From Macrostomum lignano (taxonomy: Eukaryota), in assembly GCA_002269645.1 (NCBI GenBank), contig NIVC01002261.1, positions 1 through 45,391 of the forward strand: a stretch of DNA of 45,391 bases, in the 5' to 3' direction. Every line of letters starts with the position of its first letter. Position 1 is the stretch's first letter. A program made the translations under genes and the position numbers. This document shows positions 1 to 45,391 of the stretch, in pieces. A model generated the notes under the pieces. It did not search any database. It saw only the letters and a program-made list of their open reading frames with translations, and had not been told where the DNA came from.

Positions 1-3000
1 CACGAAGATCTAGCAGGCGAATCCGAAGCCTCAGAAGAAGCATCAACAAACTGCGACGAGCTCACAGAGCAGGACTGTCGCCGAGAGACGACGACATGCA
101 GCCTCCATCCGAAAGAGCCGAACACCAGCTCGCTACCGCCGTAAGCAATACTACTGAAACTGCTTTTTTGGCAACATGTAACAACGCTAGCGAATATAAA
201 TGCATTTCGTGTTCAGTATTTCGTTTTGGTTGTTTATATCACGCTTTCACTTTGCATACTTCCCGCTTCAGGAGTGCGAGTGAAGCACGCTTGCGAGGGC
301 AAATCTCTGACCATCAGATGTCCATCCAGATACGTCATCCGGGTGCTGCGCGGATTCTATGGCAGAACATCTAACAAATACTGCGCTCGAGGACCCCGCA
401 AGACATACAAGTGCAGCAGCGGCCGAGCCAACAAAGTCATCGCTTCCAAGTGCAACAACCGGCGAGCATGCAGGGTGCGAAGCAACAACGCCGTCTTCGG
501 AGATCCTTGCCGCGGAACATACAAGTACATGACCGTGAGGTACAGATGCCAGCTGGCTTCATCGGTTGTGTCTAGCTACGCGAAGCGCAGAGCTCGACTT
601 GCACGACTGCACAAGAGACGATTGAACGCTCTTCGATCGAGGCACAGGCGCAGAGTCGCTCGACTGATCCGACTGCTGAGACGAGCTAGACGAGGATCGA
701 AGAGATGCGTCCGAAGGAGACGACCTTCCAGAGGTTAGTCGGCTATTCGGTCGACCGTTTATTTAAAGCAAAACAAATGCAGAAATTATTGATGCCCCAC
801 CTAGTAAATTGCTTCCTCAAATATCTAGTGAGACTTTGAGCTACGGATTTTAGAGTTGAAGCACTTTCACCGAAGTTCATACGTTGCTCCTCACCGAATC
901 ACAACATACTCAGGCAAGAAATGCGGCCGACGAACCTGCCGAAGGAACCAGAGTGCGTGACACGAAGATCTAGCAGGCGAATCCGAAGCCTCAGAAGAAG
1001 CATCAACAAACTGCGACGAGCTCACAGAGCAGGACTGTCGCCGAGAGACGACGACATGCAGCCTCCATCCGAAAGAGCCGAACACCAGCTCGCTACCGCC
1101 GTAAGCAATACTACTGAAACTGCTTTTTGGCAACATGTAACAACGCTAGCGAATATAAATGCATTTCGTGTTCAGTATTTCGTTTTGGTTGTTTAATCAC
1201 GCTTTCACTTTGCATACTTCTCCGCTTCAGGAGTGCGAGTGAAGCACGCTTGCGAGGGCAAATCTCTGACCATCAGATGTCCATCCAGATACGTCATCCG
1301 GGTGCTGCGCGGATTCTATGGCAGAACATCTAACAAATACTGCGCTCGAGGACCCCGCAAGACATACAAGTGCAGCAGCGGCCGAGCCAACAAAGTCATC
1401 GCTTCCAAGTGCAACAACCGCGAGCATGCAGGGTGCGAAGCAACAACGCCGTCTTCGGAGATCCTTGCCGCGGAACATACAAGTACATTACCGTGAGGTA
1501 CAGATGCCAGCTGGCTTCATCGGTTGTGTCTAGCTACGCGAAGCGCAGAGCTCGACTTGCACGACTGCACAAGAGACGATTGAACGCTCTTCGATCGAGG
1601 CACAGGCGCAGAGTCGCTCGACTGATCCGACTGCTGAGACGAGCTAGACGAGGATCGAAGAGATGCGTCCGAAGGAGACGACCTTCCAGAGGTTAGTCGG
1701 CTATAATTGTCTTGTTTTTATTAATTTTTGTAGATTTGTAAAAACCTTTTTCTAATTTCTTTTTTTGGTTTATATTGTTATTGAAAATACCTGCACCCTT
1801 TTTAGGTTTGTGTGCTAAAAAACGGTGCTCCAAAGGCAAGCGTTGCATTGTGAAACGAACTATCACAAAAGCGGGCCGTTTTCACTCAGAGAGCGTAGAA
1901 TGACAAAGGATATCGCAAGCAGATTCGAGCTCTGAAACTAAGGTTTGTAGAAGTCGGCGATCTGCAAAGTTGTCTTACGGACGGGCATCAGCTGCTTTTA
2001 AGAAGGCTATTCGGAAAGCATCTAAGGCGAAGAAAGCTGCCTCTGTTAAGAGCTTGAGAAGATCCTGGAGACTTCGCAGAAGATCTTACGTTTTGAAGCT
2101 TCGTAAAGAAAGAAGAAAGTTCTTGAAGGCTAGAAGAAGTCTCAGCCTGCGTTTTAGGCGTAGCCTATCAAGCCATTCTCGAAAGAATCGAAGAACTAAG
2201 ACTGCTGTACGAGCTGCTGTTTGTGTAGTGAATCAATGTTCAAAAGTCAAGTGCAAGTCGGGATTCTCTTGCAGGCATGTGAGGCGGTTTACAAAGAAGT
2301 TTAGCGCATTCCTTCGTCAGAAACGAGCTTTGACAAAGTCTTACTTTGCCAGTCACAAGAAGATCACGTTGGCTTACCGAAGAAGAAGTCGCCAAGCTGC
2401 AAGAAACTTCCGCAAGTATGCCGCAACTTATCGCTCGAGCTTCAAGAGCAAAATCTGGCAGTGCGAAGAAACGTCTCAGAGTTGCGTTCCGTCGTCGAGT
2501 AAGAAGCTTCAGAAGAAGTAGGCGCGCAGCTTTCAAGCAGTATCGTCGCTCAGTACGACTGGCTAGGCGCCGCTTGGCTCAAAGGCTTAGATCACTGCGT
2601 AAGAAGCAAGGCAAGGGAGTTTTCAAGAACCGCGTTAGGACTGTGGCTCGATGCATCAAAAAGGCGACGAGTGAGTGCTTTGTTTTTTTTAACTGCGACA
2701 GATATTTTAGTTACACTACTGCAATATACCTGCATTTCTTTTCGCCCACCTTTGCATATCTAGGATCCTGTCGAAAAGTTCGATGCTCAGCTGGAAAGCG
2801 CTGCGTGGTTAAAAAAGTTCCAACTTGGTGGTACAGGCTTTACCGCATCAGTGTGAAGAGGGCCTACAGACGGTTCCACACCCGGCTACGCCGCACTGTG
2901 CAAAAACTCCGACACCGACACAGAGTGCACCGTAATTTTTGGCACGGAGAAGCAGAAGAGCAGGAAAATCATTTTCTTTCTGGCTAAGACACGCTTTGAG

Positions 3001-6000
3001 ACGCATTCGCAGATCCCGGCGCTCTCGAGTCCGTCGTGTTCGCAGGTCAAGGCGTAACCTGAAAAGATTTGTTAGAAAATTGCGACGAGCTCGCTCTCGA
3101 CTGTGGGGAAGGTTCAGAAGAGCTGCCAAGGCGCTATGGAAGGCGATTCAAAAAGCTTTTTAGAAAATTCTCTCGACGAAAGGGACGGCGTGGACGTTCT
3201 TCTCGTAGACGACGCGTTCCAAAATCAGTTGTTCGCCGATTCAGAAGGAATCAGAAGAAGTACGCCAGACGCGTCTTCTCATTGAAAAGCTGGTTCGGAA
3301 GAAAAGCGAGAATTTTCAAGGCTCTGTATTACAAGTCTAAAAAGGCTACCAAAGCAGCAAAGAAATCGATCAGGAAAAAGATGCGCTCTTTGTATAGAAG
3401 AATTTCCAGGGTTTATCGAAGAAGACTGAAACGAGCTGTGGTTTCGTACTACAAGAAAAAGAGCATCCTTGCAACCTCTCTACAAAGAAGGCTTCGAATG
3501 TTGCGCAAGCGACTTGGCAGACGCAAGGGACGGCGATTTATTCGTCGGGCCATGTGTGTTGCCAAAAATCCTTGCAGAAGAAAGCGCTGTAGACGGGGAT
3601 ACAGGTGCAGAGTGCGCAGAGTCAAGTCAAAGAGGGGTCGAAAAATCTCTGTTGGACGCTGCGTCAGAAAGTCTAGTAAGTAATCGTTATGTTAATTCAA
3701 TAAATAGCAATATTTGCTATTCCTTCTGCCCATAAGCTCGTATTATTTCCGAATGAGGCAAACAGTGCATGATATTTTTTTAATTTCAGATCCATGCAGC
3801 AGAAAAAAGTGCGGAAAGAACCGTCGCTGTGTGGTGAGAAGGATCCCAACTCGAGCCTTCCGGCTGTACCGCTTCTATCTAAGAGTCAGTAGGAAACGTT
3901 TCCGTCTTCGAATGCATGGCATACGCAGGAGGCTTGGCCGTAGGCGTCGACGTCTGGCGGCCCGCGCTATCCGTCGAAACCGACGCTGAGACGATCAGCC
4001 GCTCGGCGATTCCGAGGCCGACGACGGGCAAGACGCTTCCGAAGTTTGAGACGGTCACTGAAGCGCACTCTTCGAAGGCATCGCCGTCGTTCGACCCGGT
4101 CGTACCGACGAATTCGCAATAAGCTAAGACGGCGTCTGAGACGCGCCACAAGGCGACAATACAGACGACTCATGCGAAACAAACGGCGCTACATTACCCG
4201 CGCCGTTTGTGCACCAAAGAGAGCAAGTGAGTCACATAATTTCATTTTTTCTCACATGCGGTTTTTGCACTTAGAGACGCGAGAGAGATATATTATTTTC
4301 CGATCAAATTCATTCAGATCCATGCAGTAAGAAGCGCTGCCCAAGTGGATCAGGTGCGTCGTGCGCAGAAGAGTTCCAAGGCTGTACAGGCGCTTCAGAA
4401 AAATCGTAAAGCGTCGCTATAGAAGATACGCTATTGCAAGGCGCCGGCTCTCCAAACTTAGTCGCAGAAGACGAGCGGCAACTGCTAGAAAGTTGAAGCG
4501 TTCCCTGAAAAGAAAATTGAGAAAGATCTGGAAAGCCTTTAAAAGACGCGGAGCCTTTAAACGAAGTGGGCGTTTGGTAGCTCGCTGTTATAAGCCAGGA
4601 AGTAAGTTGACAAAGGCCCGAGATATTCGCTTGCGGCTTGCGCATCGCTAACTTATGCTGTCTCTGAATTTTAGAGTTTTGCCCGAGCGGATACCGTCGC
4701 CGGGGACGAACTTGCGTCGGCTACTATCGGGTGTGCCGCGAACTTTCACTATGATTAGGAACAAGCGCGGAGGGCGGTGCATCAGTAAGCCAATTTTATT
4801 GTATAACGACTAGGAAAGCTTTCTCAAAGACTTTCCAGCGATTATCATAGATTATTAACTATTGCTCTCAAAAAAAATATTGCAGAGTTCAACAAGATTT
4901 GCAAGTCCGGCAAATTTTTGTTCAATAACCGCTGTTGGCGAAAATGCCCTCGTGGCACCAGACGCTCATCAAGACGGTCCTGCAAGCGTAAGTTAAAAAG
5001 GGGCGTTGTCTAGTTTTTTTGTGATTCTTTACTTATTGGTAAAGCAGAATATCAACTCAACCTGGCATTGCGTAATACGGTTTTAGTTGTCAAGTCATGT
5101 CCTGCATTCATGCTCAGTAGACGATGCGTCAAGAGATGTCCAAGAAGATTCGTCGCGGTGGGTCGTCGATGCAGGCGTAAGTTTAGAAGTCTGAAAACAA
5201 TCCTATGCTTTACTGCCTTTTGAACCGATTTCACAACTAGCCAAAATGTTTTTTACAGGATGCCCACGAAACTCTTTCCGACGAGGAAACAACTGCTACC
5301 GTGAGTAAATTCATTGTTAAAAACCAAATCTTGACTACTGACTCGTACAACAGAAATTTTTTGCTTACCGCGTTGCTTTCGGTTGGTGTATTACAGGCCG
5401 CAGAATTTACTGCCGCTCTGGATTTTCTTACCGAGGAAGATGCAGAAGTAGATGCCCGGCCCGCACTTATGCAAGAGGACGAAGATGCATCCGTAAGTAT
5501 TGCGCAAGAGAGCAAGCAGTCCAATGTCTGTGCAAAAACAAAAAAATCATTCAACCATCCAGTACAATAGTGGATTAATGCAATCAGCTACGACAAATTT
5601 TAGGAGCTCGCTGTCCACGCGGATCAAAGGCCAGACTCAGCATCCGAAGGGGCAAAATCGTTTGCATAAGTATGAACTATTTGATTTTTATATGCGGTTT
5701 AGAAGCGGGCTGCTTTTTAAATACGAACTCATTCTCATCTTCTGCATTTCCCTTTGCAGGAAAGCGCGGTTGCAAGCGTGGCCTGGTTTACTACTCTGGC
5801 TCTTGCCGATCGAAAGTGCCCCAGTGGAACCCGTCGACGACGCTGGTACTGCCTGAAGATCTGCAAGAAGGGCTTCATGAGAGTGGGATTCCGCAGACAG
5901 AGATGCATCCGGGCATACTGCTACAACAAGTTCCGCATTGGCCGGTCCTGTGTGAGAAAGTGCCCAGTCGGCTACATTGGAATTCGACGAAAGTGCCGAA

Positions 6001-9000
6001 GAGTTTCCATCTCGTGTCCCAAGGCCTACGTTAGGCTTGGCCGCGCGCTCTGCCTCAGAAATTGTCCAGCCGGTTTCACCAAGAGGGGCAAACAATGCGC
6101 GTACTCCGCCTGCCGCAAGGGAACATACAGGTACCGAGGCACCTGCATGAAGGGCTGTCCAGCTGGAACAAAGCGACGAGGATCGTACTGTTTCAGTAAG
6201 TTATTTGCCTGTTCAATGTAGCATGATTTAACCCTTTCAACGTCATAAAAGTTATTCCACACATCTAAAATTTTAGAGAGAAGCAAATGCCGTTTTGGTC
6301 GCTTCGCCTACGGAAAGCGATGCCTGGTGAGGTGCCCGCCTGGTCACTATCGAAGCTTTGCTAGACGATCGTGTGTCAGTGAGTATTTCTCTTTGATTCG
6401 GCTATGCTTCTCTTAGCTGTAACCGCTAATTCGATATACGCTATTCAATTGCTAAATCAAAACATTTCAAATCTCTTATATAAATCTATTATGTTCCAGG
6501 AATCAAGCGCTGCAAAAAAGGTCTGCTTAGATTCAGAAGACTCTGTCTCAAAACGTGCCCTCTTGGCTTCCGAAGAAAGAGACGAAGCTGCGTACGAAAA
6601 TACGTCTGCCGAAACGGAAAGATGTACAGAGGAGTCTGCATCGTTACCAAATGTCCTTCTGGAACTCACAACATTCGAGGATCGTGCGTTCGCACGCGTA
6701 AGTCTGATTAAAGGGTTGAATGAGGGATTAATTAATTGCAAAGCGCAATGACCAACTTACAAACATCTTTTTTTTCATTCCATCTTAGCTCGCCTCTGCC
6801 CGTCTGGTAGGCTGCTGCTAATCAAGCCGAGTGGTGCTAGATCTTGCGTTCGAGCCTGCCCAAGGACCTACACAGTTGTTAGGTCGCGGGGCTCTTGCAA
6901 GCCTACACGGTGTCCAAAGGGCATGTACCGTCTGGGAATAACATGCAGAAAGTCCTGTCCCAAAGGATTCCGTGCTCGAAGAGGTCGCTGTAGAGCTGTC
7001 AGAAAGAGCTGCAAAAGCGGCCTGTTCCGACTCCGCAGGCGTTGTGTGAAGCGATGCCCAAGAGGTTTTAAGGCCAGAGGAGGTCGCTGTAGACGAGTGC
7101 CTTTTAGATGCAAGAAAGGAACTTTCAGGTTCAGAAGGCGTTGCGTCAAGAAATGCCCGAAAAAATACACCGGTCGCGTCTACAAGCGGGCGAGAAGAGC
7201 GCCAGTCCGATACTGCAGGCCTATTAGAAGCTGCAAGAAGGGACAAGTGCTCGTTTACAGACGGTCACGGAGTCGCTACAGGTCAAGATGTGTCAGTGCA
7301 AGCAAGCCTTGCAAAACTGGTTACGTGCTGAGAAGACGTGTCGTACGATTTAATAGAGGCGGAAGGAGGGTGCGCAGAGTGCTAAGACTGTGCAAGAGAG
7401 CCAGGGAAAGCTGTGCCAAGGGATTGTTCTTGTTCCACGCCAAGTGCAGAAAGCAGTGCCCAAGAGGAATGAGGACATTGTTGGTTAGACGATCAAGAAA
7501 AGTTGTGCGCACATGCAAGCCAAGTAAGGCCGTGATTTCATCTGATTGAATAGAGAGAATTCTATATTTCCTAGAAAATAGTGTTTAAAAAGCTAATTTG
7601 CATACAAACTTTCAGAATGCGGTAGAAAGTTTGCTTTCCGAAGCAAATGCGTCAGAAGGTGCCCACGTGGATACACAGCCAGAAGATTCAGGTTTATCAA
7701 GTTCTGCAGGAAAGGTGCGAGTTTAATTTAATAAAGTGCCTGATTGAACAGTGTGCTAATGGAATATCTCCAGTTTCTCTTACAAGCATCGATTTAAACA
7801 TTTCAGATTGCCCAAGAGGAAGATTCGCGTTCAGAAATTCGTGCATCTCGCGGTGTCCAGCAGGCTACAGAAAGCGAAGATATCGAGTGTATTCCAGACG
7901 ATCAAGAAAGCTTGTTTCCATCACCAGCTGTGCCCGGAAAACTAGTAAGTTGGCTAGCCCTGATACTTAACCGAGATAACGTTTAATAACTGTCAATAAA
8001 TATTTCATTATTTTCTTTATTGTAGAATGCCCATCAGGATACCGAATAGTGTATCGTCTCAAGCGAAGTGCTAAGGGCAGGTCAATCCGACCAACTAAGG
8101 TCTGCAGACCAGGTATTTTTTAGCTTTTTGTCCTTCGGATAAGCAAGTAAAGGCGTAGCAAGCATAATAAAAATAACTATAACAACCTATATTTCTTCAG
8201 TGAGACAGAAGAGCTGCAGATATCCAACTGCTCTTGCCTTTGGTCGCTGCTTCCGCCGTTGCCCATCCGGTTACTACAGACGGTCCAGAACTGTTCGCGG
8301 GCGAAGACTTGGATTCTGCCTGCCAACAAAGCTGACAGTCCTTTGTCGCCGCCGTCGCTGTGGCAAGACAAAGATGTGCATCATCAGCCGAAGAACGAGA
8401 GTTTTCAGGGCCGGAAAGCGAGCAGTTCGTCGAACTGTACGAAAGCCCGTCTGTGTTCCACGATGTAAGAAAGAACATATTCTGTGCTTAAGATAGCATG
8501 ACTAGTATTTAAGTTTTCGAAATCGACTTCTGAATTTCCCATTTCCCTGCAGACTGCAAAGCCGGAACCTATCGCCACAGGCGCAGATGCGTTCGAAAGT
8601 GTCCACGCGGCTACATTAAACGCTCTTCGAAGCGTTTCAGAATGCACAAGGGCCGCAGAATGGCATACAAAGTGAGACTCTGCACGAGGAAACTGTGCAG
8701 GTATCCCATGGCCAGATATAGCACACGATGCGTTAAGCGTTGCCCAAGCAGATATGAAAAGAAAGTATATCGCCTCAGATTCCGCTACAGGCGATCGAAG
8801 TTCATCAGACGCTATGCTGTATGCCGACGCAATCTCTGCTCAAAGGTCTCCTGTTCAAGAAACCAGAAGGTGCATTGTAAAGACTCTTCCAGGGCGCAAA
8901 GATCGGCAAGTGGCTGTTTGTGCTAATAAAAACCCGTGTGCCCGGATGAGGTGCCGACGAGGATTTAAATGCCGAATTAGACGAGTATCTGGGCGCAAAC

Positions 9001-12000
9001 GAGCATCATGTGTTCCTTCTATGCCTTTCTGCAAGGCTGGATTAGTTGGCTTTGGCAAACGATGTCAGCGGCGTTGCCCTAAAAATTATAGGGTTTTGAG
9101 CAAGAAGATCGGAGGACGGCTGTACAGAATGTGCGCCAGAGACGCATGCTCACGAGGCCGATTTTTCTCAAGTGGACGATGCGTCCCGCGCTGTCCGAGT
9201 GGCTTTGCTGGAAAATCTATCAGATATTCTAGGTCATACATCTTCAAGTACTGCGCCCCGAAAGCTTGTAAGCGCAGACTGTTTAGACTTGGCGGACGCT
9301 GCGTGAAGCGCTGTCCTTCAGGATACAGGAGACGATACTTCAGGGCTAGACGAGGTGTTCGAAGATACTGTGCCTCATCTGCCTGCAGGAAAGGAACATA
9401 TAAGCTTGGAAAGCGTTGCGTCAAGAACTGCCCAAAGAATTACAACAAGAAAACAGTAAGAAAGGGGTCGAAATCTTATGCAGCTTGTGTGCCCAAGAAA
9501 TGCCCCGCCAAGTCTATGTTTATTAAGGGTCGCTGCAGAAAAGCATTGAAGGGCTGCTACGATAGGACATTCGCTTGCAAGGGTTGGGCTAGAAAGAAAC
9601 GGTGCTCAAAAAAGCTGGTTAAGTACTTGTGTCCAGCGTCCTGTGGCACCTGCAATCCTAAGAAGAGAAAGCTCTGCACCTGCATATCCATGGGCGATCC
9701 ACACTACCGTACATTTGATGGAAAATGGATCCACTTCATGGGAAAATGCAAGTATCTGTTGGCCAAGTCCAAACTACGAAAATCTTCTAGGTGCAACTTC
9801 TCTGTTGCAGCAAAGAATGAAGTTCGTGGAAAGAGACGAAGAGTCAGCTGGACAAAATTCGTTGACATAAACATTCATGGGTTGTCTATCCGCTTGCACC
9901 AGAAACGTCGTGTCTTCTTCAACGGCAAGAGAGTTCGAAGGCTACCTGTTTCGCTCTACAAGAGAGGCAAGAAGCTTCGAGTTTACCGTAGTGGAAATAA
10001 TGTTGTTGTTGAATCAAAGTACTGCGGCTTGTATCTTGAGTTCAATGGCAGATCAGTGGCCGAACTGCACCTTCCAAAATCCCGGTTCGCTGGAAAGGTT
10101 CAGGGCATCTGTGGAAATTGCAACGGAAATCCTAAGGATGATTTGAAAACCAGAAGTGGAAAGGATGTCTCCAAGCTGGGTTCAAAGGGATTCGTGCAGA
10201 TTGGACAATCCTATCTTGTCGCTGACCGCTCCACAAAGAGCTCGCGATGCAAAGTCAAACCTGCATCAACATCAAAATGCTCAAAATCAATGAAGCGAAA
10301 GATCAAATCTAGCAGATTCTGTGGCCTTATTTCAAACAAGAAGGGGCCATTCAGAGCTTGCTTGAAATCCGGAAAAGTTGATTATACCAAGATCTATAAG
10401 AGCTGCAAGTTTGACGTTTGTCAGTACCGAAAAGCTAAAAATCGCCGAAAGGCTGTGTGCGAGTCCCTGGAAACTCTTTACAACGCTTGCCTGGCCAAGG
10501 GATTCCGAGTGAGCTGGAGAAAACACCGGTTCTGTCCATTGAAGTGCGGTGCCAATTCTGTATTCAGAAGAAAAACAAGTGGCTGCCCAAGAACATGCGC
10601 CGATCTAGGTCGACGAAGAAAGTGCCGTCTGCCATCCCGAGAAGGCTGCGCCTGCAAAGAAGGCTACGTACTCAATGGAAAGAAGTGCGTCCCCGAAAGA
10701 ATCTGCGGCAAAGTAGTGCCACTTGATCTGGCCTTCGTTGTCGACGGAACAGATGACGTCAGTTCAGATGAGTTTGAAACACTGAAGAACTTGATCATCA
10801 AGCTTCTTACAAAGTACAGACTGTCTTCTAACTCTGTACGACCAGCAATTGCAGTGTTCGGCAGAACAAGCCCAACTGTAAGTCTGTTTAACCAGCGCCC
10901 CGGAAAAGCTGACTTCATGGCATTCGTCAGAAAAATGAAGAAACCAGGAGGATCAGCTGATAACTTGGATGCCGCTCTCCGGGTTGCCAACAAGGTGATG
11001 ATGAACCCAATGGGAGGCGCAAGACCAGCGGTTCCAAAGTATATTCTGTTATTGAAGAAGAGCAAAGTTCCAGCGTCATCGGAAAGTGTTGTCAAGAGCG
11101 AACTAGATTCGCTGAAAAAGGCTAACGTCCACGTGGTTGCTGTCACTCTCCCACCAACAAAACCAGGAAAGACCGACACGGCTATTGGTGGATTGTCAGT
11201 CATCCCAGCACGAGTGCCACCGTATCTTGCAATCCCGAAGATCACCAAGGAGCTGGAAAAGACAGCTGGCTGTACTTCCGGATATAAACGAAAAGGCAAA
11301 CGCTGTATAGATGTGAACGAGTGCGCAGCAAAGGTACCACCATGCCATTCTGACAGCACCTGCGTCAATTTGCCAGGCAGCTTCATCTGCCTCTGCCGCG
11401 AAGGCTTCCGACATGACAGATCCCGTGGATGTGTGTCTCTGAAGAAGGAGAAGTGCCCAAGCAAACCGAAATGCGACAATGGCTACCGCTTTGATAAGGC
11501 AAATGGCAAGTGTGTTGACATCAACGAGTGCAAAGAGAATCCGTGCTTGGGTGATAGTGCTACTTGCGTCAATACACCAGGCAGCTTCAAGTGCAAGTGC
11601 AAGACTGGTTTCGAGTACAACAAATACTTTGGTTGCGTTGACATCGACGAATGCAAAGGAAAAGATCCTTGCGCTGGTTCCGGAAAGTGCATCAATACAC
11701 TTGGCTCGTTCAAGTGTACCTGCGACGAGGGTTACACTTACAAAACCGGTCTCGGCTGCAAGGATATCGATGAGTGCGCAGCTGGATCGCATAATTGCAA
11801 GGGCGGTTCGAAGTGCATCAACACGGCTGGTTCTTACAACTGCAGCTGTGACTCCGGCTATCGCTACGAAAGCAACAAGTGCATTGACATTGACGAGTGC
11901 GCTGAGGACAGCAAACTCTGCGACGCATCTGCCACATGTGTAAACAAGAAGCCAGGCTATGAATGCCAGTGCAAACTTGGCAGCAACTGGGTGCACAAGG

Positions 12001-14316
12001 CTGGAAGAGGGTGCGTGCCAGATGAGAAGAAGGGAATGTCTCAACGAAAGGTTGACTTTATCTTCACCATTGATGGTAGCGACAAGCTGAAGTCATCTGA
12101 GAAGGACATCAAGGATTTCTTGACCCGCCTGCTCAATAAGTTTAAAGCCAATGAGTTGAAGGGTCTGAGCGTGCGTGCATCGGCCATTATTATGGGCAAA
12201 AAGGGAGGTGCGGATATCAAATTTAGCCAAGCTGACCTGTCTGGAATCGATGACAAGATCAAGGCGCTTAACTTCCCTGGAGGAAAGGCAAACCTTCTCG
12301 ACGGAATGAAGAAGGCAAATCAGGAGCATGCGAAGGCCAGAAACGGAAGCACGCCGATCGTGTTCCTCATCACTGGTTCGAACATTAAGCCGGGCGACAC
12401 CAACCTGCCAGCGATTAAGAGACTGTCTGATAACTTCAAGTCGACCGGAAAGTTTTTCACTGTCCAGCTGACACCGGCACGAGAGCCGTCCGACTGGAGC
12501 CCGCTGTATTCCCGCGACGAAATCAGCCACTACGTAACCGTGATCAGATCCGCTGACATTAACAGCATCTACAAGCTAATCTACAAGAGAATCTATCCGC
12601 TGATCAACTGTCCAGAGGGCTTTGTCAAGGTTCGCGGACTCTGCCAGCTGCAGACAGCAACAATCAAGTACTGCAAGACCGAAGACAAACAGTTGCGAGC
12701 AGTTGGAAGCACATGGCAAGAGGAGTGTTCCGAGTTCAAGTGCACCAACAGTGGAATCGAAGTCGTGTCCAGAAAGTGTCTTGGTTACGACGGCCAATGC
12801 TACTCAACGGAGGAGTACTTCCCATGCACTCAGGTCACTGGATCTCTGAGCTGGAAGTGTCGTTGCAAGTAAGGACCCTTACATTCAGTCTTACAAATTA
12901 TCTTTGCATCAACTATGGGTAAAAACGGTGCTTAGTTCTTGATGAACAAACTCAAAGTGACATTTTTAATAAGATTTCGGTACTATGCCATCTCCACATT
13001 TCAGACTGCGCACCCGCACAAACAAGAAGGGAAAGAAGGTCGAGTCCCTGCATTATCAGTCTATCGCCACCTCGAAGGAGAAGGTGCTCACAGAGAGTGG
13101 CCGCCAGTGTGTGTTCCCCTTCAAGTATCAGAACAAGTGGCTGTACAACTGCGACGAGTACAACGGCAGGTATTGGTGCTCGTACCACCGAATGCACGAG
13201 ACCGGATCATGGGGCTACTGCAAGATCAAGGAGAGCAAGAACCGCTGTACCGATCCGTTCAACCCGAGCAAGGTCTACATCGAGGGCGAGCGCTGGAATC
13301 ACGGCTGCAATGTGATGGAGTGCACCAAGACCGGATTGAAGAGAATCCCTAGTGAGTTTTTTGTTTTAAGCCCGTGACGATGTCTTCAGTCAGCAGCTGC
13401 ATTAATAGATACTTGTGTAGGTTTTTATTAAACTGTATGGATCTAAGAACGAGTAGATCAAAGATGGGGTCCTCACAGCAATCATAATAAAAGTTCTGCT
13501 GCAACAATTTGCAGAGTGCCAGGCCGCTGACAAGACTTGCAAAGCCCTGAACGAGGACGGCTATTCTTGCCACTATAGTGGCAGCCTGCACAAGAACTGC
13601 ATCTGCGTCCAAAACTCGGCCGGCTGGGGCAAGAACGAAGTGGTGACCGGCGACAAGGCCAAGGAAGTGAGCAGCTCCGGAGGCAGCGTCGTTAGCGTCT
13701 GCGTGGATCGCAGCACTGGAAAGCGATACGAGCAGGGACAGGAGTGGGTCAACTCGTGCTTCAAGTACAAGTGCACCGCCAAGGGAGGCGAGCTGGTTGA
13801 GTCCGGGTGCAAACAGAAGGACGGCAAGTGCCGCAAAATCGGCGAGAAGGGCTTCGACTGCGTTGTCAAGGGCAAATCGGCGAAAAGCTGCGAATGCGCT
13901 AAGGACAGCGCAGGCAATCCGACCCTAAGTGGCGTTGTATCAGGTAAGTTTCGTATCGGCTTAATGGTGGCTTCAAGATTTCTCTCGAAATTCTATGCGG
14001 CTAATGCAGAGTACTCAAAGTGAAGGTCGATTGACACGAGCATCTGAAGAGACTAGAGTTCGGATCAAGGACCACTAGAAGTTATAACTTCGTTTGGTCC
14101 TTGGTTCGTAAGGTCCTTGGTTTGGATATTATCTAGGAATGTAGATGGAAAGCGAGTAGATAGAAAAATGATGCGAAGAGAATGAGGGAAACTCACTGAA
14201 TTCAAACATTTCGCCCAACTGCAGGACGCAAGATGATCCAGGTGCTGAAGGTTTCGAAAGTGAGCACCTCGCTGAAGACCGTGGCTAAGACTGTGGCTTC
14301 CAAGACCAAGAAGTAA
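1..14316 (+). CDS. Giant Arg/Lys-rich, Cys-rich modular extracellular protein (adhesive/mucin-type, ap1-like); 5'-truncated, about 27 exons, apparent frameshifts
   Basis: Exons read from GT-AG sites and reading phase: <1-140, 272-733, 854-1100, 1231-1691, 1806-2670, 2764-3675, 3790-4226, 4318-4601, 4675-4784, 4886-4987, 5087-5176, 5259-5300, 5397-5492, 5604-5669, 5760-6195, 6277-6378, 6500-6697, 6789-7523, 7616-7714, 7807-7944, 8026-8112, 8201-8464, 8553-12868, 13005-13351, 13515-13943, 14010-14107 (uncertain), 14225-14316 (ends ...TVASKTKK-TAA). About 11.6 kb coding. About a dozen 1-nt indels must be assumed, mostly before 5900. The start and signal peptide lie outside the window. Confidence 0.88.
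286..549 (+). other. SUEL / rhamnose-galactose-binding lectin domain, copy 1
   Basis: HACEGKSLTIRCP...VLRGFYGR...C...C...KCNNRRACRV...VFGDPCRGTYKYMTVRYRC matches the Gal_Lectin consensus (CE, A/G-x-YGR, FGDPCxGTxKYLxVxYxC). Confidence 0.9.
918..4601 (+). other. Follistatin-N (FOLN)-like Cys knots alternating with long Arg/Lys-rich helical tracts
   Basis: Repeated C-x4-C-x5-C: KKCGRRTC, LCAKKRCSKGKRC, NQCSKVKCKSGFSC, SCRKVRCSAGKRC, NPCRRKRCRRGYRC, NPCSRKKCGKNRRC, NPCSKKRCPSG. Most are followed by a Cys-free basic tract and then one lone Cys. Confidence 0.7.
1245..1507 (+). other. SUEL lectin domain, copy 2 (1-nt deletion near 1420)
   Basis: Near-identical to 286-549. aaccgcgagc replaces aaccggcgagc and shifts the frame; YIT replaces YMT. 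Confidence 0.85.
4675..9540 (+). other. Array of furin-like Cys-rich repeats, extremely basic
   Basis: About 24 units of C-x2-G-x5/6-C-x3-CP-x-G-[YF]-x(n)-C, e.g. CKSGKFLFNNRCWRKCPRG, CKSGLFRLRRRCVKRCPRG, CRKGTYKLGKRCVKNCPKN. There are also half-units and three FOLN-like knots. Confidence 0.75.
9555..9653 (+). other. ShKT domain
   Basis: CYDRTFACKGWARKKRCSKKLVKYLCPASCGTC: six Cys with the C-x-D...C..W....C...CPxSCxxC pattern. Confidence 0.85.
9675..10708 (+). other. VWD - C8 - TIL cassette
   Basis: [29 protein letters not shown]...GICGNCNGNPKDDL (VWD); FCGLI...GPFRAC...SCKFDVC...VCESL..LYNAC (C8); CGANSVF..KTSGCPRTC...C...EGCACKEGYVLNGKKCVPERIC (TIL). Confidence 0.92.
10718..11260 (+). other. 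VWA domain 1 (degenerate MIDAS)
   Basis: PLDLAFVVDGTDDVSSDEFETLKNLIIKLL...VRPAIAVFG...ARPAVPKYILLL...LKKANVHVVAV. DxSxS appears as DGTDD. Confidence 0.85.
11270..12015 (+). other. Five calcium-binding EGF repeats plus partial EGF linkers
   Basis: DVNECAAK, DINECKEN, DIDECKGK, DIDECAAG and DIDECAED, each with C-[VI]-N-x-x-[GP]-[SG]-[FY]-x-C-x-C. Confidence 0.92.
12048..12600 (+). other. VWA domain 2 (degenerate MIDAS)
   Basis: KVDFIFTIDGSDKLKSSEKDIKDFLTRLL...VRASAIIMG...GGKANLLDGMKKA...STPIVFLITGS. Confidence 0.75.
12672..13897 (+). other. Three copies of an approximately 65-70 aa FN1/VWC-like Cys module
   Basis: C-x7/10-G-x2-W-x3-C-x4-CT-x2-G...C-x3-D-x2-C...C...C-x-C starting at 12672, 13246 (split by an intron) and 13700. 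Confidence 0.6.
13099..13221 (+). other. Fibronectin type II domain
   Basis: GRQCVFPFKYQNKWLYNCDEYNGRYWCSYHRMHETGSWGYC matches FN2 (CxFPFxY...C...WC...WGYC). Confidence 0.9.
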
Positions 14317-14461
14317 CTCAAATCTGCCCCTGATGAACGCAAAACTTAACTTTGAGACAACTCCGCAAACTTCAGTTTTAACCTGAAAATTTTTTGGTGG
14401 TGGGAAGAACATTTGCTTAATTGGCTGCAGCTTCACTGAAGCCTGAGACAGGCGTGGAGGA

Positions 14462-14467
14462 AAATAA
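14462..14467 (+). promoter_or_regulatory. Polyadenylation signal of the giant gene
   Basis: AATAAA about 145 nt after the TAA at 14314-14316. Confidence 0.55.
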
Positions 14468-15588
14468 ATTATTTCAATTCCGTTAAATTTACACAATGAT
14501 TCTCGTTCATTAGCTTCTTCATTTTTTTAGTTCAGCGTTGGTGGCAGCCGAAGATGAGCCGAATCATAATGCACTCGGCGCCCCTTAGCGACTAAAAACC
14601 GTGCTGTAAGCGTAGAAATGCTTTACAGAGTGAATGCGGCATGTTGCCGCCCTTCCTTAGAGAGCACACCTATGATTAGAGTTTGTACAGAAACCACAGA
14701 ATGTACACAGAATGCAAGGACGCTTTAATCACTCAAGACGGGAACTCGCAAACCAATGTGAAAAAATCACGAGGCTCGTTTAAAAGCAGGGTTATGGCCA
14801 AGCTATTATGGCAGCAAACTTACCATGCCTCTTTTTGATCTTTTGGTAATTAATAACTGTCGTCTTCTCATGACTCCTACTGTATAGTAGGTTCTTGCGC
14901 AACGTTTCATTTGCTTCCCACGCACTTAGCTAAGAATGTAGCCTTCTCCAGCTTAAAGTTAAGCCCAAAAGGCTTTATATTTGACTATGGCTTGACCATA
15001 GATATGATACATGTACGTGTCTATGTGAATTTAGTAACCGAAATTTAGTAACGCAATGGTGCAGCTGAGGGATATCCAATATGTATTACTATAATATAAT
15101 GTTACATTGTACACCTATTATACTTATATGGGTGATTTCAATATTACTATATGCATAGATTTAAGAATTTTTTCCGATCGGGATTATCCCGTATCCTCCA
15201 GCTACGCGAATGGTTGAATTTAGTAACGAATATACGAGAACTCGTAGTCACTCTTGAAATTTAGGAACCCCTCAAATTCTGGGTACCTATATCCGGTGTG
15301 AAGGTTTCTATTGTCCTGCAACTTCACTCTTACATATTGAACTCTTCAAGTGTTACTAAATTCAAGGACACCCTACATGTACAATGAATCGAGCATCAAC
15401 TTTCTTACAGTGATTTGCGAGTTTTCCGTCCTAAGTTATTAAGAAGTCCTTGACTGGCACTGGAACTGGAACGTTCTTCATCAACTTTAACCATACGAAC
15501 CAGACAGGACAAATGCTACAAATAAAACCATCCATTTTTGGTCCATCAATATCTCAGCTTGCACCCCTTGAAAATTTTCATCTTAAAG

Positions 15589-16049
15589 TCGAGCACAAAA
15601 GAATTCACCGATGAAGACCCAATGGAAGTCTCCGTGCAAGAGACTGTAATGGAAGGGTATTCGCGACCTTGTCAGGACTGCCAGGCACTGCTTCCTCCGA
15701 GGCGACCTCGAAAGTGAACTTTGCCCTGAAAATGTCACTGCTCTTCTTTACCAGTGACCGGCTACGCTACCTCGGCAGCATCCCACGGCTCATCCAGTTT
15801 GAACGACAGGACGAGCCACTTTCTTTCCAACGGAAGATCCCGCTGCAGGACGGACTGGCGGACCACCTCGGTGGAAGGTCGGCCGGCCTTCAGGGGCTGG
15901 CGGAATGGGCGACCCTCGCCTCCCCTCTGTGTCTACGGATCACCCTGCAGCTAAGTCAAGTAAAGCATCGAAAGTACTTTATTAATTCTAAGCTGCTTCA
16001 CATTGCAGAAATGCTACGCAGCTTCAAAATCCTCAACCTGAAGAAATAA
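15589..16049 (+). other. Coding-like GC-rich fragment of unknown identity (possible orphan exon or pseudogene)
   Basis: GC-rich block between AT-rich flanks; ORF 15669-16049; acceptor-like ttcacattgcag near 16008. No recognisable domain. Confidence 0.25.
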
Positions 16050-16991
16050 ATTGGCACACATCAGGGCATCATTGATCTCAGTTCGAAGGGAAACTAATTA
16101 GCAACAAAAAACCGGAGAATTTGGTTTGCCCTGTTCAAAATAAAATCAAAATCGGGCATTGAATGGAGCCAATCGATAATATCGAGTTTAATTATGCCAA
16201 TTCAAGAGGCGGCAGGAAAACCAGCCGGCCTCGGGTGCAGATCACGCACAATGGTTGCAATAGATTGATTACAGCAGCAACTAAAAACAACTCTGTGAGC
16301 GACAGAACTGATGCCGGACTGACAGCCCGCCTGGATCAGGTGTAAAAAGGTAAAACAGCCAGTGGCGCTGCTAGTCATGGGTGAGTCATGGATGAGTCAT
16401 GAGTGAGTATGCTGGATAGTCAGAGCAGCACAATGAAGCGACACGAACAGTATAGCAGTATTGTACAGGTGTGAATCGATGACGCCGAGTGCGCGGAGTG
16501 CTTAATGCCGCTGGCCAGTCGTATAAACGGTGCCCGGCTCCGTGTTCTGCTGGGGTAAAAAGATGAAAACAGAAACAAAAAATCGAAAAGTGGCGAGGGT
16601 CCAAGACATTGGGTTACTACAGGCTAGAATACAAACGCATTGTGGAGCCGCAGTTTGCTGCATGGGGGCCAAAAAAAGCAATTCACAACGCCACTGTATC
16701 ACATTAAGTATCACACTGTATCATGATTAGGTAATACTTTTAGAACAGGTGGGTCGATAATAGCGCTTGGGCCGGTGCACGAGAGGAAAAGGAAGCTGAG
16801 CTAAGAGTTTAATCCTGTGGGATCGGCTGGACATCAGTCTACCGAGTTTGCAGTTTTTAGTTATCATACTACTAACTAATCTACCACTCAGTAGCGCATT
16901 AGGGAGAATATTTGTATCAGAATTCTGCTAATGAGGAAGCGTAATGAGAGCTCGCAGCGGTAAGTTCGGGCGCACGGCAAGCGAAATGGAG

Positions 16992-17150
16992 CCGGTAGGT
17001 GCGGCAGGTCACACCTGGTAGGTGCGGCAGGTCACACCTGGTAGGTGCAGCAGGTCACACCTGGTAGGTGCGGCAGGTCACACCTGGTAGGTGCGGCAGG
17101 TCACACCTGGTAGGTGCGGCAGGTCACAACTGGTAGGTGCAGCAGGTCAC
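16992..17150. repeat. 23-bp minisatellite, about 7 copies
   Basis: Unit ctggtaggtgc(g/a)gcaggtcacac. Confidence 0.95.
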
Positions 17151-17155
17151 GCGGA

Positions 17156-18638
17156 TCAGGCACGCGCCCAGACAGCTGCCGAGGCCTGCAAGCCGCGCGC
17201 GTGCAGCCGAGAGGCGGCGGCCGGTGCCAGGTGACCGCCGGGCTGCGTAGGCCCGACAGAGGCGGCGACCACAGCAAGGCTGCTGTCGCTGGAGCAGCTG
17301 CGACCAGAGAACAGCGCGTTCTCGAGGCTGTGCAGGAACCAATCCTGGTCGTAGTGCGCCGGGTCCTCCAGGCTCTCAGTAGATCTGCCCGCCACCTGCT
17401 GCATGGTGATGGCGTCGCCGGACAGAGATGAGGCCAGCGATGAGGCGCGCAGCTTCTTGCGTCTGCCCTGCAGACGGCGCTTGTAGATCAAAAAGGCCGC
17501 CACGCCTGCGGAAACGAAAAAAATAACTAAAAGTTGAGGAATCTTCATTTATCCTACTCAGCACCTATCGGAGAACTACTTAACAACTACTAGAGAACTA
17601 CTCAGCAACTGCTGGAGAACTACTCAGCAACTGCTAGAGAACTACTCAGCAACTGCTGGAGAACTACTCAGCAACTACTAGAGAACTACTCAGCAACTGC
17701 TAAAGAACTACTCAGCAACTGCTGGAGAACTACTCAGCAACTACTAGAGAACTACTCAGCAACTACTAGAGAACTACTCAGCAACTGTTAGAGAACTACT
17801 CAGCAACTGTTAGAGAACTAATCAGCAACTGCTGGAGAACTACTCAGCAACTACTAGAGAACTACTCAGCAACTGCTTGAGAACTACTCAGCAACTGCTA
17901 GAGAACTACTCAGCAACTGCTTGAGAACTACTGAGCAACTACTAGAGAACTACTCAGCAACTACTAGAGAACTACTCAGCAACTGCTTGAGAACTACTCA
18001 GCAACTGCTAGAGAACTACTCAGCAACTGCTTGAGAACTACTCAGCAACTGCTAGAGAACTACTCAGCAACTGCTTGAGAACTACTCAGCAACTGCTAGA
18101 GAACTACTCAGCAACTGCTAGAGAACTACTCAGCAACTGCTTGAGAACTACTCAGCAACTGCTTGAGAACTACTCAGCAACTGCTTGAGAACTACTCAGC
18201 AACTGCTAGAGAACTACTCAGCAACTGCTTGAGAACTACTCAGCAACTGCTAGAGAACTACTTAGCAATGTGCCACTCACCCCCAGATAAGAGCAGCAGT
18301 GAGACGGCCAGGCCGATGGCCAGCCAGGCAGCCGTGCTCAGCTCAACGAGTCCAGAAGCGGACGCGGCCATGGGCTGCCCCAGCCGGTCCCGGCAGGCAG
18401 CAGAGCTAGCGTTAGCCGCGGTGGCGTTGCCGGCGGCAGCCTCGCATGGATCCGGCAGGGGAGACGCGGAGACGGACGGCAACAGCCAGGAGGTGGCGTT
18501 GGGGTTGCCAGCAGGTGTGGTTGGCAGCGGCGCGTCTCGCATTGTTTCGTCTTGGCGATTGTCGGCTGCGCGCCCCGGCCCGACACGCCTCACGGCATCG
18601 GGGGAGGCGGGGATCGGCAAGGGCGGTTGCGAAAGCTG
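17156..18638 (-). CDS. Orphan single-pass membrane protein (no signal peptide seen; type III-like)
   Basis: Exon A about 18638-18281 (phase-1 GTGAG donor) joins exon B starting at 17505 (ttccgcag acceptor). The join gives AAWLAIGLAVSLLLLSG-G-VAAFLIYKRR, a hydrophobic helix with basic stop-transfer. N-glycosylation sequons (NAT, NAS) lie N-terminal. Stop at 17156, or a weak donor splices to a last exon near 16550. The start is uncertain. Confidence 0.7.
17571..18265. repeat. 22-bp minisatellite, about 31 copies, filling the membrane-protein intron
   Basis: Unit gagaactactcagcaact(g/a)ct(a/t/g); lies within intron 17506-18280. Confidence 0.97.
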
Positions 18639-18865
18639 CTACTGACAGTAGAGTAGCATGAATACGGTCGGTTTTTTGAAAAGAAAATTTACAAAACTTG
18701 TAGCGAATGACAGACTCAAATTAACAGTAGTAGCGAGCGCTAACTTCATTACCAACTCTAGCTGATGGCACTGCTGCAGGCAATGATTGACAGGCACAAC
18801 GATTTGAACTAAACTGCTCTCGTCATTTTGTAGCAACCGCCCGAGTGCGCGCGGCTTTAAATATG

Positions 18866-18871
18866 TTTATT
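18866..18871 (-). promoter_or_regulatory. Candidate polyadenylation signal of DEDD
   Basis: tttatt on + is AATAAA on -. It is the first canonical hexamer I found downstream of the DEDD stop, about 940 nt away. Confidence 0.45.
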
Positions 18872-19812
18872 TTCAGATAATTGGAACAGGCAGAACGAAC
18901 AAGGAGCAGCAAGCAAAGCAAGAGGAGACGCGGCAGATTAAACGGGACACAAAAAGGAGAACTCAACAAGCGGCCTGGGATGTAACAGCAAAATTATTGA
19001 GTAGTTGCAGTAGTAGTATACATAGGACATTCTAAGCAACAATGGCACAAGGTCAATGCGAACATTGCGAGTGCCGGGGAATCCGCAGAGCACGCGGACT
19101 AGACCTACTCAATCTGTATTAGCAAATTTCTTCAATTTTTACCATTCTGTTTGAGAGGCCAAGACAGCCAAGAAACACAGGCGACAGAGATAATTACAAA
19201 GGCTGTTGCTTTTGAAATCTGACAAGCTCAAAATTGAATTTAATAATAAACAATAAATGAAAATAATAAACTTGAATGATTGCGGAGCGATGGCTATGAG
19301 TGTCCAGGCCGCTTGGCCAGGGAGACGGTGTGAAAATCGGTCAGATTAGTTTATGGGCGGCCTCCGACCCGCCGGCCGCTACTATGAGTAGCAAAGAGAA
19401 TGCCTGAAAAACTGGCAAAGTGCCAGCCGAAGGACAAAGAACTGCTTCTTTATAAACAAGCAACAGGCAGCGAAAAAGAAGTAGAGAAGAAAGCAAAAAA
19501 GAATCGCCTGTCCGAAGCCGCAGTTGAATTAAATAATAAAAACATTATAACAAATAGTATAGCGGGAGCGGGCCCGCAAGGCAGGGGCGAGCAAACAAGC
19601 GAACGAGGCGAGAGGGCGATTGAGAGTCCAACGCAGAGTGGAAGAGACGCCAGTAACAGCGGGAGAGGTGACAAAAAAGCCGCCGCTCACGGGCTGCTGA
19701 AAGATGAGGCCCTAGGGGAGAGTGTGAAGCTGGGCCAAATTGTCAAGTGAACAGGTGGGGGGGGCAGTCAGGAGGGCTGGGAGAGCGGAGCGCCAGCTGC
19801 AGCCAGCGGGAC

Positions 19813-22800
19813 TCAGGACCCCGTCGAGGACCTCGTGAGCCGCTTCGGGACGCCGCTGTTGCCGCTGCCGCCGCCGCTGCTGCCACCTAAACGGCGACTG
19901 CGCTGGCCAACTGCTGAAGCCGTTCGCTGCTTGCTCGGCTTGCTGGCGGTGGCCGCCGAGGTGGCGACGGGAGCAGTGGCCGCGGAGGTGGCGGCGGCAG
20001 AAGCCGCAGCGTCAGCCTCCTGTGGAGCAGTCAGCTGCTGCTCCATCAACTGTTGCTCTTGCATTTCCCGCTGCGACTCGCGAACCTTGGCCAGCCGGCT
20101 GTAGTGCTCAGCGTAGGATCGGAGAAGCACCTGGCGGCCATTGTAGTAATCCGCAGCGTCCAGGCTGATGTGCACCTGGACATCGGCCGGGTTGAACCGG
20201 TCTGGGCGGGTGGAGAAGCGGGGAAGCGACTGACTGGCTGGCTGACTGACTGACTGACTGGCTGACTGACTGGCTGACTGACTGACTGACTGACTGACTG
20301 ACTGACTGACTGACTGACTGACTGACTGACTGACTGACTGACTGACTGACTGACTGACTGACTGACTGACTGACTGACTGACTGACTGACTGACTGACTG
20401 ACTGACTGACTGACTGACTGACTGACTCACCCATCAGGTAGTGGCGCACAAAGACGCTCTTGATGGCGTGCGCGAGCTCTCCGCTGACGTAGTCGCGCCA
20501 GAAAGCCTCCAGATAGTGCAGGTCGGAGAAGCGGATGTCGCAGAGAATGTCGCCCAGGTCGTGGCTATTCAGGGTGTTGCTGGCCTGGAAGAACAGGTCG
20601 AACTGGCGCTGCGCCGGGTCGTTGCGGTGCGAGTGCAGCTGGTTGCTAAGCAGGCGGTGGATCTGTTGATATTCGGCCCGAACGCGCATCCGCAGGTCGC
20701 AGAAGGCCTGACCGCCGCTGCTCGGCGGCTGACCGAGCGCTCCGGCCGCCGCAGTCGACGAGGTGGCGGCAGTCGAAGTTGAAGCAGTTGACGAAGCGGA
20801 AGCCAACGAAGAGGCCGGCGACTGCGAGGCCGTCGCCGTGGACATCTGGATGCCGGCGCCGGGCGGGGCGACGCTGTGCACGCGGGGCTGCGCCTCCAGC
20901 TGGCTGCTGATGCGGCGGCACTTGGCGCGGGTCAGGCAGCCGGTGCCGTCGGACTGCTGGCTGCTGGAGGCCCGCTTGCGCTCCATGCGGTAGACGGCGC
21001 TGGTCAGGACGTTCTCGCCGTTGCCGACCTCGCGGCAAAGGAAACTCTCGACCGGGTCCTCGCAGGCGGCTGGGACAGGCAAATTAGTGGGAAGAGCATG
21101 CGGAAATAAAATTTGCTCACTTTCAGAATTTGCTATCATAGTAATAAATTACCGTGGTGTTCTACTTGTAAATTTGTAGCAAATACATCATGTAAATAAA
21201 TTCTGTTTTGTTAAGTTCTGTTAATTTTTAATTATTGCATACTTGTTAACTCTAAATACAGAATTTATTGTTATAAGTACAGCTTATATATTATACAAAC
21301 TCTACACTCAATATAATTTTCAGAAAATATCAGGAATAATAAAAAATGGTCTTCCAATGATACACTTATTTTAATATGGAATAAGAATATAGGCATACAT
21401 TTTTATTATTACTATTGAAATGTTCAATGCAAGGAATTAGATCAATTATAAAGCTAAAAAACTTTTATTGTAATTGATTTACAACTTTCTTTAAACAGTA
21501 GAAAGAAATCATATTTCTAAATCTTATCATATTCAGATTCTTCAGATTCTAAATCATATTTATAAGTCAATGCTCTGCAGTCCTTTGCTTTAGAATTTGT
21601 TTATGTTTTCAGCACAATATTTGGTCTTTCATATTGTTCTATCATAGTCTTCTACAAGGCAGTTATGCTCTTGGTTAGTCTGTCATTCAAGATGAGAAAC
21701 AGGCAACTATGCTCTTGGTTAGTCTGTCATTCAAGATGAGAAACAGGCAACTATGCTCTTGGTTAGTCTGTCATTCAAGATGAGAAACAGGCAACTATGC
21801 TCTTGGTTAGTCTGTCATTCAAGATGAGAAACAAGATGGAAATCTGGGAATTCTTTTGGAATCAACTTTTTATTTTAACAACAACTTGCCCACTTCAATT
21901 TGCCCTCCCTTATCATAGAATCTCTCATTCAAAATAAGGAAAGAAACTGGCACTTTCTGCTCATTAGAAAAAGTATTATTAATTACAGAGAAAAAGAGAT
22001 CAAAATGATAATATTACATATCAACTTTATCAACTCTATTAAAAAGCCTATAAACTAAAAGTATAAGAAAGGTTCTGGCATATTTGTATTTAATTATATG
22101 CTTTCACTATCTGATTTTTAACATCCAAATATAATATTTTTTACCTAGATGATTATAAAACAAATGTGAGCAATCTTTTTTTAATTAGATATTATAAATA
22201 AAATTTTCACTTTCTATTTTTTGTTAAATTTAAGTTATCAAGAACTCTTAAAACATCTTACTTATGATTTTCATTCAATAAAAAGGGCATATGCTTTTAC
22301 CCTATGATTACTATATTTATATTTAAATATAAACTAAAGGCAATATATGAATATGATATGGGGATATATGGGAGTATAGAAGATAGCTACCTTTTCTTTG
22401 TGGCTAGCAATGATGGTACCTCTTCTTTTGCTCTAAAAAAGGTCCTTACACCTTCAATTTGCTTAGTAAAAAGCCTTTCTTGTTTATTATAGTGTTGTCT
22501 TTCTAGTGTATTATGGCATCCCTCTAGTGTATTATAGTGTCTATTATATAATATCCCTATACTATACTGTATATTATAGCAATCCCTACTCATGGTCAAA
22601 ATCGATCTTCCTCTCATTTTATATTTCTAAACCAACCTCTGTCTGCACCTATAACCATTGTTGATTATTGCTTTTTTATCTATATAATATGCAAGTGGAA
22701 CTCCTCTTTTGGAGGAGAAAGGGGAAGAACTCCTATTGCCAAAAATTCTATTCCCTGTAATCTAATAGCTAAAATCCCAGGTCTTGAATCTCATCTTCAA

Positions 22801-24303
22801 AATCATCTACAAATCCTTTAAAAAACCTTTCAAATACCATATCTTGTTTCCCTGTTTGCAAAAAGTGACTACCATTGTCCAGATTCTAGACCCAGCCTCT
22901 CCTGTCTGCTCTTTTTTCTTTGCTCTCTCATCTCTAGCCTCTCATCTCTCATCTTTCATCTCTGTGCTCTCATATTTATCCTATTCTTTCTTTTTACTAC
23001 TTTCTCCTCTCTATTCTCTTATCTCTCTCATTTCTCTGATCTTTCATCTCTTGTCTTTCTCCTCTCTTACCTCTCCTCTCATCTTTATTCTGATTTATTT
23101 CTTCTCTCTCCTTTATCATCTTTACCCTCTTCTCTCTCTCTATTCTCTCTCTCTCTCTCTTTTATCTATTTCTTAGATAAAAAATGACTACAATATAGAA
23201 TTACCCAAAACTATAGCCATACTTTTTTAACATAATGGTAGTTATTATTCTTTAACTATAATAAAAATATAATAATAATAGGAATAATTTTTTAAAGAAT
23301 ATTATACTATAAAACACTTGTCATTTTGATAGAAAAAATGTTAGCAATTTACTGTGTTTACCACTTAAAGGTATTAAAATATGAAATTACTTGTCATGAT
23401 TTAAAAAAGGCAGTTGTATTTGTCTAGTGACCGGACAAATAGCGATATAGTTATTTGTCCGGTTATTGGATCCTGACTATGCTTTCCTATTCATCCGGTT
23501 AATACTGGACAAATAGACATTTTGTTATTTGTCCAGTTAAATTGATAACACTAAAATATCTAGTTTATAAAAACCACAAGGGTAAATATTCCTAGACTTC
23601 AAAGACTTCTTACTCGTGTCTTGATTAATATATTGTTATACTAGTATGTGTCTTATACACCAAATTATGCCGAATTGAATTGAATACACTGCTTTGCTTA
23701 TACACTCAAGTAATTCAAGAAAATATTAATCAGTATACAAGAAAAGGTCTAAAAAAATCTAGAATATTTATCACGAAACAAATAAGATATTTGTGTTAGC
23801 AATTTAACCAGACAAATAGCAAAAAGGCTCACCAGACAAATAACAACTGCCTTTAAAAAAAGAAGTATCAGTCAGAGTTTAGAATAAATAGTTAAACTTA
23901 AACTTAAAGCAAGGGATAAATAAATTACCAATAAAACCTCAATATTATACTTACGGTGATCGCTTGCTGTTTGGCATGCATCTTGGTAACGCAGTGTTTG
24001 GAAGTAAGGCAAGATGTCATATCTATCCATATACTTCAACATCTTTTGAAGCGTTCTGTTGTTGTCATCATCGATTTGCCCACAACGAAACAAATAACGA
24101 AAACCAAGTTCAGGCTTCTTGCTAGATTGGCTTAGCTTTCTATTCCAGTCTGATTCCTTTGGCATCAAGTCCCGGTACTTATTAATAGCGCGTCGGACTT
24201 CCTTCACAGTCAGTTTAGCCAAGATGCAGCGATGCAGTTCGCCGATGGACATGATTTCGGGACCAGCGTTGATACTCTCTGACTGAGTGCGCAACATTTC
24301 CAT
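19813..24303 (-). CDS. DEDD: Death effector domain-containing protein (DEDD family), 458 aa
   Basis: Exons 24303-23955, 21069-20431 and 20201-19813; both introns phase 1; total 1377 nt, open. Exon 1 is DED-like (LHR...LTVKEVR...LFRCGQIDDDNNRTLQKMLKYMDRYDILPY, RxDL-type motif). Exons 2-3 match the DEDD C-terminal region as I recall it: CDLRMRVRAEY...DPAQRQF..F.QAS..L.S.DLG.ILCDIRFSDLHYLEAFWRDYVSG.L..AIK.VFV...DY..GRQ.LLR. Confidence 0.92.
20228..20427. repeat. (GACT)n / (GTCA)n microsatellite forming DEDD intron 2
   Basis: About 50 units with a few GGCT variants; abuts the minus-strand donor GTGAGTCAGTCAG. Confidence 0.98.
21657..21832. repeat. 44-bp tandem repeat, 4 copies
   Basis: aggcaactatgctcttggttagtctgtcattcaagatgagaaac starting at 21657, 21701, 21745 and 21789; no spacers. 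Confidence 0.95.
22920..23175. repeat. CT-rich low-complexity tract
   Basis: Polypyrimidine tract (ctctcatctct..., ctctctctct). Confidence 0.8.
23407..23853. mobile_element. MITE-like element, about 447 bp, with 24-25 bp TIRs
   Basis: Left aaggcagttg-tatttgtctagtga; right reverse-complements to aaggcagttgttatttgtctggtga. Both flanks are ttaa/taaa-like. Internal 12-bp hairpins accggacaaata..tatttgtccggt and actggacaaata..tatttgtccagt. Confidence 0.75.
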
Positions 24304-24809
24304 AGTTTAGTAGGATTTTTAGTAGAAAAACGACTGAACTGAAATGTATAATTATTATAGATAGATAGATTGTTCAAGCGCACTTTATTTACTTAAAAAC
24401 GCCCTGTGTCCTCGCGTACAGTTCCTTTTTCTAATAGCCTAGATTACAATTTGATAACTGACCTATATTGTATTATCGCCCTTTTTTGCTATTCAAAAGC
24501 TTGAATAAATGTAGCGTTTTTGTGTGATTCAGGGTTTTTATTTGTTTTTTTAATCCTAAAGCAGAAACTTTAGGTCATTACTTCAAAAAACCGTTTAATA
24601 AACTATCAAAAATTGTTTTATTTTTTCACAGCGCGATGTTTCAAAAAAACTTTCTTAGGAAGAAAACTACGGAAGTACCTTCTTTAATACAAATAAATTA
24701 TAAACTGTAGTCTATCTTGACAACTGGAGCAACCGCTAATATTTAGTCGCAGGCGAATAGTAGCAAACTTTTTTACAAGTGTCACGGCTCTGCATTGATT
24801 TTTTGACAA
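24304..24809. promoter_or_regulatory. Putative bidirectional promoter (DEDD / Ly6)
   Basis: 506 bp between divergent ATGs; keeps many CpGs, unlike the flanking introns. Confidence 0.65.
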
Positions 24810-27800
24810 ATGTACCTCTCAAAAACTGTTTTCGCTGAATTTCTTTTAGTTTTCTTCTGTTGTATTTTTCATGGTGAGTAATGCAAAGTTTATTTGTGAA
24901 ATTATTTCACTAATAAATTTAATTATATAGATATTAAAACATTTTCTTATCTGCGTATTAATATATTTTTACTGTACAAACATTTTCTTTATTTTTAGTT
25001 CTAGCCAGAGTATAGTAATTTGTATTTTTGAGGTTCTGTATGTTCTAATTTATTTTTGATTAGCAATTAATTTGATCAAATTAACAAATGTATGACAAGT
25101 TATTGGTGTGCCACTGAATTAGCCTTTGTCAGCATCTATTTTTTAGATGTCTCTACTGATGAATTCAAATTCTAATTGTTTTGTCTCTAAACTATTTTGC
25201 TATGGACATTTTGCCCTTAGACCATTTTGCCCATAGCCATAGTCTGTTTTCCCCATAATCCAGTTTGGCTATAGGCATTTCAGCTGAAATCGTATTATAT
25301 AGTTTAGCAATACAGCTATATATTTATCTTTAATTCTATCTTTATAATGCTTATTTTTAGTTTTATTATGTAATACAATATTAATTATTGCTATAACCTT
25401 ATAATTGTGTTATTACAAGGCTTATTCCATATAAGCATGGTCGTAACATAACAGGTTATTTTTACTTATAAAATGAAATCTAATAATAGAATATACTAAA
25501 CCAATATTTTAAATGAAAGATTATTTTGTCTAGAATATATTTATAGAGTTTCATATAGATATCATCATTAGTATAGATGCTATTAAACCTTAAATGACAC
25601 TTATGGTCGTAACGACAGGATTTTTGACATATAGAAACTAAAAGGTAAAAGTCTTATAACATTTTTCATTTTTGATATTTTGCAATACATTTTTAAAATT
25701 TGACTAAGAACATCTTTAGAAATCATACTCTTTTATTAGAATATATAAACTCAAAAGGCAACAAAGATACAAAAGAAAAGGCAGCCTTATGGTCGTAACA
25801 TTATGGTCGTAACATATTTTTTTCTGTCAATTCAGTAACTTTGAGGTACTAGTACATTAAAAATATAATAGATTATTTGGTCACCAATGCTTTTATCTGA
25901 TGATGCAAGTACTATACTTTTATCTATAGTTTGTTTCAACCTTCAAAAGCTTTCTATTTGTTTTTAAAAGGTACAAAATCTTAATGATGTCTTTTGCTTT
26001 TAAAAATGTCCAAATTTTTACAAAAATGACTTTTTGCCAATTGATAACATACTAATCCAACATTTTACCATTCCTTTATTCTTAGATTGTATATATTGCA
26101 CAATATAAAACATTTGGTAAAAAATAGGCTAATTAGGCAGTGGCAAGCAAAAATATTGACTTTTTTCTATTTTCCAAATATGTCCATCTTATATAGAATG
26201 AGCCACAATTATATTTATTACAATTGTTGTGACTTATTATAAGTTTTTTCTAAGATAGTCATTCCTTTCAAAAGTGCAATAAGCCATTTCAATCAGAAGA
26301 TAAAAAGGTTTTAGTTATAAGCAATATAAAACCAAGAATACTAAAAGAATAAAAAATATAAATAATAAAATATACTATAAATATGAATAGTATTAAAAAA
26401 TCTATAAACTTTCTCCAATTTTGGGTATTTGTTGCCAGCTTCCTTGTAATCCTTGGCCAAACTAATCCAATTAGCTTAGTAGAGGCAAAATGGTCTATGG
26501 CCAAAATGGTCTATGGGCAAAATAGTATATAGGTGAAATAGTCTAGGGCAAAATGTCCATAGCTAAAATGGTTTATAGGCAAAATGACCAGTTATTATGA
26601 AGTTGGGTCATTCCATGAGAAGGTCTCATGATGGTTGTTTTTCATCATCAAACAACTGTCAACATAGTTTATGCCTCTATTATGTGTTTGGTTGTTTTAG
26701 AATTCATAAGCAGCTATGTGAAAAATATAAAACTAGAAGTTTGACATAGGCTGCTTTTTGCAGCTTTGTTCTATCTATTATGGCTCAAAAGTTACAAGTG
26801 CTTAAAGTTCAAAAACATGATAGGACCCTCTCGTGGAATGACCTAGTTCTAGTTGGTTACCTAATAATAAACATTGTTGACATATTTGTACTTAAACAAA
26901 AACCTATTAACACTAGTTTCTTGACTATATTGAGAGTATGAAAAGAGCTACAACAATTCTGATAGTATGAAGTATAATAAGAAAGATAGCCAATAGGAGA
27001 TAAGTAAAAATTGGAGTCAATTTATATTAAAAGTCTGTTAATATCTACATTGAACATTTATCAATAGAGCCTCTTTGTGACTATAGTCCAGAAGATAGTC
27101 TTTCATGGAAAATCTATACCTATAGAAATGAAAACTCTGTCTGTCTATATACCTATCTGTATCTGTATACAATTTTGATTGCTGTAGACTCCCAAACCAC
27201 TCAACCAAATTATACCAAATTTTGCACCCATCCTAAACTCTTTATTTAGACCCTAAGGCTCTATATAGAGGCTCTAAGGCTCTATAAACCCTAAGGCTCT
27301 ATATTTAGGAAGCTGTCACATGTGCATGGGAATATACTTTAGCATATTTTGTGTGTGCTATGCATAAAGCTAATTAAATATTTGGATGCCTAGGCATAGA
27401 TTCATTATTCACAAATAAATAGTTAGAGCATAGTAGCATTAAAAAATTCTACATTATAGAATAAAACGAGTTAAAGTAAAAAATCTATAATTGCAGCTTT
27501 TAAATGCTTTTCTAATATAAAACTTTGTTTTATTTTTGCTTACATTCAAAATATTCAAATCAAAATCAGTTGAAACTATACAAAGAAGTACTATTTTTTA
27601 TTTTAAATATTCATTTTTATTTATCCAAATGTTATTAATTGGCACATATATCAATTATATAAAAAAGCACATTTAATGTATACACATGTAGATGACATGT
27701 TTTAGGTAATTCATTGTGAGCTAAATGTTTTTATCAGTTTTTGCTATGCATTACTATGTGTAAAATTTCTGTTATGCTTTTGCTATACCCCATATGTATT

Positions 27801-30800
27801 AATTAGTGCATACCTTTTGTTTGTATACTAATTTTTTGCCATTAAAAATATCTTCCTGAGCATGGATCAAACTATCAATAACTTTTAAATACTAGGTGCA
27901 TTGAAAATTTAAACAATTTATGAAGAATAAAAAAGATGCTGTTGTCCTTTTAATTATAATTTGACTGTCTTTCTTAGAATTTTAGATTTAAAATATTGCT
28001 TTAAATTTGCATTATATATAAAGTTCAGAATAAAACTATATGCTAGTCATTTATAGTTTTTTTATTTCATAACCTTTGTCTAGTTTCTCAGGCCCATAAC
28101 AAATATAGCCTGGATTTCAAATAGAAGGCTGTCTTGTTATCTTTCTATTATTTTTCCCTCTAACTCTAAATAGTAACTACATAGACTTTAATCATGGCCT
28201 TAATCTTAATCTTGATCCTTGTTACCTATATCAATGTCCTTCAACCTAGATAATCCCAAATTTACTTCATTTGTCTCTAACAAGGTGAACTTCTTTGCTC
28301 TGTGTTCTCAGTACTATACAATATACTACAAGTACCACTGCTAACGATATTCAATGCTCTAAAGTTTACTTAGAGCCAAAGCCCTGTACTCATGTGGCCG
28401 CCATCGCTCCACTTAAACCTCACAGCCGACGCCATCAAGTGCTACGAATGCCGCAACATTGAGGGCAATGGCGACGCCTGCGTCCGGCTGAGCACCCCCT
28501 GCACCCCGGATGAGGACGCCTGCATCTCGCATGTGCACTACACAACCCCTACCAGCTACTGGACACCGCTGGCCGAGCGGAAGCACTACATCAGCAAGGG
28601 CTGCGTCAGCTATTCCGCCTGCATCAAGCAGCGGGACATCACCCAGCGGTCCTGCACCTACGACTGGTTCACCGACTGGAGCTGCGTAGAGTGCTGCCGG
28701 GGTGACCTCTGCAACTACTATGTCACGGTGAGGGGCTGGGCTACGCATGTCAGTGCGCTAGTAGTGACTGCAGTGAATGCGTGAACATCAGTAGTGAATT
28801 CATGAACATCAGTAGTGAATGCGTGAACATCAGTAGTGAATGCATGAACATCAGTAGTGAATGCGTGAACATCAGTAGTGAATTCATGAACATCAGTAGT
28901 GAATGCGTGAACATCAGTAGTGAATGCGTGAACATCAGTAGTGAATGCGTGAACATCAGTGGTGAATTCGTGAACATCAGTAGTGAATGCGTAAACATCA
29001 GTAGTGAATGCGTGAACATCAGTGGTGAATTCGTGAACATCAGTAGTGAATGCGTGAACATCAGTGGTGAATGCGTGAACATCAGTAGTGAATGCGTAAA
29101 CATCAGTGGTGAATTCGTGAACATCAGTAGTGAATGCGTGAACATCAGTAGTGAATGCGTGAACATCAGTAGTGAATGCGTGAACACCAGTGGTGAATGC
29201 GTGAACATCAGCAGTGAATGCGTGAACATCAGCAGTGAATGCGTGAACCTCAGTAGTGAATGTGTGAACATCAGTAGTGAATGCGTGAACATCAGTAGTG
29301 AATGCGTGAACATCAGTAGTGAATGCATTTACATCAGCATGAATGCATTTACATCAGCATGAATGCGTGAACATCAGTAGTGAATGCGTGAACATCAGTA
29401 GTGAATGCGTGAACATCAGTAGTGAATGCGTGAACATCAGTAGTGAATGCGTGAACACCAGTGGTGAATGCGTGAACACCAGTAGTAAATGCATTTACAT
29501 CAGCATGAATGCGTGAACATCAGCAGTGAATGCGTGAACATCAGCAGTGAATGCGTGAACATCAGTAGTGAATGCGTGAACATCAGTAGTGAATGCGTGA
29601 ACATCAGTAGTGAATGCGTGAACATCAGTAGTGAATGCGTGAACATCAGCAGTGAATGCGTGAACATCAGCAGTGAATGCGTGAACATCAGTAGTGAATG
29701 CGTGAACATCAGCAGTGAATGCGTGAACATCAGCAGTGAATGCGTGAACATCAGCAGTGAATGCGTGAACATCAGCAGTGAATGCGTGAACATCAGTAGT
29801 GAATGCGTGAACATCAGTAGTGAATGCGTGAACATCAGTAGTGAATGCGTGAACATCAGTAGTGAATGCGTGAACATCAGTAGTGAATGCGTGAACATCA
29901 GCAGTGAATGCGTGAACATCAGTAGTGAATGCGTGAACATCAGTAGTGAATGCGTGAACATCAGTAGTGAATGCGTGAACATCAGTAGTGAATGCGTGAA
30001 CATCAGTAGTGAATGCGTGAACATCAGTAGTGAATGCGTGAACATCAGTAGTGAATGCGTGAACATCAGTAGTGAATGCGTGAACATCAGCAGTGAATGC
30101 GTGAACATCAGCAGTGAATGCGTGAATATCAGCAGTGAATGCGTGAACATCAGCAGTGAATGCGTGAACATCAGCAGTGAATGCGTGAACATCAGTAGTG
30201 AATGCGTGAACATCAGTAGTGAATGCGTGAACATCAGTAGTGAATGCGTGAACATCAGTAGTGAATGCGTGAACATCAGTAGTGAATGCGTGAACATCAG
30301 TAGTGAATGCGTGAACATCAGTAGTGAATGCGTGAACATCAGCAGTGAATGCGTGAACATCAGTAGTGAATGCGTGAACATCAGTAGTGAATGCGTGAAC
30401 ATCAGTAGTGAATGCGTGAACATCAGTAGTGAATGCGTGAACATCAGTAGTGAATGCGTGAACATCAGTAGTGAATGCGTGAACATCAGTAGTGAATGCG
30501 TGAACATCAGCAGTGAATGCGTGAATATCAGCAGTGAATGCGTGAACATCAGCAGTGAATGCGTGAACATCAGTAGTGAATGCGTGAACATCAGTAGTGA
30601 ATGCGTGAACATCAGCAGTGAATGCATGAACATTAGCAGTGAATTCGTGAACATCAGTCGGGATTGAGTAGCAGATTTATGAATTATTCAATCCGCTCTC
30701 CATCGCAGCTCTCTGGCCAACCGGTCGGGCCCGTCTTCAGCCGAGTGGCGCTGCTGACCGCGGTGAGCTGCCTGCTGCGCCTCCTTGCGTCGGGAATTTG

Positions 30801-30801
30801 A
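24810..30801 (+). CDS. GPI-anchored Ly6/uPAR (three-finger) protein, 152 aa
   Basis: Exon 1 24810-24873 encodes MYLSKTVFAEFLLVFFCCIFH (signal peptide, phase-1 GTGAGT donor). Exon 2 28426-28727 encodes ADAIKCYEC...C...C...C...KGC...C...C...CVECCRGDLCNYYVT (10 Cys, CCxxDxCN). Exon 3 30709-30801 encodes LSGQPVGPVFSRVALLTAVSCLLRLLASGI* (GPI-type hydrophobic tail). Phases are consistent. Confidence 0.9.
25183..26590. mobile_element. Degenerate non-autonomous element, about 1.4 kb, bounded by inverted arrays of approximately 15-bp subrepeats
   Basis: ctatggacattttgcccttagaccattttgcccatag (about 25200-25236) is inverted relative to ...ctatgggcaaaat...ctagggcaaaatgtccatagc (about 26485-26590). Internal ATGGTCGTAAC occurs 4 times. 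Confidence 0.55.
26606..26843. mobile_element. MITE-like element, 238 bp
   Basis: TIRs ggtcattccatgaga (26606-26620) and tctcgtggaatgacc (26829-26843), with weaker extension inward. No clear TSD. Confidence 0.65.
28771..30660. repeat. 21-bp minisatellite, about 90 copies, in Ly6 intron 2
   Basis: Unit gtgaatgcgtgaacatcag(t/c)a, with short gaatgcatttacatcagcat interruptions near 29325-29365 and 29490. Confidence 0.98.
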
Positions 30802-31168
30802 CTGCCGGGCAGCCAGCCTTAGCTTGGAACAACTCTGCTTTTTTTATAAATTGCTGCTTCTTGACTGCCTTCTCTTCTACATTCCCAGCATCCGCTAGCG
30901 CTGATGCTGTGCTCTGCGCGACTTCTGTTCGTTCGATCGCGATTCTTTTCTTATAATCAATTGATTGGAATCCTGCATGTCTTACTAGCAAATACACTAC
31001 TGAGGCTGTAAGTAGTATGCATCTAAAATTTGATATATCCATTCCGTGTATATAACTGTATTTCCCATTTTAACCTCTATATGTGCATGTTGGCTGTGTG
31101 CTAAGCCATATTATGCTTTTTAATAATAATTTTATCTATAGACATTCCGATTTCAATTTCTACTATTG

Positions 31169-31174
31169 AATAAA
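31169..31174 (+). promoter_or_regulatory. Candidate polyadenylation signal of the Ly6 gene
   Basis: AATAAA about 370 nt after the stop. Confidence 0.45.
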
Positions 31175-31454
31175 GTAGTAAGTTTTACCTACAAACCTAA
31201 ATTAAATAAATCTGTTTGAGACAATAGGTTTATCAGCTTTGGTTCAGTACCCGACTGATTGTTACGTTGTAATCAAAATATGCTTTTACCTAATGCTTTA
31301 TTAACTTGATGTGTTCAGAATAAATAAATCATTGCAAATTAGTCCAACACAGATCATCCTCCAGAGTGGCACGATCACTCTCTATGGGATGATCGCTAAA
31401 AGCATCTCGTGGTGGAATCGGGAAGAGTGACAACTCTGGGCTTGTGAAATTTAT

Positions 31455-32243
31455 TTAGGTCACTGCTGCTCACCGATTTAGTGCTGAGGTCACTGCTGCC
31501 CACTGGCTTAGTGCTGAGGTCACTGCTGCCCACTGATTTAGTGCTGAGGTCACTGCTGCCCACTGGCTTAGTGCTGAGGTCACTGCTGCCCACTGATTTA
31601 GTGCTGAGGTCACTGCTGCCCACTGGCTTAGTGCTGAGGTCACTGCTGCTCACTGATTTAGTGCTGAGGTCACTGCTGCTCACTGATTTAGTGCTGAGGT
31701 CACTGCTGCTCACTGACTTAGTGCTGAGGTCACTGCTGCTCACTGACTTAGTGCTGAGGTCACTGCTGCTCACTGGCTTAGTGCTGAGGTCACTGCTGCT
31801 CACTGATTTAGTGCTGAGGTCACTGCTGCTCACTGACTTAGTGCTGAGGTCACTGCTGCTCACTGACTTAGTGCTGAGGTCACTGCTGCCCACTGGCTTA
31901 GTGCTGAGGTCACTGCTGCTCACTGATTTAGTGCTGAGGTCACTGCTGCTCACTGATTTAGTGCTGAGGTCACTGCTGCCCACTGGCTTAGTGCTGAGGT
32001 CACTGCTGCTCACTGATTTAGTGCTGAGGTCACTGCTGCTCACCGATTTAGTGCTGAGGTCACTGCTGCCCACTGGCTTAGTGCTGAGGTCACTGCTGCT
32101 CACTGATTTAGTGCTGAGGTCACTGCTGCTCACCGATTTAGTGCTGAGGTCACTGCTGCTCACTGATTTAGTGCTGAGGTCACTGCTGCTCACTGACTTA
32201 GTGCTGAGGTCACTGCTGCTCACTGACTTAGTGCTGAGGTCAC
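31455..32243. repeat. 30-bp minisatellite, about 26 copies (intergenic)
   Basis: Unit gtcactgctgc(t/c)cactg(a/g)(t/c)ttagtgctgag. Confidence 0.98.
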
Positions 32244-35200
32244 GGCTGTTTAAGTGTCTCAGTGGACCTCTCCGAAACCTCCATGACCTCCATGATGTTT
32301 AGTTCTGCACACTACTGTCAGTAATGTATTGTGAGCATGTTTAGCGACTTTTAAATGCTGAAAAAAAACAAATGCAGCCATCAACTGTCAACGCAGCTCG
32401 CTGAGTCTTGGAGCAGGAAAAGCTTTTCACTCTGCAGGGGCGGCAGGGCAGCGGAAGCAGACAGGCGGCCTTGGAGACCGGGTGGGGGGGGCCTTTGTTC
32501 TGGCGCTGCTCCTTCGAGCGCTTTTTAAAATGAAATCTTTCAAATTAATTGGCAGCGCTGCTGCAACGGCGCCTGTCACGTCAACTTGGGCCTGTCAGCT
32601 GTCTGCCGCGATTTTTCTCTTGCAGTTTCTCTTCTAGGAGAAGCAATTATTGCGGCGGTCCTGATGGGTTTTTAATCTGTCTGGATTTTAATTTGAAATC
32701 CCTAAAGCAGCTCAGCAAAAAACTGAGCAACGAAGACAGCCCGGCAGTGAGCTGCCGCCCCCACCGAGCGCCTGTCTGAGCAGTGCGTGTCTCCAGTGCC
32801 GCGCATTCGCCTGGCTGCAGACTTGCCGGCGCGGCACCGGCAGCAGCACGCGCTGTTTTACAGCGTCAGGTGCCGCGCCTTCCACTCCGATTCTCCCATG
32901 GCTGCCGGCAATGAGGAGGAGGCGGGCGGCCGCTGAGCTGCCCTGAGGCCGCGCTGTCACCCCGCGGCGCACGCAAGGCGGCTCGCCGTGTCTCATCAGC
33001 TGCGCTTCTCGTTTCTGCTTCTGCGACTGCCGCCGCCGCCCCAACCCCGCCAGCTCAGACGCGGGTGCGGGCACCGCTGCATGGCAGACAGGGGGGGGGG
33101 AGGGGCGCAGTGTTGGAAGCTTGTCAATCGGCGCCACTTTCTCACCTGCGTCAATGCTGCTTATCACGGCTGGCTGCCGCCACCTCTCTCTCACTCACTG
33201 TGGTCACCAGGCGGGCTGTTGTATGCCCAGTTAAAAAGCCCCAACCCCCCCCCCCGCTAAAGCTGAATGAATGAGAGACCTTGCCACTAGACTGGCATTG
33301 CACTGCCTCCCCTCTCTGCACTCTACCCCCCCCCCCCCCCGACTCAAGCCAGGGCGATTTCTGGCGCGACTGGCGCCGTCTGTGACGGCGGCGGCGGCTT
33401 GGGGTGCCGCGCTGCTTTATGCTATGAGTGAGACGGCTGTGAGAAGTGACAGAGGACACGCGGAGTTTTCCATGTCCGCCACCGTGTTAACCCCCTCCCT
33501 TCTCCCCTCCCCCTAATTCTCGCCCATTGCCAGTCCGCACCAACGGCTTCTGTGTGAGACTGCCGGGACCGACGCTGCCGCCGCTCAGACAGCGCCGGCG
33601 CCGGCACCCGCCCTCCTGTCCGACCGCTCTCTCCGTATCTCCTGCGACATGCTGGAGCGCTGCAGTTGGCCTCCTATCACTGAGCCCTCCCGTGCTCGAG
33701 TAAGGCTTCAAGTGTGAATTGATTCGGATAGCGCTGCACTGGCGTTTACCTGTTGACACCTGCGTTCAAACTAAATAATGGGGTGGGCAGGGGTCGCGGC
33801 CAGTTTTTGTTGTTATCAGGTGTTTGACAAGAGATTGCGCAACCCGAATTACAGGTGCTAATTCTGATATGCATGGGGCTTGACTTGTGTTAACACATGC
33901 GAGCACTGAGAGAGCAGGGCCTGCATGGTTCAACAAGTAGCTCAGAGATCATGCGGCCCCGGCTCTCCGCGAGCACGGTGCAATTCAAGCGAGTCGGTCT
34001 CGGCGCCGGGGGTTGCCGAGTTGTTAGCGCAATCATTATCAGATTAGCCTGTTGTCGGGTCGGGCGGCATTTATCGCCCCGCGGAGGATCAACAATGCGA
34101 CCCTGCTGAGCTCCCACCTGAGCAGTTTATGCCTGCCTGGATCAGTGGTGCAATCTTGTCTCCACGGCTTTTGAGTCTGCCAGGCCGTGCCTACCATAAA
34201 ACCGCGGCTTACTGCTTTGGAATCCCCAATCCTTACTTTTTGGGCGGATCTCTGACAGCCAATCTGAGCAACTGAGCCCTCCTGCTCCATTTGAGTAATA
34301 TCGGGGCAGTAAAAGGCTGCAGGGTGGCGATTGCCCTTCCAAGCAAAGTCTTTTTAAACCTGCTGGTTTTCAGGCGTCTTCTTTGTGTGCGATTTCTGCC
34401 CCCCGGTTATTCTTGCTGGCCACGTGTTCAAACAGAGGGGATTGAGAAAATAGACCGAGCAAATTTCTCTGTTTAAATGCCTGCAGTTGAAATTGGAGCT
34501 CAGAGTCGCAGCGATAAGATCTCTGGCAGGTTTACTGCAGCAATTTTGTTATTATAGATATTGTCAGCGAGCTGGCCATTACACCTTGCCATGCCATCGT
34601 GAGTGCTGTGGATGAATGAGGCTCGGAGGCTGGGAGGGGGCGAGTCGGCGCCAGGTCGCGCCGGGCCGCCAGAGCGAGGCTGCCACAGAAGGCAGGCGGG
34701 GGCCCCTCAATCATCGCCCTGGCCCGGTGCCGCAGTGTCTGACAAGCTGTAAAACACGCGGGTTTACACGTTCGATTCAGTGCGGTCTGCGGCCCCTCCT
34801 TCATCAACAAAACGGCCGCGAGCCCTCCCCCCCCGCCGCTCCTGCGGCACTGTGGGACCGGGCGGGCCGGTGCAGCCTGCTCTGCCGCCAAAATTTCTTT
34901 TGTGCGACCCGGCCGCGCGACTGTCTGGCCGCAGGGGTCAAATTTGAGCTGCTTTGCTTTGCCAGTCTTTGAGACTGAGGCGCCTGACAAGTGCTCTTGT
35001 CGGACTCAAGTGGATAAGAATAGAAGAAGAATTGTAGTCTCAGCCGTGAGAGAGACAGAGGGGAGGGGAGACAAGCGCTATGATGTTGGCATTACACTGA
35101 CACTTTTATGATCTGGTAGCTGTGAGCAGCTCAAAGCAGTGGCCTGCACCGCTGCCTGCTCCGTGTGGCCTGCACCCCCCCCCCAATGCCCCTCTTGTCT

Positions 35201-35503
35201 TGGCAGCCAAATTGGCGCCTTTCGGGTGAGACGGTGAGGTGAGCTGGAGGGGGTGGTGGGTCCTGACTTGAGTAGGGCTCGCTCTGAGCAGAGCAGCAGC
35301 AGCAGCGGTAGGCGGACCAATGAGGGCGCCCGGCCCAGCCCAGCCAATCCGGCTGCAGCTCGGGGGTGGCGGGCCCAGCTGAGCGGCCAGATTGGAGCGG
35401 CAGGCCGGGCCCGGAGACACAAATATGAGGCGCCTCCCAGATAATTCGGGCCGAGTCAAGCATCCAAACAATTGTCAAGTTCGGCCCCGCCCAGCAAAGC
35501 CAA

Positions 35504-38500
35504 ATGTTCGACGCCCCCCATTTCCCTTCGGCTAGCAGCACCCGGCCGCTCTGGAGCTCCCGCTTCCCGCTGCCCGCGCCCTTCGGCTTCCCCGGCGGCA
35601 GCGGCGGCGGCGGCGGCGGCGGCTGGCTGGGTAGGGGGCTGCCGGCGGACCCGCTGCTGCAGGCCTACCAGCACATGGGCGGCCAGTTTCCGCTGCCGCC
35701 CAGCGTCACTCCGCAGTACCTGCAGCAGATCCGGGACGAGGAGAAGGCCACGAGGAAAAAAGACAACCCGGAGGTGGAGCTGGCGGAGCTACCGCTGTGG
35801 AGACAGTTCTACGAGCTGGGCACCGAGATGGTCATCACCAAGTCCGGCAGGTGAGGCCTGTGGGGATGTCGTGGATATTGTCAGGTTTGTGTGAAGTGGC
35901 TATTGAGGCTGGCCCTAATAGGGGGAATTTATTGAGTCCGAGTCAGCATACATTGAGCCATGAGTCTGATACTACGAGCGTATATAGCATAGACCCTCTA
36001 GATCTGAGAGAATAAACTATAGACCCTCTAGATCTGATAGACTAAACTATAGACCCTCTAGATCTGAGAGAATAAACTATAGACCCTCTAGATCTAAGAG
36101 AATACACTATAGACCCTCTAGATCTGAGAGACTAAACTATAGACCCTCTAGATCTGAGAGAATAAACTATAGACCCTCTAGATCTGAGAGACTAAACTAT
36201 AGACCCTCTAGATCTGAGAGACTAAACTATAGACCCTCTAGATCTAAGAGAATACACTATAGACCCTCTAGATCTAAGAGAATACACTATAGACCCTCTA
36301 GATCTGAGAGAATAAACTATAGACCCTCTAGATCTGAGAGAATAAACTATAGACCCTCTAGATCTGAGAGAATAAACTATAGACCCTCTAGATCTGAGAA
36401 AATAAACTATAGACCCTCTAGATCTAAGAGACTAAACTATAGACCCTCTAGATCTGAGAGACTAAACTATAGACCCTCTAGATCTGAGAGACTAAACTAT
36501 AGACCCTCTAGATCTGAGAGACTAAACTATAGACCCTCTAGATCTGAGAGAATAAACTATAGACCCTCTAGATCTAAGAGACTAAACTATAGACCCTCTA
36601 GATCTGAGAGACTAAACTATAGACCCTCTAGATCTGAGAGACTAAACTATAGACCCTCTAGATCTGAGAGAATAAACTATAGACCCTCTAGATCTGAGAG
36701 AATAAACTATAGACCCTCTAGATCTGAGAGACTAAACTATAGACCCTCTAGATCTGAGAGACTAAACTATAGACCCTCTAGATCTGAGAGACTAAACTAT
36801 AGACCCTCTAGATCTGAGAGACTAAACTATAGACCCTCTAGATCTGAGAGACTAAACTATAGACCCTCTAGATCTGAGAGACTAAACTATACACCCTCTA
36901 GATCTAAGAGAATAAACTATAGACCCTCTAGATCTGAGAGACTAAACTATAGACCCTCTAGATCTGAGAGACTAAACTATAGACCCTCTAGATCTGAGAG
37001 ACTAAACTATAGACCCTCTAGATCTGAGAGAATACACTATAGACCCTCTAGATCTAAGAGAATACACTATAGACCCTCTAGATCTGAGAGACTAAACTAT
37101 AGACCCTCTAGATCTGAGAGACTAAACTATAGACCCTCTAGATCTGAGAGACTAAACTATAGACCCTCTAGATCTGAGAGACTAAACTATAGACCCTCTA
37201 GATCTGAGAGACTAAACTATAGACCCTCTAGATCTGAGAGACTAAACTATAGACCCTCTAGATCTGAGAGACTAAACTATAGACCCTCTAGATCTGAGAG
37301 ACTAAACTATAGACCCTCTAGATCTGAGAGACTAAACTATAGACCCTCTAGATCTGAGAGACTAAACTATAGACCCTCTAGATCTGAGAGACTAAACTAT
37401 ACACCCTCTAGATCTGAGAGACTAAACTATAGACCCTCTAGATCTGAGAGACTAAACTATAGACCCTCTAGATCTGAGAGACTAAACTATAGACCCTCTA
37501 GATCTGAGAGACTAAACTATAGACCCTCTAGATCTGAGAGACTAAACTATAGACCCTCTAGATCTGAGAGACTAAACTATAGACCCTCTAGATCTGAGAG
37601 ACTAAACTATAGACCCTCTAGATCTGAGAGACTAAACTATAGACCCTCTAGATCTGAGAGGCTTAAACTGCAAGATGATCAGTAGGGCTCAATCTGAGTT
37701 GGGACTAAGTCAAAGTTTCTCTTCAAGTCTCAATCAATGGTTGCTAGGAGAATCAATGGTTGCTAGGAGCATTCAATGGGCTCCCATACAGTTCGTGTGG
37801 GGCGCTTCCGTCGGCTCGAATCCCCTCCATGGAGCGCAAAACAAAGAAGATTTTCTGAAAATCAGAAAAAAATCATCAAGAGTCAGAAGCGGCTTCTAGC
37901 TCGATGTTTTACAGTTTCCAAAGCCGCTGGAGTCCTCTTCAGCGGCAGGATTGCTCAGAATTGTCTCACAGACTTCTCAGGCCACTCACCCGGATACCCG
38001 GATTGTTCTGCCGCCTAAATCTCAAGATCTATGGGGGAAATAAATCCCGAAGATTGACTCAGCGCCCGGCAACTGCAGCCCCCCCCCACCGGCCCGCCTG
38101 TCATTTTCCCCTTACGTCCGACTTTTTTCGCTCAAAAAATCCCACCCGGAGCAATCGAGGAGCTCACCGGGCCGCAACAATGCGGGACTGGGAGGACGGG
38201 GACGCGGGCACAAGTGGGAGTTCGATCCCCGCGGACGGCAGGCAGAAGGCAAACATGGGCGCGGACAAAGCGGGGAGAAAATGGGAGCCGCCGCCGCCGC
38301 CGCAGCCGCCTCGGCCGCAGCCTCCGTCGGGGCAGCGCAACTTCATCCTCATTTCGATTTGGGTTTTTAAACCAACAGCCGGATTTGGAGTGTTTGCCAT
38401 GCGAGATAAATGGGGAGCCGTGGCCATTCAGGCCCCACCCAGATCCAGTCTTATCTATGCTCGCAAATCTCCCCCCCCCACCGAGTAGAGGCCCATTGTG

Positions 38501-41500
38501 CAACCCAATGCAGCTCGCAGGGTTGCCTATTGAAGATTTTCTACACTGATAACTCATTGAGTTGCGGTGCACCTTTGGCCTTCGCCCATTGCCTCATTTT
38601 TATCCCCCATCTTATCTTGCTGCCAGCTTCTAGCATATTGTCACTGCATCTCTAGGCTCACCTGTGCCCATCTCATCTCCGACATCACATTGAATCTTAC
38701 CTCTATGGATCTCACCTCTATGGATCTCACCTTTTTGGATCTAACCTCCATAAATCTCACCTCTATGAACCTCACCTCTATGAATCTCACCTCTATGAAT
38801 CTCACCTCTATGAAACTCACCTTTCTGAATCTCACATCCAGGAATCCCACCTCTATGAATCTCACCTCTATGAAACTCACCTTTCTGAATCTCACATCCA
38901 GGAATCCCACCTCTATGAATCCCACCTCTATGAATCTCACCTTTCTGAATCTCACATCCAGGAATCTCACCTCTTTGAATCTCACCTCTTTGAAAAGCTC
39001 ACCTCTGAAAATCTCACATTTATGAATCTCACATCTAGGAATCTCACCTCTATGAATCTCAACTCTCTGAAAATCTCACATTTATGAATCTCAAATCTAG
39101 GAATCTCACCTCTATGAATCTCACCTTTCTGAATCTCACCTCTATGAATCTCACCTATGTGAACCTCACCTTTCTGAATCTCACCTCTATGAATCTCACC
39201 TATGTGAACTTCATCTTTCTGAATCTCACCTCTATGAATCTCACCTATGTGAACCTCACCTTTCTGAATCTCACCTCTATGAATCTCACCTATGTGAACC
39301 TCACCTTTCTGAATCTCACCTCTATGAATCTCACCTATGTGAACCTCACCTTTCTGAATCTCACCTCTATAATCTCACCTATGTGAACTTCATCTTTCTG
39401 AATCTCACCTCTATGAATCTCACCTATGTGAATCTCACCTCTATGAATCTCACCTATGTGAATCTCACCTCTATGAATCTCACCTCCATGAATCTCACCT
39501 ATGTGAACCTCACCTCTGAAAATCTCACATTTATGAATCTCAAATCTAGGAATCTCACCTCTATGAATCTCACCTTTCTGAATCTCACCTCTATGAATCT
39601 CACCTTTCTGAATCTCACCTCTATGAATCTCACCTCTATAATCTCACCTATGTGAACCTCACCTTTCTGAATCTCACCTTTTTGATGCCATGCGGGTAGG
39701 CAGTTAAAAGTGACGATCAGTCAATCGCAGGCCTGCACTGGTCAGTTCGCCAAACCCCAGTTGCACATATTCGAGACAAGAATCGCCACCACCCCGCCAG
39801 GAGAATGTTCCCCGCCTTCAAGCTGCGGGTGAGCGGCCTGGACCCCAAGTCCAAGTACATCCTGCTCATGGACGTGGTCCCCTGCGACGAGAACCGCTAC
39901 AAATTCCACTCGGGCAAGTGGACAGTGGCCGGCAAGGCAGATCCGGAGCCGGCCAAGCGAATGTACATCCACCCGGACAGTCCGGCCGCGGGCGAACAGT
40001 GGATGAGCAAAGTCATCTCCTTCCACAAGCTGAAGCTGACCAACAACATTGCGGACAAACACGGCTACGTGAGTGGCGAGGGATCACTCAGGGATCGGGG
40101 TATCAACTCAGGGGATCAGGGGATCAACTCAGGGATCGGGGTATCAACTCAGGGGATCAGGGGATCAACTCAGGGGATCAGGGGATCAACTCAGGGATCG
40201 AGGGATCAAATCAGGGATCAGGGATCGAATCAGGAATCAGGGGATTATACTAGAGCTCAGGGGATCAAATCAGGAATCAGGGGATCAAATCAGGAATCAG
40301 GGGATTATACTAGAGCTCAGGGGATCAAATCAGGGATCAGGGGATCAAATCAGGAATCAGGGGATTATACCAGAGCTCAGGGGATCAAATCAGGGATCGA
40401 GGGATCAAATCAGGGATCAGGGGATCAAATCAGGGATCAGGGGATCAAATCAGGAATCAGGGGATTATACTAGAGCTCAGGGGATCGAACAGAAGACTGA
40501 TTCAAAGATCATCCGTCGAGATTAGCGAGATTTTCAAGCGTCCCCACCCGCTTTCAGACGGTGCTCAACAGCATGCACAAGTACCGGACCCGGTTCCACC
40601 TGGTGCGAGCTGACGACCTGGCCAAGCTGCCCTGGTGCCAGGTGGAGACGCACCAGTTCAAGGAGACCGAGTTCATCGCCGTCACCGCCTACCAGAATGA
40701 AAAGGTGAGTTGCGCGTGTTGTCCGGATCCCAGATCCCAGATCCCAGATCTCGGGTCCCAAAATCCCAAAGCCCAGGTCCCTCAGAGGAAGGGTTTCATA
40801 GTTGCCTGAGCAACTAACAAAGTGTTATTCTTTCAAGCAAGCCTTGTTAACTTTAGTATTTGGCCTTGCAAATATCCCCATTATGGGAGAAAAAGCGCGG
40901 GGCGCTCAGGCCAGCGAGCGAATTTCGTGACACTCGGCAATATCTCTCAAAACTCCCCCCCAGCCACTCTGCGTCAAATTTTAATGAGGCGCTGAGCTGC
41001 GAGCTCGAAGGCAGAGCCAAGGAGAGCCAGACACAGAATCTGGAGTCACAGCTGTTCCCCAATCCCGACAACTGACTACAGACTTCAGTAACTCATTACT
41101 CGTATACTGGCAAGTCATCTATACGTCTATAAGGGATCCATAAGTGATCTATAAGGGATCTATCAGTGTATGAACGGCAAGACAATGTGCAATCAATGTG
41201 GGTTTGAGGAAGAGCTGTGACTGCAGGCTACAGTCCTGGCTCTCCATGGCGAAGCTGTCGCCCCCTCGTTAGCGCCAGGGAGGGCCCGGCAGAGCCGGAT
41301 GCTTTTTTCAACAGAATTTTTTACCTTAGTTTCGAAGAGGATGCTGCCTCATCACTTCGAGCTAAACAGGTGTCTGCGCTGGGATGGCCGGGCCAGGGGA
41401 TGCTGAGCTCCCTCCGTGTCACCTCCGCGCCTCCCCCGCCCCGCTTTTTGGCAGATCACACAGCTGAAGATCGACAACAACCCGTTCGCCAAGGGCTTCC

Positions 41501-42262
41501 GGGACACCGGCTCGGGCCGCAGGGACAACAAGAAGTGAGCCGGGGGGCCTCGCCCCTGTTGCAGTGCTGGCTGCAGGGAGCGGAGCAGAAGTGGCGGAGA
41601 GAGCGAGAGACGGAGGGGGGTGGAGAAGCAAGCAGGGGGCTTCGCGTGCGACATGGCATTTGTAAATTTTTTGATTGACACTTGGGGGCGACTGCCCTAA
41701 TTTGGCGCCTCCCGGTTACCAACAGATCGGGGCGGAGGAGCCGAGACGGAGTGGAGACAGAGGGAAAAGTGGAGTTGGGGAGGGGCAGGGCGGCCGCCCT
41801 CGGGGCCCCGCAGTCAATGCGGGCGGATCGCGTGAGCGTCTCGCCAGGAGCTCCGGGGCGACGCCGGGCCGCGGCGCTGGAGGAGGAGGCGGCGATTTCG
41901 CACGTTGCCGCGGCCGGACGGGCAGGCGAGGCGGGCAGGCGCCACCGCAGTTGCAAACATTTTCCACGGGCCTGAGCACAATGGGCGGCCGGTAATTGAG
42001 CTGGCGTGCGGCCTGCCGCCAGCGGACAACAATAGCCCGGCTGCGTGCGGATTATAGGGCTTTGGGCTGAGTTGATGAGGCGAGGAGGCTGGGGGGCTTG
42101 GCGTGTTTGTACAGCCCGGGCTCGAATCCCGCAGGAGCCGGCAGCAGCAGAGCGGACAGTCGGGCGGCCAGAGCGACAGCGAGGACTCGGACGACTCGAG
42201 CTCGCTACTGGCCGAGGCCAAGGAGGCTGGGCTGCGCGAGCGCCATCAGCTGGCCATGGCAG
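35504..42262 (+). CDS. TBX2/3: T-box transcription factor, TBX2/3 (optomotor-blind) class; 3' end beyond 42262 uncertain
   Basis: Exons 35504-35850, 39801-40068, 40558-40704, 41455-41534, 41726-41831 and 42115-42262 are phase-consistent (2,0,0,2,0,1). Protein: [121 protein letters not shown]...[34 protein letters not shown]. Probable further exons about 42872-43048 (poly-Ala) and about 43155-43260. Confidence 0.93.
35986..37660. repeat. 30-bp minisatellite, about 56 copies, T-box intron 1
   Basis: Unit ctatagaccctctagatct(g/a)agaga(c/a)ta(a/c)a. Confidence 0.98.
38690..39680. repeat. Degenerate 15-bp minisatellite, T-box intron 1
   Basis: Unit gaatctcacctctat with variants (ctttct, ctatgt, atctag). 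Confidence 0.95.
40080..40490. repeat. gggatca-based 7/14-bp and higher-order repeat filling T-box intron 2
   Basis: gggatcaactca and gggatcaaatca units, with a recurring ggggattatactagagctca block. Confidence 0.93.
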
Positions 42263-43889
42263 GTGAGTGTCGCATTGAGCAGTTTTCTTTTTCTGTTTTG
42301 TTTGCTTCAACGCACGAGAGGTCTGGGGAGAAATCCCTGCAGGCCTGTGGCGGGATCTGGATCGCAATTAGCTCTCGGGCGGCCAAAGGACGCGGCGCTG
42401 TTGTAGCGAAAGAAGACGCAGCAGCAATTTTGAGCAATTGGGATTTGAGCTCACCTCTTGCCTGAAGCGGAACCCCACCGGCCCCGCCAGTGAAAAGCGG
42501 AGCAACTTTCAGTAGGCGGCATCGCCTTAATTGGGCCCAGAACGGTACAGCCTGCCTTGGCTTTGCCGTCCGCCTCAAGCCCAGGCCTGCCTTTGAGCTC
42601 CCTCGGCCCGCATCCGCACTCCACAGTCCGGGGCGTCATCATTAAAACTCTGCGGGTCACGGAGCTTCCCGGCCTCAAAACCCCGGCCCGGGGTCCTTCA
42701 GCCACTTCGGGCCGGGCGGAGGCGCTGATGGAGATCGGCCCCACCCCATCGCCGCTTCCCACTTCGCTGCCCATCGGGCGTGGAGCCGCTTGGATCTGCG
42801 GAGCCGCCGCCTTCCGCTTTGACCCGCCCTCGCCGCCCCCCGGTCTGCAGTCAGCTTCTTCCTGACTCCAGCCTCAGTCCCGGCGCAGCGCAAAGGCCCG
42901 GAGACTGCGGGGCAGCTGCGTTGCGTGACTTCGAGCTTGGCGGCGGCGGCGGCGGCGGCGGCTGCGGCCCGAGCGCGAGAGTCTCCGAGCAGCTCTTGCG
43001 GACTCTTCCAGGCGGAAATCTCCACCTTCGGCCCGCGAAGCCTGGCAGGTCGATCAGTGAGAGGGGAGTGGGGAGAGGGGATTGGGGAGAGGGGAGTGGG
43101 AGAGGGGAGTGGGTAATGGGGAGTGGGCACCGCCCGTGCAAAAACCCTCACCAGCTCCAGAATCAAGCGGAGACGACTTGAAGTGGCCCCTGGCCCCGCG
43201 GAGCCGCAAGAGCCGAGCTTGAAAATCTGTCGCTAAGGCCGCCGTCGCTGCCGTGTAAAACAACAAAGAAGATGCCCGGCTGGCCGAGACGCGCAAGATG
43301 TTACAGATGCAGATGGGAGGGGCACAGGGCGACAGCGGTTGGTGCTGAAGCCATCAAGGCTTGAAAAGACAGAGAGAGCTGGCCGGCCATGCGAGGTGGG
43401 GGGGGGCAGATCTGCAGGGCGGCGGGCTGCGGTTGGCACCTTCCAGGCGCCGCGGCAACAATGGCCCTCAGCAGGGTGGGGGCGGTGGCTGCCCCACCTG
43501 AGCTGCGTGGGATCTGCGGTGGCAACCCCAGTCTCACCCTCCGCTGCTGGCCGCTGCCGCCGCTGCCGCCGCTGCTGTCAGAGCTGGCGCCAAGCGGCCT
43601 GGGCTGGGGTGCGGGAGCGCCGGGCCCGACTTGGGGGGGGGGGGCAGAGAGAGGAGACACAGACAGCGAGACAGACAGCTGTGGGTGGCTCCTTCAGCTT
43701 GGGCCGCCCCCCCCGCACGGCTTCCGTCGGGCTTTTTTGAGCAGCAGCGCGGAGGGGGGTTGGGGCGGCCTGTGTTTGGCCTTTTCAAGTCGCTGCTGCC
43801 ACTTTGTCCAGCGGGTTTAGTGGGGGGGGGGCGCGAAAGAGGCGACGCACTGGCTGGGAGGCCAGATACGGATCTCTGACCCCCGCCGC

Positions 43890-43895
43890 AATAAA
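43890..43895 (+). promoter_or_regulatory. Candidate polyadenylation signal of the T-box gene
   Basis: AATAAA downstream of the probable last exons. Confidence 0.35.
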
Positions 43896-45049
43896 GGCTT
43901 CCTGCTTGGCTTCAAAGCAATGCCTTGTCTGCCTGCTCTGCCCGCACTGAGGCAGCCGGGCTCAAGCTAGGGGGGGGGGGGCGAGTTGCAGCTATCAGAG
44001 GGGAAAGTTGGCGGCAGCAGCGGCGGCACTGTGCATTGTTCGCTCAATTAGAGCTCCAGAAAAAGAGAGCACCAGCGTCTTTGGCAGTCCGCAGCTTCCT
44101 GGACTGTCTGCCGCCTCCCCTCATCTTTCGCTCTCTCTTTCTCGCCTCATCAGCGAAGGAATTAATTCCCAATAATTAACCGGGAGCCGGGCCCGGGCGC
44201 CGACCCGGCCTGTCTGCTGCAACAATTGAAAGTTATTTTTGCTCAAGTGAAAAAATCAGTTTCAACAATGCCCGCTCATTTCTAAGGCTGCTTGATGAAA
44301 GTCGGCAGGCAGCTGAGAGTTGCAGTGGCGGCGGGTCACGGCTCGGTGGCGGGAGAGGCTGCTGCTGGTAGCGAGTGCAGGCAGGCACTGAATTCGCCTC
44401 TCCCGGCTGGTCCCGCGTCTTCTCCCGCCAGCCCCGCCTCCCGCAGTCAAGCCCGACTGAGCTCAGCAAATTTCCTGAAACCAATTCTTGAAAAAAAGCG
44501 GAGCAGCAGCAAATCAGTTGAGCGGGGAGCGCCTGAGCTCGGGCGGGCAAGCGGAACCGCTGCAGCCCGCCGGGAAGACGGCGCCGGGGCAGCTCGCGAG
44601 ATGAAGGAGCGGCTCCGACGGAGTGTCGGGAGGCTGGGAGCCGCCTGGGTAGAGGCAGAAAAAAGCTGACCCTCGAATCCGTCCCCGGCGGCTTCGGGAA
44701 GCTCCGCAAAAGTGATTCTTCGCTCCCAGCCCCTCCCGCGCGGAGCTCCCGCCGCCTTTGTGCGGGACCGCCGGCGGAACGGCCGCTAAAATAATCTGCT
44801 TTTTTCTCCGGCTTTCTCCCGGGCAAAAATTCCGCTAAATCTGGGCGGCAGCTTTTTTCTTCTTGAGCTGGAGAGTCGATGAATGGGAGAATAATTGTCT
44901 TCTGTGGAAGACAGAAAGTGAGACTGCAGGGATCGGTGAGCGCGGAGACATCCTGCTGGCAGGTTTCTCTTTCCACTCCCATTCAGGCATTCTTGTTTTT
45001 TTTCTAGGGAAGCCCGAAAGCACTGTGGAGTTAAAATCGCTATATTCGT

Positions 45050-45391
45050 GTCCGGGTTTGTGAATGTCCGGGTTTGTGAATGTCCGGGTTGTGAATGTCC
45101 GGGTATTTAAATTTCCGGGTTTGTGAATGTTCGGTTTTGTGAATGTCCGGGTTTGTGAATGTCCGGGTATGATGTCCAGGTTATAATGTCCGGGTTTGTG
45201 AATGTCGGGTTTGTGAATGTCTGGGTTTGTGAATGTCCGGGTTTGTGAATGTTCGGTTTGTGAATGTTCCGGTTTGTGAATGTTCGGGTTTTGTGAATGT
45301 TCGGTTTGTGAATGTTGCGGTTTGTGAATGTCTGGGTTTGTGAATGTCCGGGTTTGTGAATGTCTGGGTTTATGAATGTCTGGGTTTGTGA
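45050..45391. repeat. Degenerate 15-16 bp tandem repeat running off the window end
   Basis: Unit ccgggtttgtgaatgt with indels. Confidence 0.95.

What the first reader, a model, noticed from the sequence alone, without database searches (positions are those of the whole stretch)
1806..4601. FOLN-like knots with variable 70-250 aa Arg-rich inserts between Cys3 and Cys4
Seen: short forms (NPCRRKRCRRGYRC-RVRRVKSKRGRKISVGR-C; NPCARMRCRRGFKC-RIRRVSGRKRAS-C) coexist with long forms. Long forms: LCAKKRCSKGKRC...VRAAVC, NQCSKVKCKSGFSC...RTVARC, SCRKVRCSAGKRC...IRRAMC (about 250 aa), NPCSRKKCGKNRRC...ITRAVC and NPCSKKRCPSG..C...RLVARC. The residues before the late Cys look beta-strand-like each time. 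Inference: one hairpin loop has repeatedly accepted protamine-like helical expansions, giving covalently closed polycationic bristles of tunable length.
Basis: inference. Interest (0 to 1): 0.7.

Follow-up and report, generated by a model that had tools for sequence, protein, structure and literature searches.

The report
Disulfide-clasped polycationic helices in flatworm protein
This stretch is four exons of a giant, very basic secreted protein of the flatworm Macrostomum lignano, in which small four-cysteine hairpins carry 76-250-residue arginine-rich helical loops; the feature is real and undescribed, but it is not a demonstrable follistatin (FOLN) domain.

Summary
The window is Macrostomum lignano DNA. 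Positions 1806-4601 are exactly four phase-1/phase-1 exons of a gene spanning <1 to about 14313 on the + strand. A published footprint proteome lists its product as a 3590-aa protein of pI 11.47, and one peptide (AAVCVVNQCSK) lies inside the finding.

The six modules are real: C-x4-C-x5-C, a Cys-free stretch, then a closing Cys. However, all five long forms are broken in the window by one-base homopolymer indels. An independent M. lignano protein model reads straight through several of these, so they are probably assembly errors.

Inserts are 76, about 126 (three times) and 250 aa. They are 40-50% Arg+Lys, nearly free of acidic residues, Pro and Gly, and use all six Arg codons.

AlphaFold gives the short form as a confident beta-hairpin whose turn is the insertion point. 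It gives one long form, at low confidence, as strand, 53-residue helix, turn, 52-residue helix, strand.

FOLN membership fails: 8 of 9 insert-deleted modules match nothing, and one matches below threshold.

The long forms share sequence and length, which points to exon duplication rather than repeated insertion. A further module appears to enclose a whole SUEL lectin domain. The likely role is polyanion binding in secreted adhesive or mucus material; this is inferred.

The parts
914..1100 (+). Exon X (second copy; the first copy is cut by the window start at 1-142). It holds knot K0 Cys1-Cys3 (922-956, KKCGRRTCRRNQ/RC) and the 55-aa Arg/Lys-rich N-arm. There are two one-base frame breaks, at 951/954 and 1028.
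   Evidence: Three-frame reading. P0016 reads through both breaks. The homologue L001 has this exon in one frame.
272..733 (+). SUEL lectin exon, copy 1. It encodes an 8-Cys lectin domain, a 52-aa Arg-rich C-arm and the proposed closing Cys of K0 at 706-708 (GSKRCV).
   Evidence: Pfam SUEL_Lectin, E = 3e-20. MS peptides CQLASSVVSSYAK and SNNAVFGDPCR map here.
1231..1691 (+). SUEL lectin exon, copy 2, with K0 closing Cys at 1664-1666. It is frame-broken by a one-base deletion relative to copy 1.
   Evidence: The tandem copies 1-746 and 961-1704 differ by 4 one-base indels and 1 substitution.
1806..2670 (+). Exon A (865 nt, phase 1/1, length mod 3 = 1). K1 is Cys1 1811 to Cys4 2222-2224, with insert 1847-2221. 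K2 is Cys1 2237 to Cys4 2652-2654, with insert 2273-2651.
   Evidence: AG and GT sites. MS peptide AAVCVVNQCSK maps at 2213-2245. P0016 reads continuously across the K1 break region and the K2 break at 2445/2446.
2764..3675 (+). Exon B (912 nt, phase 1/1). K3 is Cys1 2769 to Cys4 3555-3557, with a 250-aa insert at 2805-3554 and two compensating frame breaks at about 2934 and about 3125. The short form K4 is Cys1 3573 to Cys4 3660-3662, with a 17-aa loop.
   Evidence: The AF2 model of K4 has pLDDT 91.7. The two K3 breaks have no outside confirmation.
3790..4226 (+). Exon C (437 nt, phase 1/1, mod 3 = 2). K5 is Cys1 3795 to Cys4 4208-4210, with a 126-aa insert at 3831-4207 and a frame break at 3986.
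   Evidence: P0016 contains the whole K5 module uninterrupted. AF2 gives E14-22, H24-76, H83-134, E137-145 at pLDDT 65.5.
4318..4601 (+). Exon D (284 nt, phase 1/1, mod 3 = 2). K6 is Cys1 4323, Cys3 4355-4357 and Cys4 4586-4588, with a 76-aa insert at 4358-4585. A one-base deletion at 4352 lies between Cys2 and Cys3.
   Evidence: P0016 reads CPSGSRC across the break.
8344..9011 (+). Three further modules of the same type lie among furin-like repeats. K7 is 8344-8454 (24-aa loop). K8 is 8837-8921 (15-aa loop, with a one-base insertion at 8866). K9 is 8937-9011 (12-aa loop).
   Evidence: P0001 reads NLCSKVSCSRNQRCIVK across 8866.
4675..14313 (+). The rest of the same gene. It encodes many basic furin-like Cys repeats, a probable ShK-like motif, VWD, TIL, VWA, five EGF_CA, a second VWA, fn2 and an Fn1-like domain.
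   Evidence: Pfam. P0001 mapping. Eighteen of 19 MS peptides of the 3590-aa entry map between 481 and 13724. The ShK-like call is my reading of the sequence and has no Pfam hit.

Best explanation
Positions 1806-4601 are four symmetric (phase 1/1) exons near the N-terminus of a real, expressed, giant secreted protein of Macrostomum lignano. It has about 3590 aa and pI about 11.5, and is uncharacterised.

Each module is a small four-cysteine clasp (C-x4-C-x5-C ... C) built on a two-stranded beta-hairpin. This resembles the N-terminal half of EGF and FOLN domains. In five modules the hairpin turn holds a Cys-free, acid-free, Pro/Gly-poor insert that is 40-50% Arg+Lys and carries a net charge of +38 to +112.

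The standard insert is about 126 aa. It most likely folds back on itself as two antiparallel amphipathic helices of about 52 residues, so that its ends return to the clasp. K6 is a shorter version, and K3 is roughly a double unit.

A sister module (K0) seems to use the same two arms (55 and 52 aa) as a stalk, with a whole SUEL lectin domain at its tip.

The array probably arose by tandem exon duplication of a module that was already long.

Functionally it would be a covalently closed, protease-exposed but unravel-proof polycation. Such a polycation would bind polyanions multivalently: sulfated or sialylated glycans of glycocalyx or mucus, partner glue proteins, or charged surfaces. That would give cohesion or adhesion in secreted material, by analogy with the Lys/Arg-rich regions of Mlig-ap1.

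Shown here: exon structure, translation of exon A, composition, and module homology. Predicted: the hairpin, the helices and their pairing. Inferred: the disulfide pattern, the lectin-on-a-stalk reading and the biological role.
For: Organism and gene:
- ORF 8754-12872 is 99% identical to M. lignano BOX15_Mlig000911g1.
- The only library hit for the insert region is the M. lignano SUEL-lectin protein A0A1I8I5M9.

Exons:
- Canonical GT/AG sites, introns of 73-114 nt, all phase 1.

The frame breaks are probably errors:
- The tandem copies differ by 4 indels and 1 substitution.
- P0016 and P0001 read through breaks at 951, 1028, 2445, 3986, 4352, 4736 and 8866. All of these are one-base changes in 2-3-nt homopolymers.
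- P0016 is itself out of frame where the window is intact.

Translation:
- The footprint proteome of Wunderer et al. 2019 (PMC6410801, Dataset S2) lists a 10771-nt transcript and a 3590-aa, 418.9-kDa protein of pI 11.47.
- Eighteen of its 19 peptides are encoded here, including AAVCVVNQCSK in exon A.
- My rough reconstruction gives 3576 aa, 416.7 kDa and pI 11.47. Without exons A-D it gives 2742 aa and pI 10.62.

Protein-level selection:
- All six Arg codons are used in the same proportions as in the confirmed ORF.

Structure:
- K4 hairpin, pLDDT 91.7. K5 strand-helix-turn-helix-strand. Helical periodicity.

Module homology and length conservation.

K0 layout:
- It is conserved, with arm lengths of about 54 and 52 aa, in a 71%-identical homologue.
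Against: - No long form is intact in the window itself, and the two K3 breaks have no outside confirmation.
- The K5 model is low confidence (pLDDT 65.5, pTM 0.27, no alignment). Polycationic helices with +63 net charge may be disordered unless bound to polyanions.
- Helical periodicity is not significant for K1, K2 and K6.
- The length and pI match is rough. My middle exons are hand-picked and the N-terminus is outside the window.
- The tissue of expression is unknown. The footprint dataset also contains tubulins, so presence there does not prove a glue role.
- No orthologue from a named second species was available.
Confidence: 0.55

Rival explanations
1. The long 'inserts' are not part of any protein. 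This copy would be a decaying pseudogene or would carry pseudo-exons, and the reader manufactured long forms by joining frames across stops.
For: Every long form is frame-broken in the window, whereas the 4.1-kb ORF 8754-12872 has no break. All the exons are phase 1/1, so they could be skipped without harm downstream.
Against: - The breaks are one-base homopolymer changes that independent protein models read through.
- The same indel-dominated pattern (4 indels to 1 substitution) separates two 99.3%-identical copies.
- The MS peptide AAVCVVNQCSK lies in exon A, between the K1 and K2 inserts.
- The published length, mass and pI need about 830 extra very basic residues.
- Arg codon usage matches the confirmed ORF.
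Confidence: 0.05
2. The clasp is not of EGF/FOLN type. It would be a lineage-specific four-Cys unit, perhaps a variant of the neighbouring furin-like repeats, with a different pairing. For example, there could be a small Cys1-Cys2 loop plus a Cys3-Cys4 cross-strand staple that alone closes the insert.
For: - Pfam FOLN and FIMAC_N hits are sub-threshold and confined to one module.
- No follistatin-family chain appears in the PDB searches, and Foldseek finds nothing.
- In the K4 model, Cys3 (residue 15) and Cys4 (residue 33) lie on facing strands (the register is my inference).
- The modules are interspersed with furin-like repeats.
Against: - The C-x4-C-x5-C spacing, the N-P-C start and the Gly before Cys3 are those of FOLN/EGF N-terminal halves. 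This comes from the Pfam partial alignment and from general knowledge.
- The only weak domain-type hits are FOLN and its FIMAC relative.
Confidence: 0.3
3. The inserts are intrinsically disordered polycationic linkers, not helical hairpins. The cysteines would serve mainly for intermolecular cross-linking of a secreted gel.
For: - Extreme net charge (+38 to +112).
- Low-confidence K5 model.
- No significant periodicity in K1, K2 and K6.
- VWD-type proteins commonly multimerise through disulfides (general knowledge).
Against: - Near absence of Pro and Gly, with about 35% regularly spaced hydrophobic residues.
- Insert length is conserved at about 126 aa in three modules, and arm lengths of about 52-55 aa recur in K0 and its 71%-identical homologue.
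- There are exactly four Cys per module and an even Cys count per exon.
Confidence: 0.25
4. The architecture is as described, but the protein serves another secretion: egg-shell or cement material, rhabdite or epidermal mucus with antimicrobial polycations, or a reproductive secretion.
For: - Expression site is unknown. RNA815_38 is not mentioned in any searchable main text, nor in the held supplements of the positional RNA-Seq paper.
- The footprint samples also contain cytoskeletal contaminants.
- Arg-rich amphipathic helices are typical of membrane-active peptides (general knowledge).
Against: - It was detected in two separate protein lists within the footprint dataset.
- Its domain set (galactose-type lectin, VWD, TIL, EGF_CA) is the one reported for temporary-adhesion proteins Sfp1 and Mlig-ap1 (PMC6410801).
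Confidence: 0.3

Closest known systems
FOLN, the follistatin/osteonectin-like EGF subdomain (Pfam PF09289), and the related FIMAC N-terminal domain (PF21286)
   Same: - Both have C-x4-C-x5-C spacing, often an N/D-P-C start, and a Gly two or three residues before Cys3.
- A beta-hairpin follows Cys3, with a closing Cys at the end of the second strand.
- One module gives weak partial hits to both models.
   Different: - Scores are far below the gathering cut-offs (10.7 against 21.1 bits; 14.3 against 27).
- There is no C-x-C fifth cysteine and no following Kazal domain.
- Hairpin loops are 12-250 aa instead of about 9, and the composition is extremely basic.
- No solved FOLN-containing chain is retrieved.
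[quoted passage not shown] 2019, PMC6410801)
   Same: - Same species.
- Both are giant secreted proteins with a lectin, VWD-TIL and Ca-binding EGF core plus very large polycationic regions.
- Both are found in footprint mass spectrometry.
- Trypsin destroys the basic regions, so few peptides are recovered.
   Different: - Mlig-ap1 has a C-type lectin, 17 EGF domains and low-complexity GRK/KR repeats. An example is the Pro-rich peptide used for its antibody.
- Here the lectin is SUEL-type and there are two VWA domains.
- The basic segments here are Pro-poor, amphipathic and enclosed one by one in four-Cys clasps.
- No sequence comparison was possible because the Mlig-ap1 sequence was not held.
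Sea star footprint protein 1 (Sfp1)
   Same: Both combine galactose-binding (SUEL-type) lectin, VWD, C8 and Ca-binding EGF domains with high Cys content in a temporary-adhesion footprint protein, as described in PMC6410801.
   Different: No polycationic clasped inserts are reported for Sfp1. This is from the literature only and was not tested here.
RhTx, a 27-residue two-disulfide centipede peptide (PDB 2mva)
   Same: It is the only solved chain retrieved by the module profile. All four Cys align in the same order and with similar spacing (E = 0.067, 16.3 bits). This shows that such a four-Cys unit can be a free-standing fold.
   Different: The match is not statistically significant. RhTx has a very short loop and an unrelated biology (a venom peptide), and common ancestry is unlikely.
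Protamines and other arginine-rich, cysteine-cross-linked polycations
   Same: Both have very high Arg content and disulfides that lock a polycation, and both bind polyanions electrostatically (general knowledge).
   Different: - Protamines are small, nuclear and intronless or simple.
- They lack a hydrophobic helical stripe and are not embedded in extracellular Cys-knot modules.

Membership tests
FOLN (PF09289) | Profile-HMM match at or above Pfam's gathering score | tested here: not met
   The native ORFs gave no FOLN hit at E <= 0.1. Among insert-deleted modules, 8 of 9 gave nothing. K3 scored 10.7 bits against a cut-off of 21.1 (E = 0.63), over profile positions 1-14 of 22 only. Adding five more modules changed nothing.
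FOLN (PF09289) | Cysteine framework C-x4-C-x5-C-x(~9)-C-x-C, the last Cys bonding into a following Kazal domain | tested here: not met
   The first three Cys have the right spacing in all 14 modules. After Cys4 comes V, A, I or Y, never x-C. No Kazal domain is found anywhere in the gene.
FOLN / EGF-like N-terminal subdomain (fold level) | Two-stranded beta-hairpin between Cys3 and Cys4 | tested here: met
   The AF2 model of K4 with a 9-row alignment has mean pLDDT 91.7, with strands 13-21 and 27-35. The same two strands flank the insert in the K5 model. This is a prediction only.
FOLN / EGF-like N-terminal subdomain (fold level) | Disulfide pairing Cys1-Cys3 and Cys2-Cys4 | not testable with these tools
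   The prediction tool returns no coordinates, and there are no experimental data.
FOLN / EGF-like N-terminal subdomain (fold level) | Structural similarity to solved FOLN or EGF domains | tested here: inconclusive
   Foldseek against the PDB gave no match better than E = 4.6 and found only generic hairpins. The 36-residue query is too small.
Mlig-ap1-type temporary-adhesion protein | Giant secreted protein with a lectin + VWD/TIL + EGF_CA core and very large Lys/Arg-rich regions | tested here: met
   SUEL lectin, VWD, TIL, five EGF_CA and VWA domains. Exons A-D are 43.5% K+R with pI 12.0. The lectin type and the KR organisation differ from Mlig-ap1.
Mlig-ap1-type temporary-adhesion protein | Present in secreted footprints | tested here: met
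   Peptides appear in Dataset S2 (footprint MS) of PMC6410801. Contaminant proteins are in the same lists.
Mlig-ap1-type temporary-adhesion protein | Expression restricted to adhesive gland cells, and loss of adhesion on RNAi | not tested
   No expression or knock-down data were found for RNA815_38.
SUEL-type lectin domain (PF02140), for the neighbouring K0 module | Profile match above threshold, with eight conserved Cys | tested here: met
   72.8 bits against a cut-off of 31.4. There are eight Cys between HACEG and VRYRC.

The most novel reading that the evidence does not exclude
The about 126-aa insert is a defined structural unit. It would be a disulfide-clasped, two-helix polycationic stalk about 8 nm long, which evolution has copied, shortened (K6), doubled (K3, possibly by losing the four cysteines of an internal clasp) and used to present a whole SUEL lectin domain at its tip (K0). 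This would be a previously undescribed building block for extracellular glue or mucus proteins. It would combine charge-based binding to polyanions with sugar recognition on one rigid, covalently closed arm.
Probability: 0.3. Interest if true: 0.65.

Novelty: new variant of a known kind. Interest (0 to 1): 0.5.

Why it matters
Temporary bioadhesion in flatworms is a model for reversible wet glues. The role of the huge Lys/Arg-rich parts of Mlig-ap1 is still called enigmatic by its authors.

This gene shows a second, better-ordered solution in the same animal. Polycationic helices of fixed length are each locked at the base by a tiny four-cysteine hairpin, in a protein that is found in footprints but has never been studied.

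If the stalk model holds, it gives a compact unit of 76-126 aa that can be expressed on its own. That unit could be used to test how charge density, helix length and covalent closure contribute to cohesion and to release by polyanions, and it could be copied for biomimetic materials.

It also gives a clear example of an EGF-like hairpin tolerating insertions from 12 aa up to a whole nested domain.

On the practical side, this part of the assembly carries about one single-base indel per 300 nt. Gene models here are therefore truncated or patched with false introns.

Tried and rejected
1. Word-indexed homologue search with the stitched 851-aa region, and with the K0 unit. The first gave nothing and the second gave one hit. 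Both stop at 8000 candidates because Arg-rich words saturate the index, and they missed P0016, which exists. These negatives are therefore uninformative.
2. Exact look-up of the 1372-aa ORF: not on record.
3. Tandem-repeat and DNA self-similarity scans of 1-9000. The modules are not recent DNA repeats. Only the 961-bp duplication at the window start was found.
4. Foldseek of the 36-residue K4 model against the PDB: generic hairpins only.
5. Joint MAFFT alignment of whole long forms. The low-complexity inserts align poorly, so K5 was folded alone.
6. Test for a relic, cysteine-less knot inside the K3 insert (FSRRKGRRGRSS-RRRRVP at insert residues about 120-142). It is the top site for a Cys-masked knot matrix across all inserts, but 222 of 1000 shuffles score as well. 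It is kept only as a lead. Two observations support it: every Pro in the inserts follows R-R-[VI] or R-R-R-V, and the second half of K3 aligns end to end with K5 (z = 3.1).
7. An internal duplication within K3 (first half against second half): not supported (z = 0.3).
8. Literature look-ups for RNA815_38: no expression data.
10. An intron explanation for the frame switches was rejected. The switch sites lack splice signals, lie in purine-rich coding-like sequence, and are read through by independent protein models.

Full report
**What the window is**

The 1372-aa ORF at 8754-12872 is 99% identical to the Macrostomum lignano hypothetical protein BOX15_Mlig000911g1 (P0001, 2079 aa). It carries VWD, TIL, two VWA and five EGF_CA domains. 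Upstream ORFs on the same strand encode a SUEL lectin domain and many very basic furin-like cysteine repeats. The finding therefore lies in a multi-exon animal gene that runs on the + strand from before position 1 to about 14313.

**Exon structure**

- The region 1806-4601 is exactly four exons: A 1806-2670, B 2764-3675, C 3790-4226 and D 4318-4601.
- Acceptors are pyrimidine-rich and end in AG. Donors are GTGAGT or GTAAGT. Introns are 93, 114, 91 and 73 nt. All boundaries are phase 1.
- At the B/C and C/D junctions the split codon is A|AT = Asn.

**The modules**

- Six units of the form C-x4-C-x5-C ... C lie in these exons: K1 and K2 in A, K3 and K4 in B, K5 in C, and K6 in D.
- Three more (K7-K9) lie at 8344-9011, among the furin-like repeats.
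- The motif is strand-specific: 8 occurrences on the + strand against 1 on the - strand.
- Loop lengths between Cys3 and Cys4 are 12, 15, 17 and 24 aa in the short and medium forms. In the long forms they are 76, about 126 (K1, K2 and K5) and 250 aa.
- Residues just after Cys3 and just before Cys4 are alike in short and long forms.

**The long forms are broken in the window**

No long form is a continuous frame:

- K1 has an in-frame TGA, or 2-3 shifts, at 1880-1950.
- K2 shifts at 2445/2446.
- K3 shifts at about 2934 and back at about 3125.
- K5 shifts at 3986.
- K6 shifts at 4352, between Cys2 and Cys3.
- Exon lengths modulo 3 are 1, 0, 2 and 2, which agrees with these breaks.

Three lines of evidence indicate that the breaks are sequence errors and not biology:

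1. The window begins with a tandem duplication (1-746 and 961-1704). Its copies differ by four one-base indels and only one substitution. That is the signature of uncorrected long-read consensus errors.
2. An exhaustive HMMER search with window:3129-3680 found a single protein, P0016 (UniRef100_A0A1I8I5M9, M. lignano 'SUEL-type lectin domain-containing protein', 2640 aa).
   - Exact-match mapping shows that P0016 reads straight through the breaks at 951/954, 1028, 2445/2446, 3986, 4352 and 4736.
   - P0001 reads through the break at 8866.
   - Each of these sites is a one-base length change in a 2-3-nt homopolymer.
   - P0016 is itself out of frame at 7018-7292, 7817-7930 and 8202-8360, where the window is intact. 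The two sources therefore carry independent errors.
3. A short-read (Logan) contig from run SRR24204725, carrying a 71%-identical homologue, has each corresponding exon in a single frame.

The two K3 breaks have no outside confirmation.

**Evidence that the region is translated**

- Dataset S2 (footprint mass spectrometry) of Wunderer et al. 2019 (PMC6410801) lists a 10771-nt transcript (RNA815_38 / RNA1310_79.1). It encodes a protein of 3590 aa, 418.9 kDa and pI 11.47.
- Eighteen of its 19 listed peptides are encoded on the + strand of this window between 481 and 13724. The nineteenth spans an exon junction.
- One peptide, AAVCVVNQCSK, is at 2213-2245. This is the Cys4 of K1 followed by the Cys1 of K2, inside exon A.
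- That peptide also lies inside a 332-nt 'intron' that the P0016 model uses to skip a frame problem, so that intron is wrong.
- A rough reconstruction (one SUEL exon + exons A-D + hand-picked middle exons + P0001) gives 3576 aa, 416.7 kDa and pI 11.47. Without exons A-D it gives 2742 aa and pI 10.62.
- This agreement is only approximate, because the N-terminus is outside the window and the middle exons are my choice.
- The three peptides specific to a 3863-aa, pI 12.13 paralogue in the same dataset are not encoded here.
- In the inserts, Arg is encoded by all six codons in nearly the same proportions as in the confirmed ORF. The Arg richness is therefore a property selected in the protein, not a simple DNA repeat.

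**Is it FOLN?**

- Native ORFs give no FOLN hit.
- Eight of nine insert-deleted modules give nothing even at E <= 10.
- Insert-deleted K3 gives FIMAC_N at 14.3 bits (cut-off 27) and FOLN at 10.7 bits (cut-off 21.1). Both hits cover only the Cys1-Cys3 half. Five extra modules change nothing.
- Profiles of 9 and 14 modules, searched against all PDB sequences, retrieve only the 27-residue centipede peptide RhTx (E = 0.21 and 0.067). No follistatin, SPARC, agrin or factor I chain is retrieved.
- The modules lack the C-x-C fifth cysteine and any Kazal domain.
- What they share with FOLN and EGF is the N-terminal framework (N/D-P-C, C-x4-C-x5-C, Gly before Cys3) and a hairpin.
- AlphaFold2 with a 9-row alignment predicts K4 at mean pLDDT 91.7, with strands 13-21 and 27-35 and a turn at 22-26.
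- Foldseek on this 36-residue model is uninformative.
- Cysteine pairing could not be examined.
- Verdict: the modules resemble the EGF/FOLN hairpin half, but membership is not shown.

**The inserts**

- Composition is 40-50% Arg+Lys, at most 2% Asp+Glu, about 3% Pro+Gly, about 35% hydrophobic residues, and no Cys. Net charge is +38 to +112.
- Hydrophobic residues recur at the alpha-helical period in K3 and K5 (1 of 1000 and 0 of 1000 shuffles). The signal is weak in K2 and K6 and absent in K1.
- K5 was stitched exactly as P0016 reads it and folded without an alignment. It gives strand 14-22, helix 24-76, turn, helix 83-134 and strand 137-145, at low confidence (pLDDT 65.5, pTM 0.27).
- This is a two-helix hairpin sprouting from the turn of the clasp's beta-hairpin.

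**Origin of the long forms**

- K3-K5 and K1-K2 inserts are more alike than shuffled controls (z = 5.1 and 4.7).
- K3, K5 and K6 share VV[KR][KR][VI]P..[FY]RLYR after Cys3.
- K1, K2 and K5 have the same insert length.
- The second half of the K3 insert aligns end to end with K5 (z = 3.1).
- The long forms therefore look like copies of one long ancestor made by exon duplication, not like repeated independent insertions.
- A possible relic clasp in the middle of K3 is only a lead.
- In the other direction, the homologous contig L001 carries CVTRRVGRSRRLVARC. This is almost K6 without its insert, so loop length has clearly changed by insertion or deletion at this point.

**An extra module, K0**

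- P0016 and L001 show that the exon before the SUEL exon (914-1100, broken twice in the window) starts with another C-x4-C-x5-C.
- The order that follows is: a 55-aa basic arm, the eight-Cys SUEL domain, a 52-aa basic arm, and then a lone Cys in the usual context (GSKRCV, at 706-708 and 1664-1666).
- The cysteine count (3 + 8 + 1) fits a clasp that closes around the whole lectin domain.
- The arm lengths match the two K5 helices (53 and 52 residues).
- The layout, and arm lengths of about 54 and 52 aa, are kept in the 71%-identical homologue.

**How it probably works**

The exons encode a chain of covalently closed polycationic arms at the N-terminal side of a VWD/VWA/EGF multimerising core. 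Such arms would bind polyanions multivalently while the clasp keeps each arm from unravelling.

In M. lignano, heparin-like polyanions block attachment and free cations block release. Both effects are attributed to the Lys/Arg regions of Mlig-ap1. This protein is in the same footprint samples, so a cohesive or adhesive role is the most economical reading. Its site of expression is unknown, however, and other secretions are possible.

**Novelty**

The gene is in databases only as truncated or patched hypothetical models and as an unremarked line in a proteomics table. I found no description of the clasped inserts. I rate it a new variant of known kinds: an EGF-like hairpin module and the Lys/Arg-rich region of a flatworm glue protein.

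Noticed in passing
1-746 and 961-1704: A tandem duplication of [exon X + intron + SUEL exon], 99.3% identical. The copies differ by four one-base indels and one substitution. The first copy starts at the window edge, so more copies may lie upstream, or the duplication may be an assembly artefact. P0016 contains only one unit.
   Followed up: partly
914-1100, 272-733 and 1231-1691: Module K0: a three-Cys clasp start, a 55-aa basic arm, a complete SUEL lectin domain, a 52-aa basic arm and a lone closing Cys. This suggests a lectin displayed on a clasped two-helix stalk. The layout is conserved in locus L001.
   Followed up: partly
L001 200-900 and 1275-2015 (Logan contig, run SRR24204725): A homologous gene fragment, 71% identical in the SUEL unit. 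It has three short or medium clasps (loops of 16, 24 and 14 aa) in phase-1 exons upstream of its K0 unit. The organism of the run is not given by the tools.
   Followed up: partly
4565-4601: The UniProt model P0016 uses a weak donor (GTGGGC) 36 nt upstream of the strong GTAAGT donor. This removes SGRLVARCYKPG and with it the closing Cys of K6. It is probably a model artefact, but it could be an alternative splice form.
   Followed up: no
3160-3230 (K3 insert residues about 120-142): A possible relic of a clasp whose cysteines were replaced (FSRRKGRRGRSS followed by RRRRVP). This would make K3 a fusion of two units. It is the top-scoring site but is not significant against shuffles.
   Followed up: yes
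4675-8860: A long series of very basic furin-like repeats (C-x2-G-x6-C-x3-C-P-x-G ... C) in many small exons. Their Cys3-Cys4 loops are also Arg-rich and variable in length. There is a further frame break at 4736. Pfam Furin-like_2 matches are below threshold.
   Followed up: partly
9540-9640: A probable ShK-like six-Cys motif (CYDRTFACKGWARKKRCSKKLVKYLCPASCGTC) lies just before the VWD domain. Its peptide YLCPASCGTCNPK was seen by mass spectrometry. There is no Pfam hit; this is my reading.
   Followed up: no
16994-18268, 20228-20427, 21657-21833, 28772-30658, 31457-32248, 35989-37669, 38691-39679, 40080-40465, 45049-45391: The right two-thirds of the window are crowded with minisatellites (periods of 4-44 nt, up to 90 copies). 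These create long spurious ORFs on both strands.
   Followed up: no
21000-28000 and 41000-44000: There are sharp composition changes: 27-33% G+C over 7 kb, then 60-66% G+C, against about 47% in the gene studied.
   Followed up: no
39805-40070: An exon encoding part of a T-box DNA-binding domain (Pfam T-box, E = 4.7e-32). It runs straight into a 20-nt minisatellite.
   Followed up: no
28392-28784: An ORF with a Ly-6/uPAR three-finger-like cysteine pattern. The Pfam UPAR_LY6 score is 21.3 bits, just below the 24.8 cut-off. It lies directly upstream of a 21-nt x 90 minisatellite.
   Followed up: no

What the first reader, a model, noticed from the sequence alone, without database searches (positions are those of the whole stretch)
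1..14316. Giant polycationic lectin/VWD/VWA protein: candidate glue or mucus scaffold, ap1-like but with a different domain set
Seen: about 3,900 codons without reaching the N-terminus. The first roughly 2,800 residues are very Arg/Lys-rich and nearly free of Asp/Glu, followed by ShKT-VWD-C8-TIL-VWA-cbEGF5-VWA-FN2. Known: VWD-C8-TIL is the polymerising cassette of gel-forming mucins and VWF. As I recall, the Macrostomum lignano adhesive protein Mlig-ap1 combines K/R-rich regions, a C-type lectin, vWD, C8, TIL, vWA and EGF. Inference: this is an ap1-related paralog or analog with SUEL lectins, a furin-repeat array, ShKT and FN2. It could act as a polycationic cohesive component complexing acidic glycoproteins, or as an antimicrobial mucus scaffold.
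Basis: partly seen in the sequence, partly recalled or inferred. Interest (0 to 1): 0.85.

Follow-up and report, generated by a model that had tools for sequence, protein, structure and literature searches.

The report
Giant polycationic secreted flatworm footprint protein
The window holds most of a Macrostomum lignano gene for a roughly 3,600-3,800-residue, extremely basic secreted lectin/VWD/VWA protein that is not the known glue protein Mlig-ap1, yet its peptides sit unremarked in the published mass-spectrometry tables of the worm's adhesive footprints.

Summary
Window 1-14316 (+) carries a multi-exon gene that runs off the 5' edge and stops at 14314-16. My conceptual protein has about 3,830 residues. 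The first 2,437 are 37.6% K+R, 0.5% D+E and 7% Cys. They are followed by ShKT (borderline), VWD-C8-TIL, VWA, five cbEGF, VWA, VWC-like modules and FN2. Upstream lie two SUEL lectins and a furin-like repeat array.

The organism is Macrostomum lignano. The gene is the unnamed BOX15_Mlig000911g1 / UniProt A0A1I8I5M9, transcript RNA815_38 (3,590 aa, pI 11.47).

It is not Mlig-ap1 or ap2. It has no C-type lectin, no short K/R tandem repeats and none of the ap1/ap2 antibody epitopes. Its cationic part is non-repetitive amphipathic helix plus small Cys modules.

Nineteen published footprint peptides map to it. In one replicate it scores above ap1 and ap2. None of eight tested peptides appears in the stored tail-tissue or PNA pull-down tables.

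The window copy has about 15 one-base frame breaks, most likely assembly errors.

Best reading: a secreted polycationic lectin scaffold laid on the substrate, probably not from the adhesive gland. The gland of origin is untested. I rate it a new variant of a known kind, with moderate to high interest.

The parts
1..140 (+). 3' part of an exon (K/R helix after a 3-Cys module) of SUEL unit 1. The gene continues upstream of the window. There is a frame break near position 75.
   Evidence: The same reading is found in frame in UniProt A0A1I8I5M9.
272..733 (+). Exon with SUEL lectin 1 (domain about 289-552) plus a K/R tail. It carries 8 Cys and the YGR and DPC..GT.KY motifs.
   Evidence: Pfam SUEL_Lectin, 72 bits. 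Footprint peptides SNNAVFGDPCR and CQLASSVVSSYAK map to 481-585.
914..1100 (+). Exon with a 3-Cys module (KKCGRRTCRRNQ.CVT) plus a K/R helix, SUEL unit 2. Frame breaks near 946 and 1035.
   Evidence: Read in frame in P0038. The acceptor at 914 was chosen by analogy with other module exons.
1231..1691 (+). Exon with SUEL lectin 2 (about 1248-1510) plus a K/R tail. The frame break at 1425 is CC-GCG here against CCGGCG in unit 1.
1806..2670 (+). Exon with 3/4-Cys modules and K/R amphipathic helices. Frame breaks near 1898, 1938 and 2465. The apparent in-frame TGA at 1901 is a product of these shifts.
   Evidence: Footprint peptide AAVCVVNQCSK maps to 2213-2245.
2764..3675 (+). Exon with a Cys module (CRKVRCSAGKRCVV..PTWWYRLYR), a long K/R amphipathic helix and two further Cys modules. 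Frame breaks near 2940 and 3131.
   Evidence: It is collinear with paralog P0184. AlphaFold2 of 3132-3675 gives helices 2-16 and 31-126 and a hairpin at 157-179, mean pLDDT 67.6.
3790..4601 (+). Two exons (3790-4226 and 4318-4601) with Cys modules and K/R helices. Frame breaks near 3987 and 4341.
4675..9536 (+). Furin-like (CxxC-P-x-G type) cysteine repeat array with about 26 CP motifs. It spans 15 exons: 4675-4784, 4886-4987, 5087-5176, 5259-5300, 5397-5492, 5604-5669, 5760-6195, 6277-6378, 6500-6697, 6789-7523, 7616-7714, 7807-7944, 8026-8112, 8201-8464 and 8553 onward. A few interspersed 3/4-Cys modules lie near 8300 and 8830-9000. Frame breaks near 4740, 5810 and 8867.
   Evidence: Pfam Furin-like, 53.6 bits. 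Exon map. Peptide YPTALAFGR maps to 8221-8247. At 8867 the window has an extra A relative to L001.
9552..9653 (+). ShKT-like six-Cys module (borderline).
   Evidence: Pfam ShK, 18.2 bits against a cut-off of 20.9. Peptide YLCPASCGTCNPK maps to 9624-9662.
9681..10706 (+). One VWD (9681-10163, with GDPHY at 9693-9707), C8 (10317-10538) and TIL (10545-10706).
   Evidence: Pfam scores 112, 51.6 and 39 bits. Peptides GFVQIGQSYLVADR and FDVCQYR map here.
10722..11264 (+). VWA domain 1. The MIDAS position reads DGTDD, which is not the canonical DxSxS.
   Evidence: Pfam VWA. Read from the sequence. Three footprint peptides map here.
11310..12014 (+). Five calcium-binding EGF modules (DVNEC, DINEC and three DIDEC), with a short Cys spacer after the first.
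   Evidence: Pfam EGF_CA, 5 stretches, 112 bits. Peptide YFGCVDIDECK maps here.
12051..12602 (+). VWA domain 2. The MIDAS position reads DGSDK.
   Evidence: Pfam VWA, second stretch. Peptide FSQADLSGIDDK maps here.
12669..14316 (+). C-terminal Cys-rich tail. It holds a VWC/Fn1-like module (12669-12869), an exon at 13005-13351 with FN2 (13108-13221) and a second VWC-like module, an exon at 13515-13943 with two further Cys modules, and a last exon at 14225-14313 followed by the TAA stop at 14314-14316. No cystine-knot hit was found.
   Evidence: Pfam fn2, 29-31 bits, and a weak Fn1_2 hit. Exons from P0001. Peptide DSAGNPTLSGVVSGR spans the last splice junction, 13943|14225.

Best explanation
The window carries one genomic copy of an expressed Macrostomum lignano gene: transcript RNA815_38 / RNA1310_79.1, NCBI BOX15_Mlig000911g1, UniProt A0A1I8I5M9. 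It encodes a secreted extracellular protein of roughly 3,600-3,800 residues with pI about 11.5.

Anatomy (shown):
- An N-terminal polycation of about 2,400 residues. It is made of SUEL (galactoside/rhamnose) lectins, non-repetitive Arg-rich amphipathic helices, small 3/4-Cys hairpin modules and a long furin-like cysteine repeat array.
- A C-terminal assembly region: ShKT-like, one VWD-C8-TIL with a GDPH motif, VWA, five cbEGF, VWA, VWC-like modules and FN2.

The protein is deposited on the substrate (shown by published peptides).

Proposed mechanism (inferred). It acts as a multivalent cationic cross-linker and cohesive scaffold. The roughly +900 charge and the lectins bind polyanionic, galactose-bearing glycoconjugates: mucus, glycocalyx, conditioned surfaces and possibly Mlig-ap2 glycans. 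The disulfide-rich C-terminal modules make Ca2+-dependent protein-protein contacts.

The indirect evidence favours a source other than the duo-gland adhesive cell, such as body mucus or rhabdite-type glands. This point is the least secure.
For: Identity and expression:
- Exon 8676-12869 is 99% identical to BOX15_Mlig000911g1.
- A0A1I8I5M9 shares 2,332 of its 2,640 residues in exact blocks with my model.
- In Dataset S2 of PMC6410801, sheet footprints_Trypsin_intact_1, RNA815_38 (10,771 nt, 5UTR_CDS_3UTR, 3,590 aa, 418.9 kDa, pI 11.47) scores 63.9 with 18 peptides. Mlig-AP2 scores 49.6 and Mlig-AP1 31.9 in the same sheet.
- In the second replicate it has 6 peptides.
- All 19 peptides map to the model from window 481 to the last exon, and one spans a splice junction.

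Selection and anatomy:
- The two genomic copies differ by 32 synonymous and 7 non-synonymous changes.
- Domains are confirmed, and composition.
- The mean hydrophobic moment of the K/R region peaks at 100 degrees: 0.479 against 0.306 +/- 0.017 for shuffles, z about 10. There are no short tandem repeats.
- AlphaFold2 predicts long helices and a hairpin.

Source outside the adhesive gland:
- None of 8 tested peptides occurs in the stored text of the tail-tissue sheets, where AP2 scores 42, or of the PNA pull-down.
- Double RNAi of ap1 and ap2 leaves no adhesive vesicles.
- All ten adhesive-organ transcripts from two in situ screens map to ap1 or ap2 (PMC6410801; PMC8621496).
Against: - There is no in situ, antibody or RNAi datum for this gene, so the gland of origin is inference only.
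- The footprint samples also contain tubulins and a vitellogenin/apoB-like protein. Presence there does not prove a role in adhesion, or even specific secretion.
- The stored copies of the tail and pull-down tables are truncated ('738 more rows' cut), so absence from them is weak evidence.
- No signal peptide was seen, because the N-terminus lies outside the window.
- Ligands of the SUEL, VWA and FN2 domains are untested.
- A single VWD unit does not show polymerisation.
- The window copy itself has about 15 frame breaks.
Confidence: 0.5

Rival explanations
1. It is a third, overlooked component of the duo-gland adhesive itself. On this reading it is an ap1-like cohesive protein, co-secreted with Mlig-ap1 and ap2, that bridges ap2's Gal-beta1,3-GalNAc glycans through its SUEL lectins and binds the glycocalyx through its positive charge.
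For: - Its footprint score equals or exceeds that of ap1 and ap2.
- It shares the polycationic character and the VWD-C8-TIL-cbEGF core with ap1.
- Its SUEL + VWD + C8 + cbEGF set resembles the sea-star cohesive protein Sfp1 as described in PMC6410801.
- Heparin, which blocks attachment, would neutralise this protein too.
Against: - Double RNAi of ap1 and ap2 removes all adhesive vesicles.
- Tail-specific in situ screens recovered only ap1 and ap2 fragments in adhesive organs.
- Its peptides are absent from the stored tail-tissue tables, where AP2 and AP1 are found.
Confidence: 0.2
2. It is chiefly a defensive component of surface mucus. Either it is a cationic antimicrobial scaffold, or it is a polyprotein cut at its many R-x-K/R-R sites into cationic amphipathic peptides.
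For: - It has Arg-rich amphipathic helices without repeats.
- It carries lectins that could bind microbial rhamnose or galactose.
- It is present in material shed onto glass.
Against: - No processing data exist.
- The tryptic peptides cover the whole length, so they do not show fragmentation.
- The large disulfide-rich C-terminal matrix modules are not expected of a peptide precursor.
Confidence: 0.12
3. It is a reproductive or egg-associated secretion (shell or cement gland, or seminal fluid) that contaminates the footprint preparations.
For: - The top-scoring footprint protein is vitellogenin/apoB-like, so non-adhesive material is present.
- Cement and shell glands make sticky, basic secretions (general knowledge).
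Against: - It was not found in the germline/neoblast lists or the positional candidate lists as held. These look-ups were inconclusive.
- There is no evidence of sex-organ expression.
Confidence: 0.1
4. The copy in this window is a decaying, non-functional duplicate, and the expressed protein comes from another copy.
For: - The window has about 15 frame breaks and a 99.5%-identical internal duplication.
- M. lignano carries several near-identical copies of many genes. L001 is a second copy with about 1% divergence.
Against: - The breaks are all single-base indels.
- Ten of the 12 break sites are read in frame in proteins predicted from other assemblies.
- Amino-acid substitutions against A0A1I8I5M9 are almost nil. 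This excess of indels over substitutions is the mark of long-read consensus error, not of decay.
- L001 and P0038 each have their own different frame breaks.
- The ratio of 32 synonymous to 7 non-synonymous changes indicates purifying selection.
Confidence: 0.08

Closest known systems
Mlig-ap1 (Macrostomum lignano adhesion protein 1, GenBank MH586844) and its Macrostomum orthologues
   Same: - Same species.
- A giant secreted protein with extreme positive charge.
- One VWD-C8-TIL unit followed by calcium-binding EGF modules.
- High Cys content.
- Found in footprints.
   Different: - ap1 has a C-type lectin before the VWD, 7-19 EGFs, no VWA, SUEL, furin-like, ShKT or FN2 domains, and K/R regions on both flanks built of short tandem repeats (14-mers repeated 25-56 times).
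- This protein has SUEL lectins, two VWA, five cbEGF and FN2.
- Its cationic part is only N-terminal. It is non-repetitive amphipathic helix plus Cys modules.
- None of the ap1 epitopes is present.
Sea-star footprint protein Sfp1 (Asterias rubens)
   Same: As described in PMC6410801, Sfp1 combines galactose-binding lectin, VWD, C8 and cbEGF domains in a large Cys-rich cohesive footprint protein.
   Different: - Sfp1 is not polycationic.
- It has a different module order and further domains.
- No sequence comparison was run here.
Zonadhesin-like / IgGFc-binding protein (FCGBP) VWD-C8-TIL proteins
   Same: - They are the best sequence matches of the VWD-C8-TIL unit outside M. lignano, at 30-43% identity.
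- The GDPH motif sits at the start of the VWD.
   Different: - Those proteins carry many tandem VWD-C8-TIL units and are not basic.
- Among the 150 best matches in the 1.84-billion-protein library, only the M. lignano relatives exceed 20% K+R.
Gel-forming mucins / von Willebrand factor
   Same: They share the VWD-C8-TIL assembly and a VWA domain (as in VWF). They are secreted and disulfide-rich.
   Different: This protein has only one D assembly, no cystine-knot hit and no Pro/Thr/Ser mucin domain. Mucin-type end-to-end polymerisation is therefore not indicated.
ap3-type GRK(HS) polycations of other flatworms (Mile-ap3, Tmed-ap3)
   Same: They are very large secreted Lys/Arg-rich proteins proposed to act as cohesive elements through charge (PMC9229212).
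   Different: ap3 proteins are low-complexity repeat proteins almost without domains. Here the cationic region is structured and Cys-rich, and it is fused to a domain-rich C-terminus.

Membership tests
Flatworm ap1 cohesive proteins (Mlig-ap1-like) | C-type lectin domain directly N-terminal of the VWD | tested here: not met
   There is no Lectin_C hit in Pfam scans of the whole region upstream of and including the VWD. A furin-like array and a ShK-like module occupy that position.
Flatworm ap1 cohesive proteins (Mlig-ap1-like) | VWD-C8-TIL core | tested here: met
   VWD 112 bits, C8 51.6 bits and TIL 39 bits.
Flatworm ap1 cohesive proteins (Mlig-ap1-like) | Long run of calcium-binding EGF modules (7-19 in described members) | tested here: inconclusive
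   There are five cbEGF modules, flanked by two VWA domains that ap1 lacks.
Flatworm ap1 cohesive proteins (Mlig-ap1-like) | Flanking low-complexity GRK/KR short tandem repeats (SRKPRRKNRKSRKP x56, KNNKRRVRKARKNN x25, KSRKVN x84) | tested here: not met
   None of these peptides occurs in any of the six frames. No 6-mer occurs more than twice in the K/R region. Tandem Repeats Finder finds nothing in 1-15000.
Flatworm ap1 cohesive proteins (Mlig-ap1-like) | Sequence orthology or paralogy to MH586844 | not testable with these tools
   The Mlig-ap1 sequence is an image in the supplement. It was not retrieved by an epitope-based protein search.
Flatworm ap1 cohesive proteins (Mlig-ap1-like) | Expression in adhesive gland cells and a non-adhesive RNAi phenotype | not testable with these tools
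   Only indirect proteome evidence is available.
Gel-forming mucin / VWF polymerising proteins | Several N-terminal D assemblies (D1-D2-D'D3) | tested here: not met
   There is a single VWD hit in the part of the protein held in the window. The N-terminus is unseen.
Gel-forming mucin / VWF polymerising proteins | C-terminal cystine-knot dimerisation domain and a PTS mucin domain | tested here: not met
   Pfam finds only fn2 and a weak Fn1_2 hit in the last 377 residues. There is no Ser/Thr/Pro-rich stretch.
SUEL / rhamnose-binding lectin domain | About 80-residue domain with 8 Cys and the YGR and DPC..G..KY motifs | tested here: met
   Pfam scores 72 bits. The motifs GFYGR and GDPCRGTYKY and eight Cys can be read in both copies.
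FCGBP / zonadhesin-like proteins | Tandem array of VWD-C8-TIL units | tested here: not met
   There is one unit only. The similarity is limited to 25% of the query.
Follistatin-N/FIMAC-type hairpin (for the small Cys modules) | HMM match to FOLN or related models | tested here: inconclusive
   There are only faint hits: CFAI_FIMAC_N at E=0.028 and FOLN at E=1.2, in one of five modules. The pattern [ND]PC-x4-C-x2-G-x2-C-x-V occurs 9 times. AlphaFold2 gives a beta-hairpin.

The most novel reading that the evidence does not exclude
A family of giant, structured polycations forms a previously unrecognised major structural component of the material M. lignano leaves on surfaces. The family comprises this gene, a 3,863-aa relative with pI 12.1 also present in footprints, and a 35-67%-identical paralog. 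On this reading these proteins lock the glycosylated surface-binding protein Mlig-ap2 or mucus polyanions into a cohesive layer through SUEL-lectin binding to glycans plus charge. The current two-protein model of flatworm temporary adhesion would then be incomplete.
Probability: 0.2. Interest if true: 0.8.

Novelty: new variant of a known kind. Interest (0 to 1): 0.6.

Why it matters
Flatworm temporary adhesion is currently explained with two proteins, ap1 and ap2. That model is being used as a blueprint for biomimetic reversible glues.

An unnamed protein of about 420 kDa and pI 11.5 gives as many footprint peptides as ap1 and ap2, yet it has never been localised or knocked down. Two outcomes are possible:
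- It is a missing cohesive or mucus component that shapes how the glue meets surfaces.
- It is a marker for a different secretion that contaminates footprint preparations.

Either result sharpens the model, and either can be tested directly with the in situ and RNAi tools already established in M. lignano.

The protein also shows a second way to build a secreted polycation: non-repetitive Arg-rich amphipathic helices tied together by small disulfide modules, rather than low-complexity GRK repeats.

Tried and rejected
- **Is it Mlig-ap1 or ap2?** Rejected. The epitopes are absent and the domain set differs.
- **Fetching Mlig-ap1 for alignment.** Supplement Fig. S11 is an image; only ap2 is held as text. 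An epitope-concatemer protein search found nothing. No ap1 peptide occurs in any of the 184 fetched proteins.
- **Spliced model as query for the representative search.** I used 8868-12467 instead.
- **First dynamic-programming gene model.** It hid frameshifts behind false introns at 953-1061, 1850-1942, 2873-2988, 3889-3998 and 8846-8950. I rejected these after comparison with paralog P0184 and with P0038. The second model wrongly read through the real intron at 2671-2763 and one acceptor, and I corrected both by hand.
- **In-frame TGA at 1901.** It looked like a pseudogene lesion. P0038 shows it is the out-of-frame ATG-ACA.
- **Apparent furin-repeat matches elsewhere in the window.** Matches on the minus strand at 31.4-32.3 kb and 41.5-41.9 kb and on the plus strand at 35.5-35.9 kb correspond in part to a minisatellite (31457-32248) and to a T-box exon ORF. 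I found no sign of a paralog there.
- **Minus-strand ORFs inside the gene.** They have no Pfam hits.
- **Searches for RNA815_38, Mlig000911 and expression class.** Nothing was found in main texts or in the supplements of Arbore 2015, Brand 2020 and Grudniewska 2016. These results are uninformative, because the tables are truncated and a control id was also absent.
- **Lengerer 2018.** The paper is not held.
- **Searches on rhabdites and on a single-cell atlas.** Neither yielded anything usable.
Full report
**What is in the sequence**

Three-frame translation of window 1-14316 (+) shows long K/R/C-rich open segments that switch frame at short AT-rich gaps.

- SUEL_Lectin, 72 bits, two copies.
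- A Furin-like array, 53.6 bits.
- VWD, 112 bits.
- C8, 51.6 bits.
- TIL, 39 bits.
- Two VWA.
- Five EGF_CA.
- fn2, 29-31 bits.
- ShK reaches only 18.2 bits against a cut-off of 20.9.

No Pfam family matches the larger minus-strand ORFs inside the gene. The gene leaves the window at position 1 and ends with TAA at 14314-14316.

**Organism and gene**

The 1,398-codon exon at 8676-12869 is 99% identical to the M. lignano hypothetical protein BOX15_Mlig000911g1 (P0001, 2,079 aa). That protein's contig, NIVC01001495.1, ends inside the gene (L001).

An exhaustive HMMER search found UniProt A0A1I8I5M9 (P0038, 2,640 aa, 'SUEL-type lectin domain-containing protein'). It shares 2,332 residues in exact blocks with my model.

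A collinear paralog that is 35-67% identical exists as fragments: A0A1I8JAD7 / A0A1I8GDF5, BOX15_Mlig016567g1 and A0A1I8GF43. It carries an extra VWA_4 domain and a KTNKASETKQKT repeat.

None of these entries has a functional name.

**Gene model and sequence quality**

Mapping P0001 gave GT-AG introns of 81-281 nt, nearly all phase 1.

A splice- and frameshift-aware dynamic programme, corrected by hand against P0038 and the paralog, gives about 25 introns and a conceptual protein of about 3,830 residues. It also gives about 15 single-base frame breaks, near 75, 946, 1035, 1425, 1898, 1938, 2465, 2940, 3131, 3987, 4341, 4740, 5810 and 8867.

I read these breaks as consensus errors of a long-read assembly rather than decay, for five reasons:
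- Every break is a 1-nt indel, and several sit at short homopolymers. At 8867 the window reads AACCAGAAGG where L001 reads AACCAGAGG.
- Ten of the 12 break sites are read in frame in proteins predicted from other assemblies.
- Amino-acid substitutions against P0038 are almost nil.
- L001 and P0038 each carry their own, different breaks.
- The window and L001 differ by 32 synonymous and 7 non-synonymous changes in 1,919 codons. Their indels are concentrated in non-exonic DNA: 7 in 1,558 nt against 4 in 7,192 nt.

The apparent in-frame TGA at 1901 is the out-of-frame ATG-ACA of '...RRRMTKGY...'.

Positions 1-746 and 961-1704 are a 99.5%-identical tandem copy of a [Cys module - K/R helix - SUEL] unit. 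Whether the gene truly has two or more such units is open, because P0038 starts at a unit boundary and shows one.

**Protein anatomy**

Residues 1-2,437 of the model are 37.6% K+R, with 13 acidic residues in all, 7.1% Cys and net charge about +900. The whole model has pI 11.55 and a mass of 447 kDa.

The polycation is not low-complexity:
- No 6-mer recurs more than twice.
- The mean hydrophobic moment peaks sharply at 100 degrees per residue: 0.479 against 0.306 +/- 0.017 for shuffles.
- AlphaFold2, run on a single sequence with mean pLDDT 67.6, folds 3132-3675 as long helices plus a Cys hairpin.
- Nine small modules fit [ND]PC-x4-C-x2-G-x2-C-x-V, with only faint FOLN/FIMAC hits.
- About 26 furin-like CP motifs follow.

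Three further points about the C-terminal region:
- The VWD starts with GDPHY. That motif is autocatalytically cleaved in MUC2 and FCGBP (established knowledge; not tested here).
- Both VWA domains lack a canonical DxSxS MIDAS motif (read from the sequence).
- There is one D assembly only, no cystine-knot hit and no PTS domain.

**Comparison with Mlig-ap1**

According to PMC6410801 and PMC8621496, ap1 is 5,407 aa. It has a C-type lectin, then VWD-C8-TIL, then 17 EGFs, flanked on both sides by K/R regions made of short tandem repeats. No vWA is listed.

None of the ap1 or ap2 antibody epitopes occurs in the window. There is also no Lectin_C hit and no tandem repeat.

The ap1 sequence itself could not be obtained, so paralogy is untested. 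By the family's defining features, however, this protein is not an ap1.

**Protein-level evidence**

Searching the supplementary tables of PMC6410801 with predicted tryptic peptides was decisive.

- Dataset S2 is the footprint proteome. It lists transcript RNA815_38 / RNA1310_79.1 (10,771 nt, 5UTR_CDS_3UTR, 3,590 aa, 418.9 kDa, pI 11.47).
- In sheet footprints_Trypsin_intact_1 it has 18 peptides and a score of 63.9. Mlig-AP2 scores 49.6 and Mlig-AP1 31.9 in that sheet.
- In replicate 2 it has 6 peptides.
- All 19 distinct peptides are encoded by my model, from the SUEL units (481-585) through the K/R and furin regions (2213-2245, 8221-8247) to the last exon. DSAGNPTLSGVVSGR spans the 13943|14225 junction. 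None of the 19 occurs in the paralog fragments.

The polycationic N-terminal part and the domain-rich C-terminal part are therefore both translated and reach the substrate.

A related entry of 3,863 aa and pI 12.13 is also present. It shares three peptides and has its own VWA_4-like peptides.

The paper does not discuss either protein.

The same samples contain tubulins and a vitellogenin/apoB-like protein, so footprint presence alone is not proof of function.

None of eight tested peptides occurs in the stored (truncated) text of the tail-tissue sheets, where AP2 scores 42, or of the PNA pull-down.

**Mechanism**

Shown:
- It is an extracellular-type, disulfide-rich multidomain protein.
- It has extreme positive charge.
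- It carries two or more galactoside/rhamnose-type lectin domains.
- It is deposited on glass.
- It is under purifying selection.

Inferred: it acts as a multivalent cationic and lectin cross-linker of anionic glycoconjugates, while its VWD/VWA/cbEGF/FN2 end provides protein-protein and Ca2+-dependent assembly.

The source gland is unknown. Three observations favour a gland other than the adhesive cell, such as body mucus or rhabdite-type glands:
- ap1 + ap2 double RNAi abolishes adhesive vesicles.
- Tail-specific in situ screens found only ap1 and ap2 fragments in adhesive organs.
- Its peptides are absent from the stored tail tables.

All three are indirect.

The rivals are a third glue component, a defensive cationic mucus protein or peptide precursor, a reproductive secretion, or a dead copy in this window.

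**Novelty**

The gene is in databases only as a hypothetical protein, and in the literature only as a row in a supplementary table.

Among the 150 best matches in a 1.84-billion-protein library, only M. lignano relatives are K/R-rich. A word-based search with the N-terminal 946 residues found only the M. lignano paralog.

I rate it a new variant of the known kind 'giant secreted VWD/lectin/EGF adhesive-type proteins'. It is distinguished by a structured, non-repetitive polycation. Its expression site and function remain to be tested.

Noticed in passing
window 1-746 and 961-1704: This is a tandem duplication with a period of 960 bp and 742/747 identities. The unit is [Cys module - K/R helix - intron - SUEL lectin exon]. 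The two copies differ only by four 1-nt indels and one substitution. It is either a very recent duplication or an assembly artefact, and more units may lie upstream.
   Followed up: partly
window 75-8867 (about 15 sites): Single-base frame breaks are scattered through the coding sequence. The second genomic copy (L001) and UniProt A0A1I8I5M9 have different breaks of their own, for example at 6007, 6085 and 7057. Every public assembly of this locus therefore seems to carry indel errors, which explains the truncated database models.
   Followed up: yes
PMC6410801 Dataset S2, sheet footprints_Trypsin_intact_1 (not in the window): A second giant basic protein (3,863 aa, 457 kDa, pI 12.13) shares the peptides CQLASSVVSSYAK, SNNAVFGDPCR and YPTALAFGR with this gene. 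It also has VWA_4-like peptides of its own (NSIVYVFTDASPSR, SGSVIYVFTDASAK). It could be a close paralog or a longer isoform or upstream part of the same gene.
   Followed up: partly
window 35429-40806 (+): Three ORFs cover T-box profile positions 1-26, 26-115 and 115-167. The stretches between them are filled by minisatellites: 30 bp x 56 at 35989-37669, 15 bp x 66 at 38691-39679, and 20 bp x 19 at 40080-40465. The last of these is open in frame with the second T-box exon.
   Followed up: partly
window 28374-30664 (+): An ORF with a weak u-PAR/Ly-6 three-finger match (E=4.5e-4, below the cut-off) runs straight into a 21-bp x 90 minisatellite at 28772-30658. The minisatellite is open in frame as (SECVNIS)n, with an N-glycosylation sequon in each unit. 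Whether it is coding is unknown.
   Followed up: no
window 20111-21148 (-): A 346-codon ORF has a weak TRADD-like N-terminal domain hit (E=1e-4). It ends in a (GACT)50 microsatellite that translates as (SQSV)n.
   Followed up: no
window 21000-28500 versus 31500-36500 and 40500-44000: Base composition is strongly uneven. A block of 29-36% GC lies next to blocks of 55-66% GC. Ten minisatellite arrays occupy about 7 kb of the 31 kb downstream of the gene.
   Followed up: no
L001 8893-17326 versus window 14617-23039: The second genomic copy stays collinear for a further 8 kb downstream of the gene, but at only 89-97% identity and with many gaps. Across the gene itself identity is 99%. This is consistent with homeologous or allelic copies whose coding sequence is under constraint.
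   Followed up: partly
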